DNA of 64,000 bases, from positions 2,880,001 to 2,944,000 of the forward strand of contig OZ241892.1 of assembly GCA_965203485.1 (NCBI GenBank), given 5' to 3'. Under the pieces are notes generated by a model. The model was not told the DNA's origin. It saw nothing but the letters and a program-made list of their open reading frames with translations, and ran no database searches. The first letter of the stretch is position 1, and each line of letters starts with the position of its first letter. Positions 1-64,000 of the stretch are shown piece after piece. The translations under genes and the position numbers were made by a program. Origin of the DNA: Longimicrobiales bacterium (lineage in GTDB: Bacteria > Gemmatimonadota > Gemmatimonadetes > Longimicrobiales > Gaopeijiaceae).

Positions 1-34
1 CGAGGGCCGCGTCTACTTGAAGCTCTGAGGCGAG

Positions 35-1294
35 ATGGGCACGGGCTCGCCAACCAACGCGGTTGCCGCGCTGGACGTGAACGCCGTCCGCAGGGACTTC
101 CCCATCTTGGACCAAGCGGTCGGCGGCAAGCCGCTCGTCTACTTGGACAGCGCCGCGTCGTCGCAGAAGCCGCGCCAAGTGATCGAAGCGGTCTCCGCTT
201 ACTACCTGAACGACCACGCCAACGTGCACCGAGGCGTGCACGAGCTTGCGCGCAGGGCGACGGAGGCGTACGAAGGCGCGCGCGCTCGCGTGGCGCAGTG
301 GCTGAACGCGACGAGCGCGGACGAGATCGTGTGGACTCGCGGCACGAGCGAGGCGCTCAACTTGGCCGCCTTCACGCTCGGCGAGAGCCGTGTGCGCAAC
401 GGCGACGAGATCGTCGTGTCGGAGATGGAGCACCACTCCAACTTGGTGCCGTGGCAACTGCTTGCAGGCCGGCGCGGCGCCGCGCTTCGGCACGTGGAAA
501 TCACCGACGACGGCCGACTGGACCTGGACAGCCTGGCTTCGCTGCTGGGCACGCGGACGCGGGTCGTGGCGCTGCCCCACGTGTCGAACGCCCTGGGCAC
601 GGTCAATCCGGTCGCCGAGATCGCCGGCATGGTCCGCGAGAAGTCCGCTGCCGTCCTTGTCCTGGACGGCGCGCAGGGCGTGCCGCACCTGCCGGTGGAC
701 GTGAGAGCGCTGGACTGCGACTTCTACGCCTTCTCGGCCCACAAGATGTGCGGCCCCACCGGCATCGGCGCATTGTGGGGGCGGAGCGCCCTGCTTGCCG
801 AGCTGCCGCCGTACCAAGGAGGCGGCGAGATGATCGAGCGCGTCTACCGCGACCACAGCGCCTGGACGACCCCGCCGCACAAGTTCGAGGCGGGCACGCC
901 GAACATCGCAGGCGCCGTGGGGATGCACGCCGCCGTCGAATACCTGGACGGTCTGGGCATGGCCGCCGTGCACGAGCACGAGTCCTCTCTGGGACGCCTG
1001 GCAAGCGCCCGGCTGTCCGAAATCGCCGGCCTGCGCATCCTCGGGCATCACGGCGCCAACCGCGCCGGCGTCGTCCCGTTCGTGGTCGACGGGGCGCCAG
1101 CCCAAGACGTCGCCACGATCTTGGACGCCGAGGGCATCGCCGTGCGGGCCGGGCACCACTGCGCGCAACTCGTGCTCGACCGCTACGGACTGCCCGCCAC
1201 CGTGCGCGCGTCGTTCTACCTCTACAACACCCCCGGCGAAGTGGAGCGGCTGGCCGACGGAGTTCGCTTGGCCACGGACATGCTTCGGCGCTAG
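35..1294 (+). CDS. sufS: SufS-family cysteine desulfurase (PLP-dependent, class V)
   Basis: VRRDFPIL, YLDSAASSQKP, NVHRGVH, FSAHKMCGPTGIG (PLP lysine), FEAGTP and VRAGHHCA (catalytic Cys) motifs. Confidence 0.93.
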   Translation: MGTGSPTNAVAALDVNAVRRDFPILDQAVGGKPLVYLDSAASSQKPRQVIEAVSAYYLNDHANVHRGVHELARRATEAYEGARARVAQWLNATSADEIVWTRGTSEALNLAAFTLGESRVRNGDEIVVSEMEHHSNLVPWQLLAGRRGAALRHVEITDDGRLDLDSLASLLGTRTRVVALPHVSNALGTVNPVAEIAGMVREKSAAVLVLDGAQGVPHLPVDVRALDCDFYAFSAHKMCGPTGIGALWGRSALLAELPPYQGGGEMIERVYRDHSAWTTPPHKFEAGTPNIAGAVGMHAAVEYLDGLGMAAVHEHESSLGRLASARLSEIAGLRILGHHGANRAGVVPFVVDGAPAQDVATILDAEGIAVRAGHHCAQLVLDRYGLPATVRASFYLYNTPGEVERLADGVRLATDMLRR

Positions 1295-1499
1295 GCGGAC
1301 GGCGCTACGGCCCGACGCGCACGCCGCGAAGCTCTCGGTGGCCGGCGCCGACGAACGCCAGCAACCAGGGGGCAACAGACAGAGGGCTCCCGCCGCCGGG
1401 GGTCGCCAGCGCGCGCCCGGCGTCCTGGATCACCTGCCGCGCGGAAGCAATCCGTCCGACCCATTGCCGAACGGTCCATCATTGCGCGCGTCGTCCGCG

Positions 1500-2930
1500 C
1501 TAGGCGAAGCGCCCGGGCAAGAATGGGCGCAGGTCCAGTCCGGGCTCTCGGCCGAGGACGAGTCGGGCCAAGGCCGCGCCGGTGGCCGGCGCCAACGTCA
1601 TGCCAAGCATTTGGTGGCCCGCGGCTACGTACGCGTTCTCGTATCCGGGCAACCGGCCGATCGCCGGGAGCGTGTCCGGCAGCATCGGGCGCATTCCGGT
1701 CCACGCGTGGGCGCTTCCGAGGCCGGGCACGTCCATCGAAGCATCGACGGCCTGCCGCAGGGCTTGGACGCGACGCTGGTCGAGACGGCGGTTGATGCCC
1801 GAGAACTCCATGCCGCCGAAGAAGCGCAAGGAGTCGCGATAAGGGGAGCCTCCGATCATTGCGCCCGCCAAGTAGACGGGACGGCGGAGTTGCTCGCGGG
1901 GCTTGTCGACGGTGAGGGAACAACCCTTGCCGGCGGTTGTCGGAAGCCAAGCGCCCAGACGACGGGCAAGCCGACCGGTTTGTGCGCCGGCGGCAAGGAC
2001 GACGGCGTCCGCATCGACGGAGACGACCCCGTTGCGGGGAGCAGCGGATGGCGTGCCCGACCCGCTGCGGCGCCGCGTACCGGATCGGCGTCCCGACGTT
2101 TCATTGCGAGAACCGCCGGGCGGCGTGCGCGGCCGCGCAACCGGCCCGTTGGCGCCCGGCGGCGGCGGCGCGAGGAACTGCGCGCCGGATGTCCGCGACC
2201 CGGCCTGCCGCCGACGCACGACGACGGCCCGCACCCGCCTGCACCCCGACGCTGCGATGCGCTCGGTCGCGAAACCCTCCGCGGCGGCGTGCTCGCGGAC
2301 GCGGGCGCCCCGGGCGCGCAACGCGTCGGCCAACCCCTTCGTCACAGTCTCGGGCCGCACGTGGCCCTCCGACTCGACCAGAAGCCCCCCGGCGCCGAAG
2401 CCGGGACGAAGCAGGGGCTCCATGTCGCAAAGTTCGTCGCATGCCACCGCCCGGGCGCCGACCCCCGCTCGCGAAACGGCGTCCATCTTCTGCTGGCGCG
2501 CGTCCTCGGCCTCGCGAAAGACGAAGAGAATGCCCCTGCGATGGCGCTCGAACGCCACGCCGTCCGACGCGAGTTCTTCGTAGCGGTCGTTGGCGCCCAA
2601 GGCCAGCGCCGCCAGCGCGCGCACTCCGCGGTCGTAGGCGACCAGCCCGCAGTGCCTGCGCATCGAGACGAGCCATCGCCAGATGCCCGGCGCAAGATGC
2701 TTCACGAACAGCGACTCGCCGACTCGGCGCGCCCGCCACAGCGATCGCCACGTCAAGTGCGGCCCGGCCACCGGCACCGCGAGCGACGGGCAAACCCATC
2801 CCCCGTTGCCCAGCGAGCACCCGCCGCCCACCCGGCCGGCTTCGGCCACCACGGGCTCGGCCCCGCCCTTCTGCAGGAAGTAGGCGACCGACAGGCCGAC
2901 GACCCCTCCGCCGACGACCACGACGCGCAT
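1500..2930 (-). CDS. FAD-dependent D-amino acid dehydrogenase/oxidase family protein (DadA-like)
   Basis: N-terminal GGGVVG Rossmann motif, GCSLGNGG, C-terminal WTGMRPMLPDTLPAIG and GHQMLGMTLAPATG; carries a low-complexity insertion at ~2020-2230. Confidence 0.85.
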   Translation of the reverse strand: MRVVVVGGGVVGLSVAYFLQKGGAEPVVAEAGRVGGGCSLGNGGWVCPSLAVPVAGPHLTWRSLWRARRVGESLFVKHLAPGIWRWLVSMRRHCGLVAYDRGVRALAALALGANDRYEELASDGVAFERHRRGILFVFREAEDARQQKMDAVSRAGVGARAVACDELCDMEPLLRPGFGAGGLLVESEGHVRPETVTKGLADALRARGARVREHAAAEGFATERIAASGCRRVRAVVVRRRQAGSRTSGAQFLAPPPPGANGPVARPRTPPGGSRNETSGRRSGTRRRSGSGTPSAAPRNGVVSVDADAVVLAAGAQTGRLARRLGAWLPTTAGKGCSLTVDKPREQLRRPVYLAGAMIGGSPYRDSLRFFGGMEFSGINRRLDQRRVQALRQAVDASMDVPGLGSAHAWTGMRPMLPDTLPAIGRLPGYENAYVAAGHQMLGMTLAPATGAALARLVLGREPGLDLRPFLPGRFA

Positions 2931-2948
2931 CCCGGGTGCGCCCCGGCT

Positions 2949-4727
2949 CTACCTCGGCGTGCCGGGATATCCCGGTCCGCGCACGATCCGGCCCGGCTTC
3001 GCGCCCGTGTGCGCACCGCCGCTCACCACATGCACGCCGTTGACGAACACCTCCTCCACGCCGACCGAGAGCTGGTGCGGCTCCTGGAACGTGGCGCGGT
3101 CGGCGACCGTCTCGGGGTCGAAGACCACCACGTCGGCGTACATGCCCGGACGGAGCAAGCCGCGGTCGGCGATCGACAGCCGGGCGGCGACAGCCGAACT
3201 CATCTTCCGAACGGCGTCTTCGAGTGCGATCACGCCCTGTTCCCGCACGTACCTGCCCAGTATGCGAGGATACGTTCCGTAGGCGCGCGGGTGCGTCATG
3301 CCCACTGCCGCCCCGGGATCGAAGCCTCCGGCGTCCGTGCCGAACTTGATCCACGGTTGGCGAAGCTGCAGCGCCACGTTCTCCTCGCTCATCATGAAGA
3401 TCACCATGCCGACGCGCCCGCCCGTCGCCAGCACCAGCTCGATCGCCGCGTCGGCCCAGTCCACGCCCATTGCGGCGGCGATCTCCGACAGACGCATCCC
3501 CGCGTACTGGTCCACGCCGCTGGGCTCGCCGTCCGGTCCCGTGGCGGCCGCGTAGGTGACCAGCACGCCCTCGGGCGTGGCAAGCTCGCCGAGGTTCTCC
3601 CAGTCGCCTCGGCCTGCCGTCACCTCGTCGTGGACTCGTCGGCGAACCGCAGGATCGGCCAAGTTCTCCAGCAACGCGCCGCCCTCGGACGCCCACGGAG
3701 GAAGCAACGCCGGAAGGCCCGTGCTACCGGCCGTGTACGGGTACATGTTGGCTTGCACGTCGACGCCTGCCGCGCGCGCCGAGTCGATCTTGGCGATGGC
3801 CAGGCGGGCCTTGTGGTGGTTGCGCAGGCCGGCCGCCTTCAGATGGTATATCTCCACGGCAACGCCGGCGCGTTCGCCGATTTCGATGGCCTCGTCCATG
3901 GCCTCGAGCAACCGGTCCGCCTCCGAGCGCAGGTGCGTGACGTACACGCCCCCGTACGACGCCGACGCGGCGACGACTTCGGCGAGCTCGTCCGTGGAGG
4001 CAAAGGCGCCGGGCGGATAGATGAGAGCGCTGGCGACGCCGAACGCGCCGTCTTCCATGGCGCGCCGAACGGCTGCCCGCATGGTGTCGAGTTCCGCTTC
4101 GGTCGCGGGACCGGCGGCTTCGCCCTTCCCGTAGACCCGGATCGTGGTGGCCCCCACAAAGGAGCCCACGTTCGGAGAAACGCCGTTCGCCTCCATGGCG
4201 CGCAACCAGCCGTCGAACCCGCGCGGCCCCCTGAAGTCCGGCGTCTCTCCCTCCTGGCGGTCGATGCGGGCGGCTTCGTCGGTGTGCCGATTGGCCGGCG
4301 CGTTGGTGGAGCCCTCGCCCAGGATCTCGGTGGTGATCCCCTGCGTGATCTTGCTCAGCACGCGTCCGTCGCCCCAAAGGAGCGCGCCCCGCGAATGCGA
4401 CTGGATGTCGATGAATCCGGGCGAGACCACCTTCCCCGCCACATCGATGCGAACCCGGGCATCATGGCCCGCCAAGCGCCCCGCGGGCACGACGGCGGCG
4501 ATGCGGTCGCCCGCAATGCCCACGTCGCCGTGGAACCAAGCGGCCCCGGTGCCGTCCACGACGCGGCCGCCCTGGATGATCACGTCCATGGTTGCGTGGG
4601 ACGCGACTGAATCGTCAGCTGGAGGCGGGCAAGCGAACACCGCGGCCACCGAAAGGAACACCAACACGCAGGCGACAGTCCGGCGACGGGCGGTGGACGT
4701 CGGCGACGACGGAGCAAGCGAACTCAT
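2949..4727 (-). CDS. N-acyl-D-amino-acid deacylase (D-aminoacylase, amidohydrolase family), probable lipoprotein
   Basis: DVIIQGGRVVDGTG, PGFIDIQSHS, THLRSE, HPRAYGTYPRILGRYVRE and ADVVVFDP motifs; hydrophobic stretch ending VFAC resembles a lipobox; start taken at MSSLAP (ATG 4727). Confidence 0.85.
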   Translation of the reverse strand: MSSLAPSSPTSTARRRTVACVLVFLSVAAVFACPPPADDSVASHATMDVIIQGGRVVDGTGAAWFHGDVGIAGDRIAAVVPAGRLAGHDARVRIDVAGKVVSPGFIDIQSHSRGALLWGDGRVLSKITQGITTEILGEGSTNAPANRHTDEAARIDRQEGETPDFRGPRGFDGWLRAMEANGVSPNVGSFVGATTIRVYGKGEAAGPATEAELDTMRAAVRRAMEDGAFGVASALIYPPGAFASTDELAEVVAASASYGGVYVTHLRSEADRLLEAMDEAIEIGERAGVAVEIYHLKAAGLRNHHKARLAIAKIDSARAAGVDVQANMYPYTAGSTGLPALLPPWASEGGALLENLADPAVRRRVHDEVTAGRGDWENLGELATPEGVLVTYAAATGPDGEPSGVDQYAGMRLSEIAAAMGVDWADAAIELVLATGGRVGMVIFMMSEENVALQLRQPWIKFGTDAGGFDPGAAVGMTHPRAYGTYPRILGRYVREQGVIALEDAVRKMSSAVAARLSIADRGLLRPGMYADVVVFDPETVADRATFQEPHQLSVGVEEVFVNGVHVVSGGAHTGAKPGRIVRGPGYPGTPR

Positions 4728-4777
4728 GTGGACCCGAGCGGGGCCCCGCCGATCCGCCTTCGTCGCCGAACGCGCGC

Positions 4778-5566
4778 TCACAATCCCCATATCACGAGCA
4801 GCTGCACCACGTTGTCGCTGGCATCGGCGCCGAGCTTGTTCTTCCAGTATTGGTATTCTATGCCGACGAACAGCTTGTTTCCGTCTCCTCCACCGACCTT
4901 GCTCAAGTCCCACGCCAACTGAGGCTGCGCCAGTATCCATCCCTTCACTTCTTGGCCGAGTTCGTTGGTGACGGCCGCGTTGTACTCGGCGTGGCCCGAG
5001 AAGCGGAAGGCCTGCGATCCGATCGAGAATCCGGCGCCCCAGTTGACATCGGCCACGAACCCGTCGTCGGTCGCAGGCGCGCCGCCCCGATCCACTCCGT
5101 TGCTGGCGTCCACGACCAGGGCGAAGTCGGTGTTGACGAAGTAGAAGCCCGGGACGTCCCACGACGCTCGGACGCCCGGCAGGTACTTGACGGCGTTCGC
5201 GTCGGTCTCCACGGTCACGCCCGCGATCAGGCCGATGTCCCGAAGCCGCCCCACGCCGACCTTGCGGTTCGCCAGCTTCCCCAGGCTAAGCGTCGGATAC
5301 CATTCGCCGTAGAAGGTCTTGTCGTTGAAGTCGTCGTCGACGCCGTCGTCCAGGTAGTCGACGAAGAAGAACGTGTCGCCGAAGCGCCACTGTGCGGCAT
5401 GCTGGATCGTCACGATGGGCGTGCCGTGGTGTTCGCCCGAGAACGGATTGACGAGACGGCCGTACTGGAAGTGGAACTCGAGTTGCGCGGCGGCCGCGGA
5501 CGGCAAGGTCGCGGCCACGGCTGGCGCGAGGCTCCACAGCGCCCGGCGGAAGGATCGGCGGCTCAT
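4778..5566 (-). CDS. Outer-membrane beta-barrel, Tsx/DUF5020-like nucleoside or small-solute channel
   Basis: Signal peptide ending AAAAQ; WRFGDTFFFVD, YGEWYP and GIEYQYWKNKLG; alternating aromatic strands. This is the C-terminal part of the 4778..8062 ORF. Confidence 0.7.
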   Translation of the reverse strand: MSRRSFRRALWSLAPAVAATLPSAAAAQLEFHFQYGRLVNPFSGEHHGTPIVTIQHAAQWRFGDTFFFVDYLDDGVDDDFNDKTFYGEWYPTLSLGKLANRKVGVGRLRDIGLIAGVTVETDANAVKYLPGVRASWDVPGFYFVNTDFALVVDASNGVDRGGAPATDDGFVADVNWGAGFSIGSQAFRFSGHAEYNAAVTNELGQEVKGWILAQPQLAWDLSKVGGGDGNKLFVGIEYQYWKNKLGADASDNVVQLLVIWGL

Positions 5567-5863
5567 CGGTACGACTCCTTCCGTCGGTGGCCCAAGGGGC
5601 GCGGGCCATGCAGGACCGTTTGCGGCGATGACGGACGATACGGGAACGCTGGCCGGCCAGCAAGTTGCCGCGCGGCGCCGTTCGGCCGGCCGAGCGCCGA
5701 GTCGGCGTCCACGGTCGGGCTTGCAACCGGCACGGGACCGGCAACCGTTCGGCGCGTTGAAGCGTCGGTTCATGTGGACATGGGCCCGAGTCGGCGTCAA
5801 GTTGATCAATGGGGCGGCGGGCGGCGCGTCGGACGGCCCCCTTGTCCCGAGCGCGGCAGAACG

Positions 5864-7801
5864 ATGGAACGGAGGAAGCAACGGATGTCGGCAATCGGGC
5901 GGCTGTGGTCCGAGTTGCGCCGTCGCCACGTGTTCAAGGCGGGCGGCGTCTACGCCGTGGCGGCCTTCATCGTGTTGCAGCTCGGCGAGATCGTGCTTCC
6001 GGCGTTCGGCACGCCGGCGTGGGGGCTTCAGTCGCTCGTGATCTGCGCGTTCCTGGGGTTGCCGGTGGTGCTGTGCTTCGCGTGGGCATACGACTTGGCG
6101 CCGGGGGCGAGGCTGCGGAGGACATCGAGCGCCGGGGGCGAGGACGCCGGTCCGGTCGCGCCCCGCTTGGCGTTGCTGGCGGTGACCGCCGGTTCGGCCA
6201 CGCTCGCCGCGTTCTGGCTCGGCAGGACCTTGATCCCGCAAGCGCCGGACCCCGACGCCGAAGCGTCGGCGCCGGGGCTCCATGGTGGACAGACTTCGGA
6301 CGCCGCTTCGTTCGCCCGGCTCGATCCGGACGAGCCCGTCACCGCGCTCGCCGTGCTTCCGCTCGCCGACTTGGCCGAAGGAGACGACCTCTTCGCGCGC
6401 CAGTTGCACGACGAGATCGTCAACGAGCTGGTCCGCACTACGACCTTGCGCGTCGCCTCGCGGGCGTCCGCCGAACGGTACGCCGGCACGCCCATGACGC
6501 TGCCCGAGATCGCGCGCGACCTTCGCGTGCAGGCGGTGGTCACCGGCTCCGTGGCGATGACGGCCGGAAGCGACAGCGTGCGGATCAGCGTCCAACTGCT
6601 GCACGCGGCGTCCGACACGCACCTGCTGGCCAAGACGTTCCAGCGCGAAATGAAGGACGTCCTGCGCCTCCAGACCGAAGTGGCCGCCGAAATCGCGGCC
6701 GCCGTGCGGGGCGAAGTGGAGGAGGACGCGGGCCAGAGGGTCGCGGAGACGGAGGGCACCGCCGGAGCCGGAGCGCGGCCGCGCCGGGTCGCAGCGGTGA
6801 GCCCTGCGGCAATCCGGGCCTACTTTCGCGGCCGCGACGCGTTGCGCCGAAGCCGGCCGCGGGCGCACGAGGCGCTCGATCACTTTGCGGCCGCGTTGGC
6901 GGCCGACTCGTCCTTCGCGGGGGCGTGGGCCGGCTTGGCCGAGGCCGGCCTGGTCGCGATGCTGGAGGCCGGGCAGAACGGCGAGGACGTTCGGGAGACG
7001 GTGGGCGAGGTGGCGGACGCCTTGCGCAGAGCCGAGGAACTCGGGGGCGACGCCGAGGATCTGGCGGCAGCCCGGGTTGTGCTGGCTGGCTTGGCGGGCG
7101 ATCCGGTCGCGGCGGACGCGAATCCCCGGATCGCCTTGCACGTCAGGGACTTCACTTGGCTCGGGCGGCTGGCGGCGGCCCGCCGAGAAGAGCGGGAACC
7201 GGGCGGCCCCGCCGAAGCGCCTGGAGACGCCCGCCGAGTGCGCTCGGACGGCGACGCGTGGCACATGGCGGAAGCAGGCCGGTACGACAGCGCGGCCGCG
7301 TTGTTCCGCACGATACTGGCCACCGATTCGGTCCGCAGGAGCGCCTGGAGAGGACTCGAAGAAATGCACCTTCTGCTCGGCAACTACGCCCATGCCGCTG
7401 AAACGAGGGCGCGGGCGGCGCTGGCGGCGCGCGACGGCGCAACCCCTCCCGAGCAACGGGCACGGACGATCCGCCACGCATTCGTGCCGTCCGACCCGGC
7501 CAGCTATTGGCACGCCCGCAAGTCCGACAACGAGCTTCGGGAGGCGCACGGCGAACACGTTGCACAGCTGGAATGGGCGCAGACGGCGCTCGGGCTCGGC
7601 GACGAGGACGAAGCCCTGCGCCGACTCGAGAGCGCGGTGGCCGAAGGCGAGCCGGTGCTGGGCACGCTCCGCGGCAATCCCCTTTGGGATCCGCTCCGCG
7701 ACCGTCCCGAGTTCCGCGCGCTCGCCGACCGCGCGCGGCAACGCTGGACGGCGCTCGGCCGCGGCGAGCTCGGGAGACGCCCGCAGCCACCGCCGAAGTA
7801 A
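5864..7801 (+). CDS. Membrane-anchored TolB-N-like + TPR-repeat protein
   Basis: LWSELRRRHVFKAGGVYAVAAF followed by TM helices, LAVLPLADL...VASRASA TolB-like domain, TPR helices and terminal NPLWDPLRDRPEF motif. Confidence 0.75.
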   Translation: MERRKQRMSAIGRLWSELRRRHVFKAGGVYAVAAFIVLQLGEIVLPAFGTPAWGLQSLVICAFLGLPVVLCFAWAYDLAPGARLRRTSSAGGEDAGPVAPRLALLAVTAGSATLAAFWLGRTLIPQAPDPDAEASAPGLHGGQTSDAASFARLDPDEPVTALAVLPLADLAEGDDLFARQLHDEIVNELVRTTTLRVASRASAERYAGTPMTLPEIARDLRVQAVVTGSVAMTAGSDSVRISVQLLHAASDTHLLAKTFQREMKDVLRLQTEVAAEIAAAVRGEVEEDAGQRVAETEGTAGAGARPRRVAAVSPAAIRAYFRGRDALRRSRPRAHEALDHFAAALAADSSFAGAWAGLAEAGLVAMLEAGQNGEDVRETVGEVADALRRAEELGGDAEDLAAARVVLAGLAGDPVAADANPRIALHVRDFTWLGRLAAARREEREPGGPAEAPGDARRVRSDGDAWHMAEAGRYDSAAALFRTILATDSVRRSAWRGLEEMHLLLGNYAHAAETRARAALAARDGATPPEQRARTIRHAFVPSDPASYWHARKSDNELREAHGEHVAQLEWAQTALGLGDEDEALRRLESAVAEGEPVLGTLRGNPLWDPLRDRPEFRALADRARQRWTALGRGELGRRPQPPPK

Positions 7802-8116
7802 GGGGTCCACGCGGACGAATCTAGGTCGCGCCCGTGGCCGGCCTCCAAGCCGCCGCTGCACGTGATCCGGCGCGCGGCATGGAGAAGCCGGTCCGCAGGA
7901 CGCGCTGGCCGCGGCGGGCGCCTCGGTCCGAGCGCCGTCACTCGTCCGAACCCGCAACGGTCGTCTCCGCTGTCGCGAGGTCGTTCGGTCGCCGCCCCGC
8001 AGCGTCCCGACGCAACCGCGGCCTCGCGGACGTTGCGGCCCAGTCCTGCTGCGGGCGGCCACGGCCGGTCGCTACATTTCCCGGTCGCGCCCCTCTTCCC
8101 CAGAAACGGACCGATC

Positions 8117-10399
8117 ATGAAAACGCTCTCGCGCCGACGCGCAGGCACGTTCGCACTCGCCGCTTTCGCCAGCCTTCTCGCCGGATTCGCCGCCGTGCCG
8201 GCGGTCGCGCAGGACGCCGAGGAGAACGGTTCCGTCCTCGGATTCACGCCCGGGTCGTCGGCCGCGCAACGCGACTTGGAGGCGCGCTACGACGAAGCCC
8301 TGAGCGCCGACAATTTGCGCGAGTGGATGCAGTACATCGTGTCGGCGCCGATTTATGTGGGTTCGCCGCACAACAAGGCGACCGCCGATTGGATGGTCGA
8401 GCAGTTCCGCTCGTGGGGCTACGAGGCGGAGCTGGAGCGCTTCGACGTGCTGTTTCCGATGCCGAGGATACGCGAGCTGGAGATGCTGTCGCCGCGTCCG
8501 TACACGGCGCGGCTGCGCGAGCCCGCCTTGGCCGAGGACCGCACTTCGGGCATCGAGGAGAACCGGTTGCCGCCGTACAACGCGTTTTCAGCGGACGGCG
8601 AAGTGACGGGTGAACTCGTCTATGTGAACTACGGCGTGCCTGCGGACTACGAGGAGCTCGAGCGCAGGGGCATCGACGTGCGGGGCAAGATCGTGATCGC
8701 GCGCTACGGGGGCTCGTGGCGCGGCATCAAGCCCAAGGTGGCGCACGAGATGGGAGCGATCGGCGCGATCTTGTACTCGGATCCGAGGGACGACGGCTAC
8801 TTTCGGGGCGACACGTATCCGGAGGGTCCGTTTCGCCAAGAGCACGGCGTGCAGTTTGGGTCGGTGCTGGACATGCCGCAGTATCCGGGCGACCCGCTGA
8901 CGCCGGGAATCGGCGCGACGCAGGACGCTCAGCGGCTGGACCGCATGGAGGCGCCCACGATCATGAAGATTCCCGTGCTGCCCATCTCGTGGGGCGACGC
9001 CAAGCCGCTCCTGGAGGCCATGGAGGGTCCGGTGGCCCCGGCGTCGTGGAGAGGCGCGCTGCCGCTGACGTACCACTTGGGCCCGGGGCCTGCGCGGGTG
9101 CGGCTGAAGCTGGAGTTCGACTGGAGCGTCACGCCCGCGTACAACGTGATCGCAAGGGTCCGCGGGGCCGAGTTTCCGGACGAATGGATCGTTCGCGGCA
9201 ACCACAGGGACGGCTGGGCGATGGGCGCCGCCGACCCCACCAGCGGCATGGTCGCGCTCATGGAGGAAGCACGCTCGATCGGACGCCTGATGGAGGCCGG
9301 ATGGCGTCCTCGCCGCACGATCGTGTACGCGGGATGGGATGCCGAAGAGCCCGCCTTGCTGGGGTCCACGGAATGGGCCGAGCATCACGCGAACGAGCTC
9401 AAGGAGCACGCCGTTGCATACATAAACACGGACGGCAACAACAGAGGCTTTCTGAGCATGGGTGGCTCGCACAGCCTGGAGGCGATGATCAACGGAGTGG
9501 CGCGCGAGGTCGCGGACCCGCAGACCGGCGTCAGCGTGTTCGAGCGCTTGCGGGCCGCACGGGCTGTCGGAGGCGACCCGGAAGCGATGTCGCGGTTCGA
9601 CTTGCGCATTTCTCCCTTGGGATCCGGCTCGGACTACACGCCCTTCTTGCAGCACTTGGGACTTCCCTCGCTCAACCTGAGCTTCGGCGGCGAGGGCGGC
9701 GGCGGATCGTATCACTCGCAGTACGATTCCTTCGACCACTACACGCGCTTCGGCGACCCCAGCTTCCAGTACGGAGTTGCGCTGGCCAAGGTGGCCGGGC
9801 GCGCCACGCTGCGCCTGGCCGCCGCGGACGTGCTGCCCTATCGCTTCAGCGGCTTGGCCGACAACGTGCGCCGCTATCTCGGCGAAGTGGAGAAGCTGGC
9901 CGCGGACTTGCGAGCCGACACCGAGCGCGAGAACGCCTTGGTGGAGGCGGACGCGTACAAGCTGGCGGCCGACCCGACGCTTGCCTATGTGCCGCCCCAG
10001 GCGAAGGGAGCCGTGCCTCATCTCAACTTCGCGCCGGTGCGCAACGCCTTGGCGGCGCTCGAGGCGACCGCTTGGAAGTACGACGCGGCGATGACAAACG
10101 CGCTGGCAACGGATTCCGGCCCGGCGGCCGCGGCGGCCGTCAACGCGCGAGTTCGCAAGGTCGAGCAGCTCCTGACGGACGAGCGCGGCTTGCCCAAGCG
10201 ACCTTGGTTCAAGCACCAGATCTACGCGCCCGGATTCTACACCGGCTACGGCGTGAAGACGCTGCCGGGGATTCGCGAGGCGATCGAGGAAAGGGAGTGG
10301 GACTTGGTGCCCGTGCAGATGGACCGGCTCGCCGAGGCGATTCGGCGGGCCGCCGCCGCGATGGACGAGGCGTCGGCGGCCTTGACCGGGTCGGGATAG
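8117..10399 (+). CDS. M28B glutamate carboxypeptidase II-like peptidase (PA domain + transferrin-receptor-like dimerisation domain), secreted
   Basis: Signal peptide; VYVNYG/GKIVIARYG PA domain; GNHRDGW, DPTSG, WDAEE, GSGSDY and YHSQYD metal-ligand motifs. Confidence 0.9.
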   Translation: MKTLSRRRAGTFALAAFASLLAGFAAVPAVAQDAEENGSVLGFTPGSSAAQRDLEARYDEALSADNLREWMQYIVSAPIYVGSPHNKATADWMVEQFRSWGYEAELERFDVLFPMPRIRELEMLSPRPYTARLREPALAEDRTSGIEENRLPPYNAFSADGEVTGELVYVNYGVPADYEELERRGIDVRGKIVIARYGGSWRGIKPKVAHEMGAIGAILYSDPRDDGYFRGDTYPEGPFRQEHGVQFGSVLDMPQYPGDPLTPGIGATQDAQRLDRMEAPTIMKIPVLPISWGDAKPLLEAMEGPVAPASWRGALPLTYHLGPGPARVRLKLEFDWSVTPAYNVIARVRGAEFPDEWIVRGNHRDGWAMGAADPTSGMVALMEEARSIGRLMEAGWRPRRTIVYAGWDAEEPALLGSTEWAEHHANELKEHAVAYINTDGNNRGFLSMGGSHSLEAMINGVAREVADPQTGVSVFERLRAARAVGGDPEAMSRFDLRISPLGSGSDYTPFLQHLGLPSLNLSFGGEGGGGSYHSQYDSFDHYTRFGDPSFQYGVALAKVAGRATLRLAAADVLPYRFSGLADNVRRYLGEVEKLAADLRADTERENALVEADAYKLAADPTLAYVPPQAKGAVPHLNFAPVRNALAALEATAWKYDAAMTNALATDSGPAAAAAVNARVRKVEQLLTDERGLPKRPWFKHQIYAPGFYTGYGVKTLPGIREAIEEREWDLVPVQMDRLAEAIRRAAAAMDEASAALTGSG

Positions 10400-10466
10400 G
10401 CGGCTTCGGCAGTCCGCCCAAGACACGCCGCCGACCGCCCGCAACGGCCGGGGCCGCGCTCCCGGC

Positions 10467-11144
10467 CTAGCCGCGCAACCCTGCATCCTCCAGCGGCAGT
10501 TCCAACTGCAGCAACCCGAACGTCAGCCGGTGATGCGGCGTCAGGCCCTTGCTGCGGACGGCTTGGCGGTGGCGGCGCGTGGCGTACCCCATGTTGGTTT
10601 CCCATCCGTAGCCCGGATAGCGGACCGCCAGCCGGGTCATCAGCCGGTCGCGGCAGACCTTGGCCACGATCGAGGCGCATGCGACCGAATGCACCAGGGC
10701 GTCTCCGCCCACCACGGCGTCGTGGTCCCATTTCAGGTCCCGCACGGGCAGGCCGTCCACTACGACGTGGCCGGGCGCGGAGGGAAGCCGCTCGAGCGCC
10801 CTCGTCATGGCCAGCGTGGTGGCGCGCAGGATGTTGACCCGGTCGATCTCCCTTGCCGACGCCGCCCCGAGGGCCAGCGCCAGCGCACGTCGCCGAACCT
10901 CGAGCGCGATCTCCTTGCGCTCGCAGGGCCCCAGGGACTTGGAGTCCGCGGCCCCTTCCACGGAGACCCCTTCCGGCAACACCACGGCCGCCGCAACCAC
11001 CGGCCCGGCCAGCGGCCCGCGTCCCACCTCGTCCACCCCCGCAACCTGCGAGACGCCCCGCGTCCAGAACCGCTGCTCGTATTCGAGCACCCCGGCTCGG
11101 CCCCGCCGATCCGGACCCGTCGCGGATTCGGCTCCGCCCGGCAC
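10467..11144 (-). CDS. rnhB: Ribonuclease HII
   Basis: VAGVDEVGRGPLAGPVVAAAV, DSK, VDG and ASIVAKVCRD motifs; directly downstream of rplS. Confidence 0.95.
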   Translation of the reverse strand: MPGGAESATGPDRRGRAGVLEYEQRFWTRGVSQVAGVDEVGRGPLAGPVVAAAVVLPEGVSVEGAADSKSLGPCERKEIALEVRRRALALALGAASAREIDRVNILRATTLAMTRALERLPSAPGHVVVDGLPVRDLKWDHDAVVGGDALVHSVACASIVAKVCRDRLMTRLAVRYPGYGWETNMGYATRRHRQAVRSKGLTPHHRLTFGLLQLELPLEDAGLRG

Positions 11145-11191
11145 CGCCGCCGCGCGCCTTCTCCGGTTGGCTCCGCGTTCGGCCCGGCCCT

Positions 11192-11551
11192 TCAGTTGGA
11201 GCGCGGCGTCCGCCGTTCCTTGATTCGCGCCGCCTTCCCCCGCAACCCGCGCAAGTAGTACAACTTGGCCCGCCGCACCCGCCCGCGCCTGACCACTTCG
11301 ACCCCGCCCACCGTCGGCGCGTGAACCGGAAAGATGCGCTCAACGCCCACGCCGCCCGACAGCTTGCGAACGCGGAACGTCTCGCCCATGCCCGAGCCCC
11401 GCCGCCCCAGGCAGACGCCCTCGAACACCTGGATGCGCTCCTTCTGCCCTTCGCGGACCTTGTAGAGGACCCTGATCGTGTCGCCGGGCCCGAAGTCCGG
11501 CAATTCGTTGCGCTCGTGCTCCAAGTCCAGCTCGTGGAGGATGTCCGCCAT
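11192..11551 (-). CDS. rplS: 50S ribosomal protein L19
   Basis: [28 protein letters not shown] and [19 protein letters not shown] before ATG 11551. Confidence 0.97.
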
Positions 11552-11665
11552 GGCGAGTCTCCTTGGGATGCTTCTTCGTTCCATAGTCGGGAGAAGTTGG
11601 AAAGCTAGCCCACCGAGTTCGTCCAGGGAAGGAGCGGGACCGCATGCCGTTGCCCATCGCCCGCG

Positions 11666-12139
11666 TCACACCAAGTGCACGACCTCCAGCCCGTCCCACC
11701 GGCGTTGCAGGTATTCGGCCACAAGGCGCCGGTGGCAATGTTGGGGCTCGTGCTCGCTGCAAAGCATGCAGTCGCCGTCCTGCAGGAACGGCTGGCCCGG
11801 CGCCGCGTCCTTCTCGGCGAGCACGGCTTCGATCCGGCGTTCGCGCATGAGGGCGTCGAAGCGGGGCTCGTAGCCGCTCCAGTCGATCCGCTTCTTTCTG
11901 TAGTCCGCCAGCAGTTCGGGCGTGGGCGCCAAGACCGGCATGTGGACGTAGCCCACGCCGCAGATGGCATCCAGGAAGTAGGCGAGGTCGTTCTTCTTGG
12001 CGAAACCCGCGAGCTGCGACCCGGGCTTGATCCGGACGTCCACGACGCGACGGAGACCCGACTTCTTGGCCGTAGCGACGAGCTCTCCGAAAAATCGCCG
12101 TGCCGGCTTCTTGGTGAACCCGATGGTGAAGAGCTTCAT
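11666..12139 (-). CDS. DUF488 family protein (second paralogue)
   Basis: MKLFTIGFTKK, VVDVR..P.SQLAGFAK and LCSEHEPQHCHRRLVAEYL. Confidence 0.85.
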   Translation of the reverse strand: MKLFTIGFTKKPARRFFGELVATAKKSGLRRVVDVRIKPGSQLAGFAKKNDLAYFLDAICGVGYVHMPVLAPTPELLADYRKKRIDWSGYEPRFDALMRERRIEAVLAEKDAAPGQPFLQDGDCMLCSEHEPQHCHRRLVAEYLQRRWDGLEVVHLV

Positions 12140-12197
12140 TTTCGCGACGGTCTCCGTAGGGGGCTGGTTGACTTGATCGATGGAGCGGACACGGGGG

Positions 12198-12836
12198 CTA
12201 CGCGCTCCGACGGCGAGCGGGTTCCCAGCGTTCGCCGCGGGCAAATCCGACTTCGCGCGCTTGGCGGGCCACGGCCTCCTCGACGCGCTCGTCCCGCGTG
12301 CGGGGGAAGAGGTCCGTTTGCGCGCCGCTCAAGTTGTGCCTGGCAAGCAGGTCGTCCATGACGGCCGCGTGGGACGCGAGAGAGCCGTCCACGAGGATGT
12401 GCTCGACGCCGACGCCTCGGTGGTCCAGCGCCTGCGCGACCAGAAGCGTCCGATGGCAGTTCAGCGGCTCCATCTCCGAGCACATCATCGCGACGCGATG
12501 CGATGCGGCCTCGGCCAGAAGTCCGTCGAGGCCCCGGTGAAACGCGGCGCTGCAGGCGACGCGGTCGTACCGGACACGCCCGTCCTCGTAGCAGGCGGGG
12601 TCGGACGGCCGGCCGCCCAGCTCGTCGCCGAAGTAGACGTAGCGGACATCGCGTTCCGCCAAGAAGGAACGCAGGGCCTCGCGGTCGAAGTCCGGGGCGA
12701 ACCGACTGTACGGGGCCGACCGGACGTCCGCCAGCACGGCGATTCCATGCCGGTGCAGCAACTCCTTCGCAAAGCGCTCCCGTGAATGGTTCGAGTGGCC
12801 GGCCGTGAAGACGGTGAGGGCTTGCTCCGACGGCAT
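12198..12836 (-). CDS. DUF488 family protein (first paralogue)
   Basis: VFTAGHSNHS, LADVRSAPYSRF, ELGGRP and MMCSEMEPLNCHRTLLV; start overlaps upstream stop (TGATG). Confidence 0.85.
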   Translation of the reverse strand: MPSEQALTVFTAGHSNHSRERFAKELLHRHGIAVLADVRSAPYSRFAPDFDREALRSFLAERDVRYVYFGDELGGRPSDPACYEDGRVRYDRVACSAAFHRGLDGLLAEAASHRVAMMCSEMEPLNCHRTLLVAQALDHRGVGVEHILVDGSLASHAAVMDDLLARHNLSGAQTDLFPRTRDERVEEAVARQAREVGFARGERWEPARRRSA

Positions 12837-13522
12837 CAGCGCCGCTCCTCGACGACGGCGGCGGCCAGCTTGTAGCAACTTCCCCCATAGGGCTCGCCCA
12901 GGCTGACGGTCACATAGCATTCGCCGGTCTCGTATTCTCCGTCGAGCTTCGCCAGATACGTCTTCTCGTACACAGGGTCCGTGACCCAGATGCGGTAGTC
13001 CTTGCCGGCATGAGAGAACATGGCCTGCACGCGGCGCTTGGAGTTTCCGAACGCTTCGCCAGGAGCGAACACGCGAAGACGCAACCGTTCCAGGCGCACA
13101 AGTCGCAGGGAGCTGGAGACGCGGCCCATGAGGTCCAGCGGAACCTTGTCGTTGGTGCCGTTGTACGTGCTGTGTCCATCGATCCAAAGGGGCTCGGGCG
13201 GGTCCAGCAAGCGAGGCAGGTCGAGCCAGGAGAAGCTGCCCAGCTTCTTCCAGTAGCGCTCGGCGTCGAGAAGCCAGTTCTCGGTTTGCCACTCGTCGGG
13301 CTTCGGCGCGAGCACCGGAACGCTCACGATGTCGAGGACCCGCGGATCGCTGCCGTCCTCGTACTGGCGTTCGTGCTCCGACACTTCCTGGCCGGGCCGC
13401 GCGCTCACGGGGCGAATCCATGGACCCGCCGCCTTTCCGCCGGCCCACTCCCGTCCGGCGACGCACCGGCCCGACAGCTTGCGCGAGTTGGCCAAGCAGA
13501 CGATCCGCTTGACGGCGCTCAC
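12836..13522 (-). CDS. Dual OB-fold domain protein (DUF488-associated)
   Basis: KRIVCLANSRKLSGRCVAG, WIRPVS, QTENW, VTDP and VSLGEPY..CYKLAAAV match the dual-OB family as recalled; GTG start overlaps upstream TGA. Confidence 0.7.
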   Translation of the reverse strand: MSAVKRIVCLANSRKLSGRCVAGREWAGGKAAGPWIRPVSARPGQEVSEHERQYEDGSDPRVLDIVSVPVLAPKPDEWQTENWLLDAERYWKKLGSFSWLDLPRLLDPPEPLWIDGHSTYNGTNDKVPLDLMGRVSSSLRLVRLERLRLRVFAPGEAFGNSKRRVQAMFSHAGKDYRIWVTDPVYEKTYLAKLDGEYETGECYVTVSLGEPYGGSCYKLAAAVVEERR

Positions 13523-14769
13523 GATTGTGCCGCCCAGATCACCAGCTGAAGCTCGGCATCGCCGACCAGTGCGTACTCCGGCAACCGTCCCGACAGCTCC
13601 CGGCTCTCGCGGCGAATGACCGGCACGCCGTCGCCCCTTCGGTCCATCAAGCGCTTGCGGCCCACGTCCGCGCCGGGGGGCACGGGGCATCGCGCCAGCA
13701 ACGACACGAGGATCTCGTTGCGGCAGGACTGGACGAGATGCAGGCTGTCGGCGGACAGCCCATTGGCCAAGCCGCCGGGCACGCGAAGCTCCAGACGATC
13801 TCCGAACATATGCAGCCGAATTCGCGCCCCGTGCATCGAATAGTCGCGGTGAGCCACTGCATTGACGAGAGCCTCGAAGACGGCCCGTTCGCTGAACTGC
13901 GGGCATTCCGACCGCGCCGTGCGCTTGGTGGCGCGCACAAGCATGTTGCGGCGCACGAAGTGCAACGCTTCCTCGACTTGCTGGTCGATCGGTCCGCCAA
14001 TGTCGCGGGCGTCGCTTTGGTAAGCGGCGTCCGTTCGTTCGCCGGCGTAGCTGACCGCCTGAACGTAGGCATGCGGAAGCCACTGCTGCGGTTCGCGCGT
14101 GCAGAGCAGGACGCCTGCGAGAGTCAGCCGCGCGCGGCCGTCCGAGTCGTAGGCCGCAATCCTCGCCTTGCGCAGGACGGCCAGCTCTTCCTCGGGCGTT
14201 TCCGGCACGGATTCCAAGTCGCCTTGGACGAAGCGGCGCGTCAGCGAATAGTGCAGGTCGTCGGGCGTCGTGTCGGGCACCACCGATCCGTCGAACCGCA
14301 GAACCCTGCTCTGGCTCCGTTCCTGGAAGAGTCGCGCCAGGGCCTCGGGCGAAACTTCGCGCTTCGAGCTCCCCAGCCTGCGGAAGTACCCGCCCGGGCT
14401 CCTGTGGACGAAGAGACTCCGCGGCACTTCCACGCAAATCACCGGCGCCAGGATCCCCTCGGCATTTGGCGCTTCCTCCTTCAGGATTTCGGCGTCCAGC
14501 GGCGGCTTCACGGAGTCGTTGCAGATTTCGCGAATCCATGTTTCCACGGCGTCGAGGCGCTCGAGCGGGATGCCCTCGGCCAAACGGGTCTTGTCGTCCA
14601 CGCCCAGCGCCAGCGTTCCGCCCCGGGCGTTGGCCAGCGCCGCCAGCTCGTCGGCGACGCTGTCTCGGCTGGGCTCGCTGACGCGTCCCCCGGACATCCG
14701 AACCCGCTTCAGCTCCAAGGCCGAGTCCTCGCCCAAGCGAAGGCGGCGGCTCAGACTTCGATCGCTCAT
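13519..14769 (-). CDS. AlbA_2 (Schlafen-like) + HATPase_c_4 (RecG C-terminal-like) ATP-binding protein
   Basis: GEDSALELK, ALANARGGTLALGVDD, EALVNAVAHRDYS, DRLELRVPGGL and RNEILVSLL; GGAGG RBS. Confidence 0.85.
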   Translation of the reverse strand: MSDRSLSRRLRLGEDSALELKRVRMSGGRVSEPSRDSVADELAALANARGGTLALGVDDKTRLAEGIPLERLDAVETWIREICNDSVKPPLDAEILKEEAPNAEGILAPVICVEVPRSLFVHRSPGGYFRRLGSSKREVSPEALARLFQERSQSRVLRFDGSVVPDTTPDDLHYSLTRRFVQGDLESVPETPEEELAVLRKARIAAYDSDGRARLTLAGVLLCTREPQQWLPHAYVQAVSYAGERTDAAYQSDARDIGGPIDQQVEEALHFVRRNMLVRATKRTARSECPQFSERAVFEALVNAVAHRDYSMHGARIRLHMFGDRLELRVPGGLANGLSADSLHLVQSCRNEILVSLLARCPVPPGADVGRKRLMDRRGDGVPVIRRESRELSGRLPEYALVGDAELQLVIWAAQS

Positions 14770-14840
14770 GACCTCCCCCCTGGCCACGTGCAGGCGGCTC
14801 CAGCCGACAAGCCGGAGCGCTCCGCTCGCGACGGTCGCGA

Positions 14841-14869
14841 ATCGTACTCCGGCAGGCGGCCCAAGTCAA
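14841..14869 (-). promoter_or_regulatory. Sigma70-type promoter for the AlbA-dualOB-DUF488 operon
   Basis: Minus strand TTGACT-N17-TACGAT, ~70 bp upstream of the AlbA gene. Confidence 0.6.
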
Positions 14870-14889
14870 CGAATTTCGCAACATCGGTC

Positions 14890-14919
14890 TTGATATTTAC
14901 GGTATTTGTTCGGTATCGT
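14890..14919 (+). promoter_or_regulatory. imuA promoter with putative LexA/SOS box in the spacer (probably leaderless)
   Basis: TTGATA-N18-TATCGT then 7 nt to ATG 14927; the spacer contains TTACGGTATTTGTTCGG, nearly identical to the imuB upstream motif. Confidence 0.65.
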
Positions 14920-14926
14920 GTTCGGC

Positions 14927-15754
14927 ATGTCATGGAAGACGAAGGACCGGCAGGATGCCTTGCGCCGGGAGATCAGGCGGATCGAAGGAGCAGACGGCCG
15001 CGACAGGGCCTGCTTGCCGTTGGGCATCCCCGAGATCGACGGCGCGCTGCCCGGCGGCGGACTGCGGAGGGGTTGCGTTCACGAGGTGGGCGGGGACGCG
15101 GCGACCACGGGATTCTGCGCCGCCGTCCTGGCGCGCGCGGGGGCGTCGGGGGGCTCGTTGCTGTGGCTGGCCGCGGACGAGGGGCCTTACGCGCCGGGAC
15201 TGGTGCGCTACGGGATCGCGCCGGGACGGCTGGTGGTGGTGTCCGGTCTGCGGCGGCCCGGGGACGTGGCTTGGGCCTTGGAGGAAGCGTTGCGTTGCCC
15301 GGCCGTGAGGGGGGTGGTCGCGGAGTGCACGCCGTTGGGAACGGCGGCGTCGCGGCGCCTGATGCTGGCCGCCGAAGGATCGGACGTGGTGGGCTTGGCG
15401 CTGGCGCCGAAGACGGGCAACGGAGCGGCGGCCGTTCCCACCGCGGCGAGCCGGTGGAGGATCGTCTCGGTTGCGGAGGCGGAGTTCGGCGTTGAAGCGG
15501 ATTCCCAGCCAGGCCCGGGACATGGCCGCAGGCCGCGCACGGCGCAGGATCCAGCGCATGGGGCGGGCCGCGTCTCCCCCGGCGCCGTGCAGGGGCGCGG
15601 ACGCAATCCAGTCCGTCCGAACGCGGGCCCAACTACTTGGCGCGTCGAGCTGCTGCACTGCCGGGGCGGAAGGCCGTTCAAGCGGATCGTGACAGATTCT
15701 AGGCGCTATTTGACGGAGAATCTGTCGGAGAGCGCGTTGCTGGACAGATTCTGA
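14927..15754 (+). CDS. imuA: ImuA (RecA-like mutasome accessory protein)
   Basis: LPLGIPEIDGALPGGGL..G.VHEV, WALEEALRCPAV, ASRRLMLAAE and WRVELLHCRGG; first gene of the imuABC cassette. Confidence 0.88.
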   Translation: MSWKTKDRQDALRREIRRIEGADGRDRACLPLGIPEIDGALPGGGLRRGCVHEVGGDAATTGFCAAVLARAGASGGSLLWLAADEGPYAPGLVRYGIAPGRLVVVSGLRRPGDVAWALEEALRCPAVRGVVAECTPLGTAASRRLMLAAEGSDVVGLALAPKTGNGAAAVPTAASRWRIVSVAEAEFGVEADSQPGPGHGRRPRTAQDPAHGAGRVSPGAVQGRGRNPVRPNAGPTTWRVELLHCRGGRPFKRIVTDSRRYLTENLSESALLDRF

Positions 15755-15858
15755 GCACCGGACGCCGCCGCACGCCGTGGAGCTGTTGCGGCGGTTCCGA
15801 GTCGCAAGGCGACGGCGCGGCGGTCCGCGGCTTGCTTGGGCCGTCCGCGTCGCCAAGG

Positions 15859-15887
15859 TTGATGTTACGGCGTTTGTTCGGTAAGAT
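15859..15887 (+). promoter_or_regulatory. imuB promoter with putative LexA/SOS box in the spacer (probably leaderless)
   Basis: TTGATG-N17-TAAGAT then 8 nt to ATG 15896; spacer TTACGGCGTTTGTTCGG. Confidence 0.65.
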
Positions 15888-15895
15888 GCCGGGTC

Positions 15896-17653
15896 ATGTC
15901 CCGCATCGTCTCGCGCCGCATCTTGGCCGTGTGGTTGCCCTGGTGGCCCGCCGAACGGCTGGCCGGGCGCCGTCCCGAGGTTCGCGACCGTCCCTTCGTC
16001 GCCGTTTCGGATGTTCGCGGGCGGCAGGTGGTGGCGGCGGCAAACCGCTGGGCCGCTCAAGCGGGACTGGCGCCTGGGATGCCCTTGGCGGATGCCCGCG
16101 CAGTCCTCCCGGAGGTCGTTGTCCGCCTCGCCGATCCCGGCGGCGACGCGTGCGCGCTGGAATCGCTGGCGCGCTGGGCGTTCCGCTTTACCCCGCGGGT
16201 CGCGCTGGGGAAACCGGACGTGATTTTCCTGGACGTGGGCGGTTGCGCGCACCTCTTCGGCGGCGAGAGGGAGTTGGCGGCGGCGGTGCGCGCGAGGCTG
16301 AAGGGGTTCGGCCTGACGTCGCGGGCCGGGCTGGCCGAAGCTCCGGGGGCGGCTTGGGCGCTGGCCCGCTGCGGCGAGGAAAGCCTGGGCGTGATGCCCG
16401 CCGGCGCCGGGCTCGCGGAACGGAAGAAGGCGTTGGGCGGCCTGCCGGTTGCCGCCCTTCGGCTGGACGACGGCGTGGCCGATGCCCTCGCGTCCTTCGG
16501 ACTGAACAGAATCCGTGCACTGTTCGACATGGAACCCGCCAGCTTGGCCGAGCGCTTCGGCCCCGAGCTTCCCCGGCGGCTGGCGCAGGCGCTGGGATCG
16601 ATTGCAGAACCGCTCGAGCCCCTCCGGCCCCTTCCTCCGCGGGAGGCTAGGCGTACCTTCGCGAAGCCGGTCTCGCGCGCCGGAGACGTCCGCGCCGCCG
16701 TGGACGAACTGCTGGGCGAACTCTGTCGGACGATGCGGAAGGCGGGAGAAGGCGCGCGCCGGATTCGCTTGGTCTGTCACCGGGTGGACGGAGAGCCGCA
16801 AGCCGTCGAAATCGGGACCAGCCGCCCTCTCCGCCGCAGGGAGCCCTTGATGAGGCTCTTCGCCGAGAAGCTGGAGCAGGTGGCGCCCGGCTTCGGCGTC
16901 GACGAGATGGCGCTCACGGCGGAAGCGACCGAAGCCGTCGTGGAGGAGCAGATCCGCTGGACGACGATGGATGTCCCCGGCGCCGGATGCGACGACGCGA
17001 CGCCCCCCTTCGCGACCGAGCGCAATGCAACCGCAGAGTTGTTCGGGACTAGGCGCGGCCGCGTGCAGGATGGCAGGCGGCGCGAATCAGCCGAGGAGGA
17101 CGCGCGCCAACTGGCCGCTCTCGTCGACCGGCTGGGGAACCGTTTCGGCTTCGACCGCATTGCCCGTCCCGTGCCGCGCCGAAGCTGGATGCCCGAGCGC
17201 GCCGTTCGGCTCTGCGCCTTCGACCATGGGGAGACGGCGGCGGCGGAACTTCGGAACCGCGCCGCGCACGGAACGGCCGCCGCTCGCCGGCCGTTCCCCC
17301 ATCGGTCCGCCGTCCGTCCGCCCGCCGTCGGCTGGCCCGCAGGCCGCCCTCGCCCCGTGCGCCTGATCTCGCCTCCGGAGGCGGTGCAGGTCGCCATGCT
17401 CCGAGACGGCGCCCCGCCGGTCTCCTTTCGTCGCCGTGGCGGTCTACGCTGGCTGCGGTCCGCCGAAGGCCCCGAGCGCTTGGAGGGCGAGTGGTGGCGG
17501 GAGGACGCCCCGGCTCGCGACTACTACGCGGTCGAGGCCGAGGACGGCCGCCGCTACTGGCTCTACCGCGAACTCCCCCTCCCGGACGGCCGGGAGGCTT
17601 CCGGCCGACGAGCGGCGGCCTCTCGCTGGTTCCTGCACGGCGTCTTCGGATGA
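15896..17653 (+). CDS. imuB: ImuB, inactive Y-family polymerase
   Basis: GLAPGMPLADARA, RFTPRV, LDVGGCAHLFGGE, GPERLEGEWW, RDYY and RWFLHGVFG. Confidence 0.92.
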   Translation: MSRIVSRRILAVWLPWWPAERLAGRRPEVRDRPFVAVSDVRGRQVVAAANRWAAQAGLAPGMPLADARAVLPEVVVRLADPGGDACALESLARWAFRFTPRVALGKPDVIFLDVGGCAHLFGGERELAAAVRARLKGFGLTSRAGLAEAPGAAWALARCGEESLGVMPAGAGLAERKKALGGLPVAALRLDDGVADALASFGLNRIRALFDMEPASLAERFGPELPRRLAQALGSIAEPLEPLRPLPPREARRTFAKPVSRAGDVRAAVDELLGELCRTMRKAGEGARRIRLVCHRVDGEPQAVEIGTSRPLRRREPLMRLFAEKLEQVAPGFGVDEMALTAEATEAVVEEQIRWTTMDVPGAGCDDATPPFATERNATAELFGTRRGRVQDGRRRESAEEDARQLAALVDRLGNRFGFDRIARPVPRRSWMPERAVRLCAFDHGETAAAELRNRAAHGTAAARRPFPHRSAVRPPAVGWPAGRPRPVRLISPPEAVQVAMLRDGAPPVSFRRRGGLRWLRSAEGPERLEGEWWREDAPARDYYAVEAEDGRRYWLYRELPLPDGREASGRRAAASRWFLHGVFG

Positions 17654-20600
17654 CGAGAGCGAGAACGGGGGCCGCACCGCCAACTCTGTCCAAGGCTGCG
17701 GCCCTCCTCCAAGTCACCAGCAACTTCTCCTTCCTTCGGGGCGCGTCCCATCCGGAGGAGATGGTCGAGCGGGCCGCCGCCCTGGGCTATCGCGCCATGG
17801 CCTTGACCGACCGCAACACGCTGGCCGGAATCGCGCGGGCGCACACGGCCGCGAAACGGACGGGACTGCGCTTCATTCCGGGCGCCCGCCTCGATCTGCT
17901 GGACGGCCCCAGCTTGCTGTGCCTGCCCACCGATCGCGCCGCGTACGGTCGGCTGGCGCGTCTCGTAACCACGGGCCGCCGCCGCGCGCCCAAGGGCGAA
18001 TGCCGCCTGCGGCGCGAAGACCTGCCCGAAGCCGCGCAGGGACAAATCTTCATCGCCGTACCCCCGCAAGACGTCCCGCCGGAAGTCGCGCGCATCGACT
18101 GGGGGGCGGCGAAACAACGAGGACAACGCGGGCAAGCATCCCCAGGCCGCGGCCGGCAAGACCCGCGCATTGGCCGGGCAACGAAGAAGCGCGGACCGGG
18201 ACAACCGCAGGAGGCCGCTTCGCGATCGCGGCCGCCGCGGGAGGCCACCCTCGCCGACCACCTCGCTTGGTACCGCGACCACCTGGACGCTCCTCTCTAC
18301 TTGGGCGCCGCACACCGTTTCCGAGGCGACGACCACCGCCGCTTGGCCAGCCTCGCCTCCCTTTCCCGAGCCCTCGGCGTTCCTCTGGCCGCCACCGGAG
18401 ACGCGGAGCAGCACGATCCCTCCCGCCGCCGCCTCCACGACGTGCTCGCCTGCGTCCGCGAGCGCTGCACCATCGACGCGGCGGGCTGGCGCTTGGCGCC
18501 CAACGCGGAACGGCACGTCAAGCCGCCGGCCGAAGCCGCCCGCCTCCTGCGCGACCACCCGCAGGCGCTGGCCAACGCGGCGGAGATCGCCGAGCGGTGC
18601 CGCTTCTCGCTGGACGAACTCCGCTACGAGTACCCCAGCGAAGTCGTCCCCGGCGGCGGCACGCCCCAGGAGCGGCTCGAAGCCCTGACGTGGCGGGGTG
18701 CCGCCCGCCGCTATCCCGAAGGGGTTCCGCCCCAGGTCCGCGCCGTCCTGGAGCACGAGCTGGCGCTGATCGGCAAGCTGGACTACGCCCCCTACTTCCT
18801 CACCGTGGACGACATCGTCCGGACCGCCCAAAGCCTGGGCATCCTCTGCCAAGGACGCGGCTCGGCCGCAAACTCGGCCGTGTGCTACTGCCTGGGGATC
18901 ACCTCCGTCGATCCCGCCCAGACCGACCTCCTCTTCGAACGCTTCATCTCGGCCGAGCGCGGCGAGGCGCCCGACATCGACGTGGACTTCGAGCACGAGC
19001 GGCGCGAGGAAGTCGTTCAGTACATCTACCGCAAGTACGGCCGCGACAGGGCCGGGCTCGCCGCGACGGTGATCACCTACCGCCCCCGGAGCGCGCTTCG
19101 GGACGTGGGCAAGGCCATGGGGCTGAGCAAGGACGTGATCGACCGGCTGCTGTCGATGGTCTCGTGGTGGTCGGGGCCGGCGGGCGAGGAGCAGGCCCGC
19201 GAGGAAGGATTCGATCCCGCGGACCGGCGCTTGCGGCTCGCGCTGCAACTGGCCCGGCAGCTGTGCGGCTTTCCGCGCCACCTGTCGCAGCACACGGGCG
19301 GCTTCGTGATCTCGCGAGGACCCTTGTGCGAGATCGTTCCGATCCAGAACGCGGCCATGGCGGACCGCACGGTGATCGAGTGGAACAAGGACGACCTCGA
19401 GGCGCTGGGCCTGATCAAGGTGGACGTGCTGGGGCTGGGAATGCTGTCGTGCATCCGCCGCGCCTTCGAGCTGATCGAGGCGCACCACGGCGTCCGCCGC
19501 ACGCTGGCGAACGTGCCCCAGGAGGACCCCGCGGTGTACGAGATGATCCAGCGCGCCGACACGGTGGGCGTCTTCCAGATCGAAAGCCGCGCCCAGATGG
19601 CCATGCTGCCGCGGCTCAAGCCGAAGACGTTCCACGACTTGGTGATCGAGGTGGCGATCGTGCGCCCAGGGCCGATCCAGGGCGACATGGTGCACCCGTA
19701 CTTGCGCCGCCGCAAAGGGCTGGAGCCGGTGCGCTATCCGTCGGAGGAGCTGCGCGGCGTGCTCGAGAAGACCCTGGGCGTGCCCCTGTTCCAGGAACAA
19801 GCCATGAGGATCTCCATCGTCGCGGCGGGCTTCACACCCGCCGAAGCCGACGAGCTGCGCCGCGCCATGGCCAGCTTCCGCAACCACGGCACGCTCCACC
19901 GCTTCCGCGACAAGTTCGTGCGAGGCATGACGCGGCGCGGGTACGACCCGGACTTCGCCAAGAGCTGCTTCCGCCAGATCGAGGGCTTCGGCGACTACGG
20001 CTTCCCCGAAAGCCACGCGGCCAGCTTCGCCCTGCTTGCCTACGTCTCCTCGTGGATCAAGCGCCACTACCCGGAGGTCTTCGCCTGCGCGCTTCTCAAC
20101 AGCCAGCCCATGGGATTCTACGCCCCCGCGCAGATCGTGCGCGACGCCCGGGACCACGGCGTGCAAGTGCGGCCCGCCGACGTGAACCGTTCGGACTGGG
20201 ACAGCGCCTTGGAGAAGGCGGACGAGTGCGCCGAGGGACCGCGGCGGACCGATGGGGCCAGTCGTTTGGCCGCGTTGCCGCGGGAGGAAAAGCCGGCGGG
20301 CCGCGGCCGCTTCGCGCTACGGCTGGGACTGCGCCAAGTTCGGGGTCTCCGGAAGGAGGACGCGGCCCTTCTCGTCGCGGCTCGAGAGCGAGCGCCCGGC
20401 GAGGAGTTTCTGTCGCCGGAGGACTTGTGGAGACGGTCGGGGATCCCGCGGGCGACGCTCGTGCGCCTGGCCAATGCCGACGCCATGAGGTCGATGGGGC
20501 TGGACCGGAGGCAGGCCGCGTGGGCGGCCAAGGCGGCAGCCGCTGGAGGACCGTTGCCGTTGTTCCGCCATTCCAGCAACGACGCCCGGAGCCCAGGTGC

Positions 20601-21096
20601 GCAAGGCGACGGCGAGGCCGCCGAACCCGCGTTGCCCGCCATGTCGGCGAGCGAGCAGGTGGTGGCCGACTATCGCGCGACGGGCCTGTCGCTCAAGCGC
20701 CACCCGGTCGCGTTTCTGCGGAGGCGCCTGGCCCGGCGGGGGGTGCGCCCAGCGTCGGAGCTGGACGGGGCGCCGGGCGGCGCCCGGGTCGCCGTGGCGG
20801 GAATCGTGCTGGTGCGGCAGCGCCCGGGGTCCGGCAAGGTCATGTTCGTCACGCTGGAGGACGAGACCGGGGTCGCCAACTTGGTCGTCCTCCCGGCGGT
20901 GCGAGAGCGTTGGCGGCGCGACTTGCTGGCGGCGCGGCTGATGGTCTGCCGCGGCAAGGTGCAGACCCAGGACGGAGTGGTCCACGTGGTCGCCGAAAAG
21001 ATCGAGGCGCTGAACGAGTGGCTGGCCGAACTGGGAAGTCCGCAACCAGCCGGCGGCGCCGAATCCTTCGTCGCTCGTGGAAGGTTCTTTCATTGA
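17650..21096 (+). CDS. dnaE2: Error-prone DNA polymerase DnaE2 (ImuC)
   Basis: TSNFSFLRGASHPEE PHP domain, QGRGSAANS, PDIDVDFEHERREEV, YGFPESHAASFA, LLNSQPMGFY and OB fold VRQRPG; ATG overlaps imuB stop. Confidence 0.95.
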   Translation: MTRARTGAAPPTLSKAAALLQVTSNFSFLRGASHPEEMVERAAALGYRAMALTDRNTLAGIARAHTAAKRTGLRFIPGARLDLLDGPSLLCLPTDRAAYGRLARLVTTGRRRAPKGECRLRREDLPEAAQGQIFIAVPPQDVPPEVARIDWGAAKQRGQRGQASPGRGRQDPRIGRATKKRGPGQPQEAASRSRPPREATLADHLAWYRDHLDAPLYLGAAHRFRGDDHRRLASLASLSRALGVPLAATGDAEQHDPSRRRLHDVLACVRERCTIDAAGWRLAPNAERHVKPPAEAARLLRDHPQALANAAEIAERCRFSLDELRYEYPSEVVPGGGTPQERLEALTWRGAARRYPEGVPPQVRAVLEHELALIGKLDYAPYFLTVDDIVRTAQSLGILCQGRGSAANSAVCYCLGITSVDPAQTDLLFERFISAERGEAPDIDVDFEHERREEVVQYIYRKYGRDRAGLAATVITYRPRSALRDVGKAMGLSKDVIDRLLSMVSWWSGPAGEEQAREEGFDPADRRLRLALQLARQLCGFPRHLSQHTGGFVISRGPLCEIVPIQNAAMADRTVIEWNKDDLEALGLIKVDVLGLGMLSCIRRAFELIEAHHGVRRTLANVPQEDPAVYEMIQRADTVGVFQIESRAQMAMLPRLKPKTFHDLVIEVAIVRPGPIQGDMVHPYLRRRKGLEPVRYPSEELRGVLEKTLGVPLFQEQAMRISIVAAGFTPAEADELRRAMASFRNHGTLHRFRDKFVRGMTRRGYDPDFAKSCFRQIEGFGDYGFPESHAASFALLAYVSSWIKRHYPEVFACALLNSQPMGFYAPAQIVRDARDHGVQVRPADVNRSDWDSALEKADECAEGPRRTDGASRLAALPREEKPAGRGRFALRLGLRQVRGLRKEDAALLVAARERAPGEEFLSPEDLWRRSGIPRATLVRLANADAMRSMGLDRRQAAWAAKAAAAGGPLPLFRHSSNDARSPGAQGDGEAAEPALPAMSASEQVVADYRATGLSLKRHPVAFLRRRLARRGVRPASELDGAPGGARVAVAGIVLVRQRPGSGKVMFVTLEDETGVANLVVLPAVRERWRRDLLAARLMVCRGKVQTQDGVVHVVAEKIEALNEWLAELGSPQPAGGAESFVARGRFFH

Positions 21097-21198
21097 TGCG
21101 TTGGCACCGCCCTACGGGACGCCGGCTCCGGGACCGCCCGGCGACGCGCGCGCCACGTCCGGCTTTCGCTTCCGCAGTGCAGGGTGATGTGCGGGCGC

Positions 21199-21759
21199 TC
21201 AAGACCGAAGCGAGCAAAGGAACTGCTTCAGCGGACCAAGCGCTGGAGCGTCCAAGTCCCAGTGTTGACTGCTGCAGTAGTCCCGCTCTCCAGGTTGCGT
21301 ATTAACACCTAGTGCACTGCAATAGGCATAGATCCGTGCTTTTTTGTCAGGAATATCGTAGTCAGGATTTTCATTGGAAATGCATTGCCGGTAGGTATCG
21401 AAGCAACGATATATTCGATCGTGAGGACGGACTGCGATCTTCTCCAATAGCGTTTCCAGGCATCCGGGCCCCTGGTCGTCCGGCAAGAAGAAAGACTTGG
21501 TTATGGAAACATTGAGCTTCTTCGTTATGTCTTTCAATTCTTTTTTCCGATTGCCTGGATTCGCATTCGCGTCGACCACTGCGGCAATGTGCTTGCCGGC
21601 ATCAAGACTTTGCCGCAATTTCGGTTCCATTTTGTGCAAGCCGTTTATGCCAGTTCCGATAATTTGGTATTCGATTCCACCAAGTCCCAAATGTCGTGTG
21701 ACGCATTTCAGGAACTGCTGGTCGCTGTTTCCCTCAACGTACACGTCCCATTGCGTCAT
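21199..21759 (-). CDS. DUF3226-like TOPRIM-fold protein
   Basis: YVEGNSD, VVDANA, FLPDDQGPGCLETLL and WDLDAPALGPLKQFL; ATGA overlap with upstream ATPase; visibly lower GC. Confidence 0.7.
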   Translation of the reverse strand: MTQWDVYVEGNSDQQFLKCVTRHLGLGGIEYQIIGTGINGLHKMEPKLRQSLDAGKHIAAVVDANANPGNRKKELKDITKKLNVSITKSFFLPDDQGPGCLETLLEKIAVRPHDRIYRCFDTYRQCISNENPDYDIPDKKARIYAYCSALGVNTQPGERDYCSSQHWDLDAPALGPLKQFLCSLRS

Positions 21760-22871
21760 CTAATCTCAATTCTATGCGATACGGCATGAGCAAGCTGTTC
21801 ATAGTCATACCTGTAGGCACGAACACGACCGTCCTTGTCCCGAGCTAGGGCGTAACATTCGATCTCGGACTGAAAACGCTCCAAATCTGTGCTCAGGGCG
21901 TGTTGGAAGCATTGCATTACCTCGAGACTGTGCGTTGTAAGAAACACTTGAATGCCTTGTTGTTCGCACATCGTCATAATCGCTGTCAGAACCGGTTCAA
22001 TCGCAGAATAATGAAGTCCGTTTCCGATTTCGTCAATCAACAGAATGCGCACATCATCTAGTAAGCACAACGACAGGATCTGCGCAACGCGGAGCAGTCC
22101 GTTTCCGCACATGCTGATCGGGATCATGCTGTCTAGTCCAATGTCCACATATGCAATGTCTCCGCTGACCGCGATGCCAGTCACTTGGGGATTGACGGCC
22201 GCAAGGCGTTCGATCAATTTGTCCTGTTTCTTAGCTACCATTACGTCGGAAATAAATTTGTTGTTGTAATCTATGTTTGGCAACAATATTCGGGCAGGGA
22301 TGGTTTCATCTCTCAATGGGGCACGTCCGGGATCGTCGGCCGCCTTGACCTGGCCGTCAGCCACGAACAGCGTGCCAGTATATTGCCGGACATGATCCTG
22401 AGACCGCCCAGAGACAAGATTCGCGGTGTAACGGAGCGCATATTGGATGTCGGGCTTTGACGAATACGATGCACGTCCGACACGTCCGCCGTCACCGTTG
22501 GCGGTTTTGGACGACGGCTGAACATCCTGATCCATGACAACGCTGGTGGATTCCGCGGAGATCCGTAGGCAACGGCGATCGACAGTCGTGGTGGCGTCGA
22601 ACTCCATTCCAGTGTCAACGTTGAGGTCGTGAAACAGCAACAAGAGATCGCGGAAATCCCGAACCAAGTGCTTCCGGTTGTTCTGGATGGCTACAGGCAA
22701 CGGCAATTCGGCGAAGCCGGTCACCAAAAAAGCGGCCTCGAGGACGGATGTCTTGCCGACGTCGTTCTTGCCGACGATCAAGTTGATCCGGCCCAGCTTC
22801 GGGAACTCGACGTGCTCTAGCCCGCGGAATCCGCGAATCGTCAGCGTGTCGAGTTGCGGAGGGGCGGGCAT
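21756..22871 (-). CDS. ABC/AAA_21-type ATPase (OLD/AbiEii-like)
   Basis: IRGFRG, INLIVGKNDVGKTSVLEA (Walker A), GNG signature, LLIDEIGNGLHY (Walker B/D-loop) and FLTTHS (H-loop). Confidence 0.85.
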   Translation of the reverse strand: MPAPPQLDTLTIRGFRGLEHVEFPKLGRINLIVGKNDVGKTSVLEAAFLVTGFAELPLPVAIQNNRKHLVRDFRDLLLLFHDLNVDTGMEFDATTTVDRRCLRISAESTSVVMDQDVQPSSKTANGDGGRVGRASYSSKPDIQYALRYTANLVSGRSQDHVRQYTGTLFVADGQVKAADDPGRAPLRDETIPARILLPNIDYNNKFISDVMVAKKQDKLIERLAAVNPQVTGIAVSGDIAYVDIGLDSMIPISMCGNGLLRVAQILSLCLLDDVRILLIDEIGNGLHYSAIEPVLTAIMTMCEQQGIQVFLTTHSLEVMQCFQHALSTDLERFQSEIECYALARDKDGRVRAYRYDYEQLAHAVSHRIEIR

Positions 22872-22950
22872 CGGCGGGGGCTCACGGGTCGGGACAGTCG
22901 ATTGCGGCGTCCGGCGAACCTGCGGACTGCCGAACTCAGGGACGGGCAGT

Positions 22951-22979
22951 ATCCTAACGTTCCGAAAGAAGCGCGGCAA
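22951..22979 (-). promoter_or_regulatory. Putative sigma70 promoter for the ATPase/DUF3226 pair
   Basis: Minus strand TTGCCG-N17-TAGGAT. Confidence 0.4.
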
Positions 22980-23069
22980 CTAGCGCTAGTCGTTTCGTCC
23001 GCCCGGCCCGACGACGGCTGCAGGATCCGGATCGTCGCCTCAGTTGCGTGGCGCTGGGAAAGAGCTGTG

Positions 23070-23530
23070 AGGGTCAGTCCGACTCCGGATTGGGTTGGCC
23101 GGGCGTCTGGGGCGCGGGCATGGTCTCGGACGAGCATGTTCCAGAACGGCAAGTCGCGGTCCTGAACGGGAGTGGACTGCGCGAGGATGTCGGCCGGGGC
23201 GGGCGCCTGCGGACTGCACCGCCGCTGGGGGGCAAGTATGGCCAAAGTCGGCGAGCAACGGGCAAAAGCTGTGGACGGTCAATTCATCCGGCGCGCGCTT
23301 CGGCCTTGTCCGCCGCCGGCGGCGACGGGACGGACACGACGGCCACGCCCGTGACGCGCCCCGGGGTCGTGGTCGTCGAAGAGCACCGGCGCAAGCGCCC
23401 GGCCCATGTGCCGCTCGACGCAGCAGGAGAGGATGCACCGGGAAGACATGGGCGCGCGCCCGACCGGCCAAGTGCAGTGGACGGACCGCACCTTTGAGGG
23501 CCACCATCTTGAAGCTGCGAACGCCGTCCG
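23070..23530 (-). mobile_element. Degenerate IS1634-family transposase 3' remnant (frameshifted)
   Basis: Fragments in different minus frames (RSFKMVALKGAVRPLHLAGRARAHVF, VERHMGRALAPVLFDDHD, LTVHSFCPLLADF, ILAQSTPVQ) resemble the IS1634 C-terminal consensus (RPIHH..RVRAHVFLCMLAYYVEWHMR..LAPLLFDD..VHSF.TLLADL..TP.Q); boundaries approximate. Confidence 0.7.
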
Positions 23531-23734
23531 ATCCGGCTCGGGCTCTTGCAGAGGCGACGCTCGGGGAAGACGCAACGCCGGCACGCCCGCGGAGGCGCCA
23601 TGTTATGTTGCGGGCTACGCTCGCCGGCACGCCTCGGCGCCCCGCCCCGTCCCGGATCCCGCCTCTCCAGTTGGCGTCCGGCCCGCCGAAGCGCGCTCCG
23701 GCGCGACCCCCCTGCCCTGCTCCGGCCGTTGTCA

Positions 23735-25492
23735 ATGGCGAACCGCAAGTCTCCCAAGAAGATCTCCGGCGCGAGCCTCAAGAACGCGTTCAGGGAGATC
23801 ATCTGGCCCCGGCGCTGGCTGGTCCTCCTGGGGCTGGGACTCATCCTCGTCAACCGGCTCGCCGGGCTCGTCCTGCCCGCCTCGACCCGCTACTTGATCG
23901 ACGAGGTGCTCGCCAACCAGAACCTGGAGATGCTGTACTGGATCTTGGCGGGGGTAGGGGGCGCGGTGACGCTTCAAGCCGCCACGTCCTATGCGCTCAC
24001 CATGCTGCTGAGCGTCGAGGCCCAGCGGCTGATCGCCAACCTGCGCCTGCAAGTGCAGCAGCACGTGCTGGCCCTGCCGGTGCGGGTCTTCGACAACACG
24101 AAGTCCGGCGAGCTGGTGTCTCGGATCATGAACGACGTCGAAGGCGTGCGCAACTTGGTCGGAACCGGCTTGGTGCAGCTCGTCGGGGGGACGATCACGA
24201 GCGCGGTGGCGCTGACGTTCCTGATTCGAATCAGTCCGCTCATGACCCTGCTGGCCGTGGGTCCGCTGGTCGCGTTCGCCTTCGTCTCGACCCGCGCGTT
24301 CAAGACGCTGCGGCCCGCGTTTCGCAAGCGCGGAGAGATACGCGCCGAGGTCACCGGCCGGCTCACGGAAGCGCTGGGGGGAATCCGCATCATCAAGGGG
24401 TTTCACGCGACCGAGAAGGAAAGCGAACTCTTCCGCGCGGGCGTCATGCGAATCTTCGACAACGTGAGGACGACGCTCACCAAGTCGACGATGGTGACCA
24501 GCCTGGGCGCGTTCTTCATGGGGCTCGCGGGCGTGCTGGTGATGTGGCAGGGGGGCAGCCGCGTGATTTCGGAGGAGCTCACCGTCGGCGCCCTCTTCTC
24601 CTTCACGATCTTCCTGGGCTTTCTCATTTCGCCGGTCGTGGGGATGGCGAACATCGGCACGCAGATGACCGAGGCGTTCGCGGGCTTGGACCGCACGGCG
24701 GAGCTGCTGTCGCGCCCGCGCGAGGAAGACGATCCCCGGCGCACCGTGGAAGCGCCCCCGATCGACGGCCGGATCGTGTTCGAGGACGTTCACTTCCGCT
24801 ACCACGCCGACAAGCCCGTGCTGTGCGGCATCAGCTTCGAGGCGAAGCCGGGCATGGCCGTGGCGCTGGTGGGCAGCTCGGGGTCCGGGAAGTCGACGAT
24901 CGCCGGCGTGGCCGCCTCGTTCCTCGAGCCGGACGAGGGGCGCGTGCTCGTGGACGGCATGGACCTTCGCGACGTCGAGCTGGGGTCCTACCGGCGACAG
25001 CTGGGCCTGGTGCTGCAGGAGGACTTTCTCTTCGACGGCACGATCCGCGAAAACCTGCTCTTCGCGCGGCCGCAGGCCACCGGCGCGCAAGTGCGGGCGG
25101 CGGCGGAGCAAGCGTTCGTCACCGAGTTCAGCGACCACTTCCCGGACCGCATGGACACGGTGATCGGCGAACGCGGCGTCAAGCTGTCCGGCGGCCAGCG
25201 ACAACGCGTGACGATCGCCCGCGCGATCCTAGCCGATCCCCGCATCCTGGTCCTGGACGAGGCCACGTCCAGCCTCGACACCGAGAGCGAAGCCCTCATC
25301 CAGAAGAGCTTGGCGGACCTGCTGCGCGGGCGCACGACGATCGTCATCGCCCATCGCCTCTCGACGATCCGGCGAGCCGACCTCATCCTGGTGATCGAGG
25401 ACGGCCGCATCGCCGAAGAGGGCCGCCACGACGAGCTCGTCGCCCGGCGCGGCCGCTACCACGACCTCTACACGCTGCAGGCGCGGATATGA
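23735..25492 (+). CDS. ABC exporter, fused permease/ATP-binding (MsbA/Sav1866-like)
   Basis: N-terminal TM domain; GSSGSGKST, LSGGQRQR, LVLDEATSSLD and IAHRLSTI. Confidence 0.93.
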   Translation: MANRKSPKKISGASLKNAFREIIWPRRWLVLLGLGLILVNRLAGLVLPASTRYLIDEVLANQNLEMLYWILAGVGGAVTLQAATSYALTMLLSVEAQRLIANLRLQVQQHVLALPVRVFDNTKSGELVSRIMNDVEGVRNLVGTGLVQLVGGTITSAVALTFLIRISPLMTLLAVGPLVAFAFVSTRAFKTLRPAFRKRGEIRAEVTGRLTEALGGIRIIKGFHATEKESELFRAGVMRIFDNVRTTLTKSTMVTSLGAFFMGLAGVLVMWQGGSRVISEELTVGALFSFTIFLGFLISPVVGMANIGTQMTEAFAGLDRTAELLSRPREEDDPRRTVEAPPIDGRIVFEDVHFRYHADKPVLCGISFEAKPGMAVALVGSSGSGKSTIAGVAASFLEPDEGRVLVDGMDLRDVELGSYRRQLGLVLQEDFLFDGTIRENLLFARPQATGAQVRAAAEQAFVTEFSDHFPDRMDTVIGERGVKLSGGQRQRVTIARAILADPRILVLDEATSSLDTESEALIQKSLADLLRGRTTIVIAHRLSTIRRADLILVIEDGRIAEEGRHDELVARRGRYHDLYTLQARI

Positions 25493-25597
25493 GCCCGGCC
25501 GGCAGGCGCGCACGCCGTTCACTCGCAACGAACAGCGCTCCTGGGGCAGACGGCGGGCGTCCGTGCGGAGGCGCGACCGAGGCGTTAGGTTCTCTTC

Positions 25598-26362
25598 ATG
25601 CTGACGAATTCCTACCGCACCCGGGGCGCCAACTTCGCGTTTCTCGTCGGCCCGCCGAAGGAGCTCTCGCGCCGCGACGGCATGAACATCCACGCATCGG
25701 TGTGCGACGCGCTCGGCCAGGACGACCTCTCGTTCAAGTACACGCCCGAAGAGGAGGGCAACAAGGGGTTCGCCATCTGCTTGGGCCGGGAGCACGGCCG
25801 CGAAAAGCTGGTCCTGGAGATCAACGGGCCCGTCGGCGACACGCCGTTGCGGATCTTCTTGGGCGCCGAGTGGCCCCGTTCCGCCCAAGCGGCGTTCGAA
25901 GACTTCGACCTGGTGTCCGAGGCGGTCTTCGGAGTGCTGGGCGAAGGCTGGCAACGCGTGCTGGCGGAGGCGCGCGTGCGGGGACAGGCTCATGCCAAGG
26001 GCGATTCCGCCGTCTCCTTCCTGAGCCGGCATGTTCTGGACCTGCCCGGCGAGGGACTGTCCTTTGCCGCGTTCAAGTACGAGACGGACGCCGCCGAGGC
26101 CGCTCTGGGCGATCCCCTGGCCAACCCGAAGCGGGACGTCTCGGTCGAGGTGCTCCGGGAAGACCCGCGTTGCGTGTACGTGGAAGTGATGTCGCAGTGG
26201 CCCCAGATCGCCACGCCGGCGGGCCAGTCGGTGCAGATCGACCCCGACAAGGTCAGGACGTTCGATTCGCCGCCGAGCGAGTACCTGATAAACACGGTGG
26301 AGTACACGGAATCGGCGGTGTTTCCGCTACTGGGCGGAGACAGGGCGTCGGAGGCGCCGTAG
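25598..26362 (+). CDS. Hypothetical protein
   Basis: 254-aa ORF with native-looking codon usage and globular composition; no motif recognised. Confidence 0.65.
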   Translation: MLTNSYRTRGANFAFLVGPPKELSRRDGMNIHASVCDALGQDDLSFKYTPEEEGNKGFAICLGREHGREKLVLEINGPVGDTPLRIFLGAEWPRSAQAAFEDFDLVSEAVFGVLGEGWQRVLAEARVRGQAHAKGDSAVSFLSRHVLDLPGEGLSFAAFKYETDAAEAALGDPLANPKRDVSVEVLREDPRCVYVEVMSQWPQIATPAGQSVQIDPDKVRTFDSPPSEYLINTVEYTESAVFPLLGGDRASEAP

Positions 26363-26465
26363 GCGGACGCGGCGGGCGATAGTCCCGGACGTGGTGGGCG
26401 TTGCGAGGCGCCATGCCCGACCACTGGGGGGACGATCCTCGACGAGCGCACGTCCATTGGCGGCG

Positions 26466-27782
26466 CTACAGCTCTTCCAGCGTGGCGGCGAGACGGTCGA
26501 TCTCGGCCCGCGTGTTGTAGACGTGGGTCGACACGCGGATGGCGTTGTGCCCGTCGCGCTGGTGCTCGTCGATGTGGATGCGCGCCCGATCCGCCACGAG
26601 CCCGACGGCCTTGACGGCGTCCACGCCGCCCAGTTCGAAGATCGTGGAGCCGGGGCACGAGACGTCCGGACCGTCGCCGCTCAGCAGCGTGCACCGGCCG
26701 ATCCGAGCCAGCCGGGCCTTGAGGTGGTTGGACAGGTGGCGGGTCCGGGCCTCGACGGCTTCCACGGTCACGTCTTCCATGAACTCCAGCGATTCGGCCA
26801 GCGCCGCCTGCAGGGGCAACGCCGACGTGCCCGGCGGGCGGTAGGCGGCTTCGCCCGCGCTCTGCCGCGGCGAAAAAACCGGATCGACGCGCTCGCGGGC
26901 GTCGGCACGCACGTAGAGGACGCCGGTGCCCATCGGCCCCAGGAACCATTTGTGCAAGCTCGCCGAGTAGGTGTCGCATCCCAGGTCGCGGAGATCGACC
27001 GGCAGCATGCCCACGGCCTGGGCGCCGTCCACGTGGCTCACGCAACCCCGCTCCCGGGCCAGCGCGCAGAGCCGCCGCACCGGATAGAGGTGGCCGCCCC
27101 GGGTCACATGGCAGAAGGCGACGACTCGCGTCGCCGGCGTGATGGCGTCCCTCACCAGCTCCACAACTTGGCCGGGGCTCTCGAAAGGGCTGGGAACGGC
27201 GACCGCGCGCAAGCGAATGCCGTCGCGTTCCGCCCGAACCTCCCACGGCCGAAGGCCCGCCGGGTGCTCTTGGCTGGTCGCCAGCACTTCGTCGCCGGGA
27301 CGCAGCCGCGCGCCGAAGGCGGCTAGATGGAGAGCCTCGCTGGCGTTTCTCGTCAGCGAAATCTCGCCCGGATCGGCCCCCAGGAGGACCGCAAGCCCCG
27401 GAACCACCCTGCCGGCGACCGTCTCCGAGAGTTCGGTCTTCGCCCGCAGGGGCTCCCGCGACAGGGCTTCGTACCCGGCCCCGGCGGCATCCGCGACCGA
27501 TCCCGGCGGCATCCCCAGGCTGGCGTTGTTCATGTAGGCGACGCCGGACTCCAGAACGAACTGGGCGCGCACGTCGGCCCATGCCTCGTCGCCGACCTCT
27601 GCGGGCGTTGCGATCCGGACGCCAGCGGCTGGTCGAACGCCGGCCTCGTCCGTCCCTCCGCCCGTTCCCGGCGCACGGCAGGCGGAAAGGGAAGCGCCGG
27701 CCAACCCGGCGGCTCCGCCCGCGAGAAAGCCCCGTCGCGAAACGATTCGAGAAGCCGCGCCCGCGGATTCGTCTCTCTTCAC
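26466..27782 (-). CDS. Tat-exported class V PLP enzyme (isopenicillin N epimerase/cysteine desulfurase-like)
   Basis: SRRGFLAGG twin-arginine signal; YMNNASLG, TRNASEAL, VDGAQAVG, SLHKWFLGP and IRVSTHVYN. Confidence 0.85.
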   Translation of the reverse strand: MKRDESAGAASRIVSRRGFLAGGAAGLAGASLSACRAPGTGGGTDEAGVRPAAGVRIATPAEVGDEAWADVRAQFVLESGVAYMNNASLGMPPGSVADAAGAGYEALSREPLRAKTELSETVAGRVVPGLAVLLGADPGEISLTRNASEALHLAAFGARLRPGDEVLATSQEHPAGLRPWEVRAERDGIRLRAVAVPSPFESPGQVVELVRDAITPATRVVAFCHVTRGGHLYPVRRLCALARERGCVSHVDGAQAVGMLPVDLRDLGCDTYSASLHKWFLGPMGTGVLYVRADARERVDPVFSPRQSAGEAAYRPPGTSALPLQAALAESLEFMEDVTVEAVEARTRHLSNHLKARLARIGRCTLLSGDGPDVSCPGSTIFELGGVDAVKAVGLVADRARIHIDEHQRDGHNAIRVSTHVYNTRAEIDRLAATLEEL

Positions 27783-28462
27783 CGGTCGTCCTTTCGGTTC
27801 CTGTCGGCGCCCGCCCGCCGGGTCAGCCGGGCCGACTGCTCTTCTCGCCAGGCCCGGATGCGGGCGTGGTCGCCGTCGCGCAGGACCTCGGGCACGGACA
27901 TGCCGCGGTATTCCGCGGGCCGGGTGTACGACGGGGCCGAGACGACGCCCGGCTCGTAGAAGGAGTCGGACGATGCCGATTCGTGGTCTCCGAGCGCGCC
28001 CGGGAGCAACCGCACGACCGCGTCGGTCATCGCGAGCGCCGCCACCTCGCCGCCGGACAGCACGTACGGCCCCAAGGAGAGCTCTTCCGTGGCCAAATGG
28101 TCCGCCACGCGCTGGTCCACGTCCTTGTAGTGCCCGCAGAGGAAGGTGATCTCGCGGCTCAAGGAAAGGCGCACCGCTTCCGCGTGGCCGAAAGGCCGGC
28201 CGCGCGCCGACAGCAAGACGACCGGGCCGGCCGTGTCCAAGCGGTCCACGGCGCGAAAGAACGGTTCCGGCTTCATGACCATGCCGGCGCCGCCGCCGTA
28301 GGGCTCGTCGTCTACGGTGCGGTGGCGGTCCCTGGCGTAGTCGCGCAGGTCCACGATTCGGTAGGCGGCCAATCCCGCGGCCGATGCCCGTCCAGGAATG
28401 CTGGTGCGAAGCGGCTCGCGGAAGAAACCGGGGAAGATCGTCAGGATGTTGATGCGAATCAC
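27779..28462 (-). CDS. trmD: tRNA (guanine-N1)-methyltransferase
   Basis: INILTIFP, VDDEPYGGGAGMVMKPEP, LCGHYKDVDQR, SLGPYVLSGGE and YTRP; GTG start overlaps rimM stop. Confidence 0.96.
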   Translation of the reverse strand: MIRINILTIFPGFFREPLRTSIPGRASAAGLAAYRIVDLRDYARDRHRTVDDEPYGGGAGMVMKPEPFFRAVDRLDTAGPVVLLSARGRPFGHAEAVRLSLSREITFLCGHYKDVDQRVADHLATEELSLGPYVLSGGEVAALAMTDAVVRLLPGALGDHESASSDSFYEPGVVSAPSYTRPAEYRGMSVPEVLRDGDHARIRAWREEQSARLTRRAGADRNRKDDR

Positions 28463-28998
28463 GGCAGCAGTCCCTTCGGCGGGTCCACGATCACCCGCCG
28501 CCGCTCCCGGTCGAACCCGACGACGAACTGCGGAACGAGCGGTAGAATCACTTCGCCGCCGGGTCCCGCCACCTCGATCAAGTCGGCCGTGCTCAGCGAA
28601 TAGACTTCCTTGACGGTTCCGACGGCGGCCCCGGCAGAGGTCGCGACTTCGGCGCCCAGGAGTTCGTGGTAGAAGACTTCGCCTTCGCCCAACGGGTCGA
28701 TTGTCTCGAAGGGCCTCAGCAGGTAGCGGCCGCGCAGGGCCTCCGCGTCGGCCCGGCTTTCGCATCCCTTGAACCTTGCAAGGAAGCCCCTTCTATAGGG
28801 ACGGACCGATTCGATGGCGAGGGGGAGAAGCGACGGGCAAGGCTGCAACGCGTCGTCGTCGCCGGCATGGTGGACGACGCCCGGCGCGAAGTGGGTTTCG
28901 GGGTAGTCGGTCAGCGGCCAAACAAAGAGTTCGCCCTTGGTGCCGTGGACTTTGTTGATGTGCCCGACGACGAGAAAGGACGGGCGGTCCTCGGTCAC
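28459..28998 (-). CDS. rimM: 16S rRNA processing protein RimM
   Basis: [21 protein letters not shown] and ILPLVPQFV; lies between rpsP and trmD. Confidence 0.93.
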
Positions 28999-29519
28999 GC
29001 GCTGGACGCGGCCTCCGGAGACGTCTCGGCGGGGGACCCGTGGGCGGCGGATTCGCCGGCAGGCGAGGCATCGGGGGCGGACATGCCGGTTGGCGTCCCT
29101 TCGGCAACGGTCGCCGCGGCGGGCCCTTCGCTCTCGGCCTCTTCGGGCTGGGCCGAGTCCTTGCCGTCCGCATGGGTTCCGGCGGCGGACGCTTCCTCAG
29201 CGGCGCGCCCTCCGTCCGCGTCCATGCTCCGGCCTCCGGCGTCCGGCGCGTCGCCGGCGCCTGCAGGGTCGGCGGACCGGGCCGAGCGGGCCTGCGAGAC
29301 CAAGCTCTTCACCGTGGCGGACGGGATGGCGCCCTCGCCGATCCAGTAGTCCACGCGTTCTACGTCGACCCTGAAGCCGTCCGGGTGCTTGAGCGGGTTG
29401 TAGTATCCGATGTTCTCGACGAAGCGGCCGTCTCTCGGAGCACGGCTGTCGGCGACGACGATGCGGTAGTGGGGCTGCTTCTTCTTCCCCATGCGGCGGA
29501 GGCGAATTCTTACGGACAT
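28995..29519 (-). CDS. rpsP: 30S ribosomal protein S16 with long acidic/Ala-rich C-terminal extension
   Basis: [42 protein letters not shown]. Confidence 0.96.
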
Positions 29520-29540
29520 GGTTCTCTTGGGTTCGGGAAT

Positions 29541-30848
29541 CTACAGCGTAGGCATGAAGCCCTTCATTTGCTTCATCATGGCTTGAGTCTCGCCGAAGCG
29601 CTTGACCAGCTGGTTCACCTCCGCCACGGGCCGGCCGCTGCCCCGGGCGATCCGCCGCCGCCGCGACCCGTCGAGAAGCTCGGGCCTCCGGCGCTCCTCG
29701 GGCGTCATCGAAAGGATGATGGCTTCGACGTGCTTCATCTTGCGCGGATCGATCTGGTCGGCGGACAGGTTGCGGGGTACGCCGGGCACCAGCTTCAACA
29801 GCTGATGCAGGGGTCCCATCTTCTGCACTTGGCGCATGGCGGCCAGGAAGTCCTCTAAGGTAAAGCGGCCGCGGCCGACCACGCGCCGCTGAAAGGCTTC
29901 GGCCTCGCTCTCGTCCACGACGTTCTGCGCGCGCTCGACCAATCCGACGATGTCGCCCTTCTGCAGAATGCGGTCGGCGACCCGGCGAGGCTCCACGGCC
30001 TCCAGCGCGTCCACCCCTTCGCCCGTCCCCACGAACTTGAGCGGCTTGCCCGTCACTGTGCGAATGGACAGCGCGGCCCCCCCGCGGGCGTCTCCGTCCA
30101 TCTTCGTGAGCACAAAGCCCGTCAGTCCCAGGACGCGGTCGAACCCCTCGGCGACGTTCACCGCCTCCTGGCCCGTCATGGCGTCGGCAACCAGCAGGAT
30201 CTCCGCCGGCGAGAGCAGCGCCTTCAGCCGGGCCAGCTCGTCCATGAGCGGCTCGTCGATCTGAAGCCGCCCCGCCGTGTCGACGACGAGAACAGCCTTC
30301 TTCTCGCGCCGCGCCCTCCTGTGCGCCTCCTCGGCCACCGCCAGCGGATCGGTCGCGCCCTCGGCCGCGTGGACCGGCACGCCCGCCTTCCTGCCCAGCA
30401 CGGCAAGCTGCTCGACGGCCGCCGGACGGCGCAGGTCGCAAGCCGCCAGCAACGGCGGCCGCCCCCGACGCACCCACCGCTTCCCGAGCTTCGCCGCGGT
30501 CGCCGTCTTCCCAGAACCCTGAAGACCCACGAGCATCACCACGGTCGGCGGCGCCGAGGACCACTTGACCGCGGTCTCCCCTTCGCTCCCCACCAGCGCC
30601 GCCAGCTCGTCGCGCACGATCTTGACGAGCTGCTGCCCAGGCGACACCGACTTGACCACCTTCTCGCCCAGCGCCTTTTCGCGGACGCGCTCCAGGAATT
30701 CGCGCACCACCTTGAAGTTGACGTCGGCCTCCAGCAAGACCCGGCGCATGTCGCGGAGCCCTTCGCGCAACATCGGCTCGGTCAGGACGCCGCGCTGGCG
30801 AAAGCGGCCAATGGCCTTGTCGAGCTTCTGGCCGAGATCGTCGAACAA
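29541..30848 (-). CDS. ffh: Signal recognition particle protein Ffh
   Basis: LLEADVNF, GLQGSGKT, DTAGR, TKMDGDARGG and M domain; likely TTG start (LFDDL) after GGAG, alternative ATG at 30890. Confidence 0.96.
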   Translation of the reverse strand: MFDDLGQKLDKAIGRFRQRGVLTEPMLREGLRDMRRVLLEADVNFKVVREFLERVREKALGEKVVKSVSPGQQLVKIVRDELAALVGSEGETAVKWSSAPPTVVMLVGLQGSGKTATAAKLGKRWVRRGRPPLLAACDLRRPAAVEQLAVLGRKAGVPVHAAEGATDPLAVAEEAHRRARREKKAVLVVDTAGRLQIDEPLMDELARLKALLSPAEILLVADAMTGQEAVNVAEGFDRVLGLTGFVLTKMDGDARGGAALSIRTVTGKPLKFVGTGEGVDALEAVEPRRVADRILQKGDIVGLVERAQNVVDESEAEAFQRRVVGRGRFTLEDFLAAMRQVQKMGPLHQLLKLVPGVPRNLSADQIDPRKMKHVEAIILSMTPEERRRPELLDGSRRRRIARGSGRPVAEVNQLVKRFGETQAMMKQMKGFMPTL

Positions 30849-31215
30849 ACGGGGCTCCGGTCGATGGACGGGGCGGGACGGGCGTGCCATTGCTGCCCAG
30901 AGACTTGAAGAGTACCAAGATAATGCGACGGATTCTCGGGCAAGGCGCCGTTCCGGAGGCGGATCCGCGACGGATCCGGCGGCTTTCCGTCCCCGCCGGC
31001 AGCCGACGCCGTGACTAGGTTTGACGAATCGCCCTACGGGGGCTATCGCGTCTATGCCATGTCGCTCGATTTCGCGGTGGGACGCCGGCGCGGATGCACA
31101 TTCTCGGGCAACAATGCCCAACAGGACCGCGCATCGGCGCTGATGAAGAAAGCGCTTTCCTTCAGTGGCGGCGCGTGCATCGAACTCGTTATGGGACGTC
31201 GCGGCATCGGCTCAG

Positions 31216-32538
31216 CTAACGCTGTCCGCTCGGGCCGGCTGGGAACGGCCGTCCCCGGACAACTTGGTTGCGCCGCGTCCCCACGGACACCATGGCGATG
31301 GGCACGCCCGCCAGCTCCTCGATCCGGTCCAGGTAGGCGCGGGCGTTGGCCGGGAGGTCGGCCATGGAGCGCACGTCCGTCGTGGGCGTCGTCCAGCCGG
31401 GCAGCGTCTCGTAGACGGGCTCGGCCTGTTCGAGTTCGCGGACGGTGGCGGGGAACGGATGCTCCGCATCGCCGGCCAGCCGGTAGGCGGTGGCGATCTT
31501 GAGTTCGGGCAACGTGTCCAGCACGTCCAGCTTCGTGACGGCGATTCCGGTCAAGCCGTTGACGCGCGCCGCATGGGCGGCCAGCACCGCGTCGAACCAT
31601 CCGCAACGGCGGGGCCGGCCTGTCGTGGCCCCGAACTCCGCGCCCAGCTTCCGCATGACGGCGTCCATGCGCTCGTCGAAGCTGGTGGGCAACGGGCCGT
31701 TTCCGACCCGCGTCGTGTACGCCTTGACCACGCCGATCACCGAGTCGATCGCGGTCGGGCCGATCCCGGCGCCGACCGATGCCGCGCCCGCCGTGGTATT
31801 GGACGATGTCACGTAGGGATACGTGCCGTGGTCCACGTCCAGCGCGGTGCCCTGCGCGCCCTCCAGCAACACGCGCTTTCCGTTGGCGCGGGCCTCCGAT
31901 ATCTCCAGCCCGGCGTCCGTGGCGACGTCCGGCAGGCGCCTCGCGGGCATCAACGCCTCGGCCAGCGTCCCGGCCGACGCAGGGTCCGCTCCCAGCCGCT
32001 CCAGCCGCTCGCGCGCCCGTCGGAGGCTGCGCGCAACCGTCTCCTCGGCTAGGGCAGGATCCAGCAAGTCGCCGACCCGCACGCCCCGCCGCCCGGTCTT
32101 GTCTTCGTAGGCGGGGCCGATGCCGCGCCCGGTGGTCCCGATCTTCCGCTTCGCGCGGGTCTCGATCGCCGCGTCCAGCGCGCGGTGATGCGCGAAGACC
32201 ACGTGCGCCCGGGTGCTGACGCCGATCCTGCCCCGCACCTCGACGCCGCGTTCCGCCAACTGGTCGCACTCGCTGAAGAACCGGGCCAGGTCCACCACGA
32301 CGCCGTTGCCCAGCAAGCAGCGCTTGCCCGCGTGGAGGATGCCCGACGGCACTTGGTGCAACACGAACTCGTGGTCGCCGACGTGCACCGTGTGCCCCGC
32401 GTTGGCCCCGCCTTGGTAGCGCGCGATCACGTCCGCGTCCTCGGCGAACACGTCCACGACCTTTCCCTTGCCCTCGTCGCCCCACTGGCACCCCACGACG
32501 ACGGTGCAGGCGCCAACCGCGGAAGAAGCTTCGCTCAA
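31216..32538 (-). CDS. purA: Adenylosuccinate synthetase
   Basis: QWGDEGKGK, GGANAGHT, GTTGRGIGPAYEDK, GTYPYVTSS and GATTGRPRRCGW. Confidence 0.97.
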   Translation of the reverse strand: MSEASSAVGACTVVVGCQWGDEGKGKVVDVFAEDADVIARYQGGANAGHTVHVGDHEFVLHQVPSGILHAGKRCLLGNGVVVDLARFFSECDQLAERGVEVRGRIGVSTRAHVVFAHHRALDAAIETRAKRKIGTTGRGIGPAYEDKTGRRGVRVGDLLDPALAEETVARSLRRARERLERLGADPASAGTLAEALMPARRLPDVATDAGLEISEARANGKRVLLEGAQGTALDVDHGTYPYVTSSNTTAGAASVGAGIGPTAIDSVIGVVKAYTTRVGNGPLPTSFDERMDAVMRKLGAEFGATTGRPRRCGWFDAVLAAHAARVNGLTGIAVTKLDVLDTLPELKIATAYRLAGDAEHPFPATVRELEQAEPVYETLPGWTTPTTDVRSMADLPANARAYLDRIEELAGVPIAMVSVGTRRNQVVRGRPFPAGPSGQR

Positions 32539-32638
32539 AGGACGGCAGACCGCCTTGGCGCCCGCCCGGGACGGGGAACCGCCCGGGGAGCAGTGAGCCG
32601 CCGGCGCCTGGGACGGCCTACGTCGACCCGTCTTCCGC

Positions 32639-33550
32639 TCACGAACGGGCCGGCGGCGCCAGTCCCGCAGCGGCCAGCAGCGCGGCCAGGTCGCCCGCGC
32701 GCTTTTCGGGAAGGGGCCGAAGCGGCAGGCGCGGCGCGCCCCCCCGGCAACCCAGCATGTCGAGCGCGCGCTTCACGCCCGGCACCCCCATCCCGCCGAC
32801 GATCCCGTCGTGCAGCGGAGCCACGATTTCCTGCGCCGCGCCTGCGCCCTTCGCGTCGCCCGCCCGGAACCGCTCGTAGATGCGGACGCATTCCCGCGGC
32901 GCCACATTGGCCACGCCCAGGATTCCGCCCGCGGCGCCCACTTCCAAGGCGGCGTACAGCAGGCTGCCGCTGCCCACGATCACCTGAAAGGCGGGCGCCG
33001 TGCTCGTCACCAGCTCGCCCACCAGCTCCAGCTTGCCGCGCGAGTCCTTGATGCCCACGACGTTCTCGTGCTTCGACAGCTCCGCCACCAGCCCGGACGG
33101 GAAGTCGAGCGTGCTGAGCCGCGTGGGCACCTGGTAGACGACGACCGGCGCCCTCGACGCGTCCGCTACGGCTTCGTAGTGGTCGCGCAGGACTTCGGGC
33201 GTCATCGCGCCCTTGTAGAACGCAGGCGGCTGGACGAGGACCGCGTCGCATCCCAGGTCGGCCGCCTTTTTCGACAGGCGCAGCGTGGCGCGCAGCGATT
33301 CGGCGCCCGTGCCGCCGACCAGCAGCTTGGCTGGGGCAGTCCGCCGGCAGACGTCCCACGCGGCGCAACGTTCGTCTTCGTCCAGGAGCACGGCTTCGCC
33401 CGTGGAACCACCGATCACGAAGCCTCGCACGCCCGTCTCCGCCCACTTGCCGACGTTTTCGCTGAGCGCGCCCAAGTCGACGTCGCCCGTCGTCGAGTCG
33501 AACGGCGTGGCCGCAGGAACCAAGACCCCGCCCAGGTCCACGGCGCTCAC
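32639..33550 (-). CDS. DapA-family class I aldolase (4-hydroxy-2-oxoglutarate aldolase-like)
   Basis: TPF, GSTGE, YQVP and GIKDS (Schiff-base Lys); substrate cannot be assigned. Confidence 0.85.
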   Translation of the reverse strand: MSAVDLGGVLVPAATPFDSTTGDVDLGALSENVGKWAETGVRGFVIGGSTGEAVLLDEDERCAAWDVCRRTAPAKLLVGGTGAESLRATLRLSKKAADLGCDAVLVQPPAFYKGAMTPEVLRDHYEAVADASRAPVVVYQVPTRLSTLDFPSGLVAELSKHENVVGIKDSRGKLELVGELVTSTAPAFQVIVGSGSLLYAALEVGAAGGILGVANVAPRECVRIYERFRAGDAKGAGAAQEIVAPLHDGIVGGMGVPGVKRALDMLGCRGGAPRLPLRPLPEKRAGDLAALLAAAGLAPPARS

Positions 33551-33614
33551 GACGCCAGTCTTCCGGGCGGCGATCCCCGTCCGGGATCCCGGCCGCAACC
33601 GCTGCCCGCGCCGT

Positions 33615-34820
33615 CTACGACCCGGCTCCGGAGGGCGGCGGCGCGATTCCGGAGGGCGGCGTCGTGCACAGCCCCGTCTTCTCCCTCACGAGCGCGAGGG
33701 TCTCGGCGGCCATGACCCGCGCGCGTCCGGCCATCTCCGCGATCAGTTCGTCCAGGCCGGCGCCGCGGCGGAGCACGTCGGCCCGGCGGTCGCGCATCTC
33801 GGCGGCAAGCGCGACGAGCGCGTCGGCGGCAAGCGCCTTGAGGTCGGAGTAGCGAAGCGAGCCCGCGGACCAGTCCTCGCGCATCTGCTTGGCGTCCTCC
33901 TCTCTGCCCGCCGCCTCCAGCATCACGAGCAGGTTCTGGACGCCGGGGCTGGGCGGCTGTCCGGCGGCGGGCGGCGCGCCCGAGTCGGTGACCGCGGAGC
34001 GAATCTTGGCGCGAATGGAGTTCTCTTCCTCGAAAAGGCCGACGTAGTGCCGGGGCCCCAGGCTCTTGCTCATCTTGCGGGCCGGATCTGCGGGAGACAG
34101 CAGCTTGGGCACCGGGGTATGCAGCGTCTCCGGCTCCGGAAAGACGTGGCCGAAGCGGGAATTGAAGCGGCGCGCAAGTCCCCGGCTGAGCTCGAGGTGC
34201 TGCGACTGGTCCTGGCCGACGGGAACCAGCGCCGCGCGGTAGGCGAGGATGTCGGCCGCCTGCAGCACCGGGTAGAAGAGCAGACCCGACGAAACGAAGC
34301 CGCCGTCCTCGCGCCCGGGTTGGGCGGTGCGGCGCGGCGCGGCGGCATCGGAGACCCGCACGCCGTCGCCGTCCAGCGCGCCCGACTTCTCGCCGTCCAG
34401 CGCGCCCGACTTCTCCTTGAACTGGGTCATGCGGCCCAGGTCGCCCAGCGACGCCAGCGTCGCCAGCACCCAGCACAGTTCGGTGTGCTCGGGGACGCTG
34501 GACTGGACAAACACGGTGGCCTTGTCCGGATCTATGCCCGCGGCGAGAAGAGCGACGAACATTTCGCGCGACGAGCGGCGCAGCTCGGCGGGATCGTAGC
34601 GCGTCGTCATGGCGTGCAGGTCCACCACGCAGTAGACGGCGTCGTGCTCGTCCTGGAGGCGCACCCAGTTCTTCACTGCGCCGAAGTAGTTGCCGATCGT
34701 CATGACGGCGGTCGGCTGAATGCCGGAAAAGACCCGCTTGCGGCGGGGCGGATCGGCGTCCGCGGTCGGCTCGCGCCGGGGCGGCGTCCCGCTGCATGCG
34801 GGCTTGGGCTGTGCGTCCAT
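33615..34820 (-). CDS. trpS: Tryptophan--tRNA ligase
   Basis: FSGIQPT..TIGNY, VDLHA, RMTQFKEK, YPVLQAADIL, VPVGQDQ and KMSKS. Confidence 0.95.
   Translation of the reverse strand: MDAQPKPACSGTPPRREPTADADPPRRKRVFSGIQPTAVMTIGNYFGAVKNWVRLQDEHDAVYCVVDLHAMTTRYDPAELRRSSREMFVALLAAGIDPDKATVFVQSSVPEHTELCWVLATLASLGDLGRMTQFKEKSGALDGEKSGALDGDGVRVSDAAAPRRTAQPGREDGGFVSSGLLFYPVLQAADILAYRAALVPVGQDQSQHLELSRGLARRFNSRFGHVFPEPETLHTPVPKLLSPADPARKMSKSLGPRHYVGLFEEENSIRAKIRSAVTDSGAPPAAGQPPSPGVQNLLVMLEAAGREEDAKQMREDWSAGSLRYSDLKALAADALVALAAEMRDRRADVLRRGAGLDELIAEMAGRARVMAAETLALVREKTGLCTTPPSGIAPPPSGAGS
34366..34415. repeat. Perfect 24-bp tandem duplication inside trpS (EKSGALDG x2)
   Basis: TCGCCGTCCAGCGCGCCCGACTTC occurs at 34366 and 34390. 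Confidence 0.9.
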
Positions 34821-34835
34821 GATCCCTCGGATGCC

Positions 34836-37673
34836 CTATCCGCCCTGCTCCAGCAACGCGTTGAAGAGAAACTTGAACGTGCCGTGCGTCTGCGCCCGGT
34901 GTTGCGCGCGGAAGCCGATCATCACGATTTCGCCCTCGCCGTGACGCACGGCCACCATGGCCGCCTTGTCGGCGATCGCTTCTTCGCCGAGCAACCAGCC
35001 GCTCTGCAGAATGTCGCGGCTCCGGTAGACGGCGACCCGGCGGACGCCCGCGCTGCGAGGTCCGGGGATCGTCTCGTAGACTTGCCCGCCCGCCAAGTAG
35101 GCCACGAGCGCGTCCGCTGGCATTCCGTAGGCCAGCGGGTCCGACGCGTCCACCTTCACCTTCAGGGTCGAGCCCGGGGCCCAGAACTCGGCGCCCCACA
35201 TGCCCTGGACGGCATCGCGCACGGGCACGTCGAACTCGTCGAGCACGAGCCGACCCGCCTGGGCGAAGGTGACGAGGGTGCCGCCTCCGCGCACGAAGGC
35301 GTCGAGCGCTTCGACGCCCGCGCGGCCAAAGCCGCTCCGGTACTCGGGAGGCGTGCTTGCCGGGTCGGGTCCTCGTCCGCCGGCCGGCCTCCCCTCGGGA
35401 CCGAGCATCATCTGCTTGGAGTCGGCCGGCAGGATGACGACGTCGAAGTCGTCGCCGAGTTCGTCGCCCACGATGTCGTCGTCGAGCAGGCTGGCGTAGG
35501 GGAAGGCGAAGTCCTCCAGGAGCCAGCGCGTCCAGCCTTCGTCCATGTTGCCGCCGTAGTAGCGCTTGTACATGCCGATGCGGCGGCGGCGCACCGGCCG
35601 GCCGGCGTCTTCCGCGTTCCCCGCAAACGCCGCGAAGTCCACGCCGGCAGTCTCCGCAATGTCGCGAAGCGTGCTCTCGGGAGCACGTGCGTCCACGATG
35701 AAGTCGCCCGTCCGGATTCCGCCGGCTTGCGGACGCGCGCCGCCGTCGTCCGATCCGCCTGCGCGCGGCCCAACTCCGCCGCCGGACGGGCTCGCGGACG
35801 GGGCGTCCAAGGCCGCGGTCGGACCGTCGGCGCCGCCCGGAGCCGCCCCGGCGCGCCGCACGCCCACGCCGGCGTCCAGGAGCAGGTTGACGGCCTTGAA
35901 GGCGTCGTTCTGGCGTCCATCCAGCACAAAGCCGCCCAATGCGTTCGCGCTGGCGTACCCTGCACCGCCCCCAGCGCCCGGCTCGCCCGCCGGACTGCTT
36001 GCGACCACTCCGGCGCGGGCCTGCGCCTCGCTCACCATCCGCAACCCGGCGGCGGACGCGTCCACAGGCCGGCGCGCCGCGTCCACCCGCACGCCCATGA
36101 ACTCCGCGATCACGTCCGCCGACATGTCGTACGGACGTATGGGATCGCCCCCGGCCGTGCGCGTGTAGCTGTTGTCCGGGTAGTTTGTCCGGCCCAGCAG
36201 CCAACGGACGACGCCGCGCTTGGGCTGCGCCATGGACACGACGTAGCTGCCCTCGTCGTAGGTTCGCCCATCGTGCGCGAAGGGAACGCCGGCCCGTTCC
36301 ACCTGGATGCCTTGCAGCAACAGCTTGTCCACCATCTTGCGCATGGTCCGCGGGTCGTGCTGTTCGGCAGGAATCACATAGGCTTTGACGTCGCCCTGCT
36401 CGCCGCGCCGGACTTGGCGGCTGGCCTTGTTGTAGGCGTTGCGCAGAACGGTTTCGCGGTTTTGGGCGGCGATCTCGAGAGGAGAGAACGTCGCCGCGAT
36501 CTGCCGGTCGACGATGTCGCGGACCCGCCACCAGCCGCCGGGCCAGGGATTGGGGAACGTGGTCTGCGCCTCGTACTCGGGCAACTGGCGAGAACCGCGC
36601 AGCTGGTCCGGGTGGACGTACAGGGGCGTGGCCAGCCGGGCGCTCGCCGCCTCCGTGAGCATTCCGGCGATGTTGTGGAAGGGCGTGATCCAGTGGAAGC
36701 CGAAGTGGCCCCAGCCCGAGTAGATCGCTGCGTTGACGGTGCCCTGGAAGCCCTCTTCCTCCATGCGGTACGCCATGTGCGCGCCGTACCAAGCCATCTC
36801 GCGCCAGACCAGCGGATCGGCCTCCGGGCGGATCGGCTCCGCGTAGGGAGGCAGATAGATGCGGGCGGTGTAGGCGCCCATCTGATGGTGGTCGATGTAC
36901 GCCTGCGGGACCCATTCCCGAAACAGGATCCGAGCGCCGTAGCGCGACTCGACCGTGTTCTGCATGAAGGCGTCGCGGTTGTTGTCGTGGCCGATGTAGT
37001 GATGGTACAGCTCGGGCGGGGACGCGCCTTCGTACTCGGTGCCGGCCCAGCGGTCGTACCACTCGTTGACGATGCCGACGCCGTCGGGGTTGAACGCCGG
37101 AATCAGGATGGAGACCGTGTTGTCCAGGATCGCGGCGATTTCGGCGTCGTCTCGGGTCGCGAACAGATATGCGATCTCGGCCGCCGACTGGCTGCCCGCG
37201 ACTTCGGTCGAGTGAAGCGCATAGGACTGCACGAAGACGACCTTGCCGTCCTCCACGGCGCGGTCGATCTCGGCCTCGGAACGGCCGCGCGGGTCTTGCA
37301 GGACGGCGTTCAGCCGCTGCAACTCGTCGAGGTTGGCCAGGTTCTCGGGCGAGGACGCGAAGAGGATCAGGAACGGAGCGCCCAGGGTGGACGGTCCCAT
37401 GTGCACGACCTCGACGCGGTCGCTCTCCCTGCCGATCAGCTCGTAGTAGGCGACGAGCCGGTCCCAGCGGGCGAGCTTGCGGTCGGCGCCCATGCGGTGG
37501 CCGAAGAACTCCTCGGGCGACGGAATGGCCTGGCGGGCCTCGGCTTGGAGAGCGTCGGCCTGGACCGCGGCCAAGCCGGCGGGAAGCGCGGCCGAAAGCG
37601 CGGAGACGGCGAAGACGAGCGCCGCGCCGAGGGCCGGGACGGCGTGCCGGGGGCGGATGGACTCGCGGGTCAC
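34836..37673 (-). CDS. Secreted M14-family zinc carboxypeptidase with C-terminal glutamine-amidotransferase-like domain
   Basis: Signal peptide; LHSTE, NPDG, HDNNRD and DHHQMG; C-terminal MDEGWTRW and GFRAQHRAQTHGTFKFLFNAL. Confidence 0.85.
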   Translation of the reverse strand: MTRESIRPRHAVPALGAALVFAVSALSAALPAGLAAVQADALQAEARQAIPSPEEFFGHRMGADRKLARWDRLVAYYELIGRESDRVEVVHMGPSTLGAPFLILFASSPENLANLDELQRLNAVLQDPRGRSEAEIDRAVEDGKVVFVQSYALHSTEVAGSQSAAEIAYLFATRDDAEIAAILDNTVSILIPAFNPDGVGIVNEWYDRWAGTEYEGASPPELYHHYIGHDNNRDAFMQNTVESRYGARILFREWVPQAYIDHHQMGAYTARIYLPPYAEPIRPEADPLVWREMAWYGAHMAYRMEEEGFQGTVNAAIYSGWGHFGFHWITPFHNIAGMLTEAASARLATPLYVHPDQLRGSRQLPEYEAQTTFPNPWPGGWWRVRDIVDRQIAATFSPLEIAAQNRETVLRNAYNKASRQVRRGEQGDVKAYVIPAEQHDPRTMRKMVDKLLLQGIQVERAGVPFAHDGRTYDEGSYVVSMAQPKRGVVRWLLGRTNYPDNSYTRTAGGDPIRPYDMSADVIAEFMGVRVDAARRPVDASAAGLRMVSEAQARAGVVASSPAGEPGAGGGAGYASANALGGFVLDGRQNDAFKAVNLLLDAGVGVRRAGAAPGGADGPTAALDAPSASPSGGGVGPRAGGSDDGGARPQAGGIRTGDFIVDARAPESTLRDIAETAGVDFAAFAGNAEDAGRPVRRRRIGMYKRYYGGNMDEGWTRWLLEDFAFPYASLLDDDIVGDELGDDFDVVILPADSKQMMLGPEGRPAGGRGPDPASTPPEYRSGFGRAGVEALDAFVRGGGTLVTFAQAGRLVLDEFDVPVRDAVQGMWGAEFWAPGSTLKVKVDASDPLAYGMPADALVAYLAGGQVYETIPGPRSAGVRRVAVYRSRDILQSGWLLGEEAIADKAAMVAVRHGEGEIVMIGFRAQHRAQTHGTFKFLFNALLEQGG

Positions 37674-38428
37674 TTCGCGCCTCCCAGGCCGATCACCTTG
37701 AGCAGCTTGGCGACGGGGTCGTAGTAGCGGTCCGCGACGCGTTCCTTGAGGGGGATGATGGCGTTGTCGGTGATGGTGATGTGCTCCGGGCAGACGACGG
37801 TGCAGCACTTGGTGATGTTGCAGTAGCCCACGCCGTCGCGTTCCTTCAAGTCGGCGAGGCGGTCCTCGGCGTCGGCAGGATGCATGTCGAGATAGGCCGC
37901 GTGCACGAAGAAGCGGGGGCCGATGAACTTGCCTTCGAGGTGATAGTGGTGGTCCCGGTCCACGTGGCAGACGTCCTGGCACAGAAAGCATTCGATGCAC
38001 TTGCGGAACTCCTGGGACCGCTCCACGTCGGCTTGGTGCATCGTCCAGGTGCCGTCTTCCCGGTCCGGCGGGCGCGGCTTGAACGGCTTGACGCGCTTCT
38101 TGATCTCGTAGTTCACGCTCACGTCGGTCACCAAGTCCCTCTCCACCGGAAACGCCTGCATCGGCTCCACGGTGACGGGACGGTCGACCGGCAAGGTGTT
38201 CATGCGCGTCATGCACATCAGCTTGGGCTGGCCGTTGACTTCTGCGGAGCACGACCCGCACTTGCCCGCCTTGCAGTTCCAGCGCACGGCCAAGTCGTTG
38301 GCCTGCTCGGCCTGGATCTTGTGCACCACGTCGAGCACGACCATCCCCTCCGAGTATTCCGTCTCGTAGGTCCGAAGGCCGCCGCCCTGCGAGTCGCCCC
38401 GCCAGATCTTGAACGTAGTCTTGAGCAT
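37670..38428 (-). CDS. sdhB: Succinate dehydrogenase/fumarate reductase iron-sulfur subunit
   Basis: CKAGKCGSC, CIECFLCQDVC and CNITKCCTVVCP cluster motifs. Confidence 0.93.
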   Translation of the reverse strand: MLKTTFKIWRGDSQGGGLRTYETEYSEGMVVLDVVHKIQAEQANDLAVRWNCKAGKCGSCSAEVNGQPKLMCMTRMNTLPVDRPVTVEPMQAFPVERDLVTDVSVNYEIKKRVKPFKPRPPDREDGTWTMHQADVERSQEFRKCIECFLCQDVCHVDRDHHYHLEGKFIGPRFFVHAAYLDMHPADAEDRLADLKERDGVGYCNITKCCTVVCPEHITITDNAIIPLKERVADRYYDPVAKLLKVIGLGGAK

Positions 38429-40242
38429 CAGCCTTGCTCCTCGATGATCTTCGCCAGTCTCTCGGGTACGGGTTCGATGTCTTCCCGGCGAATCCGCATC
38501 GAGCCGTCGTCCGCCTTCTCGACGATCAGGTTCGCCTTGCCCCAGCCGGGGTCCTTCTCTTGATAGTCGTTTCGCGTGTGGGCGCCGCGGCTTTCCTTGC
38601 GTTCCCGGGCCGCAAGCGCGACCGCTTCGGACACCGTGAGCAGCGGCTCCAAGTCCAAGGCCGTGTGCCAGCCCGAGTTCCACTCGCGGTTGCCGTGCAC
38701 CTTGACCTTGGCGGCGCGGTTCCGCAGGTCCGACAGCGCTTCCACGGCTTCTCCCAACTCCGCTTCGTCGCGAATGATGCCGACCTTGTCCTGCATCATG
38801 TCCTGCAACGCCTGCTGGAGCTGGAAGGGTCCCTCGCCGGAGTCGTCGCGGTCGAAGGGAGCTAGGGCGTCGGCCGCCGCGGTTTCCACGTCCGCCTCGG
38901 ACACGGACGCAGTTCCCGCCGACTTCGCGTATTCGGCGGCGTTCTCCCCGGCCAGCTTCCCGAACACCACCAAGTCCGACAGCGAGTTGCCCCCTAGCCG
39001 GTTGGCGCCGTGCAGTCCCGTGGCGCACTCTCCCGCCGCATAGAGTCCCGGCACGTTCGTCGCCTGGCTGTCGGAATCGACCCGCACGCCACCCATGGCG
39101 TAGTGCGTCGTGGGGCCCACCTCCATCGGCTCCTCGGTAATGTCGAGATCCGCGAGTTGCTTGAACTGGTGGTACATCGACGGCAGCTTGCGCTTGATGT
39201 GTTCGGCCCCGCCTTGCACCCTGTCCTTGATCCAGGCGATGTCCAGGAACGCGCCGCCGTGCGGACTGCCCCGGCCGGCCTTGACCTCGGCCAGAATCAT
39301 GCGCGCCACGTGGTCGCGCGTCAGCAGCTCGGGCGGCCTGCGGGCGTCGCGGTCGCCCGTCACGTAGCGCCAGCCCTCTTCCGCGTCGTCGGCCACCAAT
39401 TCCTTGTACAGCTCGGGAATGTTGTCGAACATGAAGCGCGCGCCTTCGCTGTTGGTGAGCACGCCTCCTTCGCCGCGCACGCCTTCCGTGACCAGGATGC
39501 CCCTCACCGAGGGCGGCCAGACCATCCCCGTCGGATGGAACTGCACGAACTCCATGTCCTTGAGCTGCGCGCCCGCATGGTACGCCAGGGACATTCCATC
39601 GCCCGTGCACTCCCACGAGTTGGACGTGATCTTGTACGCCTTGCCCAAGCCGCCCGTGGCCACGACGACGGCCGGCGCCTTGAAGATCCGGAACCGCCCG
39701 CGCTCCCGGTCGTAGCCGAAGGCGCCGGCGACGCGTTCGCCGTCCTTGAACAGGGTGGTGATCGTGATCTCCATGTGGACGGTCATGCCCTGGTGGACGC
39801 CGTGGTCCTGAAGCGTGCGAATCATCTCGAGCCCCGTGCGGTCGCCCACGTGGGCCAGCCGCGGATACGCGTGTCCGCCGAAGTTGCGCTGCAGGATGCG
39901 CCCGTCCTGCGTGCGGTCGAACAGTGCGCCCCACGCCTCCAGCTCGTTCACACGCTCGGGCGACTCCATGGCGTGAACTTCCGCCATCCGCCACTGGTTC
40001 AGGTACTGGCCGCCGCGCATCGTGTCGGCGAAGTGCACTTGCCACCCGTCGCGCTCGTCCACGTTGGCCAGCGCCGCGGCCATGCCGCCCTCGGCCATCA
40101 CCGTGTGCGCCTTGCCCAGCAGCGACTTGCACACCAGTCCCACCCGCACGCCCGCCGCCGAAGCCTCTATCGCCGCCCGCAGTCCGGCGCCGCCCGCGCC
40201 CACCACGAGCACGTCGTACTCGTGAGTCTCGTAGCCGGCCAT
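38428..40242 (-). CDS. sdhA: Succinate dehydrogenase/fumarate reductase flavoprotein subunit
   Basis: GAGGAG, AHTVMAEGG (FAD His), QFHPTG, TEGVRGEGG, HYAMGG, HGANRLGGNSL and ESRGAH. Confidence 0.95.
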   Translation of the reverse strand: MAGYETHEYDVLVVGAGGAGLRAAIEASAAGVRVGLVCKSLLGKAHTVMAEGGMAAALANVDERDGWQVHFADTMRGGQYLNQWRMAEVHAMESPERVNELEAWGALFDRTQDGRILQRNFGGHAYPRLAHVGDRTGLEMIRTLQDHGVHQGMTVHMEITITTLFKDGERVAGAFGYDRERGRFRIFKAPAVVVATGGLGKAYKITSNSWECTGDGMSLAYHAGAQLKDMEFVQFHPTGMVWPPSVRGILVTEGVRGEGGVLTNSEGARFMFDNIPELYKELVADDAEEGWRYVTGDRDARRPPELLTRDHVARMILAEVKAGRGSPHGGAFLDIAWIKDRVQGGAEHIKRKLPSMYHQFKQLADLDITEEPMEVGPTTHYAMGGVRVDSDSQATNVPGLYAAGECATGLHGANRLGGNSLSDLVVFGKLAGENAAEYAKSAGTASVSEADVETAAADALAPFDRDDSGEGPFQLQQALQDMMQDKVGIIRDEAELGEAVEALSDLRNRAAKVKVHGNREWNSGWHTALDLEPLLTVSEAVALAARERKESRGAHTRNDYQEKDPGWGKANLIVEKADDGSMRIRREDIEPVPERLAKIIEEQG

Positions 40243-40243
40243 C

Positions 40244-41083
40244 TCAGAGAATCCTCACGTCGGCCCATATGCCCATGGAGCACATGCGCACGTAGAAGTC
40301 GGTGAAGCCGACCCAGAACAGGCTCAGCCAAGCGAAGAGCTGGTGGCGCTCGTTGCACCAAGTGACGCCCTTCCATGTCTTGAGCCGGCCCGGACGCCGC
40401 GCCAGCAGGTTGAGCTTGCCGCCCACGAGGTGCCGCAGCGAGTGGCAACCGAAGGTGTATCCCGACAGCAACACGACGTTGACGAGCAGGACCAGCGTGC
40501 CCACGCCGATCCCGAACTCGTCGTGGCCCGGCCCGAACCAGAGCCCGCGGTACACGTCGATGGACAGCACCACCAGGAAGGCCAGCGCGAAGTAGAGGAA
40601 ATAGCGATGAAGGTTCTGAAGGATCAGCGGAAAGCGCTGCTCGCCCCGGTATCCCTTCTGCGCCTTGCCCACGCCGCAACTGGCCGGCGACGCCCAATGA
40701 GACTTGTAGTACGCGCCCCGATAGTAGTAGCAGGTGAAGCGGAAGCCGCCGGGCGCCCAGAGGATCAGAAAGGCTGGGTAGAGCGGCAACCACGCGGGCC
40801 ACCAGCCCGGCTGCGCTCCGAAAACGGCGTGCGGGGAGGCTCCGCCCGCGCCGCCCGGATCGAAGAAGAGCGGCGAGTACATCGGCGACAGGTACCCCTC
40901 GAACTCAAAGTGCGCGTTCTGGAGGGCCGCCCACGTCGAGTAGACGATGAAGGCGGTGAGCCCGAGCAGGACGGCAACCGGCTTGGTCCACCAGCGGTCG
41001 GTGCGGGCCGTCTGCAGGAAGGGGCGGCGGGGAACGGTTGGAAGGGGCAGAGCCTCGGCGCGGGTTGCGGGGTCGGCGCTCAT
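40244..41083 (-). CDS. Single membrane anchor of a type F (mycobacterial Sdh1-like) succinate dehydrogenase
   Basis: YLSPMYSP, FRFTCYYYRGAYY, FPLILQNLHRYF, YTFGCHSLRH and NERHQLFAWLSL; first gene of the sdh operon. Confidence 0.8.
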   Translation of the reverse strand: MSADPATRAEALPLPTVPRRPFLQTARTDRWWTKPVAVLLGLTAFIVYSTWAALQNAHFEFEGYLSPMYSPLFFDPGGAGGASPHAVFGAQPGWWPAWLPLYPAFLILWAPGGFRFTCYYYRGAYYKSHWASPASCGVGKAQKGYRGEQRFPLILQNLHRYFLYFALAFLVVLSIDVYRGLWFGPGHDEFGIGVGTLVLLVNVVLLSGYTFGCHSLRHLVGGKLNLLARRPGRLKTWKGVTWCNERHQLFAWLSLFWVGFTDFYVRMCSMGIWADVRIL

Positions 41084-41528
41084 GGGGCGGGCGTCGCGGC
41101 CGGCCTATGGACGCTGGGAATGTGCACGGTCTCTCCTGTCTGGCCCGGAGGAGCTCAAGGCGCGTTTCCGGCCCCGCGGCATGGTCGGCGGCGTGCCGGG
41201 GCCCAGCGTGACCGCGAGGCAACCGGAGCAAGGCGCGAACCGAAGGCGCGCGGGAACGCGAGAAGCCGAGGGAACATCGGCTACGAGGGCGGTGTTCGCA
41301 AGGACGGCGCGGCGTTGCCGACGGCCGCGGCAACTCCGCGTCGCCACCACCAGAGCGTCTCGGCGAGCCGCCCCAGCAGGAGAGTCCCGGCATCCCGGTC
41401 GTCCTTGCCGGGCGACGAATGCTGTCCTGTTCAGCCATGTAGACGCCCCGCCAACGGCGCGACCTTCCCTCGGACCTGCCTGTGGGACCGCCGAATCGGC
41501 GGCGCGCCCCGGGAACCGAGGAACGGCC

Positions 41529-42524
41529 ATGCGCAACGAGGCGAAGCACGGCGAGAAGGACCGCATCTACAAGCGGTTCTACACGGACGCGGCCGTGGTG
41601 GAGGAGATCGTGCGCGACTTCGTCGGCGGTGCGTGGACGAAGGACCTGGACTTCAGCACGCTCGAGCGGCTACCGGCCGAAATGCTGGACCCCGTGCTTC
41701 CCGTCGTTCGGCGGGCCGACATGGTGTGGCGGGTTCGGTTCCGGGACCGCCCGCTGCACGTGGTTCTGCTGTTCGAGTTCCAGTCGGGGCCGGACCCGGA
41801 CATGGCGGTCCGGATCGTCGTCGAGACGGGCTTGTTCTACCGCGAGCTGGCGGAAACGCGCAAGAGGAATCCCGGCGTCGGAGCGCACATGGTTCTGCCC
41901 GTGGTGGTGAAGAGCTTCGAGGGCGAGTGGAAGGCGGCACGGAGCATGGCGGAATGGCTGGGCGGCGCCGTGCCCGAGGAGTTGGCGCAGTACGCGTCGG
42001 GGCGGCGCTACTTCCTGCTGGACGAGCCGGCGGAGGCGAAGAAGGCGCAGGGCGCCGGAGGCGTAGTGCGCGCCGGCCTCGCGTTGCGCTACGAGCGCCA
42101 TCCGGAGCGGCTGGCGGCGGCCCTGCAGGCACTGGACGAGCGGTTGCACGAGGCTTCGGTTGCGCGCAACGCGTTCGTGGCGTGGATACGGAGTCAGATG
42201 ATAGATTCGGGTGCGACGACGGCAGAAGCCGCGCACCTGGACACACTACGGGAGGCGGGCAAGATGTACGTGAATCGATTCCAGAAATCGTTCCGCGACG
42301 GCGTGGCGCAGGGCGTGGCGCAAGGCGTCGAGCAAGGCGTTGAGCAAGGCGTCAAGCAGGCCCAGGTCGACATGGCGCGGTGGAAGTTCGGCGATGAGAC
42401 GGCGGAGCGCCTCGCCGAGTTGCTCGAGGCCGTCTGCGACGCGGACCGGCCGTCTCGGATCGGACGGTTGCTGGTCGAGTGCGAGACGGGGGGCGAGCTG
42501 ATCGCGAAAGCCGCGAGGAGCTGA
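41529..42524 (+). CDS. Rpn family recombination-promoting nuclease / putative transposase (PD-(D/E)XK, Transposase_31-like)
   Basis: DRIYKRFY, LDFSTLERL, RRADMVWRV, LLFEFQS..D..MAVR and C-terminal GxxQ repeats. Confidence 0.85.
   Translation: MRNEAKHGEKDRIYKRFYTDAAVVEEIVRDFVGGAWTKDLDFSTLERLPAEMLDPVLPVVRRADMVWRVRFRDRPLHVVLLFEFQSGPDPDMAVRIVVETGLFYRELAETRKRNPGVGAHMVLPVVVKSFEGEWKAARSMAEWLGGAVPEELAQYASGRRYFLLDEPAEAKKAQGAGGVVRAGLALRYERHPERLAAALQALDERLHEASVARNAFVAWIRSQMIDSGATTAEAAHLDTLREAGKMYVNRFQKSFRDGVAQGVAQGVEQGVEQGVKQAQVDMARWKFGDETAERLAELLEAVCDADRPSRIGRLLVECETGGELIAKAARS
42264..42524 (+). CDS. Putative intragenic small Rpn protein (RpnS-type antitoxin), in frame with Rpn
   Basis: GGAGG at 42251-42255, 8 nt before an in-frame ATG at 42264 (MYVNRFQKSF...), just ahead of the repeat region. 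Confidence 0.55.
   Translation: MYVNRFQKSFRDGVAQGVAQGVEQGVEQGVKQAQVDMARWKFGDETAERLAELLEAVCDADRPSRIGRLLVECETGGELIAKAARS
42300..42359 (+). repeat. Five imperfect 12-bp coding repeats (GVAQ/GVEQ/GVKQ)
   Basis: ggcgtggcgcag ggcgtggcgcaa ggcgtcgagcaa ggcgttgagcaa ggcgtcaagcag. Confidence 0.85.
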
Positions 42525-42838
42525 TCGGCCACGAACGGAAGTCGCCGGAGCATGGAACCCGGAACTCCCGCTCGCTGGAATGCCACGAGTTCCTCGACTG
42601 CGCGGAGCAACGGCGAAGGCGTAGCGATGCGCGAGGTTCAACACGGAGGGGCCCGGTTGTCGCGGAGGACCACTACCACATTCCGCCGCTCGAGTGGGCC
42701 GACTTGGTCGAAGTGCGCCGATTCGGCACCCGAAAGCACTAGTCCCCGCCACTCCCGGCGCCGCGCGTCCCAGGCCCGTGCCGTCGCCTCTTGAGCAAAT
42801 CCTCCGCGCGACTATTCGGCTCGCCGGGAAATAGCGAA

Positions 42839-44824
42839 ATGGAAGCCGACATCAAGCTCAACGACCACCAGCGCAAGGCCGTGGAGTGGGGGGAAGGCCC
42901 CCTGCTGGTTCTGGCTGGCCCCGGATCCGGGAAGACGCTCGTTCTAACGAGGCGTATCGGTCGGTTGATTCAAGAGAGTCCCCAAAGGCGCTTCGGGGTC
43001 CTCGGCCTGTCGTTCACGACGCAGGCCGCGGACGAGATGAGGGGGCGCGTGGCCCGGTTGCTCGGCCGCGAGGACCGCAGAGTTCGCGTGGCCACCTTTC
43101 ACTCCTTTGCCACGAGAGTGCTACGCCAACACGGCAGCCACCTGGGTCTGCGACCCAACTTTCGGGTGTTGTCCGATGCGGACCGGGTTGGATTGATAGT
43201 CAAGGCCAGCCGCGCTGAGGGCATCCGCAACGTCCCCGACAGCGACGACGGCCTGCGTCGTCTGATGCGGACGATCGACGATCTTTACCACGAGGGATGC
43301 GACTGGGAGGGATCCCTTGATCGGTTTCCCTTGCGTGGGGCGGCAAAGCAACGAACGGCTCCGATCTATTCGGCCTACGTAAGTTATCTGTTGCGCAACA
43401 ACTACATTGACTTTGGCGCCATTCTTGTATGCTGCATCCGTCTCTTCCAGAAGCATCCGCAAATTGCCGATTTCTATCGCCAAGTATTTCCATTTGTCTG
43501 CGTGGACGAATACCAAGACACCAATCGAGTCCAAGATCTGATCATTCGGAGCATCTATCCCAATCGGTCCAACTTGTTTGTGGTCGCGGACGACGACCAA
43601 ACGATCTTCCAGTGGAACGGCGCGGATGTCGGCCGCGTTTGGCAACTCGCGCAACACTACGCCATGGATGTAATTCAACTGCCGGAGAGCTATCGATGTC
43701 CATCCCGCGTTGTGCGCCTCGCCAACAAGCTGATTCGGCATGGGCCTCCACCGAAATCGACGAAAATGTTCGTTAAGGAGCCCATGGCGGCGTCGCCCGT
43801 GCACGACGAGACGGGGACTGTGGTCAAACAGCAGTTCGGGAATGAAGGCGACGAGACCGATTGGATAGCCCAAGACATTGTGGATCGGTCCCTGAATCCA
43901 AAAAGCTGCGTCGTCCTGGCACGGCGCAGAAAGCTGGTCGAAGCCGCCGCCGATGCGCTGGCCCGCGCCGGCCTGGATCCGTACCTCGGCAATCGCAAGG
44001 ACGAGTTCTCGTCTGCTCTCGTCGGGTTTGGCCATGCCGCGCTCAAGTTGGCGAGCGCACCTAATGACGGCGGACAGCTGGCGAGACTGTGCGACACGTT
44101 CGCGGCCCTCACTGGAGAACGGATTCGCGCGGGGGACGCAGAGGCCGAATCCAATTCCAGCGGCGGGGCCTTGCTGAACGGATTCGTCGACGCGGCCACG
44201 GTCGGAGCCGGCGAACCGGCAAGATCGATCCTGTGGCTGTTGCGGGAGCATCTCCTCGATGCCGTGGACTACCGGGCCTTCGTGCGTGCAACGTTTCGAT
44301 GGGAGCCCACCGAAGCGCGTTCGTTCAAACGGATTGCGGACGCGGAGGAGGAGGAAGAGGAGAAGCGCGTGTGGTGGGAGATCGAGCAAAAGGCCAGGTC
44401 GAAGCTAGGCACTGCGCCGACGCTCAGTCAGCTTCTAGAGGAATTCGAACTGCGCTCCAAGACTGCTCCGCCAAATCCTGGGCAAGTTCAGTGTCTGACG
44501 ATTCACGGTGCGAAGGGCAAGGAGTTCGAGCACGTCTACCTCATGGGGCTCGCGGAGGGCGAGTTGCCTTCGTACCACGCGACGCGAGGCGACGACGGCT
44601 CGATGGCGGGCCGTCGCGTCATGGACGAAGAACGCAGGAGTTGCTTCGTAGCGATCACCAGAGCCAGTTCCAGCGTCACCCTGACCCATGCAGATTCCTA
44701 CTTCGGTTGGCCAAGGAACCCCTCTCGGTTCTTGGTGGAAATGGAGCTGGTCGGCGGGGCCGAGGCGGCGACGCCAGACAAGGAGTCGGGTTTATCGGTG
44801 CAAGGCACGACGACAGGCCGGTAG
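42839..44824 (+). CDS. UvrD/REP-family (SF1A) helicase, accessory type
   Basis: LVLAGPGSGKT, TFHSF, VDEYQDTN, DDDQTIFQWNGA, TIHGAKGKEF and EERRSCFVAITRA. Confidence 0.9.
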   Translation: MEADIKLNDHQRKAVEWGEGPLLVLAGPGSGKTLVLTRRIGRLIQESPQRRFGVLGLSFTTQAADEMRGRVARLLGREDRRVRVATFHSFATRVLRQHGSHLGLRPNFRVLSDADRVGLIVKASRAEGIRNVPDSDDGLRRLMRTIDDLYHEGCDWEGSLDRFPLRGAAKQRTAPIYSAYVSYLLRNNYIDFGAILVCCIRLFQKHPQIADFYRQVFPFVCVDEYQDTNRVQDLIIRSIYPNRSNLFVVADDDQTIFQWNGADVGRVWQLAQHYAMDVIQLPESYRCPSRVVRLANKLIRHGPPPKSTKMFVKEPMAASPVHDETGTVVKQQFGNEGDETDWIAQDIVDRSLNPKSCVVLARRRKLVEAAADALARAGLDPYLGNRKDEFSSALVGFGHAALKLASAPNDGGQLARLCDTFAALTGERIRAGDAEAESNSSGGALLNGFVDAATVGAGEPARSILWLLREHLLDAVDYRAFVRATFRWEPTEARSFKRIADAEEEEEEKRVWWEIEQKARSKLGTAPTLSQLLEEFELRSKTAPPNPGQVQCLTIHGAKGKEFEHVYLMGLAEGELPSYHATRGDDGSMAGRRVMDEERRSCFVAITRASSSVTLTHADSYFGWPRNPSRFLVEMELVGGAEAATPDKESGLSVQGTTTGR

Positions 44825-44938
44825 AATACGAGCCATGGCGGGTACGTCCGCGTCTTCCGGCCGGTGCCGTTGCGTCCTCGATGCCCGTTGCGCGCTTTGG
44901 TCGGCGAACCGGATGGCCATAAGCGACTGCGGCGCGTC

Positions 44939-45013
44939 CTTATTCCGGCTTTCGTCGCCAATATGGAATAAGACATATCCTTATTCCGACTTTAGGCACG
45001 AAGTCTGAATAAG
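44939..45013. repeat. Two tandem 34-bp imperfect palindromes with 13-8-13 architecture
   Basis: 44939-44972 CTTATTCCGGCTT-TCGTCGCC-AATATGGAATAAG and 44980-45013 CTTATTCCGACTT-TAGGCACG-AAGTCTGAATAAG. Confidence 0.8.
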
Positions 45014-45144
45014 CCGATCCATCGTCAAAGCAGGTGTTGGGCGGCTGGCAGGACCATCGGGCGATGCCGCCGTCGCCGAAAGGGCGGATGCGCGTTTCGT
45101 GCTTCGTGTCCTCTCGTCCTCTGCCCCCGATAACGCCTCTCGCC

Positions 45145-45174
45145 TTGCCATCGCTCGAGGTCCGCCAGTAGAAT
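45145..45174 (+). promoter_or_regulatory. Putative sigma70 promoter of the DUF499 operon
   Basis: TTGCCA-N18-TAGAAT, 75 bp upstream of ATG 45250. Confidence 0.5.
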
Positions 45175-45249
45175 CTCCCTCCCCCGTCCCCCATTTCGGC
45201 CAGCAAGCAAGCCTCGGCCGACCCTCTCCCCTCCTCCAAACCGCACCCA

Positions 45250-48200
45250 ATGGCAGTTCCGACCATCTTCGAGACCTGTCAGCCCAGGGACGACGTGCTG
45301 GCGGGCGTCGCCGACGCGGACTTCGCCGCCGACCTGGCGCAGGTCGTCACCAAGAGGGGCAGCGCGGAGTACCACGACCCGGTACGCTTCTTCGCCAACA
45401 CCTATCCCACGCGCGGGCTCAAGAACCTGCTGAGCAACGTGTGTCGGCGGCTGTCCGGGGTCGGCGGCGACGCGGCCTCGATCTTCCGCCTCGACACGTC
45501 CTACGGCGGGGGCAAGACGCACGGGCTCGTCGCGCTGGCCCACGCCGCTCGCGGGCTCGACGGCGTGGAGAACCCCGGCGAGTTCGTGGAGCCGGCCGTC
45601 CTCCCCGAGGAAGCCGTTCGCGTGGCGGCTTTCGACGGAGAGAACGCCGACCCCGCCAACGGCCGCAGCATGGGCGAGGGCCTGCTGGCCTACACTCCCT
45701 GGGGCGAGCTCGCGTATGCTCTGGGCGGCCATGCGGGCTACGAGCGGGTCCGCGAGAGCGACAGGCGCGGCATGGCCCCCGGCGCCGACACCTTGCGCGA
45801 GCTGTTCGACGGACGGCCCGCCCTGCTGTTGCTGGACGAGCTGTCGGTCTACCTGCGCAAGGTGCACGACGTCGAAGGTGCCCGCGACCAGTTGACCGCG
45901 TTCCTCACGTCGCTGTTCAAGGCCGTGGAAAGCACGCCGAACACCGCGCTCGTGTACACGCTGGCCGTCGGCAAGGGCGGGCAAGCCTCCGACGCCTACG
46001 CCGACGAGAACAGCTTCATCGCCGACCGGATGCAGGAGGCCGAGAAGGTCTCCGCCCGCAAGGCCACCCTGCTCAACCCGACCGAGCAGGACGAGACCGT
46101 CCACGTCCTGCGCAGACGCCTCTTCAAGTCCATCGACGAGAGCCGGGCCGCCGAAGTCGCGTCCGCCTACGCAGAACTGTGGAAGGCCCACAAGGACGCC
46201 CTGGCGCCCGACGCAACCCGGCCCGAGACCCGGCAGATGCTGGCCGACGGCTACCCCTTCCATCCCGAGGTCCTGGAGACCCTCACCGACAAGACCGCGA
46301 CGCTGGAGACCTTCCAGCGCGTCCGTGGAATGCTGCGGCTGCTCGCCCGCACGATCCGCCGCCTGTGGGACACCCGGCCAAGCGACGCCACCGCCGTCCA
46401 CCTCCACCACGTCGACCCGGGCCACGAGCCCATCCGCCAAGAGATCGTCACGCGCCTGGGCCAGTCCGCCTACGATCCCGCCATCAACGCCGACGTGTCC
46501 GCCGGCACGTCCGACAAGAAGTCGCTCGCCCAGCAGATCGACGGCGAACACCACCGCGGACTGCCCCCGTACGCGGAATACGCCGCCCGGACGATCTTCT
46601 TTCACACGCTGGCGTTCAACGAACCGCTCAAGGGCGTCGCGCCTGCGGAGCTGCGCTACTCGATAGTGGGCCCGGCGCTGGACATCAGCTTCGTGGAAGA
46701 GGCGCGCAAGAAGTTCGTCGCCGAGTCCGCCTATCTGGACGACCGGCCGGGCGCGCCGATGCGCTTCCTGGCGGAGGCCAACCTCACGCAGGTCGTCCGC
46801 CGCGAGGAGCGCAACGTGGACGCGGAGGACGTGCGGGCGCAACTCAACGACCGCATCCGACAGATCTTCGGGGGAGACACGCTGGAGGCCGTGTGCTTCC
46901 CCGGCGGTCCCCACGACGTTGCCGACGAGGCGGGCGAGAGCCGTCCCAAGCTGGTGCTGCTGTCGTACGACGCCGTGGCGCTTCATGGGACGGTCGACGG
47001 CGTTCCGGCCCTGATCGACCGAATCTACTCGCGCAAGGGCTCGGACGGCTCGGCGCTCCGACTGTTCCGCAACAATGTTGTATTCGTGGCGGCCGACGAG
47101 TCGCGCCGCGAGGAGATGCGGGCCAAGGTCCGGCGCCTGCTGGCGTTGCGGGAACTCAAGAAGCCGGAGCGGCTGGAAGACCTAGCGGAGCACCAGCAGG
47201 CCAAGGTGCAAGAGTGGGGGGAGCGCTCGGAAGCGGAGCTGGCCGTGTCGATTCAGCAGTGCTATCGCCACGTCTTCTACCCCTCGCGCAACAGGATCGG
47301 CGAAAGCATGGTCGAGCTGGCGCACACGGCCATCGACGTGCCCGCCTCTTCCGAAAGGCCGGGAGCCGGGCAACGGCAGATCGTCGCCGTGCTGCGAAAC
47401 CTGAACAAGCTGCGACTCGCCGACGACGCGCCCGACTCCGCGACTTACGTGCGGGACCGCACGCCGCTTCGCAAGGGAGAGATGACGACGCGCGCCCTCC
47501 GCAACGAGTTCAGTCGCGACCCCACCCTGCCCATTCTGGTGGGCGACGACACCTTCGTGCGCGGCGTCCGCGCCGGGGTCGAGCAGGGCGACTACGTGTA
47601 CCGGAGCGGGGACCTGCTCTACGGTCCGGGCGACCCGGCCGCGACGATTCGGATCGACGAGCAGTCGGTCGTGCTCACGATGGCCTACGCAAAGAACATG
47701 GGCGTGTGGCCCCGGCCGGGGGAGAAGCCGCAGGAGGCCGGCGAGGCAAAGGAGGCCCAGAGGCCCGAGGACCAGGACCCAGGGCGTGCTGGAGATCGAG
47801 CCCGCCGACCGGACGGCGCTCCGGAAGGCCGCGGCGAACCGTCGGCCGGTACGCTCGAGGTCGAGGCCCCCTTCCGGGAGGCGGTGGTCCGCGTGTGGGA
47901 GAAAGCACGCGACACGGGCTGGCGGAGGATCAAGAAGCTGGGCATCCGGGTGTTCGAGGCGGACGAGGCGCTCCGCGTCATGAGCGTCGTGGGCTCCCTG
48001 CCGGGCGCGGCCAAGACGGTCGCACTGGAGGGAGGCTACGAGACGCGCGACGGGGGCTCGCTGGAGTTGGAGTTCACCGGGCCGATCGAGGACGCCGATC
48101 CGGTGAAGGAGTTCCTCCAGTCCCAGATGCGAGCGGCGACGCGCACGAGCCTGACCGTCCGCTACGAGCTGACCTTCGAGGCCGGCTTGACCACCGACGA

Positions 48201-48288
48201 GGACGGCCCGAAGATGATCATCGAGCGGCTGTCCCGGTTCGTGAGCGGATCGACGGTCGTGTCGGCTACCGGAATGGAGGAGGGCTGA
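45250..48288 (+). CDS. DUF499 family AAA+ ATPase
   Basis: CQPRDDV, FAADL, FFANTYPT, LDTSYGGGKTH (Walker A), LLLDEL (Walker B), YPFHPE and FQRVRGMLRLLA. Confidence 0.88.
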   Translation: MAVPTIFETCQPRDDVLAGVADADFAADLAQVVTKRGSAEYHDPVRFFANTYPTRGLKNLLSNVCRRLSGVGGDAASIFRLDTSYGGGKTHGLVALAHAARGLDGVENPGEFVEPAVLPEEAVRVAAFDGENADPANGRSMGEGLLAYTPWGELAYALGGHAGYERVRESDRRGMAPGADTLRELFDGRPALLLLDELSVYLRKVHDVEGARDQLTAFLTSLFKAVESTPNTALVYTLAVGKGGQASDAYADENSFIADRMQEAEKVSARKATLLNPTEQDETVHVLRRRLFKSIDESRAAEVASAYAELWKAHKDALAPDATRPETRQMLADGYPFHPEVLETLTDKTATLETFQRVRGMLRLLARTIRRLWDTRPSDATAVHLHHVDPGHEPIRQEIVTRLGQSAYDPAINADVSAGTSDKKSLAQQIDGEHHRGLPPYAEYAARTIFFHTLAFNEPLKGVAPAELRYSIVGPALDISFVEEARKKFVAESAYLDDRPGAPMRFLAEANLTQVVRREERNVDAEDVRAQLNDRIRQIFGGDTLEAVCFPGGPHDVADEAGESRPKLVLLSYDAVALHGTVDGVPALIDRIYSRKGSDGSALRLFRNNVVFVAADESRREEMRAKVRRLLALRELKKPERLEDLAEHQQAKVQEWGERSEAELAVSIQQCYRHVFYPSRNRIGESMVELAHTAIDVPASSERPGAGQRQIVAVLRNLNKLRLADDAPDSATYVRDRTPLRKGEMTTRALRNEFSRDPTLPILVGDDTFVRGVRAGVEQGDYVYRSGDLLYGPGDPAATIRIDEQSVVLTMAYAKNMGVWPRPGEKPQEAGEAKEAQRPEDQDPGRAGDRARRPDGAPEGRGEPSAGTLEVEAPFREAVVRVWEKARDTGWRRIKKLGIRVFEADEALRVMSVVGSLPGAAKTVALEGGYETRDGGSLELEFTGPIEDADPVKEFLQSQMRAATRTSLTVRYELTFEAGLTTDEDGPKMIIERLSRFVSGSTVVSATGMEEG

Positions 48289-48289
48289 C

Positions 48290-48772
48290 GTGGCGAGACC
48301 AGACCGAACTTCCCCTACCGCTTTCCCCTTGTCCGCGCCCCAATACGAGCTTCGCGCAAGGAGCCGTGGACCGGGCCTCGCCGAGTACGAGATCTGGCAG
48401 CTTCCGGCGCCCGCCACGCCCCACGTGACCCGCTCCGTCCGGATCGCCGGGCTACGCGGCCGCAACCTGGACCTGGTCGAACACCGCGTCCTCCGTCGCT
48501 TGGCCCGCGGCGGCGTCAAGCTCCTCTCGCGGACGACCCGCGAACGCCGCGCCTACCCCCTCTCGGAGGACTTGGCCCTCTCGATTGGTCTGCTCTTCCG
48601 TTGCCTAGCGCCGATGCGGCACCGCGACCGAATGATCGCCGTTGCGGAGGGCGTGGACGCCATGGAGCGCGAAGAGGCCGGCTACTGGCTGGGCATGGCG
48701 ATGCATCGTCGGAACCCCAGGCGGGTGCTGATGGCATTGCGGTGCCTGCTGACGGAAGCGGCACGGAAGTAG
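48290..48772 (+). CDS. Small protein of the DUF499 system (DUF3780-like positional equivalent)
   Basis: Starts 1 nt after the DUF499 stop; C-terminal EEAGYWLGMA..RVLMALRCLL loosely resembles the DUF3780 EERWWL..WRKALR motif. Confidence 0.55.
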   Translation: MARPDRTSPTAFPLSAPQYELRARSRGPGLAEYEIWQLPAPATPHVTRSVRIAGLRGRNLDLVEHRVLRRLARGGVKLLSRTTRERRAYPLSEDLALSIGLLFRCLAPMRHRDRMIAVAEGVDAMEREEAGYWLGMAMHRRNPRRVLMALRCLLTEAARK

Positions 48773-48776
48773 GGAG

Positions 48777-49394
48777 ATGCGGGCGGACACAGCAGGCAAC
48801 ACAATGACCACGTTGCCAGTTTCCACCGCCATTCGAATTGCGAACAGGGCCCGTAATCCAAGCACTGCTGGTACTGATGTATACCGGGTGCCCTTCCTGG
48901 ACGTGGGTCTCAGGATTCCCGATGAGTCGGACACGCCTTTCCGTACAGCTGCACCTCTTTTCTCCTCCGGTGCCCCGAAGGGATCCTCAACGCACCAGAA
49001 TATGAATAGCGAACGTATCCACTTGTCCCTGCCATTGCTTGATCCCGTGTTCCCGGTGAGCGGCACAAGCTTTGTGGCCTTGCAGGAATGGGAAGGCTAT
49101 GTCATCGCGATCAACGACGACGGCTTCGAGGCACGGCTATTGGACTTGACAGCCAGGGCAAAGCGCGAGGAAGAAGAAGCGACGATACCGTACAGCGAGA
49201 TTTCTGAGGAGGAACGAACCGAGATGCGCCTGGGCAACATTTTCCGTTGGACGATTGGGTATGAGTCGACTCCGAGTGGGACGAGGCGGAGGATATCGCA
49301 GATTGTCTTCCGGAATCTTCCCGTTGTGACGCAGAGGGATGCCGACGAGGCATGGGAATGGGCACTTGAGACTCGGCAGTTCCTCGGGCTTTGA
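48777..49394 (+). CDS. Hypothetical protein with a beta-rich C-terminal domain
   Basis: ORF starts 4 nt after the previous stop; globular C-terminal part LQEWEGYV..FEARLLDL..IFRWTIGY..SQIVFR; start uncertain. Confidence 0.65.
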   Translation: MRADTAGNTMTTLPVSTAIRIANRARNPSTAGTDVYRVPFLDVGLRIPDESDTPFRTAAPLFSSGAPKGSSTHQNMNSERIHLSLPLLDPVFPVSGTSFVALQEWEGYVIAINDDGFEARLLDLTARAKREEEEATIPYSEISEEERTEMRLGNIFRWTIGYESTPSGTRRRISQIVFRNLPVVTQRDADEAWEWALETRQFLGL

Positions 49395-49581
49395 CCGCCC
49401 TGCAGAAGCAACCGGCGGCCGACGTACTGGCGCTGTCGCTGATCGGGGCCGGAATGGGAGAGCGCTCGTCTTATGCTGTCCCTCACGAGACACGCATATG
49501 CGATTGCGGCTTCCCCGGCTTCACGCAGACGGGGCAAGAGACGACACGGACCTGTCGGTCGGGGAATTGGGCCGGCACATC

Positions 49582-50856
49582 ATGATCCGCCGAGTTCAGG
49601 CCCTGAACTATCGTTGCCTCCGGTACGTCGACCTGTCGCTGGACCGGTTCCACGTGCTGGTGGGACCCAACGCCAGCGGCAAGAGTACGCTGTTCGACGT
49701 GGTGGCATTCCTGGGCGAGATGATACGCGAGGGCGTTGGCGCAGCCATAGAACGGCGAACCGAGAACTTTCAAGACTTGATCTGGAATAGGCGGAAGGGC
49801 AACATGGGTTTCGAGCTGGCCGTCGAGTTCGAAGTGCCCGACAACATCAAGGAGCGGCTACCCCGGAAGAAGGGCTATCGCGTCTTCCGCTACGAGATAG
49901 CGATTCGGGAGTCCGACGACGGCTGGACAATCGATTCCGAGCGCGGGCTGTTGATGCCGGAACCCCATGGGCTTTGTTCCGCTTCCTCGCAGGTGTCTCT
50001 TTTTCCCGATCCGCCTTCACCGCCACGCACAATCTTGGCCGGAGGCGGCCGTCCCGGTCGCCGTACGATCTTGAGCAAGTCCCCCGAAGGAACGGACAGG
50101 TTCAATATTGAGACTTCGGACGATCCCGGCAAAGGTTGGGTTACGAGCATAGCTTTTGGCCCAAAGCGCTCGACGCTTCGCAACCTTCCCGAATCGCCGG
50201 ACAAGTTTCCCATGGCGTCCTACGCAAAAACTCTGCTTGGCGGTGGCATTGACCTCATGTTTCTCGACAGCAAGAAAATGCGTCTTCCGAGCTCTCCGCA
50301 CTCGAATCGCAAACGACTGTCTTCCGACGGCCACAACCTGCATCGGCTTATTCATGAATTGAAGACTGCGAACGAGGAAGTCTATCGAGAATGGCTTGAA
50401 CATGTCCAGACTGTCCTGGAAGACCTCGACGATGTTCGAATGGTGGACCAAGAATACGATCGCAGCGTCTACCTGACTCTCGTGTACGATACCGGCTTGG
50501 AAGTCCCGTCGTGGATGGTGTCGGACGGCACCCTGCGTTTTCTTGCGATGACGCTGATTCCGTACCTGTCACAGCAGGGACAAGTGTACTTGCTGGAAGA
50601 GCCGGAGAACGGGGTACATCCGCTGGCGCTGGACGCGGTGTATTCATCCCTGTCGTCGGCATACGAGTCTCAGGTATTGGTAGCCACGCATTCACCTTCC
50701 TTCCTGTCGTTGGCGTCTCCAGAGGACATTCTTTGTTTTGCGAAGAGCGAAGAGGGCGCAACCGATGTCGTCAAGGGCAACGACCATCCCATGCTCAGAG
50801 AATGGCAAGAGGGTGCCGACAACGGGTTGTTGTTTGCCAAAGGCGTGATCGGATGA
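49582..50856 (+). CDS. ABC/AAA ATPase, MADS MAD3-like
   Basis: MIRRVQALNYRCLRYV..FHVLVGPNASGKST, SDGTLRFL, LLEEPENGVHP and VATHSP. Confidence 0.8.
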   Translation: MIRRVQALNYRCLRYVDLSLDRFHVLVGPNASGKSTLFDVVAFLGEMIREGVGAAIERRTENFQDLIWNRRKGNMGFELAVEFEVPDNIKERLPRKKGYRVFRYEIAIRESDDGWTIDSERGLLMPEPHGLCSASSQVSLFPDPPSPPRTILAGGGRPGRRTILSKSPEGTDRFNIETSDDPGKGWVTSIAFGPKRSTLRNLPESPDKFPMASYAKTLLGGGIDLMFLDSKKMRLPSSPHSNRKRLSSDGHNLHRLIHELKTANEEVYREWLEHVQTVLEDLDDVRMVDQEYDRSVYLTLVYDTGLEVPSWMVSDGTLRFLAMTLIPYLSQQGQVYLLEEPENGVHPLALDAVYSSLSSAYESQVLVATHSPSFLSLASPEDILCFAKSEEGATDVVKGNDHPMLREWQEGADNGLLFAKGVIG

Positions 50857-51485
50857 CCGATCAGCCATGCTCGCGGGACTTGCTTGCCTTGGTTGCGGAC
50901 GCGGACATGCGGGAAGTCATGCGCGGTGTGCTGGGAAGGAGCGACGGAGTTGCGGCTGGTCGATTGGATTTCGACGTCCAGGTGCATCCCCAGAGAGACG
51001 GGGGATGCCGAACTGGAGCCGCAACGTATCTGCGCCCTTACCTCAATAGGTTTCGCTATTGCATGGTGGTCTTCGATAGGTACGGATGCGGCAGTCGCAA
51101 TTCGCGTGAAGACATCCAGCGATCTGTCGAAAGCGAGCTCGCCCGCAACGGTTGGGACGATCGAGCCAAGGTCATCGTCATCGAGCCGGAGCTCGAAGCG
51201 TGGATATGGGGCGACCTCAAGGCCGCATCCAGGCAGGTCGGTTGGCCGGGCGATCACACGGCGTTGCGCGAACGGCTGGCGGCCGAAGGCCATTGGCCAC
51301 GCGGTCAGGACAAGCCTGAGGACCCCAAACGGGCGATGAGGGAGGCGATGTCGCGTTCTCCTCTTCGACCCAGGCGTTCGGCCAGGGTCTTTCGCAAGAT
51401 TGCCGACTCTGCTCGGTTCGACGGCTGTCGCGATGCGGCGTTCAACGAACTCCGTGCTACGCTGGTGAAGTGGTTTTCCGGCTGA
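50853..51485 (+). CDS. MADS MAD4-like / DUF4276-like TOPRIM-fold protein
   Basis: DLLALVAD.DM, VHPQRDGGC, VVFDRYGCG, VIEPELEAWIW, KPEDPK and FNELRATLVKWF; ATGA overlap with the ATPase. Confidence 0.7.
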   Translation: MTDQPCSRDLLALVADADMREVMRGVLGRSDGVAAGRLDFDVQVHPQRDGGCRTGAATYLRPYLNRFRYCMVVFDRYGCGSRNSREDIQRSVESELARNGWDDRAKVIVIEPELEAWIWGDLKAASRQVGWPGDHTALRERLAAEGHWPRGQDKPEDPKRAMREAMSRSPLRPRRSARVFRKIADSARFDGCRDAAFNELRATLVKWFSG

Positions 51486-51675
51486 CGGCCGACTGGCGAG
51501 AATCCCAACTTCGGATTTCATGCCCCTGAAATGTCCATGCGACTGTCCCATCTGGCAAGGCGATAATGTCCCGACGCCGCTCTTGCGCGGGACTCGACGG
51601 GGGGCTACGATTCATCCACAGTCGTTGGTGTGCTTCTGCGAGTGCAACGTCCCGTTTCGAACCGGAGGGGTCGCG

Positions 51676-52128
51676 GTGGACCAGACCCGAGATGACCAGC
51701 GGTCCGGCGCGGAGCAACCGGCCGACTTCATCGTCGCCCATCGGCGACATCGAGAAGACGGCAATCTGCTCTGCGATCATGACAGGTTGGCCAACGCCGC
51801 GTACTTGTTCGGTTTCAGCGCAGAGTGCGGACTGAAGGCCGTAATGCAGGCACTCGAGTGGATGCCTTTGGACACCAAAGGCGTGCCTCGGCAACCCGAG
51901 CACCGCCAACACATCCAGGCGATATGGCCGCTCTACGCGGATCTGGCCCGTGACCGCAATGGGGCACGATACCGCCTTGCTTCTGAGGATCCATTTCACG
52001 ACTGGTCGCACCATCATCGCTACGCCGCCGGCGAGCATGTGAGTTCAGAGGCAGTGGGCCGGTACCGCGAGGCGACCAAGGCCGTCGCTCGCATCCTGTA
52101 CCTCGCGAGAGTGGACGGCAAGCTATGA
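51676..52128 (+). CDS. HEPN-like protein
   Basis: Helical A.YLFGFSAECGLKA motif, a conserved-looking His (RQHI) and W.HHHRY; GTG start after GGAGG. Confidence 0.6.
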   Translation: MDQTRDDQRSGAEQPADFIVAHRRHREDGNLLCDHDRLANAAYLFGFSAECGLKAVMQALEWMPLDTKGVPRQPEHRQHIQAIWPLYADLARDRNGARYRLASEDPFHDWSHHHRYAAGEHVSSEAVGRYREATKAVARILYLARVDGKL

Positions 52129-53393
52129 AGGACGACTTCGTTTCGTTCGACAGCGTAAGCCAGCGAGTCCAAGCGATTCTAGAGTCCATGGATTTGGTTG
52201 CGCTCCAGGGAATCGACGTCTACCTCGTTCGAAACCTCCATGGCAAGGTACGGATCATCGCCGACGAACCGGCTAACGAATCCATTCGGGCCGCACTAGC
52301 GGACTTGGCGACGCGGTTGAGTCATGCGCTGGGCGCCCACGGTCATCCTCCAAACGCATCCCTGCTGACGCTCGACATCTCTGCATCCGACCTTCTCGGT
52401 TCTTCCTCTAGGACAATATCGGAAGGCGTGTTCTGGGTTGACCGCATGGTGACAAGCAACGAATGGGCGTCCGTCCACACGCCGGCCTTGCAGAACAACC
52501 GATATACGCTTTTTTCGGTCAAAGGCGGAGTAGGGAGAAGCACCACGGCTATCGTTCTCGCCTGGCACTTGGCCCGTCAGGGAGAAAGGGTCTTGGTCGT
52601 GGATCTGGACATGGAATCTCCGGGTCTGGGCTCGTCCGTTCTGGATCACGGCACCCATCCCGAGTTCGGAATCGTGGACTGGTTCGTAGAGGACTTGGTC
52701 GGCCAGAGCCGTCATGTCGTCGAGCAGATGACGGGAGCACCGATCTGGGCACGCGATCTTGAAGGGGCCGTCACGGTCGTTCCCGCACACGGACGTGACC
52801 CCGGCGAATACTTGGCGAAGCTCGGGAGGGTGTACCTGGACACGGACATCTGCTGGACGGAACGGATCAACAGCATGATAACGCAACTCGAGGCGGCATG
52901 GCGACCAACCATGGTGCTCATCGAGAGTCGAAGCGGCTTGCACGACATCGCCGCATCGACCGTCACCGATCTTGGCGCCGACATCTTGCTCTTCACAACT
53001 GACTCCGAGAGTTCATGGACCGGCCACGAGATCCTTTTTGCACATTGGCGTGCTCACAAACTGGCCGAGGCCATGAGAAACCGGCTGTTCATCGTGTCCG
53101 CCCTGACCCCGGAGATCGGCACGGAACAGTACCTTGCGCGATTTTCGGAGCGGTCCTGGAACTTGTTTCGCGACCACCTCTACGACGATGTCGAACCGAT
53201 GCACGCCGACGGCGGTTTTTCTTTCGATCTGCACGACGTTGCTGCTCCTCATAGCCCATTTCCAATCTACTGGAACCGCGGCATGGCTGCCGGAACCTCC
53301 CTGCGCGACATCAACGCGGTGCCCGTGAAGCTTGCGTATTCCGATTTTCTGTCGTCGTTCGACAACCAGCTTCGTCCGGCAACGACTCGATGA
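52125..53393 (+). CDS. ParA/MinD-like ATPase with KGGVGR variant Walker A
   Basis: FSVKGGVGRST, VLVVDLDMESPGL and LIESRSG; N-terminal extra domain (VRNLHGKVR); ATGA overlap with the HEPN gene. Confidence 0.8.
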   Translation: MKDDFVSFDSVSQRVQAILESMDLVALQGIDVYLVRNLHGKVRIIADEPANESIRAALADLATRLSHALGAHGHPPNASLLTLDISASDLLGSSSRTISEGVFWVDRMVTSNEWASVHTPALQNNRYTLFSVKGGVGRSTTAIVLAWHLARQGERVLVVDLDMESPGLGSSVLDHGTHPEFGIVDWFVEDLVGQSRHVVEQMTGAPIWARDLEGAVTVVPAHGRDPGEYLAKLGRVYLDTDICWTERINSMITQLEAAWRPTMVLIESRSGLHDIAASTVTDLGADILLFTTDSESSWTGHEILFAHWRAHKLAEAMRNRLFIVSALTPEIGTEQYLARFSERSWNLFRDHLYDDVEPMHADGGFSFDLHDVAAPHSPFPIYWNRGMAAGTSLRDINAVPVKLAYSDFLSSFDNQLRPATTR

Positions 53394-54841
53394 CTCGCGC
53401 CCGAGTCTTTCGCCAAGCACTTGTCGGCTTGCCAGATGACACGTCTCATGGTGAGGCCGATTTGCCGGTCGCCAACGTCTACCTGCCTCGGTCTCACCTC
53501 AAGGCGATGGATCCGGACGCATCGGTCGTGGTCGGCATGCGAGGTGCAGGCAAGACGTTCTGGTGGAAAGCTCTTCAAGACAAAAACGTCCGGCTTCTCG
53601 TGGGGAAGAGCGAGCATTCGCGATTGACCGATACCACCGAAGTGAAGCTTGGGTTCGGAGTCAGTGCAGCTCTCGAAGATTATCCGAGCAAAGATGTGTT
53701 GGGAAACCTATTGGCAGACGACGTCGACCCTCGCCTTGTTTGGCGAACTGTCTTGGCTCGGCATCTGTCGCCAAGCGATGCTCCTCTTAGGCAGTTGGGT
53801 AACTGGCGGGAACGATGTGACTACACCAAACGGCAGGCGGAGGAGATCGACGTACTGTTGCGTCGACAGGACAGCGATCTAGATCAAAGCGGGACATACC
53901 TGCTGATACTGTTTGACGCCTTGGATCGGTGTGCTGATGGATGGCAGGACATGTATCGGTTGATCCGAGGGTTGATGCAACTCGCTTCGGACATGCGTTC
54001 GTACAGACGACTACGTGTGAAGGCCTTTTTGCGAACGGATCAAGTTGAGGACGCCAGCATTAGGACTTTTCCAGATGCGTCGAAACTCTTGTCGTCCCGT
54101 GCCGAACTTAACTGGCCACCGAATGAACTGTACGGTCTCCTTTGGCACCTGCTTGCCAATGGTTCCGCGGGAAACGAGACGCGGCCTCTTCTGATAGGGG
54201 AGAACTGGCGTTCGACCACATTGCAAGGACAGATCGTATTCGCCGTGCCGAGAACACTTGTCTTTTCCGAGCAAGATCAACGCGACACGTTTCATGACAT
54301 TGCTGGGCCTTGGATGGGCAGGGACCGGCGGCGGGGGTTTCCCTACACATGGATACCCAACCATTTGGCGGATACCGAAGGAAAGGTAAGTCCTCGTTCG
54401 TTTCTCAAGGCACTGAGAACCGCCGCTATCAATACTGGCGAGCGACATCCAGAACACGAACACGCCCTTCACTTCGACAGCATCAAGCTGGGTGTTCAGG
54501 AGGCTTCCAAGATTCGTGTTGACGAGTTTCGGGAGGACTATCCATGGGTGCACCGCATGTTGACGGCCTTGGAGGGCATGGTCGTGCCCTGCTCCTTTGA
54601 CGAGATCGAACAACGGTGGCAGGAACGGGACGTGTTCTCGCAGTTGCGCAATGACACTTCACAGGACGCCGTCAAATTGAGGCCGCGCCAAATCGAGCGC
54701 GGAGCTCAAGGCGTGCGTGAAGACCTAGAGGCATTGAGCATATTTCAGCGGCTACTTGACGGCCGCGTCAACATTCCCGACGTGTTCAGGGTCGGCTACG
54801 GCCTGGGACGGCGGGGTGGCGTCAAACCTGTACGAGGCTAG
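53390..54841 (+). CDS. P-loop NTPase (STAND/KAP-like) of unknown function
   Basis: VVGMRGAGKT (Walker A), LILFDALD (Walker B), FLRTD, SPRSFL and C-terminal NIPDVFRVGYGL; ATGA overlap. Confidence 0.75.
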   Translation: MTRARVFRQALVGLPDDTSHGEADLPVANVYLPRSHLKAMDPDASVVVGMRGAGKTFWWKALQDKNVRLLVGKSEHSRLTDTTEVKLGFGVSAALEDYPSKDVLGNLLADDVDPRLVWRTVLARHLSPSDAPLRQLGNWRERCDYTKRQAEEIDVLLRRQDSDLDQSGTYLLILFDALDRCADGWQDMYRLIRGLMQLASDMRSYRRLRVKAFLRTDQVEDASIRTFPDASKLLSSRAELNWPPNELYGLLWHLLANGSAGNETRPLLIGENWRSTTLQGQIVFAVPRTLVFSEQDQRDTFHDIAGPWMGRDRRRGFPYTWIPNHLADTEGKVSPRSFLKALRTAAINTGERHPEHEHALHFDSIKLGVQEASKIRVDEFREDYPWVHRMLTALEGMVVPCSFDEIEQRWQERDVFSQLRNDTSQDAVKLRPRQIERGAQGVREDLEALSIFQRLLDGRVNIPDVFRVGYGLGRRGGVKPVRG

Positions 54842-55002
54842 CTGGGCCCGCCATGACCGGAGTTCATTCACGATGCGTTGGCCGTCCGTATACCATCTGG
54901 GGTTTGCGGTCACCGTGATTGGGATCGATTGCGCTCGCGAACCGACACCGCCCAGCATCTCGACGGGCTTCCTTGTCGACTTCCATCCGCCTCGGCCACG
55001 TC

Positions 55003-55749
55003 ATGACCGTCTCTGATGGCACGAAGAACATCCTCGCCATGAGGAGCGGAAACAGATGCGCACTGCCCGGTTGCGACCAGGCATTGGCATTTGATTCCGA
55101 TAACGGATCAGTGCTGACTGTCGGAGAAGCCGCTCACATTGCGGGGCGTCGACCGGGTTCCGCGCGCTACGATCCAGAGATGGACGATCGGGAGCGGGAC
55201 GCCGCCGCGAATCTGGTGTACGTGTGCAGGAACTGTCACAGGCGCATCGATCAAGACGTCGAATTTTATTCCCTAGAGCGGCTATGGGAGATCAAGGCCC
55301 ACCACGAAGCCAAGGTCAAGGCCGCGATGGACGCCGCGTTTGCGATCGTAGGATTCGCTGAATTACAAGAATTGGTCGAACATTTTTCTTCAACACCTCC
55401 GACCGCAATCGATTCATCTCTCGTTTTGCTTCCGCCTGACGCCAAGATCAGGAAGAACGATCTCGGTCCTGACTCTCAGCACATTATCACGATGGGACTA
55501 GCTATTTCGTCTACGATTCGAACGTTCGTCAGCCAGATCGAATCCGATGATCCCGACTGGTCTGCGCGCCTCAAGAACGGATTTGTGACCGAATACCTCC
55601 GGTTGCGAAAAGAAGGTCATAGGGGAGACGAACTGTTCGAACTCATGAGCGCCTATTCCACACGTGGCTTTGATCGAGCCACGACCCAGTGTGCCGCGAT
55701 ATCCGTGCTGGTGTACATGTTCGAAGCCTGCGAGGTGTTCGAGCGTTGA
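55003..55749 (+). CDS. Lamassu/ABC-three-component effector: HNH nuclease + C-terminal domain (LmuA-like)
   Basis: SGNRCALPGC, AAHIAG, NLVYVCRNCHRRID (HNH); C-terminal KIRKNDL..GDELF..YMFEACEVFE. Confidence 0.8.
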   Translation: MTVSDGTKNILAMRSGNRCALPGCDQALAFDSDNGSVLTVGEAAHIAGRRPGSARYDPEMDDRERDAAANLVYVCRNCHRRIDQDVEFYSLERLWEIKAHHEAKVKAAMDAAFAIVGFAELQELVEHFSSTPPTAIDSSLVLLPPDAKIRKNDLGPDSQHIITMGLAISSTIRTFVSQIESDDPDWSARLKNGFVTEYLRLRKEGHRGDELFELMSAYSTRGFDRATTQCAAISVLVYMFEACEVFER

Positions 55750-55970
55750 TTCTGCCGACCAAGCATGTGTCAGAGGCGGAGTCTTTGCTGGCGGCCGGTG
55801 CGCTCCTGCTCCATGAATTAGGCCGACCCCGGACCGTAACCGAACTCTGGGAAGCCGTGAGAGGAAACCAGATTGCCTCCTTCGACCGCTTCGTCTTGGC
55901 GGCTGAGTTGCTGTACGCCATCGGCGCCGTGAGCTTCCGGGACGGACTTCTGGAAAAGCACCGGCCATGA
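55746..55970 (+). CDS. ABC-three-component middle component (LmuC-like)
   Basis: 74 aa, TTG start overlapping upstream TGA; ILPTKH..SLL..GA..TVTELWE..FDRFVLA..LLY. Confidence 0.75.
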   Translation: MILPTKHVSEAESLLAAGALLLHELGRPRTVTELWEAVRGNQIASFDRFVLAAELLYAIGAVSFRDGLLEKHRP

Positions 55971-57709
55971 TTCACCGCGTGACCGCCAATCGTCCGTCGT
56001 TTCGATCCGTCGAGTTCGGAGCCGGCCTTAACGTCGTTCTCGCAGATCGAACCGAAGCGTCGACCGACAAGGACACCAGGAACGGTCTTGGCAAGTCCAC
56101 CTTGATCGACATCATTGATTTTTGCTTGGGAGCCCGGGCGCAACGGGGGAAGGGTCTCGTCATCGACTCCCTCGCCGGATGGGAGTTCACGCTTGAGTTC
56201 TCCTTGGGGCGGGAGCGTTTCACGGCGACGCGGGCAGTGGACGCCCCGAACAAGTTCAAGGTCGCCCATCATAGATCGACGGCCGCGCACTCGTCAGACA
56301 CGCTTTTCGGCGACACCGACTACAACCAAACCGACTGGCGCACGCTACTCGGCCAACGCATGTTCGGCCTCGACAACACGGACATCCCCAGGTACGGTCC
56401 ATCGTACCGGAGCTTGCTTTCCTATTTCATTCGCTGTGATGGGGCGGCCTATTTGGAGCCATTTTCCCATCACTCGAAGCAACAATCATGGGACCGGCAG
56501 GTGAATGTCGCGTACATGCTCGGCCTGCACTGGAAAACGGCATCGCAGTTCCAGAATCTCAGGGAAGACGAGAAATCGGTGAAGCAACTCCAAAAGGCCG
56601 CTGACGCCGCGGAAAAGCTTGAAAGAGGGGCCACGGTCGGTGCACTCGAAGCCACAAGGGTGCGCCTGGAGGATCGGTTGAACGCAGAGCTGAACGCGCT
56701 GGACAATTTCAAGGTTCACCCTCAGTACGCATCGATCCAGCAAGAAGCGGACCGACTCACGGCCAAGCTTCACGAACTGACCAACGCGAACGTCGCGGAT
56801 CAGAGGATGCTTAGACGATATCGCGAATCGGTTGACGACAAAGAAAAGCCGCCGAGCGTGTCGGTGATCCGCTTGTACGAAGAGGTCGGAATTGTCTTTT
56901 CGGATGCGGTGCGTCGCACGCTTGCCGATACGAAGCGATTTCGCGACCAGGTCATCGAGAACAGAAAGCAGTTTCTCGCAACTGAGATCAGCAGAATCGA
57001 AACACGAATCGCTGGGCGTGACCGCGAGATTCAAGCATTGACCGAGGAGCGGGCAGATCACCTTCTCGTCTTGAAGACTCACGGTGCGCTGGACGAGGTG
57101 ACCCGTCTTCAGGAGAGAGTTGTCCGCATTCGCGAGAGACTGGAGAGGGTGACCACCTCCATTGACCATCGCAAAGCGCTCGAATCCAAGAAGCGCGAAA
57201 TCAAGACGCAGAAGAACGAACTCGCGCAGGTCGCTCAGCGAGCTCACGAGGAGCGCAGGGCGCTGTGGAGCCGAGCCGTCGCGTTGTTCAACGAAAACTC
57301 GGAGGCGCTGTACGAAGCTCCCGGCGAACTGATCATCGATGTGGGGGACAACGGCTTTTCCTACGACGTGGAGATCGACAAGAGCGGAAGCGACGGCGTG
57401 GACAAGATGAAGATTTTCTGCTTCGACCTGATGCTTCTTCAGTCCCGTCCGGAACGCGAGGGCATCGACTTCCTGATTCACGACAGCATCATCTTCGATG
57501 GAGTGGACTCGCGGCAGAGGGCGCGCGCCCTGGAAAGGGCCAGCGCCGTCGGGAACGTCCTTGGCAAGCAATACATCTGTGCGTTCAACTCCGACATGGT
57601 GCCCCGCGACGACTTCAGCCCGAACTTCGATTTCGACCGCCACGTCAAGCTCCACATCAAAGACGGCGACCCGTCCGGCAGTCTTCTGGGCTTCTCGTTC
57701 AACCGGTGA
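55967..57709 (+). CDS. SMC-like ABC ATPase, DUF2326 (LmuB-like)
   Basis: RNGLGKST Walker A, central coiled coil, SDG..KIFCFDL and FLIHDSIIFDGVDSRQ. Confidence 0.85.
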   Translation: MIHRVTANRPSFRSVEFGAGLNVVLADRTEASTDKDTRNGLGKSTLIDIIDFCLGARAQRGKGLVIDSLAGWEFTLEFSLGRERFTATRAVDAPNKFKVAHHRSTAAHSSDTLFGDTDYNQTDWRTLLGQRMFGLDNTDIPRYGPSYRSLLSYFIRCDGAAYLEPFSHHSKQQSWDRQVNVAYMLGLHWKTASQFQNLREDEKSVKQLQKAADAAEKLERGATVGALEATRVRLEDRLNAELNALDNFKVHPQYASIQQEADRLTAKLHELTNANVADQRMLRRYRESVDDKEKPPSVSVIRLYEEVGIVFSDAVRRTLADTKRFRDQVIENRKQFLATEISRIETRIAGRDREIQALTEERADHLLVLKTHGALDEVTRLQERVVRIRERLERVTTSIDHRKALESKKREIKTQKNELAQVAQRAHEERRALWSRAVALFNENSEALYEAPGELIIDVGDNGFSYDVEIDKSGSDGVDKMKIFCFDLMLLQSRPEREGIDFLIHDSIIFDGVDSRQRARALERASAVGNVLGKQYICAFNSDMVPRDDFSPNFDFDRHVKLHIKDGDPSGSLLGFSFNR

Positions 57710-57791
57710 CGCGAACCCGCTCACCGAACATGCGCGCTGGGCGTCGGCCGAGACTACGTGCCGACGTCACGGGAAAGGACTTGTGAGTGAG

Positions 57792-60743
57792 ATGAGCGAC
57801 CGCCGACTGATCGAGGAGTGGTTGCCGATCGGAGAGCTGAGCGAGGAGTCAACCCGCGAACGAAGGTCCATGACCGCGTTGCCGCCCGTGTACTACCTGC
57901 ACGTGTGGTGGGCACGCCGTCCGCTGGTTGCGTCGCGGGCGGTGGTGCTGGGGTCGTTGCTGTCGGCGGATGTGGACCGCGAGCGGTTCTTGCACGTGCT
58001 TGGTATCCACGGGGATCCGGTGACGACTCGACGCCGCATCGACGCCGCAAAGCGAAGTGCCGACGACCTCGGAATAAATCCGTATGGCTACCAGCGTGCG
58101 TTTCTGTATTCGCCTGACGAAGCCGACATGGAGTGGGTCGGCGACGGCGTGTCCTTCGTGGACGCTTTGGATGAGGCTTGGGTGCTTGATCCCACCGCAG
58201 GTGGCGGCAGTATTCCCATGGAGGCCGTTCGCTTCGGGCTTCGGACGGGCGCGAACGACCTTAACCCTGTGGCGGCGATGTTGCTGGAAGCGACGGTGAG
58301 CTGGCCTAGCAAGCATGGGCGCGACATCCGAGAAGAATTTGCTGGGCTGGGTGCCGAGTTTGTCAAACGTGCTGAGACGCGGTACCGCGCGGCGGGGGTG
58401 TTTCCGCCGGAACCGGACGGCATTAGGGTAGTGGCGTATTGTTGGGCGCACACCGTCCGTTGCCCGTACTGCAATGGCTTGGTGCCGCTGTCTCCACACT
58501 GGCGTCTTGCGACGGATGGAACTGGAGTGAGGTTGCGGCCGCGCCTGGGAGACGGCCCCGGCGCCGACGGGCGGAAGTGCGAGTTCGAGATCGTCGGCTC
58601 GGTGACGGAGCAGTCGTCGGGCACGGTGAGTCGCAGCACGGGGATCTGCCCCTATCCGGACTGCGAGCGCGTCGTGGACGGCGGCGAGATCAAGCGGCAG
58701 GCGCGGGAGGGCAGGATGGGCCACCAACTGTACGCAGTCGTGTACAAGAAGCGCGTGCCCCGGTTTCTGAAGTCGGGGAAGCGGGGCAAGGACAAGTGGA
58801 AGCGCGGCTACCGAGCACCGCGTCCGTCGGACGACAATGGCGAGGAGGTGGCGCGACTTCTGGCGGAGAAGTTGCCCGGGTGGGAGGCGCTGGACATCGT
58901 GCCGAGCGAGAGGATACCGGACGGCAGCAAAACGGCGGAGCCCCAACGATACGGCATGCCGTATTGGCGAGACATGTTCTCGCCCCGCCAGCTACTCTGC
59001 CACGGCACCGGCGCGGATGTGTACCGCGAGATGCTCGACGCTGACCACAAGGCGGGCAAGCTCACAGACATCCGCAAGGCGGCCTACGGATACTTGGCGC
59101 TCGCGCTAGATACGATGGTGATCTACAACAATCGAGCTTGTCGATGGGGCGACACGATTGGACGAGTTCGCTCGATCTTCGACAGGCACGACTTCGGCTT
59201 CTGCTGGTCCTACGCCGAGATGGCGCCGCTGGTCACCGGCATCGGCTACGACTGGGCGATCGAAAAGACCGCCAAGTGCATCGGCGAACTCGCCGCACTG
59301 GTGCGCCCGCGCGGGCGGACGGCGAACGACAACTCGATCTTCGGCAGTGTCCGCAGGCCCTCCCACCCCAAGCTCGTCGTCACCTGCAAGTCCGCCGACG
59401 CGCTGGACCACATCGCCGACGGCGAGGTCGACGCCGTCGTCATGGATCCGCCGTACTACGACAACGTCATGTACGCGGAGCTGTCGGACTTCTTCTACGT
59501 ATGGCTCAAGCGGACGGCGGGCTACGTGTTTCCCGAGCTCTTCCGTCGGCGGCTGACGGACAAGGACAACGAAGCCGTCGCGAATCCGGCTCGGCACAGG
59601 GGGGAGAAAGGCGCCAAGGCGCGCGCGGGAAAGGACTACCAGGAGCGCATGGCGGCGATCTTCCGCGAGTGCAGGCGCGTGCTCAAGCCCGGCGGCATCA
59701 TGACGCTGATGTTCACGCACAAGGCGACGGGCGCCTGGGACGCGCTCACCAAGGGGCTGATCGAGGCGGGCTTCAGGATCACGGCGTCGTGGCCGGTCAA
59801 CACGGAGGCGCCGGGCAGCCTTCACATCAAGGACAAGGCGGCGGCCAACAGCACGATCTTTCTCGTGTGCCGTCCGCGGACCGAAGAGGAGGCGGACGAG
59901 GGCGGCGTGTACTGGGAAGACGTGGAGCCGAAGGTCGCGCGCGCCGTTCGCGAGCGCATCGGGGCGTTTCGCGAGGCCGGCATCCGGGGCGTGGACGTCT
60001 ACTTGGCGTCGTTCGGGCCCGCGCTCGAAGAGTTCTCGCGCCACTGGCCGCTTCGGCGCGGCACGCCCCGCAGGCCGGCGACGGTGGAGAAGCGGCGACG
60101 CCCGGCTGGGCTCGAGAAGGAGGAGGACCCCTACGCCGCCACTCCCGAGGACGCGCTCGAGGTCGCCCGCCGGGAAGTGAAGCGGTGGCGCCTCGAGCAG
60201 CTGACCCGCGTCGAGGCGAGCGACGACATGGACGCGCGAACCGCGTTCTTCGTGCTGGCGTGGGACGCGTTCCGGGCGCCCAGGTTCCCCTACGACGAGG
60301 CGCTCAAGCTGGCGCGGGCCGTCGGGGCCGACCTGGACAAGGACGTCGTGGGGCGGACGGCGGCCAAGACGGGCCAGAACCTGGTCCTCTGGGACAGCGG
60401 GGAGCGCGCGGCGAAGGGCGCGCTGGGGCCGGCCGACGGGTCGAAGGGGGTGATCGACGCGGTCCACGGCGCGGCGCACTTGGCGCGCACCCGCTCGCTC
60501 GACGCCGCCCGCGAGCGCTTGGCCGAGCTGGGACTGCACGAGGAGCCCCGCTTCCTGTCGGCGGTCAAGGCATTGCTGGAAGTTCTGCCCGTCTCCGGTT
60601 CCTTCACCGGCTTCGACTTGCCCAAGGGGCTGGCGGCGGCCGGAAGCGACTTCGAGGCCCTCGACAACCTTCGGCGCCTCGCGTTCAGCGAGGAGATCGG
60701 CGAGCCCGAGCAGCTCAAGCTGTGGCGGGACGAAGAAGCCTGA
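57792..60743 (+). CDS. DUF1156 family adenine-specific DNA methyltransferase with Zn-ribbon insert
   Basis: RLIEEWLP, LHVWWARRPL, DPTAGGGSIP (SAM binding), CPYC...CPYPDC and MDPPYYDN (catalytic motif IV). Confidence 0.9.
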   Translation: MSDRRLIEEWLPIGELSEESTRERRSMTALPPVYYLHVWWARRPLVASRAVVLGSLLSADVDRERFLHVLGIHGDPVTTRRRIDAAKRSADDLGINPYGYQRAFLYSPDEADMEWVGDGVSFVDALDEAWVLDPTAGGGSIPMEAVRFGLRTGANDLNPVAAMLLEATVSWPSKHGRDIREEFAGLGAEFVKRAETRYRAAGVFPPEPDGIRVVAYCWAHTVRCPYCNGLVPLSPHWRLATDGTGVRLRPRLGDGPGADGRKCEFEIVGSVTEQSSGTVSRSTGICPYPDCERVVDGGEIKRQAREGRMGHQLYAVVYKKRVPRFLKSGKRGKDKWKRGYRAPRPSDDNGEEVARLLAEKLPGWEALDIVPSERIPDGSKTAEPQRYGMPYWRDMFSPRQLLCHGTGADVYREMLDADHKAGKLTDIRKAAYGYLALALDTMVIYNNRACRWGDTIGRVRSIFDRHDFGFCWSYAEMAPLVTGIGYDWAIEKTAKCIGELAALVRPRGRTANDNSIFGSVRRPSHPKLVVTCKSADALDHIADGEVDAVVMDPPYYDNVMYAELSDFFYVWLKRTAGYVFPELFRRRLTDKDNEAVANPARHRGEKGAKARAGKDYQERMAAIFRECRRVLKPGGIMTLMFTHKATGAWDALTKGLIEAGFRITASWPVNTEAPGSLHIKDKAAANSTIFLVCRPRTEEEADEGGVYWEDVEPKVARAVRERIGAFREAGIRGVDVYLASFGPALEEFSRHWPLRRGTPRRPATVEKRRRPAGLEKEEDPYAATPEDALEVARREVKRWRLEQLTRVEASDDMDARTAFFVLAWDAFRAPRFPYDEALKLARAVGADLDKDVVGRTAAKTGQNLVLWDSGERAAKGALGPADGSKGVIDAVHGAAHLARTRSLDAARERLAELGLHEEPRFLSAVKALLEVLPVSGSFTGFDLPKGLAAAGSDFEALDNLRRLAFSEEIGEPEQLKLWRDEEA

Positions 60744-60745
60744 CA

Positions 60746-63700
60746 GTGCTGGCGGGACGCAAGTGGATGCGACGCTACACGCCGGACGACGGCGATCTGG
60801 TCAAGCTGTTCTACGTGCCTGCGCTGGAGGACGCCGTCCGCTACGACCGGTCGACCGGATACTTCAACGCGGGCGCGCTGGAGCTGGCGGCGCGGGGCAT
60901 CGAAGGGCTGGTGCGCAACGGGGGCGTGATGCGCATGGTCGTCGGCTGCACGCTCGCGCAGGACGAGATCGAGGCGATCGCGCGGGGCGAACGGCTCCGC
61001 GACGCGGTGCGGCAACGCTTGGCCGACGCGCCCTTGGCGCCGGACGCGAAGGGGAGGGACGCCCTGGAGCTGTTGGCGTGGATGGTCGCCCACGAGCATC
61101 TGGAAGTGAAGGTGGCGGTGCCGTGCGATGCCGCGCGCAATCCCGTGGCCGACGAAGCCATCTTCCACGAGAAGACCGGCGTCGTCGAGGACCGGGCCGG
61201 CGACCGCATCGCCTGGACGGGCAGCTTGAACGAGACGGCCGCCGGATGGACCCGCAACTGGGAGCGCATCCACGTCTACACGAGCTGGGGAGACGCGGAG
61301 CGAGTCGCCGACGCGAAGGTCGACTTCGACGCGTTGTGGGGCGACAACGCTCGCCGCCTCATCGTGCTTGGTCTGCCCGACGCGATTCGCCTGGACCTGC
61401 TGCGCTTCCTCCCCGAGGACGACCGCCTGCCCGCCCGGCTGCAAGAACACGAGAAGGCGCACACGTATCCCGAGCCGCGGCCGCCGCCCGCCATCACGCC
61501 CGAACCCGGCGACGCCGCCCGGGAGCGGCCGCCACACGTCCTCCCCGACCGCGAGCACGTCTTCCGGGACCGCGTATGGTCCTTCATCGAGCAGGCCCCT
61601 TCGATGCCCAGCGGCGGAAGGCGCGTCGGCGAGGCGACTTCGGCGGTCGAGCCTTGGCCGCACCAAGTTCGCGCCTTCGACCGCATGTACGACAGCTGGC
61701 CGCCCAGGCTCCTCATCGCCGACGAGGTCGGGCTCGGCAAGACGATTCAGGCGGGCCTGCTGCTTCGGCAAGCATGGCTGGCCGGGCGCGCCAAGCGCAT
61801 CTTCGTCCTGGCGCCCAAGGCCGTGCTGCGTCAGTGGCAGATCGAGCTGCGCGAGAAGTTCAACCTCAACTGGCCCGTCTACGACAAGGGCGAGCTGACG
61901 TGGCATCCGTCGCCGGCTTGGCGGGGCGGCAACGTTCGGCGGGTGGACGACGACCGTTGGCACGAGGAGCCGGCCGTCATCGCGTCCAGCCATCTGATGC
62001 GCCGAAGGGACCGGCGCCAAGCGTTGTTGGAGGACGCGGCGCCCTGGGACTTGATCGTGCTCGACGAAGCCCACCATGCCCGCCGCAGCGGGGTTGCCGG
62101 TGCAACGGGCGGCCACCCGAACACGCTGCTTCGCCTCATGCAGGGGCTCAAGGAGCGCACGGACGCGCTGGTGCTGCTGACCGCGACTCCGTTGCAGGTC
62201 CATCCCACTGAACTCTGGGACCTGCTCGACTTGCTCGGGCTGCCCCCCGAGTGGACGCCGACGGCGTTCGTCGAATTCTTCCAGAACGCCGGCCGGGCCG
62301 ACCCGACCCCTGAAGCATTCGAGCAGATGGCGCAACTGTTCCAGGCGACGGAGCGGCGCTACGGGAAGGCGGGCGAAGCCGAAATCGCCCGGGCGCTCGA
62401 TGGGCTGTCGCGACTGCGGGCCAGAAGTGTGGCGCGCGCCTTGCGAGACGGCGCTGCGACACCGCGGCTGTTGCTGGACGGCGAGGCTCGGCAGGCTGCG
62501 CTTCGGCTGTTGCGGGTGAGCACGCCGGTTCGCCGGCTGGTGTCGCGCCATACGCGGGAGCTGCTCCGGGAGTACCGTCGGTGCGGCCTCCTGCCGGCGC
62601 GCATCGCCGACCGCGACGTGGACGACCGCTTCGTCGAAATGACCGAAGGCGAGCGCGCCTTGTACGAAGCCGTGGAGGACTACATCGCGACGACGTACAA
62701 GCAAGCGTCCGAGGACGAGCGGCGGGCCGTCGGCTTCGTGATGACGATCTACCGGCGGCGGCTCGCCAGCAGCTTCCAGGCGTTGCGCAACACGTTGCAG
62801 AGGCGGGTGGACGCCGACGCGACCGTTGCCGCTTCATCGGACGCGGCCCTGGAGGAGGATTTCTCCGACGACGAGGTGAGCGACGAGCCGGCCCAGGACG
62901 AAGACGCCGTGGCGGAGGCGTTGCGGGAATCGCTTCGAGCGGAGGAGGAAGACGACATCCGGCGGTTGCTCGACCAGATCGGCCGGTTGCCGCCCGACAG
63001 CAAGCTGGCGGCGCTCAAGGACGTGCTCCGCGACCTGCGCGACGACGGGCATCGCCAAGTGATGGTCTTCACCCAGTACACCGACACGATGGACTTCCTG
63101 CGCGACGAGCTGTCCACAGGCGCCGGGGCCGCCCTGATGTGCTACTCGGGGCGCGGCGGCGAGATCCCCGGTGCCGACGGCTGGCGTCCCGTCGATCGCG
63201 ACACCGTCAAGCGGCACTTCCGGGACGGCGACGCCGAAGTCCTGCTCTGCACCGAAGCCGCCGCCGAAGGGCTCAACTTCCAGTTCTGCGGCGCCTTGGT
63301 CAACTACGACATGCCGTGGAACCCGATGCGCGTGGAGCAACGCATCGGCCGCATAGACCGCGTGGGCCAGAAGCACCCGGCGATCCGCATCGTGAACCTC
63401 CACTACGAAGACACGGTCGAGACCGACATCTACCGCGTGCTGCGGGAGCGCATCGGCCTGTTCACCAAGATGGTGGGCCGCCTCCAGCCGATTCTTTCGC
63501 AACTGCCCGGAACAATCACCGACGCAGTGCTGACCGGCAAGGGAGCGGACGCCGCTGGACGACGCCAGATGGCCACGGCGGTCGAAGCCCGGACAACGGA
63601 GGCGGCCGACGGCGCGTTCGACATCGACGCCGCCCTGGACGACGTGCTGGACGCTCCCCCTCGCCCGGAGCCCCCGGCGACCATGAACGACCTGGACCGC

Positions 63701-63955
63701 GTGATCGACTGGCCCGGCCTGCTTCCGCCCGGCACGAAGGTGCAGCCGCTCGGCAACCGCGAGTACGGCTACACCGCACCCGGGTCCACCGAGCCGGTGC
63801 GCGTGACCACCGACCCCGCCCACTACCGCGAGCACCCCGACAGCGTGGAGCTGTGGTCCCCCGGCAACCCGCTCTTCCAGCCGCCTCCGCAGGCTGGGCG
63901 CCGATCCCGAGACTGGCCTGGCGGCACGACGCTGAGGGACATACTGGACGGGTGA
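60746..63955 (+). CDS. PLD-family nuclease fused to an SNF2 helicase
   Basis: YDRSTGYF, FHEKTGVVED..GSLNET (single HKD), LIADEVGLGKT, DEAH, LTATP, EGLNFQ and WNPMRVEQRIGRIDR; start uncertain (60740-60767). Confidence 0.9.
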   Translation: MLAGRKWMRRYTPDDGDLVKLFYVPALEDAVRYDRSTGYFNAGALELAARGIEGLVRNGGVMRMVVGCTLAQDEIEAIARGERLRDAVRQRLADAPLAPDAKGRDALELLAWMVAHEHLEVKVAVPCDAARNPVADEAIFHEKTGVVEDRAGDRIAWTGSLNETAAGWTRNWERIHVYTSWGDAERVADAKVDFDALWGDNARRLIVLGLPDAIRLDLLRFLPEDDRLPARLQEHEKAHTYPEPRPPPAITPEPGDAARERPPHVLPDREHVFRDRVWSFIEQAPSMPSGGRRVGEATSAVEPWPHQVRAFDRMYDSWPPRLLIADEVGLGKTIQAGLLLRQAWLAGRAKRIFVLAPKAVLRQWQIELREKFNLNWPVYDKGELTWHPSPAWRGGNVRRVDDDRWHEEPAVIASSHLMRRRDRRQALLEDAAPWDLIVLDEAHHARRSGVAGATGGHPNTLLRLMQGLKERTDALVLLTATPLQVHPTELWDLLDLLGLPPEWTPTAFVEFFQNAGRADPTPEAFEQMAQLFQATERRYGKAGEAEIARALDGLSRLRARSVARALRDGAATPRLLLDGEARQAALRLLRVSTPVRRLVSRHTRELLREYRRCGLLPARIADRDVDDRFVEMTEGERALYEAVEDYIATTYKQASEDERRAVGFVMTIYRRRLASSFQALRNTLQRRVDADATVAASSDAALEEDFSDDEVSDEPAQDEDAVAEALRESLRAEEEDDIRRLLDQIGRLPPDSKLAALKDVLRDLRDDGHRQVMVFTQYTDTMDFLRDELSTGAGAALMCYSGRGGEIPGADGWRPVDRDTVKRHFRDGDAEVLLCTEAAAEGLNFQFCGALVNYDMPWNPMRVEQRIGRIDRVGQKHPAIRIVNLHYEDTVETDIYRVLRERIGLFTKMVGRLQPILSQLPGTITDAVLTGKGADAAGRRQMATAVEARTTEAADGAFDIDAALDDVLDAPPRPEPPATMNDLDRVIDWPGLLPPGTKVQPLGNREYGYTAPGSTEPVRVTTDPAHYREHPDSVELWSPGNPLFQPPPQAGRRSRDWPGGTTLRDILDG

Positions 63956-64000
63956 TTGCGGCGTTGCGGCGCTCCGGCCCGCTGTTGGCGCGTCCCCGGT

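Follow-up and report, generated by a model that had tools for sequence, protein, structure and literature searches.

The locus considered here raises the question of whether three adjoining genes, called A, B and C below (Table 1), form a defence system, whether such a system is new, and how it might work. They lie in a window of 64,000 nucleotides from a Longimicrobiales bacterium, and a sequence-only reading had proposed them as an undescribed system made up of a HEPN protein, a ParA/MinD-type ATPase and a second P-loop NTPase. The triad proves to be a genuine mobile cassette with wide conservation, and it has been catalogued twice before as a predicted anti-phage system, as PDC-M28 and as HINPO.

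The layout first read from the sequence was confirmed. The genes are on the same strand and joined by ATGA overlaps (52125-52128 and 53390-53393). A stretch of 190 bp parts them from the MAD4-like gene on the upstream side, which ends at 51485, and one of 161 bp from the following HNH gene, whose ATG is at 55003. The motifs AECGLKA...H79...R115-Y116 in A, KGGVGRS in B and GMRGAGKT in C are likewise present. The GC content of A, B and C (0.63, 0.59 and 0.56) is lower than that of the window (0.67) and of the host-system genes (0.67-0.70), but not, contrary to the first reading, lower than that of the adjoining MAD3 (0.57), HNH (0.55) and ABC ATPase (0.58) genes; low GC runs across the entire insert from 48.8 to 57.7 kb. 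A scan for promoters and terminators did no better than chance (1 where 0.9 would be expected, and 2 where 3.2 would be).

Table 1. Positions, strands and supporting matches of the cassette genes and the surrounding defence modules in the window.
Feature	Position	Strand	Length, matches and other details
Gene A (gene 1): predicted HEPN-fold protein, PDC-M28A, counterpart of HINPO PA-HEPN1, closest to HEPN-T clade	51676-52128	+	150 aa; GTG start, GGAGG 7 nt upstream; putative toxin/effector
Gene B (gene 2): ParA/MinD-family (SIMIBI) ATPase, KGGVGR / ConB2 type, PDC-M28B	52125-53393	+	422 aa; NF047398, PADLOC
Gene B N-terminal domain, ~residues 1-112, alpha/beta, RD[L]xGR motif	52125-52460	+	"iNTase" of HINPO preprint
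Gene C (gene 3): P-loop NTPase, putatively STAND / ORC-CDC6-like, Sll1717-related, PDC-M28C	53390-54841	+	483 aa; PADLOC, ESM Atlas, motifs
Host system 5' half: DUF499 ATPase + DUF7680 gene, BREX-related / Hma-like	45250-48772	+	PF04465 1.5e-40, HmaC 2e-98, PF24728 3.2e-41
ABC ATPase + partner, MAD3/MAD4-like, HEC-01-like	49582-51485	+	NF047739 436 bits (cut-off 420), NF047734 197 (160), HEC-01A/B
ABC three-component (Lamassu-like): HNH-CTD10 + MC6 + ABC ATPase, PDC-M68	55003-57709	+	PDC-M68A 1.1e-78, PDC-M68B 3.4e-199, PF20293 MC6 6.5e-14
Host system 3' half: DUF1156 methyltransferase + PLD-SNF2 helicase	57792-63955	+	PF06634, HmaB 5.9e-69, NF042964 1.3e-107, PLD_Helicase 1.3e-77

Searches with the PADLOC profiles matched PDC-M28A to gene A (2.9e-37, model positions 3-136 of 138), PDC-M28B to gene B (2.1e-127, 3-433 of 438) and PDC-M28C to gene C (1.3e-170, 3-479 of 480). 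The match is thus made of individual profiles on adjacent genes, in order and near full length, and there is no structural difference between the triad and PDC-M28, a phage defence candidate of PADLOC-DB v2.0.0. The PDC candidates, which are predictions, originate from Payne et al. 2024 (10.1101/2024.01.29.577857), where "M28" is absent from the main text. The triad also has the architecture described for HINPO (Li, Burroughs and Aravind, 10.64898/2026.10.19.760177, section 22): a novel HEPN gene upstream, a ConB2 ParA with a fast-evolving N-terminal domain, a probable ORC-CDC6/STAND NTPase downstream and a variant in which B and C are fused, a likeness judged from the preprint's description and architecture rather than from member sequences. 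It departs from HINPO as described in having Glu at the position of the Walker B Asp of B, and its host is not evidently multicellular, whereas the preprint reports enrichment in multicellular bacteria. The words "PDC", "PADLOC" and "MNT" are absent from the main text of the preprint, and we infer from the architecture that HINPO and PDC-M28 are one and the same. Membership of the triad in this family is very probable.

The system can therefore not be called undescribed, because it matches a named system in full, the very outcome that the sequence-only reading had set in advance as removing its novelty. That reading had also called it not validated, and here it stands: no experimental validation of PDC-M28 or HINPO was found in the literature searched, which was mostly open, and among the papers listed there HINPO is named in one preprint only. 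No relevant paper was found for "PDC-M28", "KGGVGR", "Sll1717" or a MinD-like ATPase with HEPN in anti-phage defence, and the accessible part of a cold-seep study reports tests of eight PADLOC candidates, PDC-M28 not among them (PMC12881386). Two further arrangements resemble the triad in pairing a HEPN gene with a ParA-like ATPase: the MAE_18760-family HEPN + ParA/Soj dyad, proposed as a toxin-antitoxin pair in the accessible sections of Anantharaman 2013 (PMC3710099), and ParA-HeH-HEPN, which is reported to be an anticodon nuclease acting against phages (cited in the available text of 10.64898/2026.10.19.760177). As described, both differ in lacking an ORC-CDC6/STAND third gene and an iNTase domain, and ParA-HeH belongs to the ConB1 branch of ParA, gene B to ConB2.

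The three genes occur in the order A-B-C in 89 of the 93 distinct homologous loci that have enough flanking sequence, which is far beyond chance and bears out the expectation of a conserved order. In 90 of the 93 judgeable loci A immediately precedes B; three loci carry B and C without A, and there the N-terminal domain of B is still present. Full fusions of B and C make up 61 of the 63 long homologues of C. Just 8 of the 301 genomes searched in this phylum carry gene B, and six relatives from that search lack, within the stretch compared, all 12 genes that flank the cassette in the window, the picture of a patchy, mobile cassette. It is present at 13 viral-contig loci, and B on 16 plasmid records, while 50,697 GenBank phage records contained no B homologue at E<=1e-20.

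The defence context proposed for the triad was confirmed, with recognisable modules on both sides. In addition, triad and flanking modules alike sit inside a larger DUF499 ... DUF1156 / PLD-helicase system, which had gone unmentioned. According to the accessible part of PMC12839542, a type-2 DUF499-centred BR system consists of a DUF499 ATPase, an N6-MTase, an HKD/PLD-helicase and a stand-alone DUF3780; the host locus has the first three components, but its small gene is DUF7680, not DUF3780. Such embedding recurs: in 5 of 27 loci the genes on both sides of the triad belong to the core of a single BREX or DUF1156/PLD system, and in two cases pglX itself is split. A defence neighbour is present in nine of the 27 (a descriptive count, not an enrichment), 17 lack any PADLOC neighbour at E<=1e-40, and in a further locus the only match is to a cysteine desulfurase. 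Many copies have housekeeping neighbours, such as formamidase/urea transport genes on a Tistrella plasmid or, by inspection, purF and sulfite reductase. One copy of the triad is that of Tistrella mobilis pTM2 (WP_014753239.1, WP_041607369.1 and WP_014753241.1). These neighbours, the 17 loci, and the plasmid and viral-contig copies would suit a cassette that is not anti-phage at all, namely a selfish or addiction toxin-antitoxin or stress-dormancy element gathering in insertion hotspots, an explanation that we consider improbable. A STAND-type NTPase with a HEPN partner is a combination typical of defence, which argues against an addiction cassette. So do the repeated embedding with BREX or DUF499 core genes on either side and the activity of 7 of the 9 Hma-embedded candidates tested (10.1101/2024.01.29.577857). 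We conclude that the cassette is probably a mobile anti-phage or anti-plasmid element, often inserted in DNA-modification defence operons.

Gene A is predicted to have a HEPN fold, in agreement with the pattern noticed in its sequence. Its AF2 model is all-helical, with a pLDDT of 90, and the top structural matches from VIA-align, at Z 11.4-12.8, are 1ufb (Z 12.8, rmsd 2.7, 114 aligned), 3o10 (12.5), 2hsb (12.2), 4nqf (11.6) and 1wol (11.4), with rank 50 at Z 5.0; Foldseek gives 4nqf with prob 1.00 and E 0.07. The best matches include members of the nucleotidyltransferase-associated HEPN-T clade as well as sacsin HEPN. Pfam and NCBIfam profiles gave no match for A, whose family comprises 1037 clusters at 50% identity. 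Two homologues carry the NCBI name "SAM-dependent methyltransferase", which we reject because the model is an all-helical HEPN.

Near-invariant residues in A are R24, H25, D28, E50-x3-K54, H79, W110 and R115-Y116. Among distant homologues, H79 is kept in 117 of 120, R115 in 111 of 115, E50 in 120 of 120 and K54 in 119 of 120, and each of these four, together with R24, H25 and D28, is at least 94% conserved in the aligned sequences. The canonical HEPN motif Rx4-6H is not conserved in the family: of 115 distant homologues, no more than 20 keep it. In the window, gene A encodes R115-x5-H121 (H121 is common to 65 of 119 close homologues), and Tyr where 93 of 117 homologues carry His130. An alternative HEPN-T site, composed of an N-terminal His and the motif Arg plus Ex3[KR], fits A. 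According to the accessible sections of Anantharaman 2013 (PMC3710099), the motif His is missing from HEPN-T proteins, 2hsb for example, and an N-terminal His with the basic residue may serve instead, a pattern that the conservation of H79 and R115 matches. The same sections state that several HEPN proteins without the motif may act non-catalytically. Gene A might be a catalytically dead HEPN, a sensor or adaptor that binds RNA or nucleotides while the ATPases do the harm, and the rarity of Rx4-6H, the matches to sacsin HEPN and HEPN-T, and the lack of any other nuclease domain in B or C in Pfam and NCBIfam profile scans would agree with this; we regard it as distinctly unlikely, since the seven residues show the conservation that an alternative active site would predict.

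Gene B was described as a SIMIBI ATPase with Arg in its Walker A motif, and this is borne out by NCBIfam NF047398 (AAA_KGGVGR; 171.7 bits, cut-off 90) and by the motif KGGVGRS. Its motifs S131-x-KGGVGRS (FSVKGGVGRS), D160-x-D162 and P166-G167 (DLDMESPG) display the apparent marks of ConB2 as defined in the HINPO preprint, namely an Arg where Walker A would have its second Lys, a PG that follows the sensor-1 DxD, and the PriB2 Ser ahead of Walker A; B is assigned by these motifs and NF047398. The Walker A Arg is present in 110 of 110 loci where the motif was found, a count that includes duplicates and a viral scan selected for the Arg motif. The Walker B region reads ESRSG in the window and DxRxG in most homologues, and Glu replaces the Asp in 8 of 110 loci, the window lineage included. 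As had been stated, there is no ParB or MinE partner among the 15 proteins scanned between 41.5 and 64 kb. Housekeeping ParABS or MinCDE can be ruled out on this ground, on the Arg Walker A and on ParA and MinD equivalog models, which score far under cut-off. The same genome encodes another KGGVGR ATPase, beside which neither A nor C is present.

We note that B also has an N-terminal domain of about 110 residues, which the earlier description had missed. It is fast-evolving (29% mean column identity in 88 sequences, with R36 and W114 invariant) and its model is compact, with a pLDDT of 87.6. Structural matches are weak (best Z 4.9, none at Z>=5). They include the MNTs 1wot (Z 4.4, rmsd 3.4, 88 aligned), 1no5 (Z 3.9, 86) and 5yep_A (Z 3.5, 83), which are among the longest-aligned of the weak matches but score level with unrelated folds. 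Foldseek returned nothing, hhalign against 24 MNTs gave 0.4%, the same as controls, a PDB sequence search with the domain's profile gave nothing significant, ESM Atlas had no usable match for residues 1-120, and Pfam gave scattered chance matches only. A nucleotidyltransferase fold is thus a weakly supported prediction.

Gene C is, as had been proposed, a second and unrelated P-loop NTPase (profile probability of B against C, 0.55%). It scores 67.5 bits against NF047389, under the cut-off of 75, and 8 of 8 members match that model. Its ESM Atlas neighbours include ORC-CDC6-like (13% of members), nSTAND1 (19%) and Sll1717 clusters, and there are weak NACHT, nSTAND5 and AAA_16 matches. hhalign of C with 5 PF24389 members gave 70.9% (E 3.8e-5) in the Walker A region only, against 0.1% for a reversed control; a PDB sequence search with the C profile gave nothing significant. 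The motifs GxRGxGK, FDALD, FxRxD and SPRSF are kept in at least 90% of 73 C sequences.

How the parts act together can be proposed only tentatively. The two-NTPase switch controlling an RNase, as first suggested, is plausible; it is unproven, because Rx4-6H is not conserved in the family and the HINPO preprint treats the HEPN as a backup effector. We suggest, as the likeliest though still uncertain mechanism, that the ATPases B and C gate the HEPN protein A. Judging from their frequent fusion and overlapping genes, B and C would form one ATPase unit, in which C may sense invader DNA or protein and switch or oligomerise B. A could be held inactive by the degenerate nucleotidyltransferase-like N-terminal domain of B, as by an MNT antitoxin, until B releases or activates it. 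From its fold and conservation, A might then block translation, either cleaving RNA or binding it, by way of a non-canonical H79/R115 site, and the outcome would be dormancy or abortive infection that backs up the restriction-like system around it. The full PDC-M28 match, the HINPO architecture, the retention of A ahead of B, the HEPN fold with conserved H79 and R115, and the nesting in BREX or DUF1156/PLD systems are in favour of this. The loci with B and C but no A, the lone second KGGVGR ATPase, the weakness of the NTase fold, the rarity of Rx4-6H, the Tyr in place of His130 and the 17 loci lacking a PADLOC neighbour count against it.

A different model is given in the preprint (10.64898/2026.10.19.760177, sections 22 and 41). 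There C senses invader DNA and nucleates multimers of B, the primary effector, which coat or block the invader genome; the N-terminal domain of B is a nucleotide sensor, and the HEPN is only a backup killer. The common B-C fusions and the three loci that keep B, its N-terminal domain included, and C without A are in its favour. We nevertheless think it rather unlikely, since A is retained in 90 of the 93 loci and its polar residues are near-invariant, more than a dispensable backup would predict. Gating of A by B and C also has a more specific form, in which a HEPN-MNT toxin-antitoxin pair has been captured. Such pairs resemble the triad in that the best folds for A are nucleotidyltransferase-associated HEPNs; they differ in that the NTase-like domain of B lacks the GS...DxD signature of the MNTs compared and is fused to ParA, with a third ATPase partner. 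The N-terminal domain of B would then be a dead NTase restraining A by contact, upstream of which a STAND/ORC-CDC6 sensor and an Arg-Walker-A ParA switch would act in series, and A would cut RNA through H79/R115; as a whole this, too, is doubtful.

The prior cataloguing under two names makes the discovery value of the locus modest. The link between PDC-M28 and HINPO equips the family with profile models, a description of its domains and a prepared list of mutants. If a test were positive, it would place an Arg-Walker-A ParA-type ATPase among the validated immune switches, and would also bear on whether HEPN-T proteins that lack the canonical motif are RNases. Capture of a HEPN-MNT pair, if true, would represent an unusual route from a toxin-antitoxin module to a gated immune effector.

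The three genes form a same-strand unit, as the sequence-only reading had described, with ATGA overlaps at both the A–B and B–C junctions and gaps of 190 bp and 161 bp separating it from its neighbours; the motifs cited for the three proteins were all found. The GTG start of gene A is supported by a GGAGG 7 nt upstream and by two homologues of exactly 150 residues that span the gene fully.

Genes of the triad in the window
Gene	Position	Strand	ORF length
A	51676-52128	+	150 aa
B	52125-53393	+	422 aa
C	53390-54841	+	483 aa

PADLOC-DB 2.0.0 identifies A as PDC-M28A (2.9e-37), B as PDC-M28B (2.1e-127) and C as PDC-M28C (1.3e-170), the matches spanning nearly the whole length of each protein. The PDC set comprises 145 predicted systems that lie inside BREX, DISARM or type I RM and entered PADLOC as candidates for future study (10.1101/2024.01.29.577857); the name M28 is absent from the main text of that source. 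A later preprint (10.64898/2026.10.19.760177) defines, computationally, an architecture named HINPO. Its upstream gene encodes a new HEPN; next comes a ParA of the ConB2 clade, to which a fast-evolving nucleotidyltransferase domain, described as inactive, is fused; the downstream gene encodes an ORC-CDC6/STAND NTPase, in some cases fused to the ParA. From this architecture, we infer that HINPO is PDC-M28. The triad is a real feature whose domains the initial reading had right, but it had already been catalogued as PDC-M28 and described as HINPO. The literature searched, which covers few subscription journals, yielded no experimental test of PDC-M28 or HINPO, and the triad is a further member of a known, unvalidated kind of system.

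Excluding the locus of the window itself and all duplicates left 103 distinct loci, 10 of which were too short on one side. The three-gene order, marked earlier for a conservation check, is A-B-C in 89 of the 93 judged loci; three have B-C without A, and one has a shortened A with B and no C. By inspection, neighbours of the A-less pairs are sulfite reductase-like (L040/L086), purF (L042) and a BrxC-like gene (L010). A complete B+C fusion is present in 61 of the 63 gene C homologues longer than 846 aa. The unit is mobile: gene B occurs in 8 of 301 phylum-sample genomes (own genome counted), and the 12 genes flanking the triad in the window were all absent from the fetched stretches of six phylum relatives with gene B, and from that of the closest named locus (L001, a Longimicrobiales MAG). 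Complete triads occur on 13 viral-contig loci (IMG/VR; L091-L103), and gene B on 16 plasmid records, with all three genes in both of the two checked; gene B had no match in GenBank phage records.

The AlphaFold2 model of gene A (109 sequences) is all-helical and confident (pLDDT 90.2). VIA-align against 48,161 chains ranked first 1ufb, which we take to be a HEPN structure (Z 12.8, rmsd 2.7, 114 aligned), followed by sacsin HEPN 3o10 (12.5), 2hsb (12.2), 4nqf (11.6) and 1wol (11.4), with Z 5.0 at rank 50; helical bundles can attain Z of about 13 from arrangement alone, but the top rows are nonetheless concordant, four of the five having HEPN in the title. Foldseek likewise gave HEPN entries as its best matches (E 0.07-1.0, no single one significant). 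The model thus shows gene A to have the HEPN fold proposed for it. The NCBI name of homologues P0067 and P0073, ‘SAM-dependent methyltransferase’, is apparently a mis-annotation. In P0321 (425 aa), a Fic-like domain, its motif spotted by eye, is fused N-terminal to a gene A-type HEPN domain.

Near-invariant positions in an alignment of 120 more distant sequences (A and the 119 of 149 new search matches with a length of 125-170 aa) are R24, H25, D28, E50, K54, H79, W110 and the R115-Y116 pair. Of the 115 sequences having a residue at R115, only 20 carry the canonical Rx4-6H. The window's gene A reads R115-x5-H121; position 130 is His in 93 of 117, and Tyr in the window's gene A. The situation matches that described for HEPN-T proteins, e.g. 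2hsb, which have lost the His of the motif and may instead build an active site with a His nearer the N-terminus (PMC3710099); putative RNase activity of gene A is for this reason plausible. A catalytically dead HEPN is in our view improbable.

Gene B passes the NCBIfam AAA_KGGVGR model (171.7 bits, cut-off 90) and lies far under the cut-offs of the ParA and MinD equivalog models. Its S-x-KGGVGRS, DxD and PG motifs fit the ConB2 description, the hallmarks of which are Arg for the Walker A Lys and PG after sensor-1 (10.64898/2026.10.19.760177). The Arg is present in 110 of 110 motif-bearing loci (duplicates counted, and the viral scan searched by that motif), and Walker B Asp is Glu in eight, the window's copy included. 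Residues 1-112 form a separate domain (29% mean identity), a candidate for the nucleotidyltransferase fold. A structure search with it gave no match at Z 5 or above, the minimal nucleotidyltransferases 1wot, 1no5 and 5yep_A being among the longest aligned (83-88 residues, all Z<5), and Foldseek and profile comparison against 24 MNTs gave nothing above controls.

The window's own genome encodes a second KGGVGR ATPase (G000:C1:3090022-3091467; L127:8022-9467, − strand; L116), over the cut-off at 151 bits and weakly matching the gene B N-terminal domain (E 0.006), with neither A nor C adjoining. It lies between a gene for an SNF2 helicase and one for a DUF1156 methyltransferase, which also enclose, by inspection, cytosine-methylase-like and GHKL-ATPase-like ORFs; this area is a second BREX-related locus, with a possible HINPO remnant. 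Such an orphan paralogue, like the B+C-only loci, favours the model of the HINPO preprint (10.64898/2026.10.19.760177), in which ParA multimers act and HEPN is a backup; we regard it as rather unlikely.

The Walker A of gene C reads GMRGAGKT and its Walker B LILFDALD; FxRxD and SPRSF are further motifs that are conserved. NF047389 (Sll1717 family) matches eight of eight members, but is under cut-off for gene C. Weak NACHT and nSTAND matches, Atlas neighbours and a profile match to ORC-CDC6-like proteins (70.9%, confined to the Walker A region) point to a place in the STAND/ORC-CDC6 clade. As proposed, it is a second P-loop NTPase distinct from gene B, their profiles being unrelated (0.55%). 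P0453 (1285 aa, Magnetococcales) fuses a gene C-type NTPase, a metallophosphoesterase and NACHT, without a ParA part.

The host locus is a DUF499-centred BREX-related system (Hma in others' naming), closest to type 2 as described in PMC12839542 and differing from it by DUF7680 in place of DUF3780. Its DUF499-DUF7680 and DUF1156-PLD/SNF2 helicase genes enclose the triad together with two other modules, a MAD3/MAD4-like pair and a three-component ABC module. The lower GC claimed for the triad (0.56-0.63) holds against the window (0.67) but not against adjacent genes (0.55-0.62); low GC extends over the entire insert (about 48.8-57.7 kb). This insert also holds a low-GC 205-aa ORF (48777-49394) with no match in Pfam, NCBIfam or PADLOC. 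Elsewhere in the window, a UvrD helicase (42791-44824) has a very strong PADLOC GajB match (3.4e-199), with no GajA gene seen beside it and an Rpn/YhgA-like gene upstream (about 41547-42524). A separate low-GC (0.53-0.56) two-gene block (21199-22979, − strand) adjoins a dnaE2-like gene; by inspection it encodes an ABC/AAA_21-like ATPase and a TOPRIM-like small protein, and is probably another ATPase-nuclease defence pair.

The neighbour scan covered 27 hand-picked long-flank loci of the 103, with at most two crudely called genes per side (94 proteins). As a descriptive count, 10 of the 27 have a PADLOC neighbour at E<=1e-40 (nine after discounting one cysteine desulfurase) and 17 have none. 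Embedding in defence operons is repeated: core genes of one system lie on both sides of the triad in five loci (L003, L025, L060, L068, L085), and twice it splits BREX pglX into N- and C-terminal halves (L060:4085-9942, L085:2445-10000). That the triad is instead a non-defence addiction cassette seems to us improbable.

Our own reading is that gene C would sense the invader and gene B would act as a switch, whereupon gene A would be set free and arrest translation; as a whole chain this is tentative, with somewhat less than even prospects. Because a HEPN-T-like protein is here paired with a degenerate NTase-like domain, the two may represent a captured HEPN-MNT pair, and the N-terminus of gene B would then restrain gene A.
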